Source: Azolla caroliniana (lineage: Eukaryota > Plantae > Polypodiophyta). Taken from it: a stretch of DNA of 64,000 nucleotides. The position numbers were made by a program, and so were the translations under genes. The stretch is from assembly GCA_043228905.1 (NCBI GenBank), contig JBHGNT010000017.1, positions 5,146,001 to 5,210,000 on the forward strand, in the 5' to 3' direction. Below are positions 1-64,000 of the stretch, piece by piece. The notes under the pieces are model-generated. The model made no database searches, was not told the DNA's origin, and worked only from the letters and a program-made list of their open reading frames with translations. The stretch's first letter is position 1. Each line of letters opens with the position of its first letter.

Positions 1-66
1 CCAATTCTAGTTCATGTAGATCCAGAAAAACCATTCATTATCGAAGCTGACGCATCGGATTTTGCA

Positions 67-1998
67 TTGGGGAGCATTCTGTCACAACAGGGGAATGATG
101 AAAAGCTACATCCTGTGGCTTTTCACTCACGCAAGTTTGATGCCGCCGAAATCAACTACGAAATTCATGATAAGGAGCTATTGGCAATAGTGGATTCTTT
201 TATGCAATGGAGGCATTTTCTGGAGGGATCCTCTCATCCAGTCACCGTATTTAGTGACCACAAGAATCTTGCCTACTTTCAGGATGCTCGTGTGTTGAAT
301 CGACGTCAAGCTCGGTGGGCCCACTTCCTCACGCGTTTCGACTTCAAAATTGCATTATCACGGCGTTTGTATCTAGCACCCCGTCCCGGCGAGCCAGCTT
401 TCGATAACCAAAAACAAGTCATCTTGGGACCGGCACGACTACAAGCAACACAGATCTTTGACATGCCTATGGATTCCTGCATTATCGATACCATCCGTGA
501 AGACTTGAAGACAGATGCGTTCGCCCAAGCTATACTAGCACAAATTGATCCCTCTCGAGCGTCGTGTTCACAGTCGCAACCACCAGGTACGGACTATAGG
601 CAATTCAAATACCATGATGGATTACTCTTCTTTAAAGAACTTTTGTATGTTCCTAATGGTCCTTGCCGCCTTCGAGTAGTACAAAACTGTCATGACACAT
701 ATACAACTGGGCATTTTGGTAGTACTAAAACATTACATTTAGTACAACGATCATTCTGGTGGCCCTGTATGCGACAATTTGTCGAGGATTTTGTTCGGAC
801 TTGTGATACATGTTGCAGAGTGAAAATGCCAAGGCATCATCCATATGGTTTATTAGAACCATTACCAATTCCAAACAAACCGTGGCAATCCATTGCTCTA
901 GACTTCATCACAGATCTTCCAGTCTCTAAGGGGTTCAATGCGATTCTAACGGTGGTCGATCGATATACGAAGATGGCTCATTTCTTGCCATGTACTAAGG
1001 AGATCTCCAGTGAAGACACTGCCGAAATTGTCATGCGTGAAGTATGTCGGCATCATGGACTTCCCGATAGTATCATCAGCGACCGTGGACCCCAGTTCGT
1101 GTCAAAATTCTGGAAGCACCTTTTTAACATGCTCAAGGTCACTTGTAACCTCTCCTCCGGCTACCACCCACAAACAGACGGCCAAGCTGAACGAACAAAT
1201 CAAATGCTGGAGCAGTATTTGCGGTGCTTTCTCAGCTATCATCAGGACGAATGGGCAGATATTCCCCACTTCGCCGAATTTGCCTATAACAACTCTATCC
1301 ACGCATCCACTAAAGTTACGCCATTTTATGCTTATACGGGATGTCACCCCCGGTGGAGTGTACTTGAAACCCCAGAGGTATCCACAAATCCGTGCGCGGA
1401 GGATCGTTTGGAGCGGTTACGCAAGATACAAGCGGATTTATCTACTCATCTCCAACAAGCTCAACAAACACACAAGGTCTACGCGGATCGTCATCGACTT
1501 CCATCCAGTTTTAATATTGGAGATCGGGTGTGGTTGCTACGACGACACATCAAGACTACTCGCCCATGTGAGAAATTGGATTATCGGCGATTAGGTCCTT
1601 TCCGTATTATTGGAAAGATTAATGATGTCGCTTTTCGTCTCGATCTACCTCCTCAACTTCGGATACATCCGGTGTTTCATAGTTCTCTCCTCGAACCCTA
1701 CCACGAGAGCACCATCCCAGGACGTCTTATCCAACCTCCACCCCCGATCGAGCTTGAAGATGGGCCGGAGTACGAGGTTGCCGCCATCCTTGATTCCAAG
1801 ATTGTTCGCAACAAGCTCTACTATCTAGTCGATTGGCTAGGCTATAGCCCCAACAAACGTACTTGGGAACCGATCGAGAATGTAACCAATGCTCATGCCC
1901 TTCTTGAAGACTTCCATCGTCAATATCCACACAAACCGGGTCCTCAATCCAAGACGACTCGTGACACTCGTCGTTTTAAAGGGGGGATAGTGTCATGA
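67..1998 (+). CDS. pol: Gypsy pol C-terminal part (RNase H, integrase, chromodomain), 5' truncated by the window, with an in-frame 12-codon deletion
   Basis: Nearly identical to ORF 60946-63915 but lacks TYRPGKHQGKAD after FDFKI. The stop codon lies inside the LTR. Confidence 0.9.
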   Translation: MGSILSQQGNDEKLHPVAFHSRKFDAAEINYEIHDKELLAIVDSFMQWRHFLEGSSHPVTVFSDHKNLAYFQDARVLNRRQARWAHFLTRFDFKIALSRRLYLAPRPGEPAFDNQKQVILGPARLQATQIFDMPMDSCIIDTIREDLKTDAFAQAILAQIDPSRASCSQSQPPGTDYRQFKYHDGLLFFKELLYVPNGPCRLRVVQNCHDTYTTGHFGSTKTLHLVQRSFWWPCMRQFVEDFVRTCDTCCRVKMPRHHPYGLLEPLPIPNKPWQSIALDFITDLPVSKGFNAILTVVDRYTKMAHFLPCTKEISSEDTAEIVMREVCRHHGLPDSIISDRGPQFVSKFWKHLFNMLKVTCNLSSGYHPQTDGQAERTNQMLEQYLRCFLSYHQDEWADIPHFAEFAYNNSIHASTKVTPFYAYTGCHPRWSVLETPEVSTNPCAEDRLERLRKIQADLSTHLQQAQQTHKVYADRHRLPSSFNIGDRVWLLRRHIKTTRPCEKLDYRRLGPFRIIGKINDVAFRLDLPPQLRIHPVFHSSLLEPYHESTIPGRLIQPPPPIELEDGPEYEVAAILDSKIVRNKLYYLVDWLGYSPNKRTWEPIENVTNAHALLEDFHRQYPHKPGPQSKTTRDTRRFKGGIVS

Positions 1999-2428
1999 TA
2001 TGGCAAGACTCGAACCCATGGCCTTAGGTTATATGTGTCGAGCTCTTGACCATTACACCATCTATTGTAATACGTAGGATATTATTTTCATTTACATTTT
2101 ATTATAGGAAATTAGTGTATATTCCAGATTTCTCTGGAACATTCTAGAAGCTTCAGGATTACTCCTGAAAACACTATAAAAGAGGGCACTAGGCATTATG
2201 TTGAACCAAATTGGTTCAACGCCAGTCTTAAGCCTTTTAGCCACCATTGTATATTCTCTTCATATAATACATATCTTTCTTATCATCACACACACACACA
2301 CACTCTCTCTCTCTCTTTCTCTCTGTCTCGCTCACTTCTTCCTTCTCTCGAAGAAGTTCCACACCTCTCATAGTACTAATCCTTCGTTTAGTACTAATTC
2401 CTTCTCTGTCTCAGTACTGTTCATGACA
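1991..2428 (+). repeat. Chromovirus 3' LTR
   Basis: TG...CA ends with 8-bp terminal inverted repeat, TATA (ctataaaa), CA/CT microsatellite. Homologous to 9655-10049, 14246-14693 and 60485-60953. Confidence 0.93.
2006..2060 (-). promoter_or_regulatory. tRNA-like Pol III internal promoter (A box + B box) in chromovirus LTR U3
   Basis: Minus strand: TGGTGTAATGG, 33 nt, GGTTCGAGTCT. Confidence 0.65.
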
Positions 2429-3037
2429 GGGAGTAGCTTCGTTAGTGTTGAGCAAGCAAGCTCAACCGGATTCGGATCGGCTGAATAAGCTTGAGCCGTA
2501 TCGACATCCGGAAGGATGAGCCGGATCGGTATCCGGAAACAACTGGCCGGATCGGGGAGCCGGATCGGAGAGCCGGATTCGAGTGGGAACTAGAAGCCTA
2601 GTAGTAGCCTAGACTACTAGGTAATCATTGTCTTGTAGTTAGTGTCAGTCGCAGATGTGAGCATTGAAGTACCTGTCAGTCCTTTATGGACTTATATAAA
2701 TAGTGTTATTTAGCATGTTGTATGTACAGAGTTTTAGAGTTAATTTTTGAATATAGTTGAATGTTTTGCTCTCTCTGTCTCCTCTGTCTCCTTTGTGTTT
2801 TAAGCTTTTCCATTAAACCTTCATCTCATTTTCTGTTGCTATCCGGCTGAGCCGGTTCTCTCTGACGCTTCCGCACATTAACATTCACATGGTATTAGAG
2901 CGTGAGGGTTGAGAACCTCTGCAGTCCACATTTGCTTCCGTAGACGAACCTTAGAACCCGATAACAACAAATAGAGAGAAGATATGGACAGAGGAATGGT
3001 GAGTTCACTTCCAACAGAGAAGCTCAACCGAAGCAAC

Positions 3038-3811
3038 TGACGAGAACTCAACGCTCCTTATGTCCAACGCTCGGCCACAACCGAGATTCTTTTCATACAC
3101 AGAAAACGGGAAACAAATGCACGACACAAAGGAGAAGAAAAAAAAGGTAGACAGGATGTTTACGTGGAAAACCCAAACTGAGGGAAAAACCATGGCAGCC
3201 CACAGGCTGCAAACTATCACACTATTGGAATGTACAAACATTGAGTTCACGGAGGCAACGACCTCGTGCTCACGATCTTCGCCACAGGCGGCGGTTACAA
3301 CAGAGGCAACGACCTCGTTCTCTCTCTCTCCCAACCTGTACACTGTTACACGCTCTCTCTGCTTGCACCAACAAGAAAATGACAACCGCTAAGAGTTTGC
3401 CCTAAGTCATATTTATACTAATATGACTTTTCGGCTATTTACAAATATAGCCTCGATGGACTATCAGAAAACATATTTACGAATATGTCTCTTCATCCGG
3501 TTCTGCGTAGCCGGGTACTCCTCATCCGGTCTTCACCGGGTCTGCATCATCCGGCTCTCCGTAGCCGGGAACTCCTCATCCGGTCTTCACCGGGTCTGCA
3601 CAATCCGGCTCTCCGTAACCGGGTACTCCTCATCCGGTTCATACCGGGTCTGCACCATCCGGCTCTCCGTAGCCGGGTACTCCTCATCCGGTTCATACCG
3701 GGTCTACACCATCCGGCCCTCCGTAGACGGGTCCACCTCATACGGTTTCGGCCTCGGCCGATACAACACTGTTCTTCTCCCTTCTCATCCGGAGGGACCT
3801 GTCTCCCAACA
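3038..3811 (-). mobile_element. Copia solo LTR with 5-bp TSD GCAAC
   Basis: TG...CA ends, gcaac at 3033-3037 and 3812-3816. Near-identical inverted copy at 41790-42562. Confidence 0.93.
3495..3740. repeat. 54-bp CCGG-rich tandem repeat (about 4.5 units) inside the solo LTR
   Basis: Unit catccggctctccgtagccgggtactcctcatccggttcataccgggtctgcac; shows as 18-aa periodicity in the ORF track. Confidence 0.9.
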
Positions 3812-3819
3812 GCAACTAT

Positions 3820-4787
3820 GCGTCCTGGTCATATAAAATGCACCAATACCTGCTGGGGCATCGATATTGGAGCTTTGTGGAAGGAACAAATGAAGTAGCA
3901 CCGGAGCCGTCACACAAAGACTTCCCGGTATGAGGGCAAGGAGCGAGTCAGGTACTATACTGTCTCACGTCCGGTGTGCATGATCAAATGCTCAGCTTCA
4001 TCAAGGATGCAAAGACGCCGATGGAGGCCTGGGAAAATCTATGGAAGATTTTCGCCGCAAGTACCACAACTCGTAAGTTGCAGGTCTGGGAAGAGCTGAA
4101 CAACATATGGCAAAGAGACATGTCGGTTACGGACTACACCACCAAGATAAAGGAGATTTGTGACACACTCGGGTCCATCAATGTGATGGTGGACGAAGAC
4201 GAGATGGTACAAATCTGCCTCGGTGGTCTAACGCAAAGGTATGGACCAATCCGGACCGCGATCTACACCCGGGAGAAACCACCGTCCTTCTTCGACTTGC
4301 AATAGATGTTGATGGTCGAAGAAAACCACGCGAGTGGGTCAAGGACCACTCAATCGGACGGCCGGATACTATACACGGAGACAGATCGGCCCCATAGACG
4401 TGGTGGACGAGGTGGGTTGGCATGCAATGGAGGCGGCCGACAAGAGTAGGATTGGAGGCACAGAGGTTGTGCCAACAACAGTTCCGGACCCTCCACAAGT
4501 AGGGGGAGTCAAAGTGGCGCTGGGAACCGGCAAGGAAAGGCCGTCACGGAATGCTGGTACTGTGGCAAAAAGGGCCACAGGGAAAGCGAGTGCTGGAAGA
4601 AGCGCGCCGATTCGGACAAATTCGGATCTGGCAAAACCGGTCGGGAGAACTGGCAAAGCTCGCACTACGCGGAAGGATTGGAAGGATCCGGAACCGGGAA
4701 AACTGGTAAAGGGCCAGCCTTCGTGATGAAGCACAAGGCTAACTCGATGAAGAAGACTACTTCTGGATCAGAGGAAGTATGGTACAT
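3820..4787 (+). pseudogene. gag: Copia gag (disrupted), cut just before the protease active site
   Basis: AKTPMEAWENL...SVTDYTTKIKEICD...CLGGL; zinc knuckle CWYCGKKGHRESEC; ends at EVWYI where an LTR is inserted. Confidence 0.85.
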
Positions 4788-6665
4788 TGTCGTAGTGTGA
4801 ATTACACACTACGTGAAATATGTAAAACACTATATCCGATTTAGAGTACGTATAATAAAAAAATAAAAAAAATACTAAAAATATTTATTACGTACATAGG
4901 GCAAGATTCGAACCCTGTACCTCCATGTAAACAAACCCCAGCCTTACCACTATACTAGCATACTATAAATTTTAAAAGGTATACTAAACTTTATCCCATG
5001 TAAATATTCTAGATATGCATGGTACAAAAAGTTATTCATGCATACACACTCGAGTTAAAAGAAAAGATGGGATAGAAAGCTAATCATGCACATGTAGTGA
5101 GCATGAAAACTAAAGTTAGGAAAAGCATGATGCTTGCAAGTGATAAACTTAGACTCTTCCAACACTATATAAGGAAGAGAGGAAGATGTATAGGGTTGTT
5201 GATGTTTTTTTAGAAGGATTGTTTAAAACAAAATATTCGTGGGATTCACGATTTTACCATCTAGTTCTCTCTTACAATCTAATTACCCATTAATACATTA
5301 TACTCGCGGGATTCACGAGTTTCATATCTTCTTCTTACAATCTCATCCTAACTAACATTATCTCATATTCTTCTTTCTCCTAGTCCAAAACCCCAGCGGT
5401 TCCCACCCGACTCACGCAAACGATCTAGTGCCGAAAGGCACGACACAAGTGGTGAACCCGACGGGAACACGGGTGGCAAGGAGATGGAAAATCAACTGGA
5501 GGCTAACAACATGATGATGATGTTCGAGCGGATGCTTCAAGAACAACATGCGATGTCGTAGATAGCGGCAGCAGTAGATCGGCTTGTGCAACGGATCGGG
5601 CAATTCAACGGAAAGGACGTATCACGCTATCTTCGGGACTACAAGGCGGAAATGCTACGGTGTGGGATTTCGGAAGGACTGCAAGTGACATCCTTCAACT
5701 GGGTGGATACCGACAGGCTTCAAGCACTTGAAGAGGCGCTAAAGACCACGGGCTACGACAACAAAATCCGATGTAGGAAGCGTTTGAAGAGGCGCTAAAG
5801 ACCACATTCGCTATCGAGGACTCCTCTAAGGCAACACGGAGAGGATTTGAGGATAGGGTGGAAACGCCGGACAAGGGGATGAAGGTCCTCGATGTGTTTT
5901 TGGCATTCAAAAGTCGGTTCAGGAGGTTGTCTGCGAGAGATCAAGGTATCCTCGCACTGTAGAAAGTTATCATGTTCTTACGAGCTGTGAACGTTCGGGA
6001 TCAGAAAGATCTTGGAGTGCTTCTGGAGGACACGACCACCGAGAGTGGTCTCACCGATACATGGGATAACGTGTGAGATATCGTCGCACGATATACAAAG
6101 AGGGGGCAATGGCTTGCTAACGAAGAAAAGATGGTTTCGGAACCGATTCCGAAGCCGAGATCCGGTTTGGAAGACCATCAACCGCGGGCTCGGGAGACTA
6201 TGACCGAGAAGGGAATCGACGCAACCACGGTGGAGCAATTGGTGAAGGAGATAGAGAATCTAAAAATCGCGATGGTGAAGAAGACGGAAGACCATCCCAC
6301 AAGTTCCAAGTTCATGGACCGTCGATGCATATGGTGTGATAGCACCGAACATGATCGGAGAGATTCCGACGAGCACAAGGAGGCGTTACGACGGGATCGT
6401 ATCTACTACGAGGGAAATCGGATTCATTCGATGGATTCACAGAAGCCACTCCGACCAAACTTCCGAAAAGGTGGCATGAAGAAGGTCCTAGAGGAGGAGA
6501 TCATGGTGAAAGACAATTATGTGACAACCGCGGGAATACGTGTGGGGGAGTCATATGCAACAAAGGCTTCTTTTTGGCCGGAAGTGCTAGAAACTTCGAA
6601 GAAAGCCGACCATGATGAAATCCAAAGCGCCGCGGAATGTATCCGGGAAGCTATGGGATGGGTCG
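4788..6665 (+). mobile_element. Truncated tRNA-Trp-primed Gypsy: 5' LTR 4788-5445, PBS, degenerate gag
   Basis: LTR tgtcgtagtg...ggcacgaca; PBS tggtgaacccgacg at 5450. Gag (GQFNGKDVSRYL, CIWCDSTEH) is homologous to the gag of 51143-58156. Fused by deletion to Copia RT. Confidence 0.88.
4904..4957 (-). promoter_or_regulatory. tRNA-like A box + B box in LTR U3
   Basis: Minus strand: TAGTATAGTGG, 32 nt, GGTTCGAATCT; T-run about 25 nt downstream. Confidence 0.7.
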
Positions 6666-7560
6666 ATCAAGTAAAGTCTCAACTATCAGATGCATTCGGA
6701 ATGAAGGACCTGGGGGTCCTTCATTACATCCTTGGGATCGAAGTGATCCACACCCCCGATGGCATATTGCTCTCACAACAACATTATGTGCTAAATATGG
6801 TGTACAAGTTCGTCATGATGGATTGCCGACTAGTCTCAACACCCTTGGACCAGAATCCCAAGCTTCGTCACGACTCCGGACCATCCTACAATGAGACACG
6901 GTTCCGACAAATTGTCAGAAGCCTTATTTATTTAACGATCACCCGACTCGACATTGGCTATCCGGTCGGAGCGATCAATCAAATCATGCAGAAGCCAACC
7001 ATGGAGCACCTTCAGTGCGTGCACAGAATACCGAGGTATGTTAGTGGCATTAAGGACCCACGATATAACTAAAAAGCTAGTCGGGTATACGAACACCGAC
7101 TAGGTCAAGAATGCGTTGGATCGTCAATCCACTTCCAGTTATATGTTTTCTGTTGGTAGCGCGCCTGTTGCATGGAGCAGCAAGAAGTAGCCAACAGTGG
7201 CTCTTTCGAGCACTGAGGTTGAGTATTGCGGCGCTATCGTTGCGACTTGTGAAGCCATCTGGCTTCGGCGGTTGCTGCAAGACCTCCGTATTGAAGTATC
7301 GAATCCGATCCTGATCTACTGCGACAACATGAGCAACATCCAACTAGCCAAGAACTATGTGTTCCATGCTCGGACAAAGCACATAGAAGTTCACTATCAC
7401 TTTGTGCACGAGCGGGTCTTGAGCAATGAATTCAAACTCCGGTATGTTTGGACGGATCGGCAGGTTGCCGACATCGTCACCAAGGTCCTTGGAACCGACA
7501 AGGTGCAACATTTTTCGGAGATGCTTGGTCTTCAACATCTCGAAATGCCGCACTTGAGGG
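6666..7560 (+). pseudogene. pol: Copia RT C-terminus and RNase H (frameshifted)
   Basis: FGMKDLG...LGIEV...LSQQHY; ALSSTEVEY; YCDN; HARTKHIEVHYHF; QVADIVTK. Confidence 0.9.
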
Positions 7561-8529
7561 GGAGAACCGGTAACTGGTACATGAAGAACCAGAACAAAAA
7601 GTGGAAAGACAGGTAATGGCACCAGACAAGGTGCCTGAAGGAAACCGAAACAGGAGGAGACAAGAGGAAAAATGGAGGCGAGTCGATTGATGAACTTGGC
7701 ACATCCAAACAAGTCAGAACAAGCGGCGACACTGGCAGAGTCAAGAAGGACAAAGCTGACTAGAAGGAGAAGGCCAAGACCTGGAAGTGGTCCGATGTGG
7801 TAAAGGGCTTGAAGACCGAGGAAGAATTGGAGACAGCCAATTCGGACAAGAGCTGGAACGAATCGGAGGCAGCTATTCGAAAGAGGAGTTTAATTCAGAG
7901 GAGTCAAATAAACTGGGCCTTATTAGCAGACAAGCCGACCGAGAAGGTCTAGGGGCGCGGAACTGGACGGGTCGTGGGAAGCGGAACCAGACGGGAGTGT
8001 TGAGTGAGAAAGCTCAATCGAATCCAGATCAACTGAATAAGCTAGAGCCGGATCGGTATCCGAAGCGGAGAACTAGATTAGTGTCTAGATAGATCGGTAT
8101 CTGGAACCTAGAGTCGGACCGGAGAACCATATCGTACTGTGGAATAGTAAGAACCCAGTAGGCCGTTGGAGCCTATGGTCCAAGCCTAGTACGTAGGCAT
8201 ATTCCTTGGAGTTAGTGTCAGTTGCATGTATTAGCATTGAAGTACATCTGTCAGTCCTTTCAAGAACTTGTATAAAAAGTGTTTTGTAGGACAATTGTAT
8301 GTACAAAGTATTATTATTTTGAATAGAGATTTATGTTATTTTGCTCCCTCTCTGTCTCTCCCTTGTATTGTGTATTCTTAAGCTTCCATTAAACCTTCAT
8401 TTCTGTTCCCTCTCTCTCTCCCAGGTACTGTGTATTCTTAAGCTTCCATTAAACCTTCATTTCTATTTTATTGTGTTATCCGACTGAGCCGGTTTATCTA
8501 AGCTTCCACATATTAACTTTTACATAGGT

Positions 8530-9115
8530 ACTGCCATAGTTAAGAAGAATAGGTAATTAGCTACTACTAGCCTATAGTCTAGGAGCTAATTAGCTACAAT
8601 ATAACTAATTAGCTAAGTGGTAGCTAATTCGCTACTATCATACTTAAGTAGAAAAGCTAATTAGCTAATATGTAGGTAATTAGCTATTGCCAATCTATAG
8701 TCTAGCAACTAATTAGCTAAGATGTGGCTAATTAACTAAGCAATATCAAGAGTGATACCTAATTAACTACTACCATAGTTAAGAAGAATAGCTAATTAGC
8801 TAAGATGTAGCTAATTAGTTACTTTCAGCCTATAGTCTAGGAGCTAATTAGCTACAATGGAGCTAATTAGCTAAGTGGTAGCTAATTAGCTACTACCATA
8901 CTTAGGTAGAATAGCTAATTAGATAAGTGATAACTAATAAGCTACTGCTATACTTAGCTAAGATGTAGTAGTATTGAGTAGTATCAAGAGTAGTCGCTAA
9001 TTAGCTAGGATGTAGCAATATTGAGCAGTATCAAGAGTAGTCGCTAATTAGCTACCATGTTTAGTTGTCATCTAAGGTGATAGAAAAGCACAAGAGAAGC
9101 CGCTAATTAGCTGAC
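8530..9115. repeat. TAGCTAATTAGCTA palindrome array (intron of the accessory gene, copy B)
   Basis: Many degenerate copies of the 14-mer; ends just before acceptor gttgtag|aat at 9127. Confidence 0.9.
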
Positions 9116-10118
9116 ATGTTGTTGTAGAATCTTGTGGATTAAGGAGGTTGCATGAGATGTCCAATGCCGATGACGTGGCAACCGATGAGGAGATAACTAC
9201 CAATGTGGCTAAAGGTAAGAGTCCTGCTATCATATCTCCTTCAGATCAGCTCCACCCTATTCTTTTGGAAGATTGTAGTGAATTAGGCAACGTTGTGAAA
9301 AGCCATAAAATATTGGAAACAACATGTAAATCTGAGGTTCACAACAAAAGTGTTTTTGAACACTTGATGCAACAATTGTTCGAATCCCAAAACCTTGATT
9401 CAACCCCACTGAGCCCAACTGCTAATGATGTCCCACTAGATCCCACTGTACTTGAAAAGCTAGCGCAAGACGCGGCTGACGTGCAAGCCACTGCTGAGGT
9501 GATGGAAAGGTTATTGGAGGAGGACACACTTGAGCAATGGGTGAAAGAAGCAAGGCGAAATGCGCAACCGACTAAAAAAAGGTTGAAGAAGGGGCCACGA
9601 TCGGGGACAAAACCAGTTACTCGGTCAAGGGGCTCTTAAATTGTGGCTAATTACTATCATGATATGGCAAAACTCGAACCCATGACCTTATGCGGGTCGA
9701 GCTCTTGACCATTATACCATCTATTGTAATATGTAGGATATTATTTTCATTCTAGAAGTTTCAGGATTACTCCTGAGAACACTATAAAAGAAGGCACTAG
9801 GCATTATTTTGAACCAAATTGGTTCAACGCCAGTCTTAAGCCTCATAGCCATATTGTACTTACTCTTCCTATAATATATCATCTGTTATCATCATCTCTC
9901 TCTCTCTCTCGTCCTCACTATCTCTCTCTCTCTCTCTTCTCTTCTCTTTCCTCCCTCTCGGGAGTCTTACGTAGTCACGTCCTCTTAGTACTAATAATAA
10001 TTCCCTTCTCTAGTACTAATTCTCTCTTTGTTTAGTACTATGCTTGACAGTTTGAACCAATTTCTCCTCTCTAGTCTTTCTTTTGGTTTCCCTCATCCTC
10101 TTACCCTTTTTCTATACA

Positions 10119-11296
10119 ATGGCTTTTGTTAGCGCCCAAGCATACCAATCCGTTTTCTCCAAGCTACAGTGTCTAAAAGAAAAATTTGTTGCCTTGGAAC
10201 AAGAAAACCAACGGTTGTTAGGGAATCTTCAACAATTCGCCCTAGAAAAACAACAAACGCAGCAAAAACATGGGGAGTTGCAACAACAACATGGGGAGTT
10301 AGCGTTACGTGTGCAACAACTCGAAGCAGCGTTTAACAACAAGGATCAAGTCCCCACGGATTTCATCAAGAGCCCAAGATTGGACTTCTTGTGAAATTTG
10401 ATGGAACGCGATCGCAATTTAGGCGATTCCTCAATCAGGTATGCTTAGTCATTCAAATGCATCCTTCTCAATACCCCACTGAGGCATCCCGAGTCGGCCT
10501 AATAGGCACGTTGCTTAGCGGCTCAGCCTTGGCATGGTTTGCTCCACTTCTAGAAAAACAATCGCCCTTACTTAATAACTTTGAAGACTTTATTAGTGAG
10601 TTTAAAGCTTGCTTTGGATATACAGACAGCATCCGGACGACAATCTACAAAATCCGACGATTGCGTCAAGGCGATCGTCCAGCCTCTGCCTACATGGCGG
10701 ATTTCCGTCTACTCGCTTCAGATATCCCCTGAGATGATCAGGCACTAATGGAGTAGTTTCGCTACGGCCTGCGAAACGATGTCAAAGATCTACTTCTAAC
10801 CTTCCCCGAAGAACCAAAGTCTCTTACGGAGGCAATCAGTCGAGCGGTCCGATGTGACAACCGCCTTTTCGAACGGCGTTCGGAACGTCAATTACAAATA
10901 CCACGCTCTAGGCCAGAGCCCAGTTACGCCTCAGTCATGGCTAAACTATTTGCACGAGGCATACCTCAAGAAAATACTCTGACACCGATGGAGATTGACA
11001 CCATGCGTCGACGTGGCCCGTTATCGGAAGAAGAAAAGCAACGACGACGTGCAAATCGATTATGTCTTTATTGCGGTGGACTAGGGCATATCGCAATCAA
11101 TTGTCCCCATAGGCCAAGAAGACAGGTAAATCAAATCATAGCCTGTACTAAACCCGAGTCAATTCTTCCCTTAGGAGTGTTTGATAGTATTAATAGTACT
11201 AATAGAGTGTCTGATAGTATTAATAGTACTAATAGCCCAAGTATCTCAAACAAATTTGAAATCCTTAGTCAATTAGATGAAGAGTTAAACGATTGA
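10119..11296 (+). pseudogene. gag: Chromovirus gag (coiled coil, capsid, CCHC knuckle), disrupted
   Basis: KFDGTRSQF...LSGSALAWF...LRQG; PMEID; CLYCGGLGHIAINC; contains stops and a frameshift. Confidence 0.88.
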
Positions 11297-11399
11297 GTCC
11301 AACCAAATGAGGAGCCGTTTGGTTGGACAACCCTAGATCTATACAACCCATTAGTGGTTCCATTCCCTCCAAGCAAGTTAGCAATGTGTTCCTAGCCCA

Positions 11400-14202
11400 A
11401 GTCATGGTTAGTACTAAAAGTACTCCCCCAGTACACGTCCTAGCACTTCTAGATTCAGGAGCTAATTCCTGTTTCATGGATTGAAATTTTGCCCAAGCTT
11501 CTCAGATATCTTTAAGAAAACTTCCTTGCCCCACATCTGTAGTAGTCATTGATGGTCGCCCCATTGCTTCCGGGAATATTGTAGAAGAGTCAGAACCCAT
11601 TCAAGTTGTCCTAGGTAGTTTTGTGTGTGTAGTAGCATTTAATATAATTAGTAGTCTAGAGCATCCCATTGTCCTGGGATTACCTTGGTTTGAATTACAT
11701 AATCCAGACATAGATTGGAGAACAAGAGAAGTCCGACATCAACAACCCCAAGAATCTACTCATCGAGTTTAGACCATTTCACTACGTCAATTACGCGAAG
11801 AAGGACACAAGGAGGCAATGTTCCTATTTGCAATATCAGTACAACCTTCCAACACTATTAAGGAGGAATCCTTAGTGCAACTTCTGGCGAAATATCATCC
11901 TTATGCCGATGTATTTGACAAGGTAAAAGCTGGTACTCTTCCTCATCATCGTCCCTATGATTGTCCCATCGATTTACAACCAGGATCAGAGCCACCATGG
12001 GGACCAATTTACAACTTGCCACCCACCGAGTTAGAAGTCCTTTGAGCCTACATAGAGGAGAACTTGGCAAGCGGGTTTATTCATCATTCAAAATCTCCGG
12101 CCAGTGCACCCATCTTCTTTGTCAAGAAGAAAGATGGCTCACTTCGTCTTGTCATTGATTACCGTGGCTTGAATAAAGTCACCATCTGGAATAGGTATGC
12201 ACTTCCTCTTATATCAAGTCTTTTAGAGCGAGTCAATGGTGCCAAGTTTTTTACAAAAATCGATCTACGAGGAGCATATAACCTCGTGCAGATCCGATCG
12301 GGAGATGAATGGAAGACCACCTTTCGCACGCGGTATGGGCATTTCGAATATACTGTTATGCCGTTCGGTCTAACCAATGCACCCGCAGTCTTCCAATACA
12401 TGGCAAATGATATATTTAGAGACCTCTTGGATATCTGTTTGATCATCTATCTGGATGATCTATTGATTTATTCGAAGACCCAGGAAGAGCATGATTCTCA
12501 TGTACTATTAGTACTAAAACGACTTCGCGAGAATGGTCTTTATGCCAAGCTAGAAAAATGTAGCTTTGACTGCAAGCAAGTGGAATTTCTAGGCTACGTC
12601 ATCTCCTCAAAGGGCATCTCCATGGATCCAGCTAAAGTCCAAACTATGCTAGAGTGGAAAATTCCACGGTCGGTACGAGATGTACAATGTTTTCTAGGTT
12701 TTGCTAACTTCTACCGCAAGTTTATACAGGATTACTCGAAGATTATTTTACCTCTCACACAATTTACGAAGAAGGGACAAGCATTTCTTTGGTCCAATGA
12801 AGTGGACATGGCTTTTCGGCATCTTATGAAAGCCTTTACATCAGCTCCTATTCTAGATGATGTAAATACAAACAAATCATTCATCATGGAGGGTGACGCA
12901 TCGGATTTCGCCCTTGGTAGCATCCTTTCTCAACAAGGAGATAAAGAAGAGTTACATCCTGTGGCTTTTCATTCGCGCAAATTCGATGCCGCGGAAATCA
13001 ACTACGAAATACATGACAAGGACTTATTAGCCATTGTGGATTCCTTTGTGCAATGGTGGCATTTCATAGAGGGCTCTCCACATCAGGTCATCGTCATTAG
13101 TGATCACAAAAATCTTGCTTATTTCCAGAATGCTCGGGTGCTAAATCGATGGCAAGCTCGGTGGGCTCAATTCCTCACGCGTTTTGACTTCAAAATCACA
13201 TATCGATTGGGGAAGCAGCAATGAAAAGTAGATGCGCTATCACAACGTTCATATCTTGCACCTCGTCCTGGTGATCCGGCGTTTGATAATCAAAAGCAAG
13301 TAATCTTGGGACCAACACGATTGCACACAACGCGGATTTTTCACACCCCAATGGATTCCCGGATTACCGATGCCATACATGCGAACTTGAAGACAGACAG
13401 TTTTGCTCAAGACATTCTAACGCACATTGATACCTCGCGGGCATCCTGTTCCCAATCTCAACAACTAGGTATGGACTACTGACAATTCGAATATCATGAT
13501 GGTTTGTTATTCTTTACAAAGCTTGTATATGTCCCCGATTGCTCCTATCGCCTTCAAATCGTCCAAAATTGTTACGACACCCATACGGCAGGACATTTTG
13601 GTAGTACTAAGACGTTAGATCTCGTTCAACGATCCTTTTGGTGGCCCCATATGCAATGTTTTGTCGACGACTACGTTCACACTTGTGATGCTTGATGCCG
13701 AGCAAAGATGCCCCGATACCATCCATATGGCTTGTTGGAACCCTTAGTGATTCCAAGTAAGCCGTGGCAGTCTATTTGTCTTGATTTTATCACAAATCTG
13801 CCGGTCTCTAAGGGGTTCGATGCTATCTTAACCGTCGTCGATCGATATACTAAGACGACACATTTTGTGCTGTGTACTAAGGCCATCACTAGTGTGGAAA
13901 CCGCCGCCCTTGTCATGCATGAGGTAATTTTCCATAGCTCTCTTCTTGAACCTTATAAAGCAAACACTATTCCCGATCGTGTTACACCACCGCCACCCCC
14001 GCTTGAGTTGGAAGCCGGCCCGGAGTATGAAGTTGCTGCCATCCTCGATTCCAAACTTGTTCGCAACAAACTTTATTATTTGATTGATTGCCTTGGCTAT
14101 AGTCCGAGCGAACGTACTTGGGAACCTGTCGAGCATGTTACCAATGCTCAGGATCTTCTTGCTGAGTTCCACCGAAAGTATCTGGACAAACCCGGTCTGT
14201 AA
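11400..14202 (+). pseudogene. pol: Chromovirus pol (PR-RT-RH-deleted INT-chromodomain)
   Basis: ORFs 11818-12045, 12064-13224 and 13708-14202; the jump VMHEV|IFHSSLLEP removes most of the integrase core. Confidence 0.9.
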
Positions 14203-17200
14203 TCAGCGCCGACTCGTTCCACTCGTAGTCTTAAGAGGGAGATAATGTCATGATATGGCAAGACTCGAACCCATGACCTTATGTTATATGGGTCGAGCTC
14301 TTGACCATTATACCATCTATTCTAATACGTAAGATATTATTTTCATTTAAGTTTTATTATAAGAAATTAATGTATATTCCAGACTTCTCTGGAACATTCT
14401 AGAAGCTTCAGGATTACTCCTGAGAACACTATAAAAGAAGGCACTAGGCATTATTTTGAACCAAATTGGTTCAACGCCAGTCTTAAGCCTCATAGCCATC
14501 TTGTACTTACTCTTCCTATAATATATCATATGTTATCATCATCTCTCTCTCTCGTCCTCACTATCTCTCTCTCTCTCTCTCTCTCTTCTCTTTTCTCCCT
14601 CTCGGGAGTCTTACGCAGTCTTGTCCTGTTAGTACTAATAGTACTTCCCTTCTCTAGTACTAATTCTCTCTCTGTTTAGTACTATTCCTAACAATTACTG
14701 CCAATTACTGATTAGTGGGATATGGTTGTTAATTATTTTCCTAGAAAATTATGAAGTTTTTCTATGATCTATTTGGACAAGTAAAACCTCAGATTGGTTG
14801 TTGCTTGATCCACATTATGTAATGGAACTCTATGATGGATATATGATAATATTATTATTTTGTTGCAGAATATTTCATGTTCATTATGTTGTTTTGTGAG
14901 ACTGTTCGCTACTTTGTGAGTGTGAATATGTTGGTGTTTTCTAATGTTGTAGAGTCTAAAGGGTTTGAATCTATTGCTCGATGGCGGTGTGGAAACTGTT
15001 GATGTTGTTGTGTCTTTAGAGGGTCCCATCTTGAAAGTAGATGTAACAACTAACACAAATGATCTGGGCACGCAAGTAGATCAAGCATGTTGCACAGAGG
15101 ATCTGATTTGGCAGGTAGATGCAACATGTGATACCAGTGGGCTGATATCGACTAGAGAAGTATCTACATGCACAGAGGTAATGCCAGGACCGATGACACA
15201 GTCGACTATACAAGAGCAAAACAGTGTGAAGCCAGACCCAATGATTGCACAACAACAATACGAGGTGAAGCAAGACCCAACGACACAGTCGACAAGGGGT
15301 TTGAAGAGGAAAAGGACACCAATTGTGTCGACAAAACCTGGGTTGATTGAAATTGATCGTGTGCTACCAATACTTGGTGTAACACATGCTCAATTACAAG
15401 AATGGAAACCTAAACCATTAGAAGACAAAGGAAGAGCCTTGATCGTGGAGCTTGAAAAAGTCCTGATGAGTGTGCGATATATGTAGCAAAATAGGGACAC
15501 AAATCAATTTCTAGAGTGGATTGTGCAATACTTTGATTTGTTTATTTGGAGTGAAAAACCATGTATAGATGTGTGGAAGTGTATAGAAAGATTCTTCACA
15601 AACTGGCGACAACATTTCAAGGGTGAGTGGACACAAGAAAAATGTGAGCAAAAGGATAATGCAAGATTCAAAAGACTTTCTGATTTTTGGGATACTTGGC
15701 CCAAATATAATACCGACAATACGTTTATTGTGGATACAGAACATTTCCAGCATTACTTCAACCTTCACAGATACTGTCTCATTGTACCCGAGGAAATGCC
15801 TTATAACTACTTGGTGAAAACATTGATGCCAACTAACTACATGGTTGTGGACTCCATACCGAGCTTGGTATGCAAATCATATATGTAGAGAAGTTCCACT
15901 GACCAGCAAGAGCTTAGTTGTTTATAGGTGCTTTGTAGACATTGCCAATGGTGTATTATAAATATGTAATTTGATGACAGATTAATTAAGAAATAATTAA
16001 ATCGCTTGTTTTGAGTAAATTATCTACTATGTAATTTTACGAGTAGGTACACGATTTTTGATTTCATGCTGCTACTTTTTCTTCGAATTAGGAAAACTGT
16101 TTGAACTTATACATGGTTCACTTGAGAAAGAAGACAGTCTCCCAAACGATTTAATTAAATTTTTTTTTTGCAATACATGTGCTCTGCTTGTTTTACAAGA
16201 AAAGTGGTATGATATCCTTGTAGCTACAAATTCCATGGCATATTGTTGTAAATACATTCATAAACATTAACACTAATTGTGTACATGAGCATCTATTGTA
16301 TTGCGACATCAGGACATTGATGCACTTGACCAAATGAGAGTACATGTACGCTACTGGTTTGTCTTCTTAAAGCCTATACACATAATCATAATAATCTAAT
16401 CTTGCATAAAAAATACCTTCTATGTAGAATTTCCCAACAGATACAATATTTTTCGTTGCACACAGTTTACGAACCGTGCACTTCAATATATAGAAATCAA
16501 CACCGTCTAAATTGCCTTCTTCTCCATTTATAGTGAAATTATCCCCAACATTTAAGACATCACTCAAAGTATCTCCACGTCCCTGATATGTGAAGTCAAC
16601 ATTTTTTTTCTTTTTCTCCATCAATTGCTTCCTTATCATTCAATGTATGGTACTCCCAATTTTGAATATATGCATTGTTTAAACAATACCCCCAATTTCC
16701 TTGCACACAATGGAATAAAAAACAAGTTAATTCTCTAACCGCAATACAATGACCATCCAACCTAGAATAACCCCGAACAACATGGAGAGATCGCAATTCG
16801 GGGATTCCTTGGCACTCCCAGGTCTTCTCCCTATTTACTTTATCTATTTTTAGTTCCCAAAATTTATGTTTGATATATAGAACCAACAAGGAATAAACAC
16901 CAGTTGCACTCGTTGACATATTAGCTCTTAAAAATTCGACTACATGTGCCGCACAATTCATATGCACAACATCTGCCTTTAGCTGTTCATGGGTAAGTGC
17001 TCGCTTTATAATTGCACTTGCTCCATCATGTTCACCTTTACCATGGCCAGACCAAAAAAAATCCATCTCATCTCCAAACTTGTTACAGAAGGATACCTCC
17101 TAACAAAATAAAATGGACGTCTCGCCTTGAATTGTGACGTAGCTCCGTCAGACCAAACCCAATGTTGAGTAAGCTCCAAATGTTGACATAATAACCTTTG

Positions 17201-20200
17201 CCAATGTAACTTAAAATAGTGTTGGACAAACAAGGTATCATGCTTCTTATCATCAGAAATAAAAAAATGGATTACTTTCTTAATATCACCTGAAACTCAA
17301 AAATATGTTATGTGCACAAAAATGGTTACTTGCACTGAACACTAATGCATGGATTGAATTTCATTCTACAGCTTGAAAGTATAATTGTCTACGAAATCTA
17401 CTACTTACATCATTTGGAAAATCAGATATGCAAGTCTTAAACTGATGGGTCTACCATGAATAAATGAAGTTGTGTTTAATGAACTTTCCTAGAGATACTA
17501 CAAATAGGGACGCCAAATCCCTTCGTTTAAGCGACTTCCTAACTAGATCCTTTCTTTTACATACCTTTCCTTCGAAATTGGTGTCCACAGACTCAAATAA
17601 CTTGACAGAGATGAATATTTCACTACTAAACTCTTTTGGACACCACCTAAATCTACTAGGGCCACACTCTTGACATAAACCCATGACACATTTATGACTG
17701 TGGAAGATAGCCGCAGATTCTCTTGGACACAATACTTAATCTAAAAGACCACTCATGGAAGAGATTACACAAGAAATGCGCGAAATATCGCTCGGCCACA
17801 ACCGAGTAGTGAAAATAGTTCTGTAAGAATCAAACACAGAAATGGGAAGTGGAGAGTACACAAGAAAAGGACACAGGATGTTTATGTGGAAAAAACCCTA
17901 ATAGGGAAAAACCACGGAAGCTCACAGACTCCGAACTATCACTATGAAGAGAAAGGGGTACAATCAGAGACTCGGAGGCAATGACCTCGAGCTTTGTTTC
18001 TTCGCACAGTGGCGGTTATGATAGAGTATCACTCTGTATCTCTCTCTCACTCTCTCTCTGTACAACAGTTACAAGAATATGACAACAACACAATCACACA
18101 CTAAAGTGATTGCCCTAAGTCATATTTATAGTTATATGAACTTAGGGCTATTTACAAATATAGCCTCAATGGGCTTATTCAAGACATATTTACAAATCTG
18201 TCTTCTCTTCCGGTTCTCACCGAGTCCACCTATCCGGTTTCTGGATCTCTTCCGATTCTCATCGAGTCCTCTTTATTCATCACCGGATCCCATCCGGAGA
18301 GACCGATTTCCCAACAGAGATACCCCTTCACTCCAGTATGGGATATCTTGTAAGTTCAATCCGCTTCTGGCATGCATCTAACTTGTTGGGTGATCAACAC
18401 CTTGGTCAGCATATCCGACCCGTTTTGCTCCGTGTGGATCTTCGTCAGCACGAACTCTCGATCTTCAACTCGCTCCCGGATCCAGTGGTACCTGTGCTGG
18501 ATGTGCTTCGTTCTGGAATGATATGCCGTGTTCTTTGCAAGGTGGATGGCACTTTGACTGTCGTAGTACAGCCGGTATTCCTCTTGCCGAATCCCTAGCT
18601 CTCCGATGAAGTCCTTCATCCATAATATTTCCTTGCCAGCTTCCACGGTTGCCATGTACTCCGCCTCCGTGGTTGACAACGCAACCGTCTTCTACAACCT
18701 CGACTGCCACGAAACGGCTCCACCTACATAGGTCCTGACATATCCGGAAGTTGACTAGCTGGTGTCCACATCAACTGACATATCCGAATCGGTAAAGCCT
18801 TCTATGAGGGGTTTACCGGAGCCGAATCGGAGGCACATACTCGAAGTGCCCTTTAAGTACTGGAGTATCCATTTTACCGCATTGCAGTGCTCTTTTGCGT
18901 GGTTGGTCATGAACCGACTCACCACTCCGACTGCATATCCAATATCTGGTCCAGTACACACCATTGTGTACATCAAGCTCCCGACCGCAGAGGCATATGG
19001 AATCTTCATCATATTCGCCTTCTCTGCCTTTGTCTTCGGGCTTCGCTTACCAGATAGTCTGTAGTTTGTCGGGAGTGTCGATCCAACTAGTTTTGCTTCT
19101 AACATGTTAAACCGCTGAAGCACCTTTGTCACATACTTTTCCTATGACAGCCACAATTGCTTCTTCGACCGGTCCCGGATGATGTGCATCCCCAATATCT
19201 GTCTTGCCGGACCCAAGTCTTTCATTGAGAAGGTCTGGTTAAGGGCCTTCTTTAGCATCCGTATCTTGACTTGGTCTCGTCCGACAATCAACATGTCGTC
19301 CACGTACAGGAGCAATATTACGAAATCTCCTCCATCAAATTTCTTCACAAACACGCAGTGATCGGCCTGCAGCTTGTGGTACCCTTGATCGGTCATGAAG
19401 GAGTGAAACTTTCGGTACCATTGCCGAGGAGCTTGCTTCAGTCCGTATAAGCTCTTCTTCAGCTGGCACACCAGGTGCTCCTTCCCTTTCTTCTCAAATC
19501 CTTCCGGTTGATGCATGTAGATCTCTTCTTCGAGGTCTCCGTGTAGGAATGCCGTTTGACGTCCAATTGCTCTACCTCAAGGTCCATGCTTGCCGCTATG
19601 CGCAATACCGTCCGGATGGATATCATCTTTACTACCGGGGCAAAGATCTCCTGGAAGTCCACTCCTTTTTTCTACTGGAAGCCCTTCACCACGATTCGGG
19701 CCTTATACCTTGGTGGATTTCCGGCGTCTCCTGGTTTCAGCTTGTACACCCACTTGATCCGGAGTGCCCTCTTTCCTTTTGGCAACTCCACCAATTCGTA
19801 TGTGTGGTTCTCATGCAGGGAATCCATCTCATCCTGCATGGCACTCAACCACTTGCGGCAGTGGGTGTCTCCCCTTGCTTCTTCAAAGCTTTCCGGCTCC
19901 CCCTCATTGGTTAGCAACATATGCTCTGCATTCGGAAATCTTCGGGGGGTTCTTCTCTCCGGGAGAGGATATCTCCATCCTTGGTTTCTGACTGCCGGTT
20001 CCTCCGTTTGTTCCTCGTCCTCATCCGAGTCGGGATCTTGTTTGGTTCCGGTGTCTTCTTCTGCTTCTTCTTTAGTCGGTTCGGTTTCCTGTCTGTATCC
20101 GGCAGTTTCGTCGAGTGTCATCCGGTTACCGTCTAACATCCGGTTTTCAACTGGGTATATCCTTTTGTCCTCAAGCCGGTTCTCAATGGATGATTCGGAG

Positions 20201-21451
20201 TTTGTTACCTTCTTCTCTGACTCCCATGCGGCAATGGTCCTGTCTTCCATGAAGACTATGTCCCGACTCTAGAACACCTTTCTGTCGACCAGAACCCACA
20301 CCTGGTAACCGAACTCATCATCGCCGTATCCAAGGAATATGCATGGTCGGGACTTCGAATCCATCTTCGCTCTCTTATCCTTTGCCACATGCACGTATGC
20401 GAGACACCCGAACACCTTCACATGCCGGTAAGACACATCCTTACCGGTCCATACTTTCTGCGGTGAGTCTCCGTCCAAGGGTACTGAGGGTGATCTGTTT
20501 ATCACATAGGTCGCTGTCGTCAACGCCTCAACCCAAAACATCTTGGGTACCTTGGCATGTGTGAGCATGCTCCGGACTCTCTCCATTATGGTTCGGTTCA
20601 TCCTTTCGGCCAACCCGTTTAGTTTTAGCGTCTTCGGCACGGTGAATTCGAGCTGGATTCCCTTCGACCGACAATACTCCTCAAACTACCCTGAGTATTC
20701 TCCTCCGTTATTTACTCGAACCGCTTTTAGTTTCCGACCGGTTTCTCTTTCCACTCTCGTGTGGAGCTCCTTGAAGACGGATAACACTTGATCCTTCGTC
20801 TTCAATGGTGAGTTCCATAGCTTTCGGCTGTGGTCATCTGTGAATGTCATGAAGTATTGCGATCCAGCAGGTGACTTTGTGTCAACTTGACACACATCGG
20901 TATGAACCAACTCCAGTGGTGTATTCCGTCTCATCGGTGGTATTGACTGGAAGGAGGTGCGGTTTTGCTTGCCGGCCAGTTAGTCGGTGCACTTCTCAAG
21001 TTGCACGTCTTCGGCAAGCCTCTTCATCCCCTTCTCACTCATGTGACATAGTCTTTTGTGCCACAGCTCAATGGCAGTGTCGGATGCTACGTTCACTTCT
21101 CCCCGGCATATCTGGGCATTCATCAAGTACAATGTGTTGACCTTTCAGGCTCGAGCCACTATTAAGATCCCTTTGCAGAACTTCATGACACCGTTTCGGA
21201 TGCTACCTGTGTAGCCTTCATGATCTAGCCGATCGGCTGATATCAGGTTTAGTTGAACCTCTGGAACGTGTCAGACATCCTTTAGCAGCAACTTGAATCC
21301 GGTTGATGTCGTCAACAACACATCTCCTATGCCGATAATTCGGCATGTCTCTTCATTCCCCATCCGGACACAATCGTGCTCACCAGCTGTGTAGGATGAG
21401 AAGCATTTCCGGTTCGAGGTAAGGTGGAATGACGCTCCGGAATCAACAACC

Positions 21452-24400
21452 TGTTGGGAATCGACGCTCTCCGATTCACCTTCACCGCTCGGCCACAACC
21501 GAGAAATCGCGAATCAATGCAGCAGAAAATAGGAAGCACAGAGAAAGACATGATAACACAGGGATTAACGTGGAAAACCCTATACGGGAAAAACCACGGG
21601 AGTGCAAGACTCCAAACCAAACTATGCACAGAGAAATATACAATGGCGAGCTGCAAGGCGACGACCTTGAGCTCGCTATCCTCGCCACAGGCGGCGGTAT
21701 TACACAGAGGCGTCGACCTCTTCCTCTCTCACGCTCTGTCTCTCTCTCACGGCTGCTCTCTCTTCACTCCTCTTGAGTGGAAAAACAGAAAAATGAGTAG
21801 CATCATTAAACCTGTTTGCCCTAAGTCATATTTATACACATATGACTTTGGGGCTATTTACAACTATAGCCTCAAGGGCCCTTGGCAAACATATTCACAG
21901 ATATGTCCCCGCATCCGGATCTCTCTCCGGGTACATTCGTCATCCGGCTCCGAAGCCGGGGTCTTCATCATCCGGTTCCGAAACCGCAACCGGGCTTGTC
22001 GGCATTCATCTCCGACATCCGACCATCCCATCCGAAGGGACCGTAATCCCAACAAACTCCCCCTTCACTTCGGCATGGGATGTCTCTCCAATCCGATCCT
22101 CTTCCGGCATGCTTCCAGCTTGTCGGGTGTGAGCACCTTGGTCAGCATATCCGACCCGTTCTCGTCCGTGTGGATCTTCGTCAGCACGAACTCCTTGTCT
22201 TCTATCCTTTCCCGGATCCAGTGATATCTTCGCTGGATGTGCTTCGTCCGGGAGTGATAGGCCGCGTTCTTCGCAAGGTGGATTGCACTCTCACTGTCGC
22301 AGTAGAGTCGGTACTCCTCCTGCCGGATACCGAGCTCTCTAATGAAGTCCTTCATCCATATTATTTCCTTGCCGGCTTCAATAGCCGCCATGTACTCCGC
22401 CTCCGTGGTTGACAACGCAACCGTCTTCTGCAGCCTCGACTGCCATGAAACAGCTCCCCCTACATACGTCATCACATACCCTGATGTGGACCGGCTGGTA
22501 TCTGCATCAGCCGACATATCCGAATCGGTGAAGCCGTCGAGTTCGGGCTTACCGGAGCCGAATCGGAGGCACACGTTTGCCGTGCCCTTCAGGTATCGGA
22601 GTATCCACTTGGCCGCGTTCCAATGCTCTTTGCCGGGATTGCTCATGTACCGGCTCACCACTCCGACTGCATATCCTATGTCCGGTCGGGTACACACCAT
22701 TGCGTACATCAAGCTCCCGACGGCAGAGGCATATGGTACTTTCATCATGTCCTCCTTCTCAGCCTTTGTCTTGGGGCTTTGCTTGCTGGACAGCTTGCAG
22801 TTTGCCGGGAGTGTTGACCCGACCGGTCTTGCTTCCGACATGTTGAACCGGTGAAGCACCTTTGTCACGTACTTCTCCTGTGACAGCCACAACTGCTTCT
22901 TCTTCCGGTCCCGGATGATGTGCATCCCTAGTATTTGCCTCGCCGGACCCAGGTCCTTCATTGAGAAGGTTCGGTGAAGAGCCTTCTTCAGCATCCGTAT
23001 CTTGACCTGGTCTCGTCCGACGATCAACATGTCGTCCACGTACAGGGGGAGTATTAGAAAGTCTCCTCCTTCGAACTTCTTCACAAACACGCAGTGGTCG
23101 GACTGCGTTTTGAGGTACCCTTCGTCGGTCATGAAAGAGTCAAACTTCCGGTACCATTGCCGGGGAGCCTGCTTCAGTCCGTAAAGGCTCTTCTTCAACC
23201 GGCATACCAGGTGCTCCTTCCCTTTCTTCTCGAATCCTTCCGGTTGCTACATGTAGATCTCTTCGTCGAGGTCACCGTGAAGGAATGTCGTCTTCACGTC
23301 CATCTGTTCTACCTCGAGGTCCATGCTTGCCGCTATGCTCAGCACCGTCCGGATGGAGGTCATCTTCACTACCGGGGCAAATATCTCGTCGAAGTCGACG
23401 CCCTTCTTCTGCTGAAACCCCTTCACCACGATCCTGGCTTTGTATCTCGGGGGGTTTCCGGCATCTCCCGGTTTCAGCTTGAACACCCACTTGTTACGGA
23501 GTGCCCGTTTTCCTTTCGGCAGCTCCACAAGTTCATATGTGTGGTTCTCGTGCAGGGAATCCATCTCCTCCTGCATGGCACTTAACCACCTGCGGCTATG
23601 GGTGTCATGCTTCGCTTCTTCAAAGCTTTCCGGCTCCCCTTCGTCGGTTAGCAGCACGTGCTCTGGTTCCGGAAATCTCCGGGGGGCCCTTCTCTCTCTT
23701 AGAGGATATCTCCGTTCCGGAGCTTCGGTAACCGGTTCTTCCTATTCTTCTTCATCCGAATCCATTTCGGGATCGGGGCCGGTTCCGGTATTATTTTCAT
23801 CTTCTTCGGCCGGTTCTGTTTCTTCACCGTCTTCGGCCGGATCCTCGAGTGCTAACCGGTCCCTTGCCGGTCGGGACTGCTCCTCGTAGAGTTGATCCTC
23901 ACCGGTCGACTTGGAGCTCTTCATCTTCTTCTCCGACTCCCAGTCGGCGAGTGTCTTGTTCTCCATGAAGATGATATCACGACTCCGGAATATCTTCTTG
24001 TCGACCGGGTCCCATACTCGGTAGCCGAACTCATCGTCGCCATAACCGAGGAGTATGCATGGCCGGGTCTTTGGATCTAGCTTTCCTCTCCGGTCCTTTG
24101 CCACATGCACATATGCGAGACACCCGAACACCTTCAGATGCCGGTAGGATACTTCCCTACCGGTCCACACTCTCTGCGGCGTGTCTCCGTCCAAAGGTAC
24201 TGAGGGTGATCTGTTTATCACGTATGTCGCCGTCGACATCGCCTCAGCCCAAAACCCCTTGGGTAATCCCGCATGCGCCAGCATACTCCGGACCCTCTCC
24301 ATTATGGTCCGGTTCATCCTCTCGGCCAGCCCGTTCAGTTCCGGCGTCTTCGGCACAGTAAACTCGAGCCGGATTCCCTTCGAGCGACAGTACTCCGCGA

Positions 24401-26776
24401 ACTGCCCCCGGTATTCCCCTCCGTTATCCGCTCGTATCGCTTTCAGCTTCTTGCCGGATTCTCTTTCCACTCTCGCGTGGAGTTCTTTGAAGACGGACAA
24501 TACTTGGTCCTTTGTCTTTAAGGGTGCCGTCCATAGCTTTCGGCTATGATCATCTATGAATGTTACGAAGTACTGGGCTCCGTCATGTGACTTCGTTTCT
24601 ACCTGACACACATCAGTGTGCACCAACTCCAATGGTGCGCTACGTCTCGTCGGTGGCCTTGAGTGGAAGGAGGTTCGGTTCTGCTTACCGGCCAGGCAAT
24701 CGGTGCACTTCTCCAGGTGCACATGCTTCACTGGAATAAGGTTGTCTTCTGCAAGCCTCTTCATCCCCTTCTCACTCATGTGGCACAGTCTTTTGTGCCA
24801 CAGCTCACCGGCAGTGTCGGCTGCCACATTCAGCTCTTCCGGACATAACCGGGCATTCATCAGGTACAGTGTGTTGACTTTCCGGGCCCGAGCCACTATC
24901 AGGCTCCCCTTGCTGAACTTCATTACGCCGTTCCGGATGCTACCTGTGTAGTCTTCATCGTCTAGCCTCCCGGCCGAAATCAGGTTCAATCGAACCTCCG
25001 GAACGTGTCGGACATCCTTCAGCAGCATTTTGCATTCGGTCGAGGTTGTCAACCACACGTCTCCTATGCCGGAAATCCGGCACGTACCTTCATTTCCCAT
25101 CCGAACACAGCCATGCTCACCGGCTGTGTAGGATGAGAAGTATCTTCTCTCCGGGGTCAGGTGGAACGATGCTCCGGAATCGACCACCCAGGTCGTCTCA
25201 TCGCCGGCAATGTTTAGTTCACCTTCTTCGGTGATGAGCATGATTTCTTCCTCACTTGCCGCGAGTGCCGTCGTTCCTTTCCGGTCCTGCCCTCGCCGAT
25301 CCGGACCTCTCCGGTCCGTGGCTCCCCGGTATGCACCGTTTCTCTCTGGTGACTTCTTCGAATCGGTGTCGTTGGCTCCGTTGTCCTTTCGGTAATGCCG
25401 ACAATTCTTTCGGAAGTGCCCCGGCTTCCCACAGTGGAAGCATGTGGGCCTTCCTCTTGACTGCGACCGGGTCCCCGACTTCTCCCGTCTTTGCGGACTC
25501 CGGTTCCATTGTCTTCCCCGTTCCGATTCGGTAAGCAGCGCCTTCGAGTCGGAGGCCGGTTCTTTATCTCTCCGACGCGCTTCTTCGTTCAAAATGCTTG
25601 TCTTTACCGTTTGTAGGGACAAGTTATCTTCGGTGCAGGAGGTGCTGAGAGTCACCACCAAGTTCTCCCAGCTGTCCGGCAATGTACACATCAGAATGAT
25701 GGCTTGTATTGCATCCTCCAGCGGGAACTTGATCGCCGCAAGCTGGTTCACGAATCCCATGAACGTGCTTACGTGTTCCACCATACTCTCGCCGTCCCGG
25801 TACTTGAGGTTCACTATCTTCCTCATCAGGGAGGTCCGGTTCAACGCATTCTTCCTCTCGTAGAGGCCCGACAGCTTCCGCCACATCTCATATGCGTTGG
25901 TGTCGTTCGCCACATGTTGTAGAACGCTCACGTCGACGTATTGCCGAATGGTTGCAACGGCTTTCCGGTTCAGAAGCCTCCATTCCGACTCAAGTACCCC
26001 CTTCGGTATTTCCGACCTGTCAATCGGTTCGTACAGGTCCCGAACAATCAGAAGATCCTCCATCTTGATCCTCCATCTTGTCGGTGTAATTCTGCGCATT
26101 CAGCACCATCATCCCTGGCTGCCCGCTGCTGCCGCCTTCCATTTTCTGCACTGCAGTCGCTCTGATACCAGATTGTTGGGAATCGACGCTCTCCGATTCA
26201 CCTTCACCGCTCGGCCACAACCGAGAAATCGCGAATCAATGCAGCAGAAAATAGGAAGCACAGAGAAAGACACGATAACACAGGGATTAACGTGGAAAAC
26301 CCTATACGGGAAAAACCACGGGAGTGCAAGACTCCAAACCAAACTATGCACAGAGAAATATACAATGGCGAGCTGCAAGGCGACGACCTTGAGCTCGCTA
26401 TCCTCGCCACAGGCGGCGGTATTACACAGAGGCGTCGACCTCTTCCTCTCTCACGCTCTGTCTCTCTCTCACGGCTGCTCTCTCTTCACTCCTCTTGAGT
26501 GGAAAAACAGAAAAATGAGTAGCATCATTAAACCTGTTTGCCCTAAGTCATATTTATACACATATGACTTTGGGGCTATTTACAACTATAGCCTCAAGGG
26601 CCCTTGGCAAACATATTCACAGATATGTCCCCGCATCCGGATCTCTCTCCGGGTACATTCGTCATCCGGCTCCGAAGCCGGGGTCTTCATCATCCGGTTC
26701 CGAAACCGCAACCGGGCTTGTCAGCATTCATCTCCGACATCCGACCATCCCATCCGAAGGGACCGTAATCCCAACA
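21452..26776 (-). mobile_element. Young full-length Ty1/Copia nested in a related Copia, TSD CAACC
   Basis: 603-bp LTRs 21452-22054 and 26174-26776 (two mismatches seen); PBS tggtatcagagc at 26159-26170; PPT next to 22055. Confidence 0.97.
22065..26142 (-). pseudogene. gag-pol: Copia gag-pol polyprotein with two premature TAG stops and an N-terminal frameshift
   Basis: CFHCGKPGHFRKNC, VVDSGAS, LWHKRLCH, DNGGEY, YVDD, ALSTTEAEY; in-frame stops at 23742 and 23247. Confidence 0.93.
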
Positions 26777-28565
26777 CAACCCACGTTGTCTCGTCGACGA
26801 CAAGGTTCAACTCACTCTCCTCGGTGATAAGCATTAGTTCTTCTTCACTTGCCGTGATCGCCGTCATTCCCTTTTGGTCTGGGCCTCCCCGATCCGAACC
26901 ATTTCAGTCCGGTAACTTCTTCGTGTCAGTACTATTGGTTTCCTTGTCCTTCTGGAAATGCCGACAGTTCTTCTGGAAGTGCCCCGGCTTGCCGCAATAG
27001 AAGCAAGTGGGCCTCCCCATTGACTTTGACCGTGTCCCCGACTTTTCCCGGTTCTGGGAACTCCGATTCCTTTGTATTCCGCGTTCCGATTCGGTAAGGA
27101 GGGCTTTCGCATCAGAGATTACCTCCTTCTCTCTCTGACACGCCTCCTCATCTAGCAAGCTCGACTTGACCTTTGCTAGGGATAACTGTTTTCCTTCCGG
27201 CCCGCCGTTGCCCAACGTGACAACTAACGTCTCCCAACTATTCGGGAGGGAACCGAGCAGGAGTAGGGCGAGTACCTCATCGGCGAGCGGTACTTCCAAC
27301 GAGGTTACTTGGTGTATCAGCCCTTGGAAGGCATTCATGTGCTCCGCCATACTAGAGCCGTCTTGGTACTGGAACCTCACTAGCTTCCGAAATACCGAAA
27401 CTCGATTAATGACATTCTTGTTTTGGAACATGATGCCGATCTTCTCCTAGAGTTCATGAGCCTTGCTGTCTTCATTGAAGTTGTTGTACAAGCTCATGTC
27501 GATGAAGCGCTGGATGTATGCCGTCGTCTTCATGTGCATCACCTCCCACATCATGGCGTCGATCTTATCCGGTCTCTTGTCCCTGAACTGAACCGAAAAC
27601 CAAAGATCTTTAACCACCAACATGTCCCTCATCTTCGACTTCCACACTGAGTAGTTCGAGCCGGTGAGATTGAACATGCCGCCGAAAGATTCTTCCATTT
27701 TTTGTGTTGTTCGCTCTGATACTAGTTTGTAGAGAAATGCGCAGAATATCGCTCGGCCACAACCGAGTAGTGAAAACACTTCTGTAAGAATCAAACACAG
27801 AAATAGGAAGTGGAGAGTACACAAGAAAAGGACGCAAGATGTTTTTGTGGAAAAAACCCTAATAGGGAAAAACCTCGGAAGCCCATAGACTCCGAACTAT
27901 CACTATGAAGAGAAAGGGGTACAATCAGAGACTTGGAGGCAACGACCTCGAGCTTTGTTTCTTCTCACAGTGGCGGTTACAATAGAGTATCGCTCTGTAT
28001 CTCTCTCTCACTCTCTCTCTATACAACAGTTACAGGAATATGACAACAACACAATCACACACTAAAGTAATTGCCCTAAGTCATATATATAGTTATATGA
28101 ACTTAGGGCTATTTATAAATATGGCCTCAATGGGCTTATTCAAGACATATTTACAAATCTATCTTCTCTTCCGGTTCTCACCGGGTCCACCGATCCGGTT
28201 TCCGGATCTCTTCCGGATCTCACCAGCTCTCTTTCGGTTCTCACCGAGTCCTCTTTATTCATTGCCGGATCCCATCCAAAGAGACCGATTTCCCAACAGA
28301 GATACCATGCTCTGATGATTTACAATGCTCTTGCGGGCTAGATCGACAAATTGGGCACTCACAAGTGCAGACTGCATCCTCTAGGGAGGAGCTATGGTGA
28401 CATAGAAGATTAACAGAGTCCTTGAGAAAACCCATTTGTACATGGTAAATACAACATGTGTATCGATCCTTTAAGCGTCTCACAAGGTGTGGCTTAAGAG
28501 ACTCGAGTGTTCGTAGTTACTTTGATATTTGGATGCATTTGCCTGAATGTAATAAATAAATCGAC

Positions 28566-29398
28566 CTGCGTAATAAAAAGGGAGTCCAGTAAGTATTCTG
28601 ATGCGCTCTGATGTAGCTAGTTAAAAATAGTGTGGTAACTGATTAACTATGATCATACTCTCGTAGTAACTAGTTGTTTCCAATAACTAATTAGCTATGA
28701 TCATATTATGATGTAGCTAATTAGGTATTACTAGTAGCTTGTTAACTATGGTCATATTCTGATGCTAATTAGCGATGGTTATAGCTAATTATTTGATAAT
28801 AGCTAGTTAGCTATTGCCAATAGCTAATTAGCTATTACCAGTAGCTAATTAGCTGATAATAGTTAAGTTTACTATTGGCAATAACTATTTAGCTATTACC
28901 AGTAGTTAGTTAGCTATGGTCATATTCTGAGATAGCTAATTAGCTATTGTGGTAGCTAATTAGATGATAATAGTTAAATTAGCTATTGGCAATCGTTATT
29001 TAGCTATTACCAGTAACTAGTTAGCTATGATCATATTCTGAGCTAGCTAATTAGCTATTATGGTAGCTAATTAGATAATAATAGATAAATTAGCTATTGG
29101 CAATTGCTATTTAGCTATTACCAGTAGCTAGTTAGCTATGGTCATATTCTAGGGTAGGTAATTAGCTATTGTGGTAGCTAATTAGTTAATAATAGCTAAA
29201 TTAGCTATTGGCAATAGCTATTTAGCTATGGTCATATTCTGAGATAGCTAATTAGCTGATAATAGCTAAGTTTACTATTGCCAATAGCTATTTAGCTATT
29301 ACCAGTAGCTAGTTAGCTATGGTCATATTATGAGGTAGGTAATTAGCTAACTAACTAAACCCAAAAATCAAAACAAAAGTTGAGATAAATGTAAATAC
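28566..29398 (-). repeat. Transposase intron (copy B) filled with TAGCTAATTAGCTA array
   Basis: Minus-strand caa|gtattt donor and ttacgcag|gtc acceptor flank the array. Confidence 0.85.
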
Positions 29399-31172
29399 TT
29401 GAGGTACATCAAGAAGATGAATGGGATGGTCCCCGTATTGACTCCTTCCAACACGTTTCCTACATAAATCCTTCTTAGTGGGTGAAACCCTACTCTCATT
29501 AGTCCAAAATATGGTGATTATATCCTTGATTTATGATGTTATGGGTGTCATTGGATTACATCTTGTTATTAGCTTTAGCAGGCTAGTTCCTTGACTACTT
29601 GAAATTATCCGGCTCATTGTATTGTACATAGTTTTTCTATTAACACCAATTACCTTAGATAACACACTGATGTTAAGATCGTCAACATCACTATTAAGTA
29701 GCATCATTAGACTAGACCTTTTTAAGACAAGATCGTCTTCTGACCTCCTCATGGATACGAAACTATTACAGAGATTAGTTACTAGTATAGAAGTTATGTT
29801 TGCATTAAGACCATCACAATCAACTAAGTCCTTTATCGATGGATCATTTAATATTCCATAAAGTACTACCTTCTTGTCTTCATTGCTGATGTGTTTGGTC
29901 TGAACATTGAAATAGTCTACAACCGTTCTCTCTATGATAGTAGTCTGATTACTTCCATTCTTAGTGGTATTTAGAACTATATCGCAACCAATACTATCCT
30001 TACCTTTAGTGAATGTGGCTTTTGTATCCTTCAAAAATTGACAATGTTTCCTTTTTTTTTCTGCCCAATACTTTCGTATCGCTTGTTGTGTCCTGATAGC
30101 GTCATCCTTATCCTAATGATCCACCCTCCTTCCCCTTCCATTTGTCTTGACATATTGGTAAACACCCTCCTTCCCTGCCCATTTTTCTTGACATATTCTT
30201 TAGTAAAATTCCACAAAAAAAAAACACGTTGCTAGTTACTAAACCACAACAGCGATCCAACCATTGGTAAGTTTATGTTTTTTGTAGCGAAGTGAAAGCT
30301 ACTCAACCACCATTGAGAACAAGCTAAGATGACTATGGACAACAACAATACACAAAATTATTCCGCAATACACAAGATTACACACAACAATACAGAAGAT
30401 AATCAACAGACGGAACAATTATTGCAATCCAAGACCGAACAATTGAAGGACATAGCGTGGAATATTGCTCGGCCACAACCGAGTCTTGAATCACTTCGAT
30501 GAGAATCAAACTAACACAGAGATGGGGTTGGGGATCAGTAAACATACACACACGAACAATAGAGAGTACACAAGATCTTTACGTTGTCGTGCCTTTCGGC
30601 GCCAGATCGTTTGCGTGAGTCGGATGGGAACCGCTAGGGTTTTGGACCAGGAAGAGGAGAGTTTTAAGGCTAATAAGAATATAAATATGTTGTAAGAAAG
30701 AGTTATAGCAAACTCGTGAATCCCACGAGTGTATTGTATCAGATTAATCAATATGAATATAAGAATATAAATTTGGGTTGAAAGAGAATGATATAGAATC
30801 CTCGTGAATCCCACGAGTATAGTTTATTAATTGGTGTTTTTTAGAAACATATCCAGTTTCCAAATATTTTTCACCCTTTTTTGCATTGTGCTTCCCATCC
30901 TTATGTAGTGATGAGGGAGTCTTAGTAATCCTTGCTTTTTTTTTCTAACTATAGACTCCATGCTTTTCCTATAGATAGACTATATGCTTTATCTAAAGTG
31001 ATCATGCTTTTTCTAACTTGCACATTTTTTTATCAACTATAGCGTTCATGCACGCTAGATGTGCATGCGTAGCTTTTTCTTTTAGCATATGCGTTTTCTT
31101 TTAACTAATGTTTATCCTAGGTGAACTAACCTTTCTACGTGGAACATCTATTTTTTAACACTAATGAAATGC

Positions 31173-31226
31173 TAGTGTAATGGTAAGGTTTCACATTATT
31201 AACATGGAGGTGCAAGGTTCGAATCT
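31173..31226 (+). promoter_or_regulatory. tRNA-like A box + B box in LTR U3
   Basis: TAGTGTAATGG, 32 nt, GGTTCGAATCT. Confidence 0.7.
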
Positions 31227-32908
31227 TGCCCTATGCATGTTATATATATTTTAATATTTTCTACTATTTATTCATATTTATTAAATCGGTACTTTATAAG
31301 TTTTTCACGTAGTGTACGAAATACACTACGATACTCGCCCCCTCCGAACCCACACATCCTCCGGTATGTGCCGAAGTTGTCGGTGATTGTTAGTCTCGTC
31401 CGTCCGTTTTCCGCATGGTTGGTTTCGTCGCCGGTCATTTTTGGTTGCCGGCCCCTTTCGGTCTCCGGTTTTTGGTTGCTGACTTTGCCCGGTTTCCGTT
31501 TTGTTCGGTTGCAGGCTCTATCCGGTCTCCAATTACCGGCCCTCGTAATTCTTCTTTACTATCCATTTCTCTTGCTATGTCGGCTTTGTCTCTCCATTTT
31601 GAACACATCCATTCTTTCCACCCAAACCATTGTCGCCATCTGATCCACCATAGTCTTCGTTCGATTTTTGCATTGCTATGGCCTGCTTGGTCCTTGTCAT
31701 CCGTGGTAGTGTCTTTGCTTGGCCTCTTCCTTGTCTTTATCAATATTGATTTCTTTTCGGATCTCCGGTTGAGTCGGATTAGCTTCTTTCCGAATCGGTG
31801 TCGTCCGATCGTCTTTTGGTTGGATCGGCTTCCGTTCCGATTCGTATTCGGCCGATTCGGACTCGGTTGACCGGTTTTTACTGATTCGGCCCCCTTTCGG
31901 GTCGGTTTCGACCAATCGGTTTCCGTCTAGATTTTCTTTCTTTTCTTTGTTTTCACCGGTCTCGACCGGTTTGACTTCCGGAACTTCTTTCCTGATTGGT
32001 CTCATTCAATCGACTTCCGGTTGGAATGATTTACGTCCGTGTCGAACTCTCGAATTTTGTCCGGATCCACTTCTGCTTGCTTTAGAGGTGAAAGCATGAG
32101 AGTGGAAACAATTAGCTATGTCCTTGACATAGCTAATTAGCTATGCAAAAAGCTACCATTGATAAATAGTCATTTTAGCAAAAAGCCATCATTAATAAAT
32201 TGACTATGCAAAAAACTACCATTGAAAATACTAGAGTGTTTTAATTACATATGTAAATGAGCACCATAAATGTGCAACATAAATTGATATGTGCACCATA
32301 AATGTGTACCATAAATTATATATCAAATTCGTAGGTCCATTATGCATGATCCTTTGCCACATCACGTAGGCCATCTCTAGTTGAGTATTATGGGTTAGTT
32401 GCTACCACTGTTACTAAACCCTATCGAGTCCACCTATCGCCACTCTACACTCAGGGGCCGCTACTGTGAAGGTCGTGTATTGCTGCCACTTTTCGACCCG
32501 ACGGCGTTAACAACTCCACTACCGCCATTCTACTCTCAGTTGTCTTCTTTGTGCATTCCAAGCATCATCGGTAACTGTTCAATCTTTCGAGGTCCTCTCC
32601 TCCATTGCCATCATTCTACACTCAGTTGCCGCTACTGTCCAGTCCTGGATTGCTTCCACATTTCGATTTGACGGAGTTCACTCATCCAACGGCAACATTC
32701 TACACTCAGTTGTCGCCATTGGTCGGTCCTGGATCGCCTCCTCAACTGTTCGATCCAACGGAGTGAACTCCTCAACTGTTTGTTCTTGGATTGCAATAAC
32801 TTTTCTGTCTATTGATTATCTTGTGTATTGTGGAATATTTTTGTGTATTGTTGTTGCCCATAGCCATCTTAAATACTTGTTTTTTTTCTGGAAATTTAGG
32901 ATTTTAAT

Positions 32909-35900
32909 ATGTCCAGCCAAATGGAAGGGGAAGAAGGGTGTTTAGAATTACCCCTCAATGATAATAAGGATAGGGATGATGCTATTAGGACACAACAAGC
33001 CATACGAAACTATTGGGCAAAAAAAAAAAGGAAACATCGTCAATTGTTGAAGGATATGAAAGCCACACTCAGTAAAGGTAAAGATAGTTTAGCTGAGAAT
33101 GTAAGTAATGCGACTACAATCATAGAGAGAAAGGTTGTAGACTATTTCAATGTTCAAACCAAGCACATCAGCAATGAAGAAAAGAAGGTAGTACTTTATG
33201 GAATATTAAATGATCCATCGATAAAGGACTTAGTTGATTGTGATGGTCTTAATGCAAACATATCATCTATTTTAGTAAATAATCTTCGTGATAGTTTCGT
33301 ATCCATGAGCAGGTCAAAAGATGATCTTGTCTTAAAAAGGTCTAGTCTAATGATGTTACTTAATAGTGATGTTGACGATATAAACATCGGTGAGCTATAT
33401 TAAGGTATTTGGTGTTAGTAGAAAAATAGTGTACAATACATTGAACCATCTAATTTCCTCGGGTGAAGGAACTAGTCTACTAAAGCTAACTACAAGATGT
33501 AAGCCAATGACACCCATAACATCAGAAATCAAGGATGTAATCACAATGTTTTGGACTAATGAGAGTAGGGTTTCACCCAATAAAAAGGATTTATGCAGGA
33601 AACGTGTTGGAAGAAACCAATACGAGGAGCATCCCATTCGTCTTCTTGATGTACCTCAGGTATTTACATTTATCTCAACATTTGTTTTGACTGTACACAG
33701 AAAGTTAATTAGCTCAGTTAGCAGAAAAGCTAATTAACTTATCAATTACATTTACCTCAGTTAGCTACTAGGATAGCTACTACGTAGGTAACTGGCTACT
33801 CTCAATAGCTAATTTACTTACTACCAGATAATTAGCTACCAAAATAGCTAACTAGCTACCATGATAGCTAATTTGGTTATTACCAGATAATTAGCTACCA
33901 GAATAGCTAATTAGCTTTTAGGATAGCTAATTAGCTATTAGAATAGGGTTTTAGCTACCAAAATAGCTAACTACCTACCATGATAGCTAATTAGCTACTA
34001 TGATAGTTAGCTACTCTAGTTATTACCAACTAATTAGCTACTAGGAAACCTAATTAGCTACCATGATAGCTAATTAGGTACTAGGACAGCTAATTAATTA
34101 CCATGATAGCTAATTAGCTACTAGAACAACTAATTAGCTACTAGGACAACTAATTAGCTATTAGGATAGCTAATTAGCTACTAGGATAGCTAATTAGCTA
34201 CTAGGATAGCTAATTTCGTTATTACCAGCTAATTAGCTACTAGGAAAGCTAATTAGCTACCATGATAGCTAATTAGCTACTAGGACAACTAATTAGCCAC
34301 CATGATAGCTAATTAGCTACTAGACCAGCTAATTAGCCACCATGATAGCTAATTAGCTACTAGACCAGCTAATTAGCTACTAGGATAGCTAATTAGCCAC
34401 CATGATAGCTAATTAGCTACTAGACTAGCTAATTAGCTACCATGATAGCTAATTAGCTATGAGGACAGCTAATTAGCTACCATGATAGCTAATTAGCTAC
34501 TAGAATAGCTAATTAGCTACCATGATAACGAATTAGCTACTAGGACAGCTAATTAGCTACCATGATAGCTAATTAGCTACTAGAATAGCTAATTAGCTAC
34601 TAGGATAGCTAATTAGCTACTAGAATAGCTAATTAGTTACGAGAATAACTAATTCCCCTTTATTACGCAGGTTGATTTATTTATTAGGTTCAAACGAATG
34701 CATCCAAATATCAAAGTTCAACTACAAATATTCGAGTCTCTTAAGCCACACTTTGTGAGACGCTTAAAGGATCGATACACATGTTGTTGCATTTACCATG
34801 TACAGATGGGTTTTCTAAACGACTCTGTTAATCTACTACGTCACCATAGCGCATCCCTAACTAGTACAGTTTGCACATGTGGGTGCCCAATCTGTCGAAC
34901 AAGCCCGCAAGAGGAGTGTAAATCATCTGAGCACGTTATCTCTTCCATGAGTTATTTATTAGATTCAATATTGTGTCCGAGAGAAACTGACGCTATCTTC
35001 CATAGTCATAAATGTGTCATGGGTTTATGTCAAGATTGTGGCCCTACTAGATTTAGGTGGTGTCCAAATGAATTGAGTAGTGAAATATTGATCTCTGTGA
35101 AGTTATTTGAGTCAGTGAACACCAATTTCGAAGGAAAGGTGTGTAAAAGAAAGGATCTAGTTCGGAAGATGCTTAAACCAAGGGATTTGGTGTCACTGTT
35201 TGTAGTATCTCTAGGAAAGTTCATTAAACACAACTTCATTTATTCATGGCAGGCCCATCAGTTTAAGACTTGCATATCTGATTTCCCAAATGATGTAGTA
35301 GTCTTAGTAGTAGATTTCGCAAAGAATTATACTTTCAAGCAGCAGAATGAAATTCAATCTATGCATTGGTGTTCAGTTCAGGTAACCATTTTTGTGCACA
35401 TAACATATTTTCGAGTTTCAGGTGATGTTAAAAAAGTAATTCATTTCTTTATTTCTGATGATAAGAAGCATGATACCTTGTTCGTCCAACACTGTTTTAA
35501 GTTACATTGGCAGTGGTTATTAGCTCAACGTTTGGAGCTTACTCAACATTGGGTCTGGTCTGACGGAGCTGCGTCACAATTCAAGGCTCGACATCCATTT
35601 TATTTTGTGGGGAGGTATCTTGCTATAACAGGTTTGGAGATGAGATGGAATTTTTTTGGGTTTGGCCATGGTAAAGGTGAACATGATGGTGCAGGGGCTA
35701 TTATAAAGCAGGCACTTACCCATGAACAACTAAAGACAGATGGTGTGCACAAGAATTGTGCATCACATGTAGTTGAATTTTTAAGAACAAATATGTCAAC
35801 GAGTGCAATAGGTGTTTATTCCTAGCAAGTCCGAGATATCAAACGTGAATTTTGGGAAGTGACGATAGATGAAGTAAATAGGGAGAAGACCTAGGAGTGC

Positions 35901-36511
35901 CAAGGAATTCCCAAATTGCGATCTCTGCATGCTGTTCGCGGTTATTCCAGGTTGGATGGTCATTGTATTGCGGTTAGAGAATTGACTTGTTTTTGCTTCC
36001 ATTGTGTGCAGGGAAATTGGAGATATTGTCTAAACAAAGCATACATTCAGAATTGGGAGTATCACACTCTGAATGATAAGGAAGCAGTTGATGGAGAAAC
36101 AAGGCAGAATGCTCACTTCACATATGAGGGACTTGGAGATACTTTGAGTGATGTCCTGAACGTTGGGGATAACTTCGCTGTAAATGCTGAAGAAGGCAAT
36201 TCAGAGGGTGCTGATTTCTATATATTGAAGTGCACGGTTAGTAAATAGTGTGCAAGGTAGAATATTGTAGATGCATGGGGAAATTTGTATCTGTCGGGTC
36301 ATTCTACATCGAAGGCATTGTTTATGCAAAACTAGATGACTACGAATATGTGTACAGGCTGTTAGAAGACAAACCAATGACGTACATGTACTCTCATTTG
36401 GTCAGGTGCATCAACGTCCCAATGTCAGAATACAATAGCTGCTCAGGTTTATACATTGTTGGTGCTAATGTGTATGAATGTATTTACAATAGTATGCCAT
36501 GGAATTTGTAG
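32909..36511 (+). pseudogene. Spliced Sola2-like DDD transposase, copy A (intron 33660-34670)
   Basis: Splicing joins LLDVPQ|VDLFIRFKRMHP in frame. Motifs TCCCIYH, VVDFAKNY...QNEIQSMHW...QVT, ISDDKKHD, WSDGAASQFK, GHGKGEHDGAG and C-terminal CFCFHC. A few stops and frameshifts. Confidence 0.8.
33660..34670 (+). repeat. GT-AG intron made of TAGCTAATTAGCTA tandem array (20-bp period at 34180-34640)
   Basis: cag|gtattt ... ttacgcag|gtt; units such as tagctaattagctactagga and tagctaattagctaccatga. Confidence 0.92.
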
Positions 36512-38721
36512 CTACAAGTAGCAATTACCATGTTCTCTTGTAAAAGAAACATGTATTTTGCGAAAACAGTTAAATAAATTTGTTTGAGAATCAATTTCTT
36601 GTATATAGCCAGTAGCTAATTAGCTATCAGTAGCTAATTAGTTGTCAGTAGCTAATTAACTGTCAGTAGCTAAATAGTCATTAGTAGCTAATTAGTTGTA
36701 CATATGCAACTAATTGATAACCAGTAGCTAATTAGCTGCCAATAGAACCATGTACAACAATATGCCATGGAACTTGTAGCTACAAGTAGCAATTACCATC
36801 TTTTCGTGTAAAACAAACATGTATTTCGAAAATACAGTTAAATAAAGCACTAGCATGAAATCAACAATCTGCAACATATTCCTCAAATTACACAGTAGAT
36901 AAGTACAATGGGAACAAGTAATTAAATTCTTCATTGAATAATGTCATCTCTTTACATATTTATAAATTACCATTGGAAATGTCTACAAATCTCTTATAAA
37001 CAGCTAAGCTCTTCCTAGTCAGTGGAACGAGTCTACATATATTATCCGCATATCGAGCTCAGTATGGAGTCCACAACCATGCACCTAGTTGGCAGCTCAC
37101 TGTTTGCACCAGTACTGTTCAGGCATTTCCTTGAGTAGAATGAGACAGCAGCTTCGAATATTGAAGTAGTGCCGAAAATGTTCTGTATCCAAAATCAATG
37201 TGTTGTCGGCATTATATTCAAGCCAAGTAGCCCAAAAATCAGAAAGTCTCTTGAATCTTGCAGCTTCCATTTGCTCACAATTTTCTCGTGCCCATTGACC
37301 TTTAAAATGACTTCGCCATTTTGGGAAGAATCTCGCTAAACACTTCCACACATCTGATTTTGGTTTTTCACTCCAAATAAACAAATCAAAGTATTGCACA
37401 ACCCACTCTAGAAACTGATTCGTGTCCCTCCTTGGCTGCATATATCTCACACTCATCAAGACTTCATCAAGCTCCAAGATCAAGGCTCTTCTTTCGACTT
37501 CTAGTGGTTTAGGTTTCTATTCCTGAAACTGAGCCACTGTTACACCATTTTCTGGTAGGACACGATCAATCTCAATCAGCTCGGGTTCTGCCGACACAAT
37601 TGGCGTCCTTTTCCTCTTCAAACCCCCAGTCGACTGTGTTGGGCCTGACTTCACATTCTGGTGCTCTTGTTTTGTTGACTTCGTTATCAATCCTTGGCTT
37701 ACCTCGGTGCATGTAGCTACTGATCTGCTCGATATTAGTCCACTGGTATCACATGCTGCATCTACCTGCAACATCGAGTCATCTGTGCAACATGCTTGAT
37801 CAACTTGTGTGACCAGATCAGTTGTGTCAGTTGCTACATCTACTTTCAAGATGGGGCCCTTTAAACACGCCGCAACATCAACAGTATCCACACTGCCATC
37901 GGCCTTACGAGCAATAGAATCAAACCCTTTAGACTCTGCAACATCAGAAAACACCGACATATTCACACTCACAAAGTAACTAACAGTCTCAGAAAACAAC
38001 ATAATGAACATCAAAGAGTTTCAGTCATAGAACAACACTCTTCAAATTATCATGGAAAAACATCATAGAGTTCCATTACATAATGTGGATCAAGCAACAA
38101 CCAATCTGAGGTTTTACTTGTCCAACAGGATAGTAAAACTTCATAAAACCCTAGCAAAATCCCTAAGCTAACAATCATACCCAACTAAACAGTATTTCGC
38201 TCCACTACGTCTGGGCCCCTTGACCGAGTAACTGGTCTTGTTCCCGATCGTGGCCCCTTCTTCAGCCTTTTTCTGGTTGATTGCCCATTTAGCCTTGCTT
38301 CTTTCACCCAATGCGCAAGTGTGTCCTCCTTCGACAACCTTCCCATCGCCTCGGCAGCTAATTGCACATCAGCCGTTTCTTGCGCTAGCTTTTCAAGTAC
38401 AGAGGGATCTGTTTGGACATTTTCAGTAGTTGGGCTCGGTGGGGTGGAATCAAGGTCTTGAGATTCGAAGAAATGTTGTATCAAGTGTTCAAAAACATTG
38501 TTGTTGTGAACCTCAGTTTTTACATGTTGTTTCCACTATTTCATGGCATTTCACATCGTTGCCTAATTTAGTACATTGTTCCAAAAGAATAGGGTGGAGC
38601 TGATCCGAAGGAGATGTGATAGCAGGACTCTCACTTTCAGCCACGTTGGCAACTATCTCCTCATCTGTTGCAGTGTCATTAGCACCAGACACATCATGTG
38701 CCGTCCTTAATCCACAAGATT

Positions 38722-39801
38722 CTACAATAACATGGCAGCTATTTAGGATAGCTAATTAGCTACTTTACTAAACTATGGTACTAGCTAGGATAGCTAATTA
38801 GCTAGTACGATAGCTAATTAGCTACTTTACTCAACTATGGTAGTAGCTAGGATAGGTAATTAGCTACAAGGATAGCTAATTAGGTACTTTACTCAACTAT
38901 GGTAGTAGCTAGGATAGGTAATTAGCTACAAGGATAGGTAATTAGCTACTAGGATAGCTAATTAGCTACTTTACTCAACTATGGTAGTAGCTAGGATAGC
39001 TAATTAGCTACTTTACTCAACTATGGTAGTAGTTAGGATAGCTAATTAGCTACTTTACTCAACTATGGTAGTAGTTAGGATAGCTAATTAGCTACTTTAC
39101 TCAACTATGGTAGTAGCTAGGATAGCTAATTAGCTACTTTACTTAACTATGGTAGTAGCTAGGATAGCTAATTAGCTACTTTACTCAACTATGGTAGTAG
39201 CTAGGATAGATAATTAGCTACTTTACTCAACTATGGTAGTAGCTAGGATAGCTAGTTAGCTACTAGGATGGCTAATTAGCTACTTTTCTCAACTATAGTA
39301 ATAGCTAGGATAGCTAATTAGCTACTAGGATAGCTAATTAGCTACTTTCTCAACTATGTAGTAGCTAGGATATCTAATTAGCTACTAGGATAGCTAATTA
39401 GCTGCCAGTAGCTAATTAGCTACTTTACACAACTATGGCAGTAGCTAATTAGCTAGTAGGATAGCTAATTAGCTAGTAGTTAATTAGTTGCCAGTAGCTA
39501 ATTAGCTAGTAGGATAGCTAATTAGCTTTTTTACACAACTATGGTACTAGCTAATTAGCTATGAGTAGCTACTCATAGCTAATTAGCTAGTACCATCGTT
39601 GTGTAAAAAAGCTAATTCGCTAATTAACTACTGTAGTAAACTATGGAAGTAGCTAATTAGCTACTAGGATAGCTATTAGTTGCTTTAATCAACTATGGTA
39701 GTAGCTAATTAGCTACAACGATAGCAACAAAATAGTTTCCATACTTTTTACGGCTTAGCTAATTAGAAAAGACTAAGCTTATTAGCTACAATATGGTATA
39801 C
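38722..39801 (-). repeat. Accessory-gene intron filled with TAGCTAATTAGCTA array (42-bp higher-order unit)
   Basis: Unit tactttactcaactatggtagtagctaggatagctaattagc (e.g. starts at 39051 and 39093); minus-strand cag|gtatac and ttgtag|aat. Confidence 0.9.
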
Positions 39802-40874
39802 CTGTTAGTTTTCTCCAGTCATTTGGTAGAGCTGTACTACAATCTCCCAAACAGAATGCAACAATTCGACAGGCATATTGAAAACAAAGCAGATGGTATG
39901 TGTGGTTGCATGGTTCCAGGTGAACCAACAAAGACACAGTTTTGTCCTCCACACCTAACCCGCAAGCGATGCAACGTGCTTGATGTCAATAAATCATTTT
40001 CTGGTTCTCCTTCATTTGGTAAGGGAGCTATTCCTGTCTGAGAAGGATACACCAACTTTGCTCAAGAATCGTTAACTTACTTGAAGCTTTTCCAAATTGT
40101 AATCTGCAACAATATTTACACCTAGAAGGTCCAGGTTCATTGAAAGAACCTGGATCTCTGTTTGCAGTTGTATTTTACGTTGGGGATCTAGTGGCCCCTC
40201 TAATTCAAGCTCCTGTTGCGCAACCTATTCCAAATAATGCTTGATTAGCACATTTTACCCTTAAAGTTATTTATAACACAATCACATACCAACAAAACAA
40301 TAGTTACATGAATCTTATTTCTAATTGTTGTAACAACTAAAGTAACTTTGCTCTCCATTGCAGAAGCCATTGTGGCTTTCTCTAAATCAGTCTTAAAAAA
40401 TGCCAATGTCTCACAGGCTTCATGGACATTTTTTAGCACATAGCTAACCAATGTCTCACCTATATCATCGACATTTTGCTGGGAGTTGGCAGTTGTATCA
40501 ACAACTGCCACGCTCCAAAATCTGTCTATTTTTTGTGCCAAGGTCCCCATCGTTCGGCATCTTTCTACCGATGCCTCACCATAGACTGCCCAAGCTACCC
40601 TATACCTTTTAGGGTCTCTAGATTCCTTCGCTGTTTTGCAGTACTCATATGCAAATGCTCTAGCAAATGAAACTGACAACTCATTGTTGACTGGGATCTC
40701 TTGATGAACTTTCTGGTGCAGCCTCATGCAGTCATCGTACAAGTCGGCTCATACATGCTTCAACTTGACCTTGCCTTTGACTCTAGGAACTGCATATACA
40801 GTCCTCCAATCTACATCACTGATCAATTTATCACTTAGGACAGCATGGTCAATGACAGGAACTACACGCCCCCT

Positions 40875-42883
40875 ATGCGCAATGCTCGGCCAAACCCGAG
40901 CTTAGAATCATACACAGAAAAACGGGAATGAGTGGGCGACATAGTGAAGAGAAGAATGCACAGGATGTTTACGTGGAAAAACCCAAACTAGGGAAAAAAC
41001 CACGGCAGCCCACATGCTGCAAACTATCACTATGTTACAGTGTACAACAGTAAAGCACCGAGGCAACAACCTCGAGCTTTCTATCTTCGCCACAGGCGGC
41101 GGTTACAACAGAGGCAACGACCTCTTCCTCTCTCTCTCTTTCTCTCTGTACACAGTTACGCGCTCTGATCTTGCACAAACAAGAATGACAACAACTCTAC
41201 TAAGTTTGCCCTAAGTCATATTTATATTAATATGACTTTTCGGCTATTTACAAATATAGTCCCGATGGACTCTCAGAAACATATTTATGAATATGTCCCT
41301 TCATCCGGTGAGCACTCCTCACCGGGCCTGCATCATCTGGCGCTTGCCGGGTACTTGTCATCCGGTTCTCACCGGGTCTTCCGTAGCTGGGTACTCCTCG
41401 TCTGGTTTCGGCCTCGACTAAGTTTGCTCATCAACACTGTTCTTCTCACTTCCCATCCGGAGGGACCTGTCTCCCAACAAACTCCCCCTTCACTCCGACA
41501 TGGGGTGTGTTACTAGTCCGATCCGCTTCCGGCATGCTTCCAGCTTGTCAGGTATCAGCACTTTGGTCAGCATATCTGACCCGTTCTTGGCCGTGTGGAT
41601 CTTCGTCAGCGCGAACTCCTGATCATCTACTCTTTCCCAGATCCAGTGATACCTTCGGCGGATATGCTTCGTCCGGGAATGGTAGGCCGCATTCTTAGCA
41701 AGGTGGATGGCACTTTGACTGTCGCAATAGAGCTGGTATTCATTTTGCCGGATACTGAGCTCTCCGATGAAGTCCTTCATCCATAATATTATTGGGAGAC
41801 AGGTCCCTCCGGATGGGAAGGGAGAAGAACAGTGCCGATCGGCCTCAGCCGAAACCGTATGAGGTGGACTCGGCTACGGAGGGCCGGATGGTGTAGACCC
41901 GGTATGAACCGGATGAGGAGTACCCGGCTATGGAGAGTCGGATGGTGCAGACCCGGTATGAACCGGATGAGGAGTACCCGGCTACAGAGAGCCGGATGGT
42001 GCAGACCCGGTGAAGACTGGATGAGGAGTACCCGGCTACGGAGAGCCGGATGATGCAGACCCGGTGAAGACCGGATGAGGAGTACCCGGCTACGCAGAAC
42101 CGGATGAAGAGACATATTCGTAAATATGTTTTCTGATAGTCCATCGGGGCTATATTTGTAAATAGCCGAAAAGTCATATTAGTATAAATATGACTTAGGG
42201 CAAACTCTTAGCTGTTGTCATTTTCTTGTTGGTGCAAGAAGAGAGAGCGTGTAACAGTGTACAGGTTGGGAGAGAGAGAGAACGAGGTCGTTGCCTCTGT
42301 TGTAACTGCCGCCTGTGGCGAAGATCGTGAGCACGAGGTCGTTGCCTCCATGAACTCACTGTTTATACATTCCAATATAGTGATAGTTTGCAGCCTGTGG
42401 GCTGCCGTGGTTTTTCCCTCAGTTTGGGTTTTCCACGTAAACATCCTGTCTACCTTTTTTTTCTTCTCCTTTGTGTCGTGCATTTGTTTCCCGTTTTCTG
42501 TGTATGAAAAGAATCTCGGTTGTGGCCGAGCTATGGACATAAGGAGCGTTGAGTTCCCATCAAATATTTCCTTGCCGGCTTCCACAGCCGCCATGTACTC
42601 CGCCTCCGTGGTTGACAATGCAATTGTCTTCTGCAGCCTCAACTGCCACGAAACAGCTCCCCCTGCATATGTCATTACATACCTAGATGTAGACCAGCTG
42701 GTATCCACATCAGCCGACATGTCCGAATCGGTAAAACCGTCAAGTTGAGGTTTACCGGAGCCGAATGGGAGACACATATTTGAAGTGCCCTTCAAGTACC
42801 GGAGTATCCATTTGACCGCGTTCTAGTTTGCTCATCAGCACTGTTATTCTCACTTTCCATCTGGAGGGACCTGTCTCCCAACA
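40875..42883 (-). mobile_element. Internally deleted Copia remnant (LTR to 41479, PPT, RNase H, LTR tip 42825-42883)
   Basis: MKDFIGEL...YCDSQSAIHLAKN...HPMSE; LTR family motifs. Confidence 0.85.
41790..42562 (+). mobile_element. Copia solo LTR, TSD AATAT
   Basis: aatat at 41785-41789 and 42563-42567; inverted near-copy of 3038-3811 including the 54-bp repeats. Confidence 0.93.
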
Positions 42884-42989
42884 GTCAACACCCTCAAGTG
42901 ACAGACCATAGGTGTTGTGGAAGTCCTCCTTTGTCTCACAAAATTTTGCGAAGTTTAGCACTCTCAGATACGGAGGAACGAGCCATCTG

Positions 42990-43965
42990 AAATATCAAAT
43001 CAGAAATCAGAAATAGTGCAAAATCAGAATATGTCAGAATCAGAAACCCCAATCAACAACAACAGAAATAGTTCAAAATCATTAACTTAGCAAATCAGAA
43101 ACCCCTTTCAAAAATTGCAATAAGATATTTGTAAACAGAAACCCTAATCATAATTTGTATTTAGAAATTTGAAATAAAAAACCCGAATCAAAATCTGTAA
43201 TCAGAAGTTTGTAACCAGAAACCCTATTAAAAAATTCTAATCAGAAATTTATAATCAAAAACCCTAATCAGAAATTTTAATCAGAAAATTGTAACTAGAA
43301 ACAGAAACCCTAATCATAATTTGTATTCAGAAATTTGAAATTAGAAACCCTAATCAAAATCTGGAATCAGAAGTTTGAAATCAGAAACCCTAATCAAAAT
43401 CTGTAATCAGAAGTTTGTAACCAGAAACCCTATTCACAAATTCTAATCAGAAATTTATAATCAAAAACACTAATAAGAAATTTTAATCAGAAACCATAAA
43501 CAGAAAATTGTAACCAAAAACAGAAACCCTAATCATAATTTGTATTCAGGAATTTGAAATCAGAAACCCTAATCAAAATCTGTAATCAGAAGTTTGAAAT
43601 CAGAAACTCTAATCAAAATCTGTAATCAGAAGTTTGTAACCAAAAACCCTATTCACAAATTCTAATCAGAAATTTATAATAAAAAACCCTAATAAAAAAT
43701 TTCAATCAAAAACCCTAATCAAAAATTTCAATCACAAACCCTAATCAGAAATTTATAAACAAAAACCCTATTCAGAAATTCTAATAAGAAATTCTAATCT
43801 GTAATCAAAATTTGTAACCAAAAACCCTATTAAGAAATTCTAATCAGAATATATAATCAAAAACCCTAATCATAAATTTCAATCACAAACCCTAATCAGA
43901 AATTCTAATCAGAAATTTATAAACAAAAACCCTAATCAGAAATTTCAATCAGAAACCTCAATCAT
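42990..43965. repeat. Degenerate telomere-like satellite (agaaaccctaatc / atcagaaattt units)
   Basis: Many AAACCCTA(A) copies interspersed with related 13-14-bp units. Confidence 0.88.
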
Positions 43966-45393
43966 CACTAAAGACAGGATTAAACACAAAAAAAGTAATA
44001 TAAACACACATGCTGCTACTCCCCGATCTGCGAGACATCCTTGTATGGGACTCCAAGGACTTCGCCCTATTCAATTTTGGGGAAATATGAATCGGCACTA
44101 AAGTTCAGACAGTAGTCAAAAAGAAAAAACAAATGTTTGGGGTTTCTGTAACTGAAACATACCTGGACGATGATTGAGCGGGTTCTGTGTTGTAGCTCTA
44201 AATCTGCAATGTCGATTTTCTGCTACTACGGGAACTACGTCTGCGTTCGTGCTATGAGTACTCCATCTGCGTTCAAAATCAAACTTAGGCTAAACAAGAA
44301 ATTGATGACATTGAAGTCGACCTTAGATGATGGTGCTATTCCCCAAGTTCCACTACGTTTGAAACAGAAGTTCAAATATTTGAGTTTTTTCATAAATTAG
44401 TTTTTCAAATATTTGATTTTCACACAAAAAAGACACAAATAGCTAATTAGCTATGGCCATTTTAGTAGCTAATTAGCTATAATGGTGTTTCCACTCGCAT
44501 GCTTTTATCCTTAGCTTTCTTTTAGACCAGAATTTCGGACGGATCATCTTCCATCCGAACCAGCTTCCGACTTTACCTTTCTTGCCGCCATCTCCCGTCT
44601 CTCCGGTCTCACGTTGCTTCTCAGACGCAACCGCCGAAGTCTCTAGGATTAGTGCGCATGAACCCTTTGTATTATCATCCTCTGTCATTTCAACCATAGC
44701 CTCCTTCTCGGCTATCTCCCGGTTGTATGAATCGGCCTCGACCTTTGTTTCCTCTCCACCACCTTCCGTCTCTTCGGTCTCACGTTGCCTTTCGAACGCT
44801 GTCGTGCCTTTCGGCTCCGGATCGTTTGCGTGAGTCGGGTGGGAACCACTGGGGTTTTGGACTAGGAAGAAGAGAGTTTTAAGGCTAATAAGAATATAAA
44901 TATGTTGTAAGAAAGAGTTATAGCAAACTCGTGAATCCCACGAGTGTATTGTATTAGATTAATCAATATGAATATAAGAATATAAACTTCGGTTGAAAGA
45001 GAATGATATAGAATTCTCGTGAATCCCACGAGTATAGTTTATTAATTGGTGTTTTTTAGAAACATATCTAGTTTCCAAATATTTTTCACACGCCTATTAC
45101 ATTGTGCTCCCCATCCTTATGTAGTGATGGGAGAGACTAAGCATAGCTACATGCTTTTTCTAATATGTTCATGCACACTAAATGTGCATGTGATGCTTTT
45201 CTAATCCTTGCTTTTATTTGCTAAATATAGTGCTCATGCACGCTAGATGTGCATGAGTCACTTTTTAGTTGCTTGCGTTTTTCTATAAAATATTCACGCA
45301 CTCTAAAAATGCACGATTTACCTTTTAATAAAGGTAGGTGCAAATAAAGCACTTATAGTTATTAAATCTATTTGTAGAACACTAAAGATAAGG

Positions 45394-45447
45394 TAGCATA
45401 ATGGTAAAGTTGAGGTTTGGCTACGTGGAGGTACAGGGTTCGAATCC
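45394..45447 (+). promoter_or_regulatory. Consensus Pol III A box + B box in 3' LTR
   Basis: TAGCATAATGG, 32 nt, GGTTCGAATCC; both match the TRGCNNARYGG and GGTTCGANTCC consensus. Confidence 0.78.
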
Positions 45448-45511
45448 TGCCCTATGCACGTGATAAATATCTTGATACATTATTTTATTTATTTATATGT
45501 AATTAAATCGG

Positions 45512-47095
45512 TTATATTATTTTTACTTTTTCACGTAGTGTACGAAATACACTACGACACTCGCCCCCTCCGAACCCGCACATCCTCCGGTATGTGCCGA
45601 AGTTGCCGATGCTCGTTGTCTCCCCTTCATCCTCCGTTTGTCCCGCTATGTCAACTTTGTCTCTCCATTTTGAGTAGACCCATTCTTTCCACCCGAACCA
45701 TTGTCGCCATCCGATCCACCATATTCTTTGTTCTCTCTCGTTATATTCTTGGCCCTTGTCATTCGTGGTAGTGTCTTTTACTGGCCTCTTTGTTGTCTTA
45801 ATCAACCTTGACTTTTTTCCGGATCGCTCTCGTCCGATCGACTTTTGGTTTGATCGGCTTCCGATCGGATTCGTATTCAGCCAAGTCAGACTCGGTCGAT
45901 CGGTTTTGACCGAGTTGACCCCTTTTCGGGTCGGCTTTCTTTCGGGTCGTCTTTCGGCCGAATCCTCATTCGCCCGGTTCGGCTTTCGTTTGTGTCGTCT
46001 TTCGGCCGAATTCTCTTCCTTTCGGTTCGGCTTTCTTTCGGGTCGACTTTTGGTCGAATCCTCTTTTACCCGGTTCGGCTTTCTTTCGGATCGGAATCCC
46101 GTCCGGATCACCTTCCATCCTAATTGGCTTCCGACTTTACCTTTCTTGCCGCCACCTCCCGTCTCTCCGGTCTCACGTTGCTTCTCAGACACAACCGCCG
46201 AAGTCTCTAGGATTAGTGGGTAGGAATCCTCGGTATTATCATCTTCCGTTGTTTCACCCATAGCCATGTTCTCCTTGGCTATCTCTCCTTCGTATGCATC
46301 GGCTTCGACCTTCGTTTCGTTGCCGCCACTTTCCTTATCTTCGGTGTTATGTCGACACCCGGGCTCCAGTACCGAAGTCTCCGAAACAATGGTGAAGGAA
46401 TCCCTTCGTTCGTGCTCATTTACTTTGTCTTCCTCGTTGCCCTTCCGGTCCTCCACTTTTCCACCGACACATTCCGTCTCTCCGGTCTCACGTTGGTGCA
46501 CGGGCACAGCCGCCGAAGTCTCTGGAACCGGTGTGGGGATACCCTTTCGTCCTCGATCTTCCTCCTCCTCGTCCTTTGTTGGCCTCGACTTTGGTTCGGT
46601 TTTAAGCTCCCCTTCAATGTCGACTTGCGACTTTTCATGCATCTCCGAACCCTTCCGCATCAAGCTCTCCTTCGGTGGTAGTCGGTGGCCGCTTTTCACC
46701 CACTGTTGACCGCCGTTCGTGGACCATGTCCTCGTCCGCTTCGGTCTTAGATAGTCATATGTGTCTCGTATAGCTTCTTCAAAGGACTCCCACATCGGGC
46801 TTTGTTGTCGTATCTCGTGGATTCTCTCTTGAAGCTCATCCGTAGCCACCCGGTTGAAAGATAACACTTGCAATCTTTCTGAGATACCATATCGCAACAT
46901 CTCCATTTTGTAGTCACGTAGATAGCGTGACACATCGTTTCCGTTGAATTGTCCTTTTCGTTGTACGAGCCGCTTTACTGCCCCCGTGATCTCCGACATC
47001 ACTCGTTGTTCTTGTAGCATCCGCTCGAACATCATCATCATCGTTATACTCATTGCCTCTTGTTGATTCTCCATCTCCTTGCCACCCGCCTTCAC
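45512..47095 (-). CDS. gag: Gag-derived protein: capsid-like N-terminus plus charged low-complexity repeats
   Basis: Uninterrupted 527 codons. KGQFNGNDVSRYLRDYKMEML resembles IGRFSGKDATKYLASYGAEML of the autonomous gag. ETSA...QRETGET and ERKPNR repeats. Confidence 0.75.
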   Translation of the reverse strand: MKAGGKEMENQQEAMSITMMMMFERMLQEQRVMSEITGAVKRLVQRKGQFNGNDVSRYLRDYKMEMLRYGISERLQVLSFNRVATDELQERIHEIRQQSPMWESFEEAIRDTYDYLRPKRTRTWSTNGGQQWVKSGHRLPPKESLMRKGSEMHEKSQVDIEGELKTEPKSRPTKDEEEEDRGRKGIPTPVPETSAAVPVHQRETGETECVGGKVEDRKGNEEDKVNEHERRDSFTIVSETSVLEPGCRHNTEDKESGGNETKVEADAYEGEIAKENMAMGETTEDDNTEDSYPLILETSAVVSEKQRETGETGGGGKKGKVGSQLGWKVIRTGFRSERKPNRVKEDSTKSRPERKPNRKEENSAERRHKRKPNRANEDSAERRPERKPTRKGVNSVKTDRPSLTWLNTNPIGSRSNQKSIGRERSGKKSRLIKTTKRPVKDTTTNDKGQEYNEREQRIWWIGWRQWFGWKEWVYSKWRDKVDIAGQTEDEGETTSIGNFGTYRRMCGFGGGECRSVFRTLREKVKII

Positions 47096-47706
47096 GTCGG
47101 GTTCACCAACTGTGTCGTGCCTTTCGGCTCCGGATCGTTTGCGTGAGTCGGGTGGGAACCACTGGGGTTTTGGACTAGGAAGAAGAGAGTTTTAAGGCTA
47201 ATAAGAATATAAATATGTTGTAAGAAAGAGTTATAGCAAACTCGTGAATCCCACGAGTGTATTGTATTAGATTAATCAATATGAATATAAGAATATAAAC
47301 TTCGGTTGAAAGAGAATGATATAGAATTCTCGTGAATCCCACGAGTATAGTTTATTAATTGGTGTTTTTTAGAAACATATCTAGTTTCCAAATATTTTTC
47401 ACACGCCTATTACATTGTGCTCCCCATCCTTATGTAGTGATGGGAGAGACTAAGCATAGCTACATGCTTTTTCTAATATGTTCATGCACACTAAATGTGC
47501 ATGTGATGCTTTTCTAATCCTTGCTTTTATTTGCTAAATATAGTGCTCATGCACGCTAGATGTGCATGAGTCACTTTTTAGTTGCTTGCGTTTTTCTATA
47601 AAATATTCACGCACTCTAAAAATGCACGATTTACCTTTTAATAAAGGTAGGTGCAAATAAAGCACTTATAGTTATTAAATCTATTTGTAGAACACTAAAG
47701 ATAAGG

Positions 47707-47760
47707 TAGCATAATGGTAAAGTTGAGGTTTGGCTACGTGGAGGTACAGGGTTCGAATCC
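47707..47760 (+). promoter_or_regulatory. Consensus Pol III A box + B box in 5' LTR
   Basis: Identical to 45394-45447. Confidence 0.78.
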
Positions 47761-48640
47761 TGCCTTATGCACGTGATAAATATCTTGATACATTATTTTA
47801 TTTATTTATATGTAATTAAATCGGTTATATTATTTTTACTTTTTCACGTAGTGTACGAAATACACTACGACACTCGCCCCCGCCGAAGTCTCTGGAATCA
47901 GTGGTGGGGAAGTCTTGATATGGCCATCCGCCATTGGTTCATCCATAGCCACCTTCGATTCGATGTCATCTTTCGTGGCGACCTCCTCAATCAAGTCTTC
48001 CTTGCTCTCTTTCACTGCATCAATTATGCAAACATCAATTATTCTTACCCCTTTTTCACCCGATGTTTTGGACACTTGTAGTCCAAAATCTTCTTCTACA
48101 CTTGGGTTATCGGCCTTATCCTTCGTCATCGTTCTTTCGCAAGACAAGAGGGTAGCTTCTTTTACACCCTCTTCCGTCACACCATCATGTTGTATTTCGG
48201 CCTTCATATCGGCTCCATCGTTTGTCTCCAATCGACCATCCTTCATCGGCCATGTCGTTGACAAGATTCTCATCTTCCTCTCATCATGTCTCCGGCATAC
48301 CCTTTGGACTTCGGCCCAATCTTCGGTAAGACCATTCACACCGTCATTGTCTTCGAGTTCGATCCCGATGTCCATCCTTTCTTTTCGATCGATCGATTTT
48401 ACGAACATTAGGACTTTATCCTCTCCCACCAATCTTTGTTCCCGCTTCGAGAGTCGAGCAAAACGATGCTCGAGCTCTTCGGTAGGTCTTCTCCGATGCC
48501 ACTCATTCGTCGAATTCTCGTCGATCTTGTCCCTTCGATCTCTTGAAATCATATGCCTCTCGTAAAGCTTCTTCAAAGGACTCCCATGTCGGGTTTTGTT
48601 GCCCTATTTTGTGGATTCTCTCTTGTAACTCATCTGTGAC

Positions 48641-50728
48641 GGCATGTTCAAGCTCACTGGCTCCAACTACTCTATTTGGAAGTCGAAGATGAGGGATATG
48701 CTGGTGGTTAAAGATCTTTGGTTTTCGGTTTAGTTTGAGGACAAGAGACTAGATAAGATCGATGCCACAATGTGGGAGGTGATGCACATGAAGACGACGG
48801 CATACATCCGGTGCATCATCGACATGAGCCTGTACAACAACTTCAATGAGGGCTCATGAACTATGGGAGAAGATTAGCATTATGTTCTAGAACAAGAATG
48901 TTGTTAATCGGGTTTCAGTGTTCCGAAAACTAGTGAGGCTCCGGTACCAGGACGGTTGTAGTATGGCAGAGCACATGAATGTCTTCTAGGGACTGATCCA
49001 CCAAGAAACCTCGTTGGAAGTATTTCTCGCCGATGAGGTACTCGCATTACTCCTGCTCGGTTTCCTCCCGGATAGTAGGGAGACGCTAGTTGTCACGTTG
49101 GGCAACGTCGGGCTGGATATGTCATGACTTATGCAGGGGGAGTTGTTTCATGGCAGTCGAGGCTGCAGAAGACGGTTGCGTTGTCAACCACGGAGGCGGA
49201 GTACATGGCAGATGTAGAAGCCGACAAGGAGATAATCTGGATGAAGGACTCCATCGGAGAGCTTGGGATCCAACAGGAGGAATATCGACTCTACTGCGAC
49301 AGGCAAAGTGCCATCCACCTTGCAAAGAACGCGGCCTACCATTCCCAAACGAAACATATCCAGTGGAGGTACCACTGGATCCGGGAGAGAGTAGAAGATC
49401 AAGAGTTCGTGCTCATAAAGATACACACGCAAGGGAACGGGGCAGATATGCTGATCAAGGTGTTCACAACCGACAAGTTGGACGTGTGCCGAAAGCGGAT
49501 TGGGCTGGCGAAACATCCCATGCTGGAGTGAAGGGGGAGATTGTTGGGAAATCGGTCCCTCCCATGGTTATTTACGTATCCGTATTTAACGTTTAAATAC
49601 GTATAATACCTCATAATTTGTATAGTACGTACTATACCTCAATGTTTTTCAGTCAAATATCATGTACATTTGTCCAATACAATATTGATTGTACATTTGA
49701 AAAAACAGGTATAATACGTATTTATAAAAAAATGTAAGTAAAACCCCAACATAAAGCAAAAGAAAAAAAAATAGTGAAAAAGAAGCAAAAAGAAGAACAA
49801 AAGAGATGACGAAGAAGAAGAAGAAGGAAAAGAGACAAAAGAAGACTAAAACGTTTATTGAGTGTGATAATCGTTGACGATTCATCAATTTATGATGGCA
49901 TAATCATAAATAATTATAATTTGAAGTAGAATATCGTAATCTACACACACTAATGTATAGAACAAGTGAATGTCAGCATCCATATTAATATGTATTTTAG
50001 GATGTGATATGTTCAAATGTCTTATATGCATGTCAAGATGTAGAACTATAATGTACATCACAAAATTGTGTAAACATAGATGCTTTTTACAATATTACAA
50101 ATATTTTTTAGGAAGGTAAATAAATTTCAAATTCTAGAAGTATTTAACGTACTATATGTAAAATGCGTATTTTATGTATTTTATAAGTATTTAACATATT
50201 AAAATACGTATTTAATGTATTTTTAAATTGGGAGGTACTATACACGTATTAATACGTTAAATACATATGGTATCTGTACCGTATCCAACGTACCTAACAG
50301 CCTTGCTCCTTCCGGATGGGATCCGATTATGAATGAAGTGGACCCGGTGAGAATCGGAAGAGATCCGGAAACCGGATTGGACCGGAAACCGGATCGGATA
50401 GACCCAGTGAGAACCAGATGAGAAGACACATTTGTAAATATGTTTTGAGTAAGCCTATTGAGGCCATATTTGTAAATAGCCCTAAGTTCATATAAGTATA
50501 AATATGACTTAGGGCAATCACTTTGGGTAGTTGTCATATTATTGTATGTGTATAACTGATGCATAGAGAGAACACACACAGAGAGAGAGAGGAGATATAG
50601 AGCGATATACTCCGTTGTAACCACCGCTTGGCGAAGAAACGGAGCTCGAGGTCGTTCCTCCGCGTCTCGGATTATACCTTTCACATATAGCCATAGTTCA
50701 GAGCTTGTGCGCTCCCGTGGTTTTTCCT
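48641..50728 (+). mobile_element. Deleted Copia remnant: gag fragment, RNase H end, PPT, partial 3' LTR from 49542
   Basis: Gag matches 27447-27824; ORF 49124-49531 is RNase H; gaagggggagat then tgttggg. Confidence 0.85.
49563..50305. mobile_element. Non-autonomous hAT-like element (AT-rich) inserted in a Copia LTR
   Basis: Ends catggttatt and (reverse complement) caaggctgtt; decayed 8-bp TSD gtccctcc / ctccttcc; subterminal cgtat repeats; removing it restores the LTR. Confidence 0.72.
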
Positions 50729-50801
50729 TGTAACGGAATGGGAGGCAAGAGTGATTGCAATGCAGCGGAAGAAGATCGAGAGAGTGTGTGTGTGTGAGGC
50801 A

Positions 50802-50804
<3 letters not shown>

Positions 50805-50855
<51 letters not shown>
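50805..50855. repeat. (GA)n microsatellite inside LTR
   Basis: About 25 GA units. Confidence 0.95.
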
Positions 50856-50857
<2 letters not shown>

Positions 50858-51824
50858 CTTAAGGAAGAGATAGAAAAAAACTGTATATTAACCAAAATAC
50901 ATCAAAATATAGAACATCCAACAGTAACCAAGTTACAATGCGTTGGTTTATATACCAACTAAGCTAGGGCAGGTGCCCTTTCTACTATTTACAAAACTAG
51001 CCCAACATGTCCATGAGCTAGTGTGAAACCTATCTCTGGGAAGTTGAGTTCGACTCTCAACTTGCCCCTTCGAACACAACTTCTATCTGTCGAGAAGGTT
51101 GTTCAGTTCGTACTTCGACTTGTCTAGTCGGCTGTGTTACGTTGTCGTGAAGAAAACCGTCCACAAGCGGAATCGGTGCACAGGAGCGTAGGAACCGGCT
51201 CTTCTCGAATGTTGTCCGTAGAAGATCCTAGGCATGTAGATTTAGTGGGTAAGAAGTAAAGGGGAAATGGCTCCTTCCTTGCCTATAAAAGGAGGGAGAC
51301 GAGAAGGGGGAGGGGATTGCGGAGAGTCGAGGACGAAGTGCTGTCGGTTTGTGTGCGAAGGCTTCTCTCTCTCTCTCTGGTTCGCGAACTCCATAGCTTC
51401 CTTCTGTGCAGGTTTCGGGAGGCTCGCGCTGCTCTGAGGAATGCCCGAGTGCTTCCGGCAGCACCTCCAACCTGCTCCTGTCTTTCTGTGCGTTTACGAA
51501 CAGGCATCGGCATCTGTTCGCCGGCCTGTTCGGTTGTAACCGACTTCGTGTTTTTGTTGCTTCCGTGTTTTGTTGTTTGTCTCTGTTAATATATACATAC
51601 ATTCCTTCGTGTCTCTCTGTGTTGGTTTCCCGCTCGCGTCTTCGTGTCGAAGGGCCGTGTCCCTGTGGATCTACGCTCGCACCTAGTGGGTCTCATCCCT
51701 TCTCCTTTCTCTCTTGCTCTTCGGTACAAGACCCCCGAGGTCCCGCCTCATTCCACGCATCCGCGAGGAATACCTCGACATCTTTGGTGAACCCGACGTG
51801 AAGGAGGCGGCAGAAGAGCAGAAG

Positions 51825-53951
51825 ATGAAAGGATCGGATCTTGCGGAGGCCATGGCTTCGGCCGTGGATCGGATATTGAGCGCACACGAGGGCTCCGGCG
51901 CCCTCGACAGAGCCATTGAGGCGGTCGTCGGTACGATCGGCCGGTTTAGCGGAAAGGATGCCACGAAGTATTTGGCGTCCTACGGGGCAGAAATGCTGAT
52001 GCGGGACATTCCGGAAGAGAGGCGTCTTGCCGGGTTCCCTCGAGTGGCGATGCCGAGCATCCATGCGGAGGTGCTCGAGGTACGGGCGGAGAGCCGTACC
52101 TGGGAGGAGTTCGAAGGCCCACTCCTAGAAAAATACGAGGTGGACGACGCACTCCGGCTTTCGAAACGGGACTTCATGGAATGGGTGGAGTCCCCCGGCA
52201 AGGGAAGAAACGCGTCGGCACTCCTCCGGGAGTTTGAAGAACGCTTTGCGCGCCTTTCGGCACTTGACCGAACCATTCTGGATACGAGCCGGGTCCTACT
52301 GTTTGTCAAGTCGGTGGACGAGCGGGACCGGGATCAAGTCAGCTCCTTGCTGGAAACCGAAGACGGGCTGACGACCGACTGGGCTGCGGTTAAGAGAGTC
52401 TGTGGCCGTTTCGACAAACGGCGAGAATGGGCTGATACCGGGGCGGCCGGTGCGGGCTCTGTCACAACAAGGAGGCTTGAACCGGCACCGCAAATGCGAA
52501 GGGAAGAAACCCGGGAATGGCTCGAAACCGGTCCGGCTTCGACCGGCATGGTCAATGGCTCGTCCGGAGGGGCAGCGCTGGAGGAGTTGACGCGGGCGAT
52601 AAAGGATCTCCAAATCGCCCAGACTCGAAGGGAAGGCGGCGAACTGGCTCGTGACCGACGGCCGGCAGCAGGGAACAGGTGCATGTGGTGCGACGAGGTC
52701 GGCCACATCTGGAAGGACTGCGGCGATTTCGCAGAAGCGTTGAGGAACCGGGTGGTGTACCTGTGGGAAGGCCGGGTGCACGCCGGCGACACCAGAAGGG
52801 CCCTAAACCGAAACGACGGGCGAGGAGGTATGAAGAGACTGATGGAAGAGGCAGCGGCCCGACACGTCGAGGCCATCCACTACTCGGCGTCGGCCGGTAT
52901 TCGAGTCGGGGGCAGCGAGGCCCGAAAGGAGAGCAAGGACGGATTCTGGCCGGCAATGTTGGAAGGCCTCGCCGGCGCACGGCTGAGGAAAGATGAAACG
53001 GTCCGCGCTGAGAGACGGGTTCGGGAAATAACCGGGTGGAGCGACCCGGTCGAGGAGAAGACGGGCTTCGTAGAAGCCGCCTGCCGGAACTACGAGGCTC
53101 TGGTAGAAGACAAACGAGTGGGGAAAGCCGGATCGGCCGGGCCCTCACAACGGTACGAGACCCGATTCGGGCAGCGACGGAACAATGCCGGTGGGTCCAG
53201 CTCGCAAGATAACCCCAGGAAGGGCGGATACCGACTTGGGACGGAAATAGAAAGGACTACGGACCTACGAAAGGTCCTAGAAGAACGGATCCTCGACAGC
53301 AAAGTGGAGCTGTCATTGCGACAGGTGCTAGGGATCGCGAAGAAGGAGTTCCACGACTCCATTGTGGACCTAGTGAAACGGAAGAGGCTATCGACGGAGA
53401 CGGAACCGGAAAGACCGGTGGAGGTGCGGACGACGCACATCGACGACATGGCGCTGGAAGATGAGTGGGCGGAGAGCCACTATTCAAGGCCGCACTGGGC
53501 CCGAGCGACCACGGAGACCCTGATAAAGATCGGAGATGTTCAGGAACCGGTGGTGGCATTGGTGGACCACGGTTCGGAAATAAACCTGATGTCCATGGAC
53601 TTCTATAAGAAGGGGAAGTGGCCGATCAACACCAAGCATGGGTGGAAAATACGGGCAGCGACGCGCGCCACCGAGGAACTGCACGGGGCCTGCTCGAACG
53701 TGGGAGTCAAGATCGGCGACGTCGAGATTGACCAGCACTTCTTCGTACAGGAGACGTTCTCGCACCCGGTCATATTGGGGGAACCATACATCACGGCGGC
53801 GCGAATGGAGACCAAGGTGCTGGACAACGGTTCGGCCTACGCGAGGGTCAAAAGCTAGGACGGGCGCCATTCGGTCCAATTTCTGACGGTGCGACCAAAC
53901 CACGAACGGAACCACGAATCCCTCGGTGGCGAGAACCGGGAGGATTTTTAG
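51825..53951 (+). pseudogene. gag: Gag-protease ORF with one premature TAG at 53856
   Basis: CMWCDEVGHIWKDC knuckle; ALVDHGSEINLM...VILGEPY aspartic protease; frame continues to TAG at 53949-53951. Confidence 0.88.
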
Positions 53952-56900
53952 AGAGGGCTGCCAAGGCGTGGGGCCGAGATAGTCCGGACACTCGGGAAAG
54001 ACCCCACAGCTGTACGATAGAACCAAAACCGAAGAAACCTTGTACGATAGGTAGAAAATTTTGCTTCTCCAACGACGGAGGGTGTATGATAGTCGGCATC
54101 GTTGGCCGAGAGAAGGCAAGGGCGGAAGAGCGACTTCGAGCGTGCGGAGTTCTCGGCCCAGACGAGGAAATCAGCGGAGCCGTGGAGGCGGTCTCCTTTG
54201 ACGACACCTTGGGAATGCTGAGGAAGGTAGCCGAAGAAGGCCTTAACGAAGACCGGATGATACCGGTATGTTCCGAAGAGATGTACGAAGTCATCGCGAA
54301 CTTCAGTCGGGGGCTCGGGTCGGATCGGACGGCCCGAGTTAGCACGAAGTACAAGACTGTGGACCGGAAGGTAAGGCCAGTCGCGGCACCCTTACCGGAG
54401 GGCAGCGAGTCTCGAATCAGAGGGGTTGCGTCGGACCCCAGTTTGCGAGATCCGGCCTGCATAGGACACACCTTCACCGACGGGACGCTCCGGGACCTCA
54501 AGATCGGTGGGGGCGGGTTCCTAATGCCGGCGGAGGTAGACCGGTTTCGGAGAATGCTCGGAAGGCACGGAAAGGCCTTCGCATTCTCACCGGAAGAGAT
54601 CAGGTGCGTAGACCCGACGATCGTGGAGCCGATGGTGATATTCACGGTACTGCATGTGCCGTGGAATCTCAAGCCGATTCCGGTACCGAGAGCTCACATC
54701 CCGAAGTTGATGGAGCTATTGAGGTAGAAAGTGGATATGGGCATTCTCGAACCGTTGAGTGCCCCATACTCGAACCGATGGTTTACCGTACCAAAGAAAA
54801 ACGGAACGATGCGCTTCATTCAAGACCTGTAGCCGATCAACAGAGTGACCATTCGGAACGCAGGAATCGGACAGACCATAGACGAGTTTGCGGAGGCCTT
54901 CGCCGGAAGGTCGATTTACTCGGTCGGTGATCTGTACTCGGGGTACGACCAGTTCCAGCTAGCCATGGAGAGCAGAGACATTACGACGATGCGAACTCCC
55001 CTCGGCCTAGTGCGAATGTGTACCCTGCCACAAGGAGGGACCAACTCGGTGGCCCACATGGTGAATGCAATGAACAAGGTACTGAGGGATTGCATCCCGG
55101 ACATCACCATGCCATTTCTGGACGACATCCCGATAAAGGGGTGCCCGGTGGAAGAGAAGGACGAGACAGTCGGGCCGGACGGATGCCGGCGATTCGTGGC
55201 AACACACATCGACGACTGCGAGAAGGTGCTACAAAGGCTAGAGGATGCGAGGCTCACCTTCTCCGGGGAGAAATCGGCCTTCGGGCAATCGGAAATCTTG
55301 GTGGTCGGACACCTATGTGGACCATATGGCCGGAAGCCATCTCCGGCAAAGGTAGAAGCCATCTCCGCGATGAAGACCGACTGTAGCTCGGTTACGGAAG
55401 TTCGGAGGTTCCTGGGGGCATGCACGTTCTACCACATATGGATCCCGCATTACGCCCATGTTGCGGAGCCGCTATACGGGTTGCTGAAGAAAGGGCGAAA
55501 ATTCGAGTGGCGAAACGAGCACACGGAGTCGGTCCGGAAGCTGAAGGAAGCTCTTGCGGTAGCATCGGCGCTCCGGAAGGCTGTCTACGAGAAGGGTACC
55601 CCGGTATACATAACGGTGGATACGAGTCCGACCGGGATCGGATGGGTCGTCAACCAAGAAGACAGGGATGGCATTCGGTTCCCGATCCGATTCGGCGCGA
55701 AGGTCCTCAGTGAGCCACAACGAGGGTACGCCCAGGTAAAACGCGAACTCTGGGGTATCGTTTCGGCAGTAAAGGCCGACAAAGACTACCTGATCGGGAC
55801 AGAAGTGATTATTGAGACGGATTGCCTGCCAATTCTCGGCATGGTTTCCGGATGCGTGACACCGGACCTGGCGATGCTCAGGTGGATAGCGTACATCAAG
55901 TCCCTGAACCCGGAAATACGGCACATTTCCGGAAAGGACAACGCCATGGCCGACATGCTTTCGAGGGCGAGGTTTGATGACGAGGGCGGCATGGTTTCGG
56001 AGGACGAAGAAGTCGGCGTGGACTTCTTCGAGGCAGCGTACGTGACGACTGATGGGACGAGCACTCCGGCACTTAACGACTTCGACGAGAGCAAGTACGA
56101 CGGCGAGTGGCTCCAGATCGGCGGGTTTTTGAGGACAATGACGCCGAATGTGTCATGGACGAGGGACGAGGCCAACCGGATCCGGAAGAAAGCATACCGA
56201 TTCTTTCTCCAGGACGGATACTTATGGAGGCACCCGAAGAAGAGGGACGGCGTCCCGCTCCGGGTGGTGGCGATGAAGGAAGAACAGGAGGAGCTGCTGA
56301 CGGCCTACCACGACAGCCCTTGGGCCGGACACCGTGGAACGTGGGCCACGTTCGAGAAGATAAAGGGGAAGTACTGGTGGTCGGGATTGTACCGGGACAT
56401 GCATCGGTTCGTGACAACTTGCGAGAGCTGTCAGATGCACTCCGTAGTCCGACATTGGGACGAGCTTCACCCTACGTACCCTCCGACCATCCACTTCAAA
56501 TGGATGGTAGACCTGGTGACGATGCCGATGGGAGTAGGATAGATGCGGTATCTGGTCCTGGCTCGGGAAGATCTGACGAACCAGGTAGAAGGCCGGGCCC
56601 TTCAGAACAAAACGACCGCGGCCGTATGTCGGTTCCTGATTGAGGACGTGATATGCTGGTACGGGTGCGTCGGGAAGATCGTGGCTGATCGCGGGGAGTT
56701 GGACGCCGAAGAGGCCGAGGAGCTGTTCGACCGGCTAGGAGTCAAGCTCTCGCTTACCACTGCGTACAATCCGGAGGCGAATGGAAAGGTGGAGTGCAGA
56801 CACGGACCGATCGTCAAGGCGTTAGTTCGGGCATGCAGAGGTCAAGTCGGGAACTGGCCGCGGCTGCTGCCTTACGCGTTGTGGGCGGACCGAACTACGC

Positions 56901-57445
56901 ACAGTTCGGTAACCGGATTCATGCCGGCAGAACTCATGTTTGGGCAGAAGCCGGTCATTCCGATGGAACGTACGATCTCCTCGTGGGCAACCGTGGACTG
57001 GAGAAACGAGATGAGCCGGGAGGAACTGTTGGCGGTGCGCATACAACAGCTCGAGCGAAGACCGGAGGACGTGGAGCAGGCTGCGGAAAAGCTTCGGGAA
57101 GCAAGGATGAGGAACAAAGCTCGGTTCGACCGAACGCACCGGCTCCGACCGAAGAAGATCGAGGAGGGCGACTGGGTGCTAGTCTACGGCAGCAGCCTTG
57201 ACAACCAGCACCGAGCGACACGGAAGTTCGCAAGAAGGTGGTTCGGGCCTTACGTGGTACAAAGCGCCAACGACAACGGGACGTACCATCTGGCAGAACT
57301 CGACAGTACGAGAATGGCGATACCGGTAGCGGGGAAGCGGATCAAAGCGTTCAAGAAGCGTCACGACGACGAGCCGGATCTGGTTGACCTAGACCGCGAC
57401 GACGAACGATCCGAAACCGAGGAAGAACCGACGGGCGGGGAATGA
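53942..57445 (+). pseudogene. pol: pol (RT-RNase H-integrase) in the -1 frame, three premature TAG stops
   Basis: GDLYSGYDQF, LPQG, FLDD, VDTS, RELWG, NAMADMLSR, HHCC, ADRGE, NPEANGKVE, GPY; all pieces are in one frame. Confidence 0.92.
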
Positions 57446-58954
57446 AGGCTGGACCGGTTTTCTCCGTCCCAACTCAATTTGGCGCATGCCGGTGGATGCG
57501 CGGTTAGGTGGGGGCGGATGTCGTGAAGAAAACCGTCCACAAGCGGAATCGGTGCACAGGAGCGTAGGAACCGGCTCTTCTCGAATGTTGTCCGTAGAAG
57601 ATCCTAGGCATGTAGATTTAGTAGGTAGGAAGTAAAGGGGAAACGGCTCCTTCCTTGCCTATAAAAGGAGGGAGACGAGAAGGGGGAGGGGATCGCGGAG
57701 AGTCGAGGACGAAGTGTTGTCGGTTTGTGTGCGAAGGCTTCTCTCTCTCTCTCTGGTTCGCGAACTCCATAGCTTCCTTATGTGCAGGTTTCGGGAGGCT
57801 CGCGCTGCTTTGAGGAATGCCCGAGTGCTTCCGGCAGCACCTCCAACCTGCTCCTGTCTTTCTGTGCGTTTACGAACAGGCATTGGCATCTGCTCGCCGG
57901 CCTGTTCGGTTGTAACCGACTTCGTGTTTTTGTTGCTTCCGTGTTTTGTTGTTTGTCTCTGTTAATATATACATACATTCCTTCGTGTCTCTCTGTGTTG
58001 ATTTCCCGCTCGTGTCTTCGTGTCGAAGGGCCGTGTCCCTGTGGATCTACGCTCGCACCTAGTGGGTCTCTTCCCTTCTCCTTTCTCTCTTGCTCTTCGG
58101 TACAAGACCCCCGAGGTCCCGCCTCATTCCACACATCCGCGAGGAATACCTCGACAACGTACTCGCGTACTCGATCAATTCTGTATGTGTTGCATATCAT
58201 TGAATATTGTTTCCATGTCGCCTGTAATTGTACTCCCCCTCAAGGTTCGGCAATGTAGATGTCGTGAGACCAAGGTTGGATGCAAATTGCCCGAGCTTGT
58301 CGAATCCTAAGGCCTTCGTAAATATATCAACAACTTGGAGGTGCGTACTGGTATGTTGTAGATTGATCTCGCCAGCTTGTACGCGCTCGCGGATGAAGTG
58401 GTAATGCACTTCGATATGTTTATGCGGAATACAGATGTTTACGCGATTCGAATCCGGGTGGTTGTATCATGTATACCTCTTCTTCTAACTCTACTTGGAG
58501 GAAAGAATTTTTCACGTCCATCTAATGGAGGTGCCATCCCTTCACTGCGGCGAGGGCAATTACTGTCCGTACAGTTGTCGTCTTTGCCACCGGGGCAAAG
58601 GTTTCTTCGTAGTCTATGCCATGCGTTTGCGCGTAGCCTTTCGCAACGAGCTGTGCTTTGAAGTGATTTACGGATCCGTCGGCATTGTATTTTACTTTGT
58701 ATATCCATCCGCAGCCAATCTCTTTCTTGTTCGGGGGGAGAGGAACGAGATCCCATGTCTTGTTTTTGCATAAAGCTTCCATGTCTTCATTCATCCCGTC
58801 GATCAATCGCGGATCCTTTGTGGCTTCGGAAAGCGTTTCCGGTTCCCGTACTGACGCTACTTTCATCATAAAAGCGTAGTGATATGCCATGTACTCGTCA
58901 TAGATGGCTCGAGTATGGCGGAGCACATGAATGCCTTCCAGGGGCTGATACACT

Positions 58955-60484
58955 AGGCAACATCGTTGGATGTACCTCTCGCCGATGAGGTACTACCATT
59001 ACTCCTACTCGGTTCCCTCTCGGATAGCTAGGAGACGTTAGTTCTCACTTTGGGCAACGCCGGGCCGGAAGGAAAACAACTATCCCTAGCAAGAGTCAAT
59101 TCGAGCTTGCTAGATGAGGAGGTGTGTTGGAAAGACAAGGATACGAGCTCCGACTCCAAAGCGCTCCTTACTGAATCGGAACGCGGAAGACAAAGGAACC
59201 GGAGTCCCCAGAACCGGGAAAAGTCAGGGACACGGTCAAGTCAAGGGGAAGGCCCACTTCCTTCTACTGTGGGAAGCCGGGGCACTTCCAGAAGAACTGT
59301 CGGCATTTCTGGAAAGATAAGGAAACCGACAGCACCGATTCGAAGCGGTCACCGGACCGGAACAGTGTCGTGAAGATTCCGGGCTATGGTGAGAAACGAC
59401 AGAACAAATGCGTAAAGAAGGTAAATGCACGTATGCACAAACAATATGAGAGAGAGTAAGTACACAGTATGTTAATGTGAAAAACCCTGAGAGGGAAAAT
59501 CCACGGGAGCCCACAGACTCCAAACTATCACTATGTCAAAGAATACAACGGGAGGCAACGAACTCGTGCTCACACTCTTCGCCTGGCGGCGGTTACAACA
59601 AAGAATCACTTTGTATCTCTCTCTCCTCTCTCTCTCTCAGTTATGCTCTGTACAGTAGCTACACCAATAACACTATACAACAGAAAATGACAACACAATG
59701 ATACACACATATAGTGTTTGCCCTAGGTCATATTTATACTAATATGAGATTAGGACTATTTACAAATAGAGCCCCGGCTACCGAGTGTGGGATCCGGTTG
59801 ACAAGAAGGTTTTCCGGAGTCGAGATATTATCTTCATGGAGGACAAGACCCTTGCGGACTGGGAGTCAGAGAAGAAGATAATGAACTCCGAGTCGACCAG
59901 TAAGGATTGGACCGATGAGATTCGGACCTACCCGGCTAAAAACCGGTTGACACTTGAAGAACCGGCCGGTTACGGTGAGGATATTGAACCGGCAGAAGAA
60001 GGAGAGGAAGCTAAAACCGGAACCGGACAAGACCCCGAATCGGATTCGGATGAAGAACAAACACAGGAGCCAGTTACCGAAAACCGAGGATGGAGATATA
60101 CTCTCCGGGAAAGAAGAGCCCCCCGGCGATTTCCAGATGCAGAGCATGTGTTGCTGACCGATGAGGGGGAGCCCGAAAGCTTCGATGAAGCGAAGGATGA
60201 CACCCATAGCTGCAAGTGGTTGAGTGCCATGCAGGACGAGCTGGATTCCCTGCATGAGAACCACACGTATGAGTTGTTGGAGTCGCTGAAAGGAAAGAGG
60301 GCACTCCGAAACAAGTGGGTGTACAAGCTGAAACCGGGAGATGCCGGCAACCCCTCGAGATACAAAGCCAGGATCGTGGTGAAGGGGTTCCAGCAGAAGA
60401 AGGGCATAGACTTCGATGAGATATTTGCCCCGGTAGTAATGATGACTTCCATCTGGACGGTGCTGAGCATAACGGCAAGCATGG
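58955..60484. mobile_element. Mosaic of Copia fragments (gag +, LTR piece -, INT/RT piece +)
   Basis: 59050-59373 matches the gag of 26904-27431; 59366-59772 has LTR motifs; ORF 59785-60519 WDPVDKKVFRSRD...FAPVV. Confidence 0.82.
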
Positions 60485-60617
60485 TGTCAGGAACTCTATT
60501 AAGGCAGAGAAGGAATTAGTACTAAAAGAAGGATTAGTACTATTGTTGGGGAATAGTACTAAGACAAAGAAGGATTAGTACTATGAGAGGTGTCGAACTT
60601 TGAGAGAAGGAATGAGT

Positions 60618-60663
<46 letters not shown>

Positions 60664-60889
60664 TGATGCGAAAGATATATGTATTATATGAAGGAAGATA
60701 TACAACAGTAGTTAGAAGGCTTAAGACTGGCGTTGAACCGATTTGGTTCGAACTAATGCCTTGCGCCTCCTTTTATAGTGTCTTCAGGAATACTCCTGAA
60801 GTTTCTAGAATGTTCCAGAGAAATCTGGAATATACATCAATTTCCCAATAAAACCTAAATGAAAATAATATCCTTCAAATTACAATTCA

Positions 60890-60943
60890 TAACCTAATGG
60901 TAAAGTCTCGACCCGTGTAACAAAAGGTTATGGGTTCGAGTCT
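60890..60943 (+). promoter_or_regulatory. tRNA-like A box + B box in chromovirus LTR U3
   Basis: TAACCTAATGG, 32 nt, GGTTCGAGTCT; the A box is more degenerate than in other copies. Confidence 0.55.
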
Positions 60944-60945
60944 AG

Positions 60946-63915
60946 TTATGACACTATCCCCCCTTTAAAACGACGAGTTCCACGAGTCGTTTTGGATTGA
61001 GGACCCGGTTTCTCAGGATATCGTCGATGGAAGTCTTCTAGAAGAGCACGAGCATTAGTCACATTCTCGATCGGTTCCCAAGTACGCTCGCTGGGACTAT
61101 ATCCTAGCCAATCGACTAGATAGTAGAGCTTGTTGCGAACAATCTTGGAATCGAGGATGGCAGCGACCTCATACTCAGGTCCATCTTCGAGCTCGATAGG
61201 AGGTGGTGGTTGTATAGTACGTCCTGGGATAGTGCTCTCGTGATAGGGTTCGAGGAGAGAACTATGAAACACCGGATGTATCCGAAGTTGCGGAGGTAGC
61301 TCGAGACGAAAAGCGACATCATTAATCTTCCCGATAATACGGAAAGGACCTAATCGCCGATAATCCAACTTCTCACATGGGCGAGTAGTCTTGATGTGTC
61401 GTCGTAGCAGCCACACCCGATCTCCAATGTTAAAACTGGATGGAAGTCGATGACGATCTGCGTAGTCCTTGTGTGATTGTTGAGCTTGCTGGAGTTGAGT
61501 AGATAAATCCGCTTGTATCTTGCGTAACCGCTCCAAACGATCCTCCGCGCAAGGATTTGTGGACACTTCTGGGGTTTCAAGGACACACCACCGGGGATGA
61601 TATCCCGTATAAGCGTAGAATGGCGTGACTTTAGTCGATGCGTGGATAGCGTTATTATAGGCAAATTCAGCGAACTGAAGAATATCTGCCCAGTCATTCT
61701 GATGATAGTTGAGAAAGCACCGCAGATACTGCTCCAGTGTTTGATTTGTTCGTTCGGCTTGACCGTCGGTTTGTGGGTGGTAGCCGGAGGAGAGGTTACA
61801 AGTGACCTTCAGCATTTTAAAAAGGTGCTTCCAGAATTTTGACACAAACTGGGGTCCACGATCGCTGATGATATTATCAGGGAGTCCATGATGCCGACAT
61901 ACTTCCCGCATGACAATTTCGGCGGTGTCTTCACTAGATATTTCTTTAGTACATGGTAAGAAATGAGCCATCTTCGTATATCGATCCACCACTGTGAGAA
62001 TCGCACTGAATCCCTTAGAGAATGGAAGATCTGTAATGAAGTCAAGAGCAATGGATTGCCATGGCTTGCTTGGAATTGGTAATGGTTCTAATAAACCATA
62101 TGGATGATGTCTTGGCATTTTCGCTCTGCAGCATGTATCGCAAGTCTGAACAAAATCTTCGACAAATTGTCGCATACGGGGCCACCAGAATGATCGTTGT
62201 ACTAAATCTAATGTTTTAGTACTACCAAAATGTCCTGTTGTATATGTGTCATGGCAGTTTTGTACTACTCGAAGGCGGCAAGAACCATTAGGAACATACA
62301 AAAGTTCTTTAAAGAAGAGTAATCCATCACAGTATTTGAATTGCCGATAATCCGTACCTGGTGATTGTGATTGTGAACATGACGCTCGAGAGGGGTCAAT
62401 TTGTGCTAGTATAGCTTGGGCGAAAGCGTCAGTCTTCAAGTCCTCACGTATAGTATTGGTAATGTCGGAATCCACGGGCATGTCAAAGACCTGTGCTGCT
62501 TGCAGTCGTGCTGGACCCAAGATTACTTGCTTCTGGTTATCGAAAGCTGGCTCACCGGGACGTGGTGTTAGATACGAACGCCGTGATAATGCATCTGCCT
62601 TCCCTTGGTGCTTCCCCGGACGATATGTAATTTTGAAGTCGAAGCGTGTGAGGAAGTGGGCCCACCGAGCTTGACGTCGATTCAGTACACGAGCATCTTG
62701 AAAGTAGGCAAGGTTCTTGTGGTCACTGAATACAGTGACCTGATGAGGAGATCCCTCCAGGAAATGCCTCCATTGCATAAAAGAATCAACTATTGCTAAT
62801 AGCTCTTTATCATGAATTTCGTAGTTGATTTCGGCGGCGTCAAACTTACGGGAGTGGAAAGCCACAGGATGTAGCTTCTCGTCGTTACCCTGTTGTGACA
62901 GAATGCTCCCCAATGCGAAATCCGATGCGTCAGCTTCGATAATGAATGGTTTTTCCGGATCCACATGACCTAAAATTGGAGCTGATGTAAACGCCTTCTT
63001 AAGACTCTCGAAAGCCATGTCCGTCTCTTTAGACCAAATGAATGATTGTCCCTTCCTGGTGAGCTGTGTGAGAGGCAGCACAATTTTTGAGTAATTTTGT
63101 ATGAACTTCCGGTAAAAATTTGCAAAGCCTAGGAAGCATTGCACATCCCGCACCGAACGCGGAGTGTGCCATTCTATCACCGTTTTGACCTTGGCTGGGT
63201 CCATAGATATGCCTTCTGAGGAGATGACATAGCCGAGAAATTCCACTTGGTTGCACCCGAAACTACATTTCTCTAACTTTGCATACAGACCATGTTCTCG
63301 AAGTCGTTTTAGTACTAATAGTACATGAGAATCATGTTCTTCTTGGGTCTTTGAATAAACCAGTAGATCATCCAAATAGATGATCAAAAAATCATCCAAG
63401 AGATCTCGAAATATATCATTCGCCATGTGCTGGAAGACTGCCGGCGCATTAGTGAGTCCGAACGGCATGACCGTATACTCGAAGTGCCCATATCTGGTGC
63501 GAAACGCGGTCTTCCATTCATCTCCTGGTCGGATCCGTACGAGGTTATAGGCTCCTCGTAAGTCGATCTTCGTGAAGAACCTAGCACCGTTGATCCGTTC
63601 TAAAAGACTTGAGATAAGGGGAAGAGCATACCTATTTCTTACTGTGACCTTATTCAAGCCACGGTAATCTACAACGAGTCGAAGCGAGCCATCTTTTTTC
63701 TTGACGAAGAAAATGGGTGCGCCGGCTGGAGATTTCGAATGCCGAATGAAACCGTTCTCCAAATTCTCCTCTATATAGGCTCGAAGGACTTCTAGCTCGG
63801 TTGGTGACAAATTGTAGATTGGCCCCCATGGCGGCTCTTTTCCCGGTTGTAAGTCGATGGCGCAATCGTACGGCCGATGATGAGGAAGTGTGTTGGCTTG
63901 TACTTTATCGAACAC
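60946..63915 (-). CDS. pol: Chromovirus pol: RT, RNase H, integrase, chromodomain (intact, 5' end outside window)
   Basis: 989 uninterrupted codons; MPFGLTNAPAVFQ, YLDD, EADASD, HHCC, DDE, chromodomain. Confidence 0.96.
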   Translation of the reverse strand: MFDKVQANTLPHHRPYDCAIDLQPGKEPPWGPIYNLSPTELEVLRAYIEENLENGFIRHSKSPAGAPIFFVKKKDGSLRLVVDYRGLNKVTVRNRYALPLISSLLERINGARFFTKIDLRGAYNLVRIRPGDEWKTAFRTRYGHFEYTVMPFGLTNAPAVFQHMANDIFRDLLDDFLIIYLDDLLVYSKTQEEHDSHVLLVLKRLREHGLYAKLEKCSFGCNQVEFLGYVISSEGISMDPAKVKTVIEWHTPRSVRDVQCFLGFANFYRKFIQNYSKIVLPLTQLTRKGQSFIWSKETDMAFESLKKAFTSAPILGHVDPEKPFIIEADASDFALGSILSQQGNDEKLHPVAFHSRKFDAAEINYEIHDKELLAIVDSFMQWRHFLEGSPHQVTVFSDHKNLAYFQDARVLNRRQARWAHFLTRFDFKITYRPGKHQGKADALSRRSYLTPRPGEPAFDNQKQVILGPARLQAAQVFDMPVDSDITNTIREDLKTDAFAQAILAQIDPSRASCSQSQSPGTDYRQFKYCDGLLFFKELLYVPNGSCRLRVVQNCHDTYTTGHFGSTKTLDLVQRSFWWPRMRQFVEDFVQTCDTCCRAKMPRHHPYGLLEPLPIPSKPWQSIALDFITDLPFSKGFSAILTVVDRYTKMAHFLPCTKEISSEDTAEIVMREVCRHHGLPDNIISDRGPQFVSKFWKHLFKMLKVTCNLSSGYHPQTDGQAERTNQTLEQYLRCFLNYHQNDWADILQFAEFAYNNAIHASTKVTPFYAYTGYHPRWCVLETPEVSTNPCAEDRLERLRKIQADLSTQLQQAQQSHKDYADRHRLPSSFNIGDRVWLLRRHIKTTRPCEKLDYRRLGPFRIIGKINDVAFRLELPPQLRIHPVFHSSLLEPYHESTIPGRTIQPPPPIELEDGPEYEVAAILDSKIVRNKLYYLVDWLGYSPSERTWEPIENVTNARALLEDFHRRYPEKPGPQSKTTRGTRRFKGGIVS

Positions 63916-64000
63916 ATCAGCATACTGACGATACTTCTCGGGAAGTTGAACGGTGGACTCCTCTTTGGTGGTGCTGGAGGGTTGTACTGATATTGCGAAG

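Follow-up and report, generated by a model that had tools for sequence, protein, structure and literature searches.

A decayed transposon of probable Sola2 type in Azolla caroliniana with a conserved second gene and lineage-specific motif arrays

The window (the whole stretch of 64,000 nucleotides of Azolla caroliniana DNA analysed here) contains a two-gene DNA transposon at positions 32086-44510, with boundaries set by the ends of related elements. The transposase gene lies on the forward strand. Its first exon (32909..33659), with a putative start codon and a frameshift near 33400, has a counterpart in intact relatives that gave weak HTH matches. An inferred phase 0 GT..AG intron (33660..34670), which holds a first palindrome array with a 20-bp period, separates it from the second exon (34671..36511), which encodes a Cys-rich region, the DDD core and a tail with a predicted BAH-like fold. 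The Asp codons of the core are found at 35313, 35562 and 35685, and this exon is interrupted by stops at 35823, 35892 and 36246 and by a frameshift near 36290.

The second gene announced in a preliminary description of this locus is indeed present, on the opposite strand and convergent to the transposase. In the direction of transcription, its mapped parts are the 5' part of an N-domain exon (42884..42986), the 3' part with the N-domain and a coiled coil (40308..40852), a RING-H2 exon (39802..40028, with about 140 bp missing at 40028/40029 compared to L009), an inferred intron (38722..39801) which holds a second palindrome array with 42/62-bp units, an acidic linker exon (38188..38721, with a frameshift near 38520) and a last exon region (36963..38038) comprising a low-complexity linker and an FCP1/NIF domain of the HAD fold, with stops and a frameshift. 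Upstream of the N-domain exon, an AT-rich repeat with 13 copies of the telobox AAACCCTAR (43040..43960) probably sits in a first intron of this gene. A small palindrome cluster (36600..36740) separates the two convergent genes, and 14-bp palindrome copies are found in subterminal positions, one on the left (32130..32143) and two on the right (44440..44479).

The element is a decayed copy that was once autonomous and is now dead, as witnessed by the stops, the frameshifts and a 2-kb LTR insertion. The latter (40853..42883) is a later LTR-retrotransposon-derived sequence with TG..CA ends, a 5-bp target site duplication (TSD) GTCAA and a nested inverted solo LTR, and it is missing from the relatives. 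The element itself was inserted in an old LTR-type element. It is depleted in CG, with an observed/expected ratio of about 0.5 versus 1.2 in the flanks, and must therefore have been methylated over a long time. The window holds one more copy of this family, which is older, shows 75-85% identity and lies on the reverse strand at 9103..30446. It is interrupted by an insertion of chromovirus type at about 9657-14700 and by nested copia elements at about 17772-28298; its ends were not found.

The ends of the element were established by comparison with relatives, all of which part from their flanks right outside GGGT[AG]AAAGCATG. The terminal inverted repeats (TIRs) of the window element, at 32086..32110 and, in reverse orientation, at 44486..44510, are 25 bp long and match at 21/25 positions, with G1 changed to A on the left and G3 changed to A on the right. 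The two 11-mers reported earlier as the ends are present at 32083 and 44513 and differ only by G/A changes, and the inverted match of about 28 bp also exists, with no TIR-like pair anywhere else in the window; judged by the related termini, however, that boundary was drawn 3 bp too far out. Seventeen of 18 termini of related elements start with GGG, and in none of the 18 is the end preceded by TAG or TAA. The TA of the supposedly unusual TA-starting ends thus belongs to the target site.

At these boundaries the element is flanked by perfect 4-bp duplications, TTAG at 32082..32085 and TTAG at 44511..44514, a match expected by chance in about 0.5% of cases. The length of 4 bp had been proposed before, with GCTT as the duplication and a 7/8 match of 8 bp as the alternative; the length stands, and both of these readings are ruled out by the related termini. 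TSDs could be read at just two non-chimeric, two-ended loci, the window element and the long-read locus L001, where TCCA/TTCA match at 3/4 positions, and at the true ends of both the 8-bp flanks mismatch. The flanks do not match in the short-read contigs L006, L009, L012 and L020, which are probably collapsed copies, and no TIR/TSD pair could be called at the distant loci L042-L108. When a paralogous LTR element is aligned as the empty site, TTAG is accommodated without gaps; the 8-bp model scores similarly in this low-complexity sequence, and the alignment is not decisive alone. A mariner-like TA duplication was rejected, since the flanks of the relatives do not fit it. Zator elements have a 3-bp TWA duplication, and this reading was also rejected, the flanks of related termini not being TWA.

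Several lines of evidence assign the transposase to Sola2, a group of DNA transposons reportedly described by Bao and colleagues in 2009. Sola2 TIRs are short and usually start with GRG; DFa-2 starts with GAG, PPa-1 does not. The motifs DFAxNY (35313), SDGxxxQFK (35559) and HGKGxxDG (35667), which had suggested a Sola2-like enzyme in the first place, are all present, and the Sola2 order DF.EN, SD..H, WSDG...FK, HGK...D is preserved, colinear with the published Sola2_DFa-2 and Sola2_PPa-1 when compared by eye. In our alignment of transposases (A1), D206, D289 and D330 are invariant or nearly so. The structural model shows an RNase H/integrase fold, with Mos1 and integrases matched at Z about 10, and a Pfam search, performed on the spliced gene models one exon at a time, returned nothing for the transposase, as expected for Sola. 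With the 4-bp TSD, and with a Sola2 assignment based on motif comparison by eye, we consider it very likely that the element is a Sola2-type cut-and-paste transposon of a streptophyte lineage, with the anatomy mapped above. It shares with Sola2 DFa and PPa (PMC3627910) the DDD transposase with colinear motifs, the 4-bp TSD, short imperfect TIRs, a size above 10 kb and the possession of a second gene. In those elements the second gene is Fanzor1, whereas the cargo here is N-domain/RING-H2/NIF, and the targets are not confined to AWWT as in known Sola2. The plant Sola records that we found are Sola1 (Physcomitrella) or unspecified SOLA (Azolla).

The preliminary description had seen Ac/Ds-like ends and offered two readings, a hAT-mobilised shell with a foreign transposase of Sola type inside, or a Sola lineage whose ends start with TA. 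The letters at 32083 and 44513 do resemble TAGGGATGAAA, and seven of the first eight TIR bases resemble positions 4-11 of Ac. Yet the apparent Ac/Ds signature consists of three target bases joined to a GGGT-type end, the type found in all the relatives, and this refutes the hAT shell. Ends of the TAGGGATGAAA kind, starting with (T/C)A, are as absent from the related termini as the TAG start itself, the TSD is 4 and not 8 bp long, and the same GGGT ends travel across lineages with homologous transposases 41 to 94% identical. The architecture of the transposase is unrelated to that of hAT enzymes: its second and third Asp are 41 residues apart, Hermes aligns across the core only, and, in line with the earlier remark that hAT motifs were lacking, no Pfam match was obtained for a BED finger, a helical insertion or a dimerisation domain. 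Either reading now retains a negligible probability, and the hAT/Sola chimera is not real.

The second gene encodes a novel N-domain, a coiled coil, a RING-H2 domain and an FCP1/NIF-type phosphatase fold. For the N-domain no Pfam or PDB match was found. Its structural model (pLDDT 91) is nearest to the Atlas models of PF20167 and of the plant mobile domain (PMD, PF10536), each with TM 0.52, the rmsd to PMD being 4.6; sequence searches gave no PMD or PF20167 match, and DUF1985 was matched by none of 15 N-domain members. The predicted likeness to PMD is thus borderline. The NIF domain departs from the motif I DxDx(T/V) and motif IV DD of active FCP1/SCP enzymes: relatives have DxNG with DD, and the window subfamily has ELDxVL with LDT/VDT, motif I being degraded to ELDEVL in the window copy. 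This degradation, together with dN/dS values of 0.4-0.55 in the linker and NIF parts, could speak for captured host sequence, carried as passive Pack-type cargo beside arrays that are neutral minisatellites. Against this, the gene is convergent to the transposase in L001, L005, L006, L009 and L109, and partly in L032/L033; its position and orientation are fixed throughout a supported clade, the linkage persists down to about 45% identity, and sister lineages also have N-domain or RING genes. The Cys/His pattern of the RING is intact, and dN/dS between L009 and L006 is 0.18 for the N-domain, close to the 0.16 of the transposase, with 0.33 for RING and 0.42 for NIF. These comparisons indicate that the gene is under purifying selection, by which the passive-cargo reading is largely refuted and left improbable.

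By the established chemistry of DDE enzymes, the transposase encoded here would bind the element ends, cut the element out and integrate it elsewhere with a stagger of 4 nt. The tail of its model (residues 477-600) resembles eight BAH domains, the only structural matches outside RNase H folds (Z 6.0-6.8, thus under 8, rmsd 2.6-3.8 over 79-95 residues); sequence searches gave no BAH match. Such a tail might read chromatin or bind a partner during targeting, a role we consider possible, if short of probable. For the second gene, we propose that the N-domain would bind the motif of its own lineage, in the two introns as well as close to the ends, and recruit two modules, a RING-H2 ubiquitin ligase and a (pseudo)phosphatase of FCP1 type, keeping the element transcribed. 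A self-specific anti-silencing factor of this kind is a tentative reading, and likelier than any single rival. In a more complete proposition, which is somewhat more doubtful, Sola2 of seed-free plants would have independently evolved a sequence-specific anti-silencing module (PMD/VANC-like DNA-binding domain, RING-H2 ligase and (pseudo)phosphatase of FCP1 type) in co-evolution with palindromic arrays particular to each lineage, and their transposase would read chromatin through its BAH-like tail.

The strongest competing explanation keeps the same Sola2 element and takes the arrays for transposase binding sites, subterminal at origin, with intron copies amplified by slippage; the second gene would then be a cofactor of transposition or host interaction, comparable to CACTA TnpA or the second protein of PIF/Harbinger, or an E3 ligase controlling transposase turnover. 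Every lineage with arrays uses a short motif of its own, in most cases a palindrome, which is found in both introns and within 70 bp of both ends, the latter being the usual place of transposase sites, and L020, L042 and L045 have the accessory gene with an absent or weak array. Most motif copies, however, are intronic, in one gene as in the other, and remote from the ends, and the motif differs even where the TIR has hardly changed, as between the lineages of L033 and of the window element. The PMD-like fold and the phosphatase module also point to chromatin or transcription, not synapsis. We consider this explanation less likely than the anti-silencing reading.

The anti-silencing reading has precedents. 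VANC proteins target family-specific tandem repeats (PMC5735166), and our element, like VANDAL, is a DNA transposon that combines an accessory gene with short motifs specific to the family, arrayed in tandem outside the coding exons. Unlike here, VANDAL is a MULE; our family has no DUF1985 Pfam match, and its second gene adds RING-H2 and a HAD-fold domain. The likeness is one of layout, with binding and demethylation by the second protein putative. PMD proteins are directed to DNA motifs, act against Polycomb and show a likeness to the DUF1985 domain of VANC (bioRxiv 10.1101/2024.09.27.615353). MAIN/MAIL1/MAIL3 with PP7/PP7L (PMC7156037; bioRxiv 10.1101/2024.09.27.615353) likewise combine a TE-associated helical domain, to whose PMD model the N-domain has the TM of 0.52, with a phosphatase-type domain, and they share a palindromic target motif with teloboxes nearby. 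The phosphatase fold here is HAD/FCP1 and not PPP, the carrier is Sola2, and homology to PMD is putative. A literature search, with most subscription journals and Repbase Reports outside its reach, returned nothing on Sola with BAH or on accessory FCP1/RING genes of DNA transposons, and yielded no earlier description of the system presented here.

The corrected ends, GGGT with a 4-bp TSD, allow proper annotation of the family, and if Sola2 transposases do have a BAH-like domain, this would suggest that chromatin guides their targeting. The ways in which transposons persist in the face of methylation and Polycomb silencing have been demonstrated in very few cases, VANC above all. If our proposal is true, it would provide a second, unrelated anti-silencing system, in which natural protein-motif pairs that differ between lineages constitute a directly testable specificity code; it would also bear on the open idea of TE-encoded PMD proteins opposing Polycomb, and epigenome tools directed to chosen motifs could be derived from it. 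The lineage-specific motif arrays and the conserved second gene may help this family to evade host silencing.

The transposase of the two-gene element lies on the + strand in two exons (32909-33659 and 34671-36511) separated by an inferred GT-AG intron. Three aspartates, D206, D289 and D330, are invariant in the family alignment and lie in the motifs DF.EN, WSDG...QFK and HGKG..DG, whose order and spacing agree, in a comparison made by eye, with those of the published Sola2 proteins DFa-2 and PPa-1 (PMC3627910 supplement). The Sola2-like transposase proposed in the preliminary description is supported and, judged by these motifs and the 4-bp TSD, the element is most probably a Sola2 transposon. 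In the structure modelled for an intact relative (94% identical), the fold is of the RNase H/integrase kind, scoring Z ~10 against Mos1 and retroviral integrases, and a hAT insertion domain is absent. Residues 477-600 of this model matched solely BAH domains (DNMT1, ZMET2, MTA1, EBS, DIM2, ORC1, AIPP3 and TNRC18; Z 6.0-6.8), and sequence searches of the tail gave no support for this likeness. Since the modelled tail also occurs in ~20 distant homologues, which group with the plant clade (FastTree support 0.98), it is not specific to this transposon family. A BAH-like C-terminal domain is common to the distant Sola2-type transposases P0114, P0117, P0130, P0135, P0141, P0158, P0183 and P0208, which fall into one clade together with the plant transposases. 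In the window copy the coding sequence is damaged: exon 2 contains three stops, the first motif carries an E-to-K change, and there are frameshifts.

To define the ends, related elements were retrieved via their transposases and their termini were compared. In each of them the element gives way to flanking DNA at the outer edge of GGGT[AG]AAAGCATG, or of the lineage's version of it; GGG starts 17 of the 18 termini, and TAG or TAA precedes it in none. By these ends the element spans 32086-44510, with 25-bp TIRs (21/25 matching), one G-to-A change within the first three bases at each end, and a flanking perfect TTAG duplication (chance expectation ~0.5%). The end letters quoted previously are present, and the pair occurs once in the window. 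The transposon is real, but its ends had been misplaced: the true ends are GGGT-type with a TTAG TSD, and the resemblance to Ac consists of three target bases plus 7/8 TIR bases. In L001, a long-read locus whose transposase is 54% identical, the TIR is perfect over 22 bp and the four-base duplication matches at 3/4 positions. The flanks of two-ended short-read contigs were unmatched, most likely through collapsed copies, so that the TSD evidence comes from two loci, the window and L001. The joined empty site aligns gap-free to a paralogous LTR-type element at ~46060, an alignment that fits these ends and is not decisive. Given the enzyme class and the TSD, transposition would proceed by cut-and-paste with a 4-nt stagger.

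Gene 2 lies on the - strand, convergent to the transposase. Its predicted exons encode a 145-residue conserved N-domain and a coiled coil, as well as a RING-H2 finger, an acidic linker and a HAD-fold domain of FCP1/NIF type. Protein searches of the split genes were run one exon at a time; N-domain and NIF are found in a single protein in the Adiantum predicted gene model P0370. The complete layout is repeated in five related loci (L001, L005, L006, L009 and L109), NIF was found at the equivalent place in L032 and L033, and sister lineages (L020, L042, L045, L086 and L088) have an N-domain or RING gene at this position. A single clade (support 0.98) takes in the NIF-bearing elements, in a tree that omitted loci with a broken catalytic ORF, among them L005, L033 and L109. 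Between L009 and L006, dN/dS was 0.16 for the transposase, 0.18 for the N-domain, 0.33 for RING and 0.42 for NIF. L030 (7107-8510, -), a close relative with 60% transposase identity, has its own array motif and convergent low-complexity ORFs, and no NIF domain was detected within its contig. The distant L020 (1543-11766; 41%) has GGGT TIRs and a convergent coiled-coil/RING gene, with neither NIF nor a motif array.

NIF motif I reads DxNG in most relatives, with the DD of motif IV retained; in the window subfamily it reads ELDxVL, and the domain is probably a pseudo-phosphatase. The N-domain has a confidently predicted fold (pLDDT 91) with no match in the PDB (best Z 2.8); the closest models are PF20167 and the plant mobile domain (PMD), both at TM 0.52, a likeness that serves as no more than a lead. 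The window's copy of gene 2 has suffered a deletion and frameshifts, and is interrupted by a TG..CA insertion of 2,031 bp flanked by a 5-bp duplication (GTCAA). This 2-kb insertion (40853-42883) is LTR-derived; nested within it, in inverted orientation, is a solo LTR that shares 96% identity with 3038-3809.

The element holds 39 copies of a 14-bp palindrome, mostly in the introns of the transposase and gene 2, with single copies also near both ends. Each lineage has its own motif at equivalent places, with the core CTAATTAG in the window element, GTAGCTAC in L001, L004 and L109, CTAGCTAG in L005, the GGTAATTAGT type in L030 and AGGTGAAAA in L033, whose TIR is almost unchanged relative to the window element while its array motif differs. 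Arrays are weak or absent in distant moss-like loci. The window has 17 teloboxes (AAACCCTAR), a motif that in Arabidopsis recruits PRC2 via TRB proteins, and 13 of them lie upstream of gene 2. The telobox-rich repeat there (43040-43960) is also present in L009 and L012, with fewer teloboxes in L006 and none in L001.

The window is dense in repeats: gypsy elements, of the chromovirus type and others, fill it together with copia elements. Besides the element described above, it holds another copy from this Sola2 family, more diverged (9103-30446, -), which is interrupted by gypsy and nested copia insertions and whose ends were not found in the window. A young small LTR element (44800-47887; LTRs 99.7% identical), with a 527-aa ORF lacking a Pfam match, sits inside an older related element that also hosts the Sola2 copy. 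The CG o/e is 0.35-0.54 in the Sola2 exons (32909-40852) against 1.1-1.25 in neighbouring retroelements, pointing to long methylation of the family. Named relatives of the transposase and gene 2 come from Adiantum nelumboides (fern), Cryptomeria, Klebsormidium and Calypogeia (liverwort). Mosses and ferns were already known to carry Sola elements, as was a second gene, Fanzor, in Sola2 elements. A literature search, with Repbase Reports and most subscription papers outside its scope, returned no description of gene 2, the arrays or the BAH-like tail.

What might gene 2 do? The arrays could be binding sites for the transposase, with gene 2 as a transposition cofactor, which we consider only slightly less likely than the role favoured below; that gene 2 is passive cargo seems improbable. 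The combination of an accessory gene and lineage-specific motif arrays parallels the layout of VANDAL/VANC, a system whose accessory proteins act on tandem motifs specific to each family (PMC5735166). PMD proteins act against Polycomb at palindromic motifs and structurally resemble the VANC domain (bioRxiv 10.1101/2024.09.27.615353), and PP7-type phosphatases pair or fuse with them (PMC7156037; bioRxiv 10.1101/2024.09.27.615353). Because of this parallel and these properties of PMD proteins, we tentatively favour over both alternatives the possibility that gene 2 may encode a self-specific anti-silencing factor.
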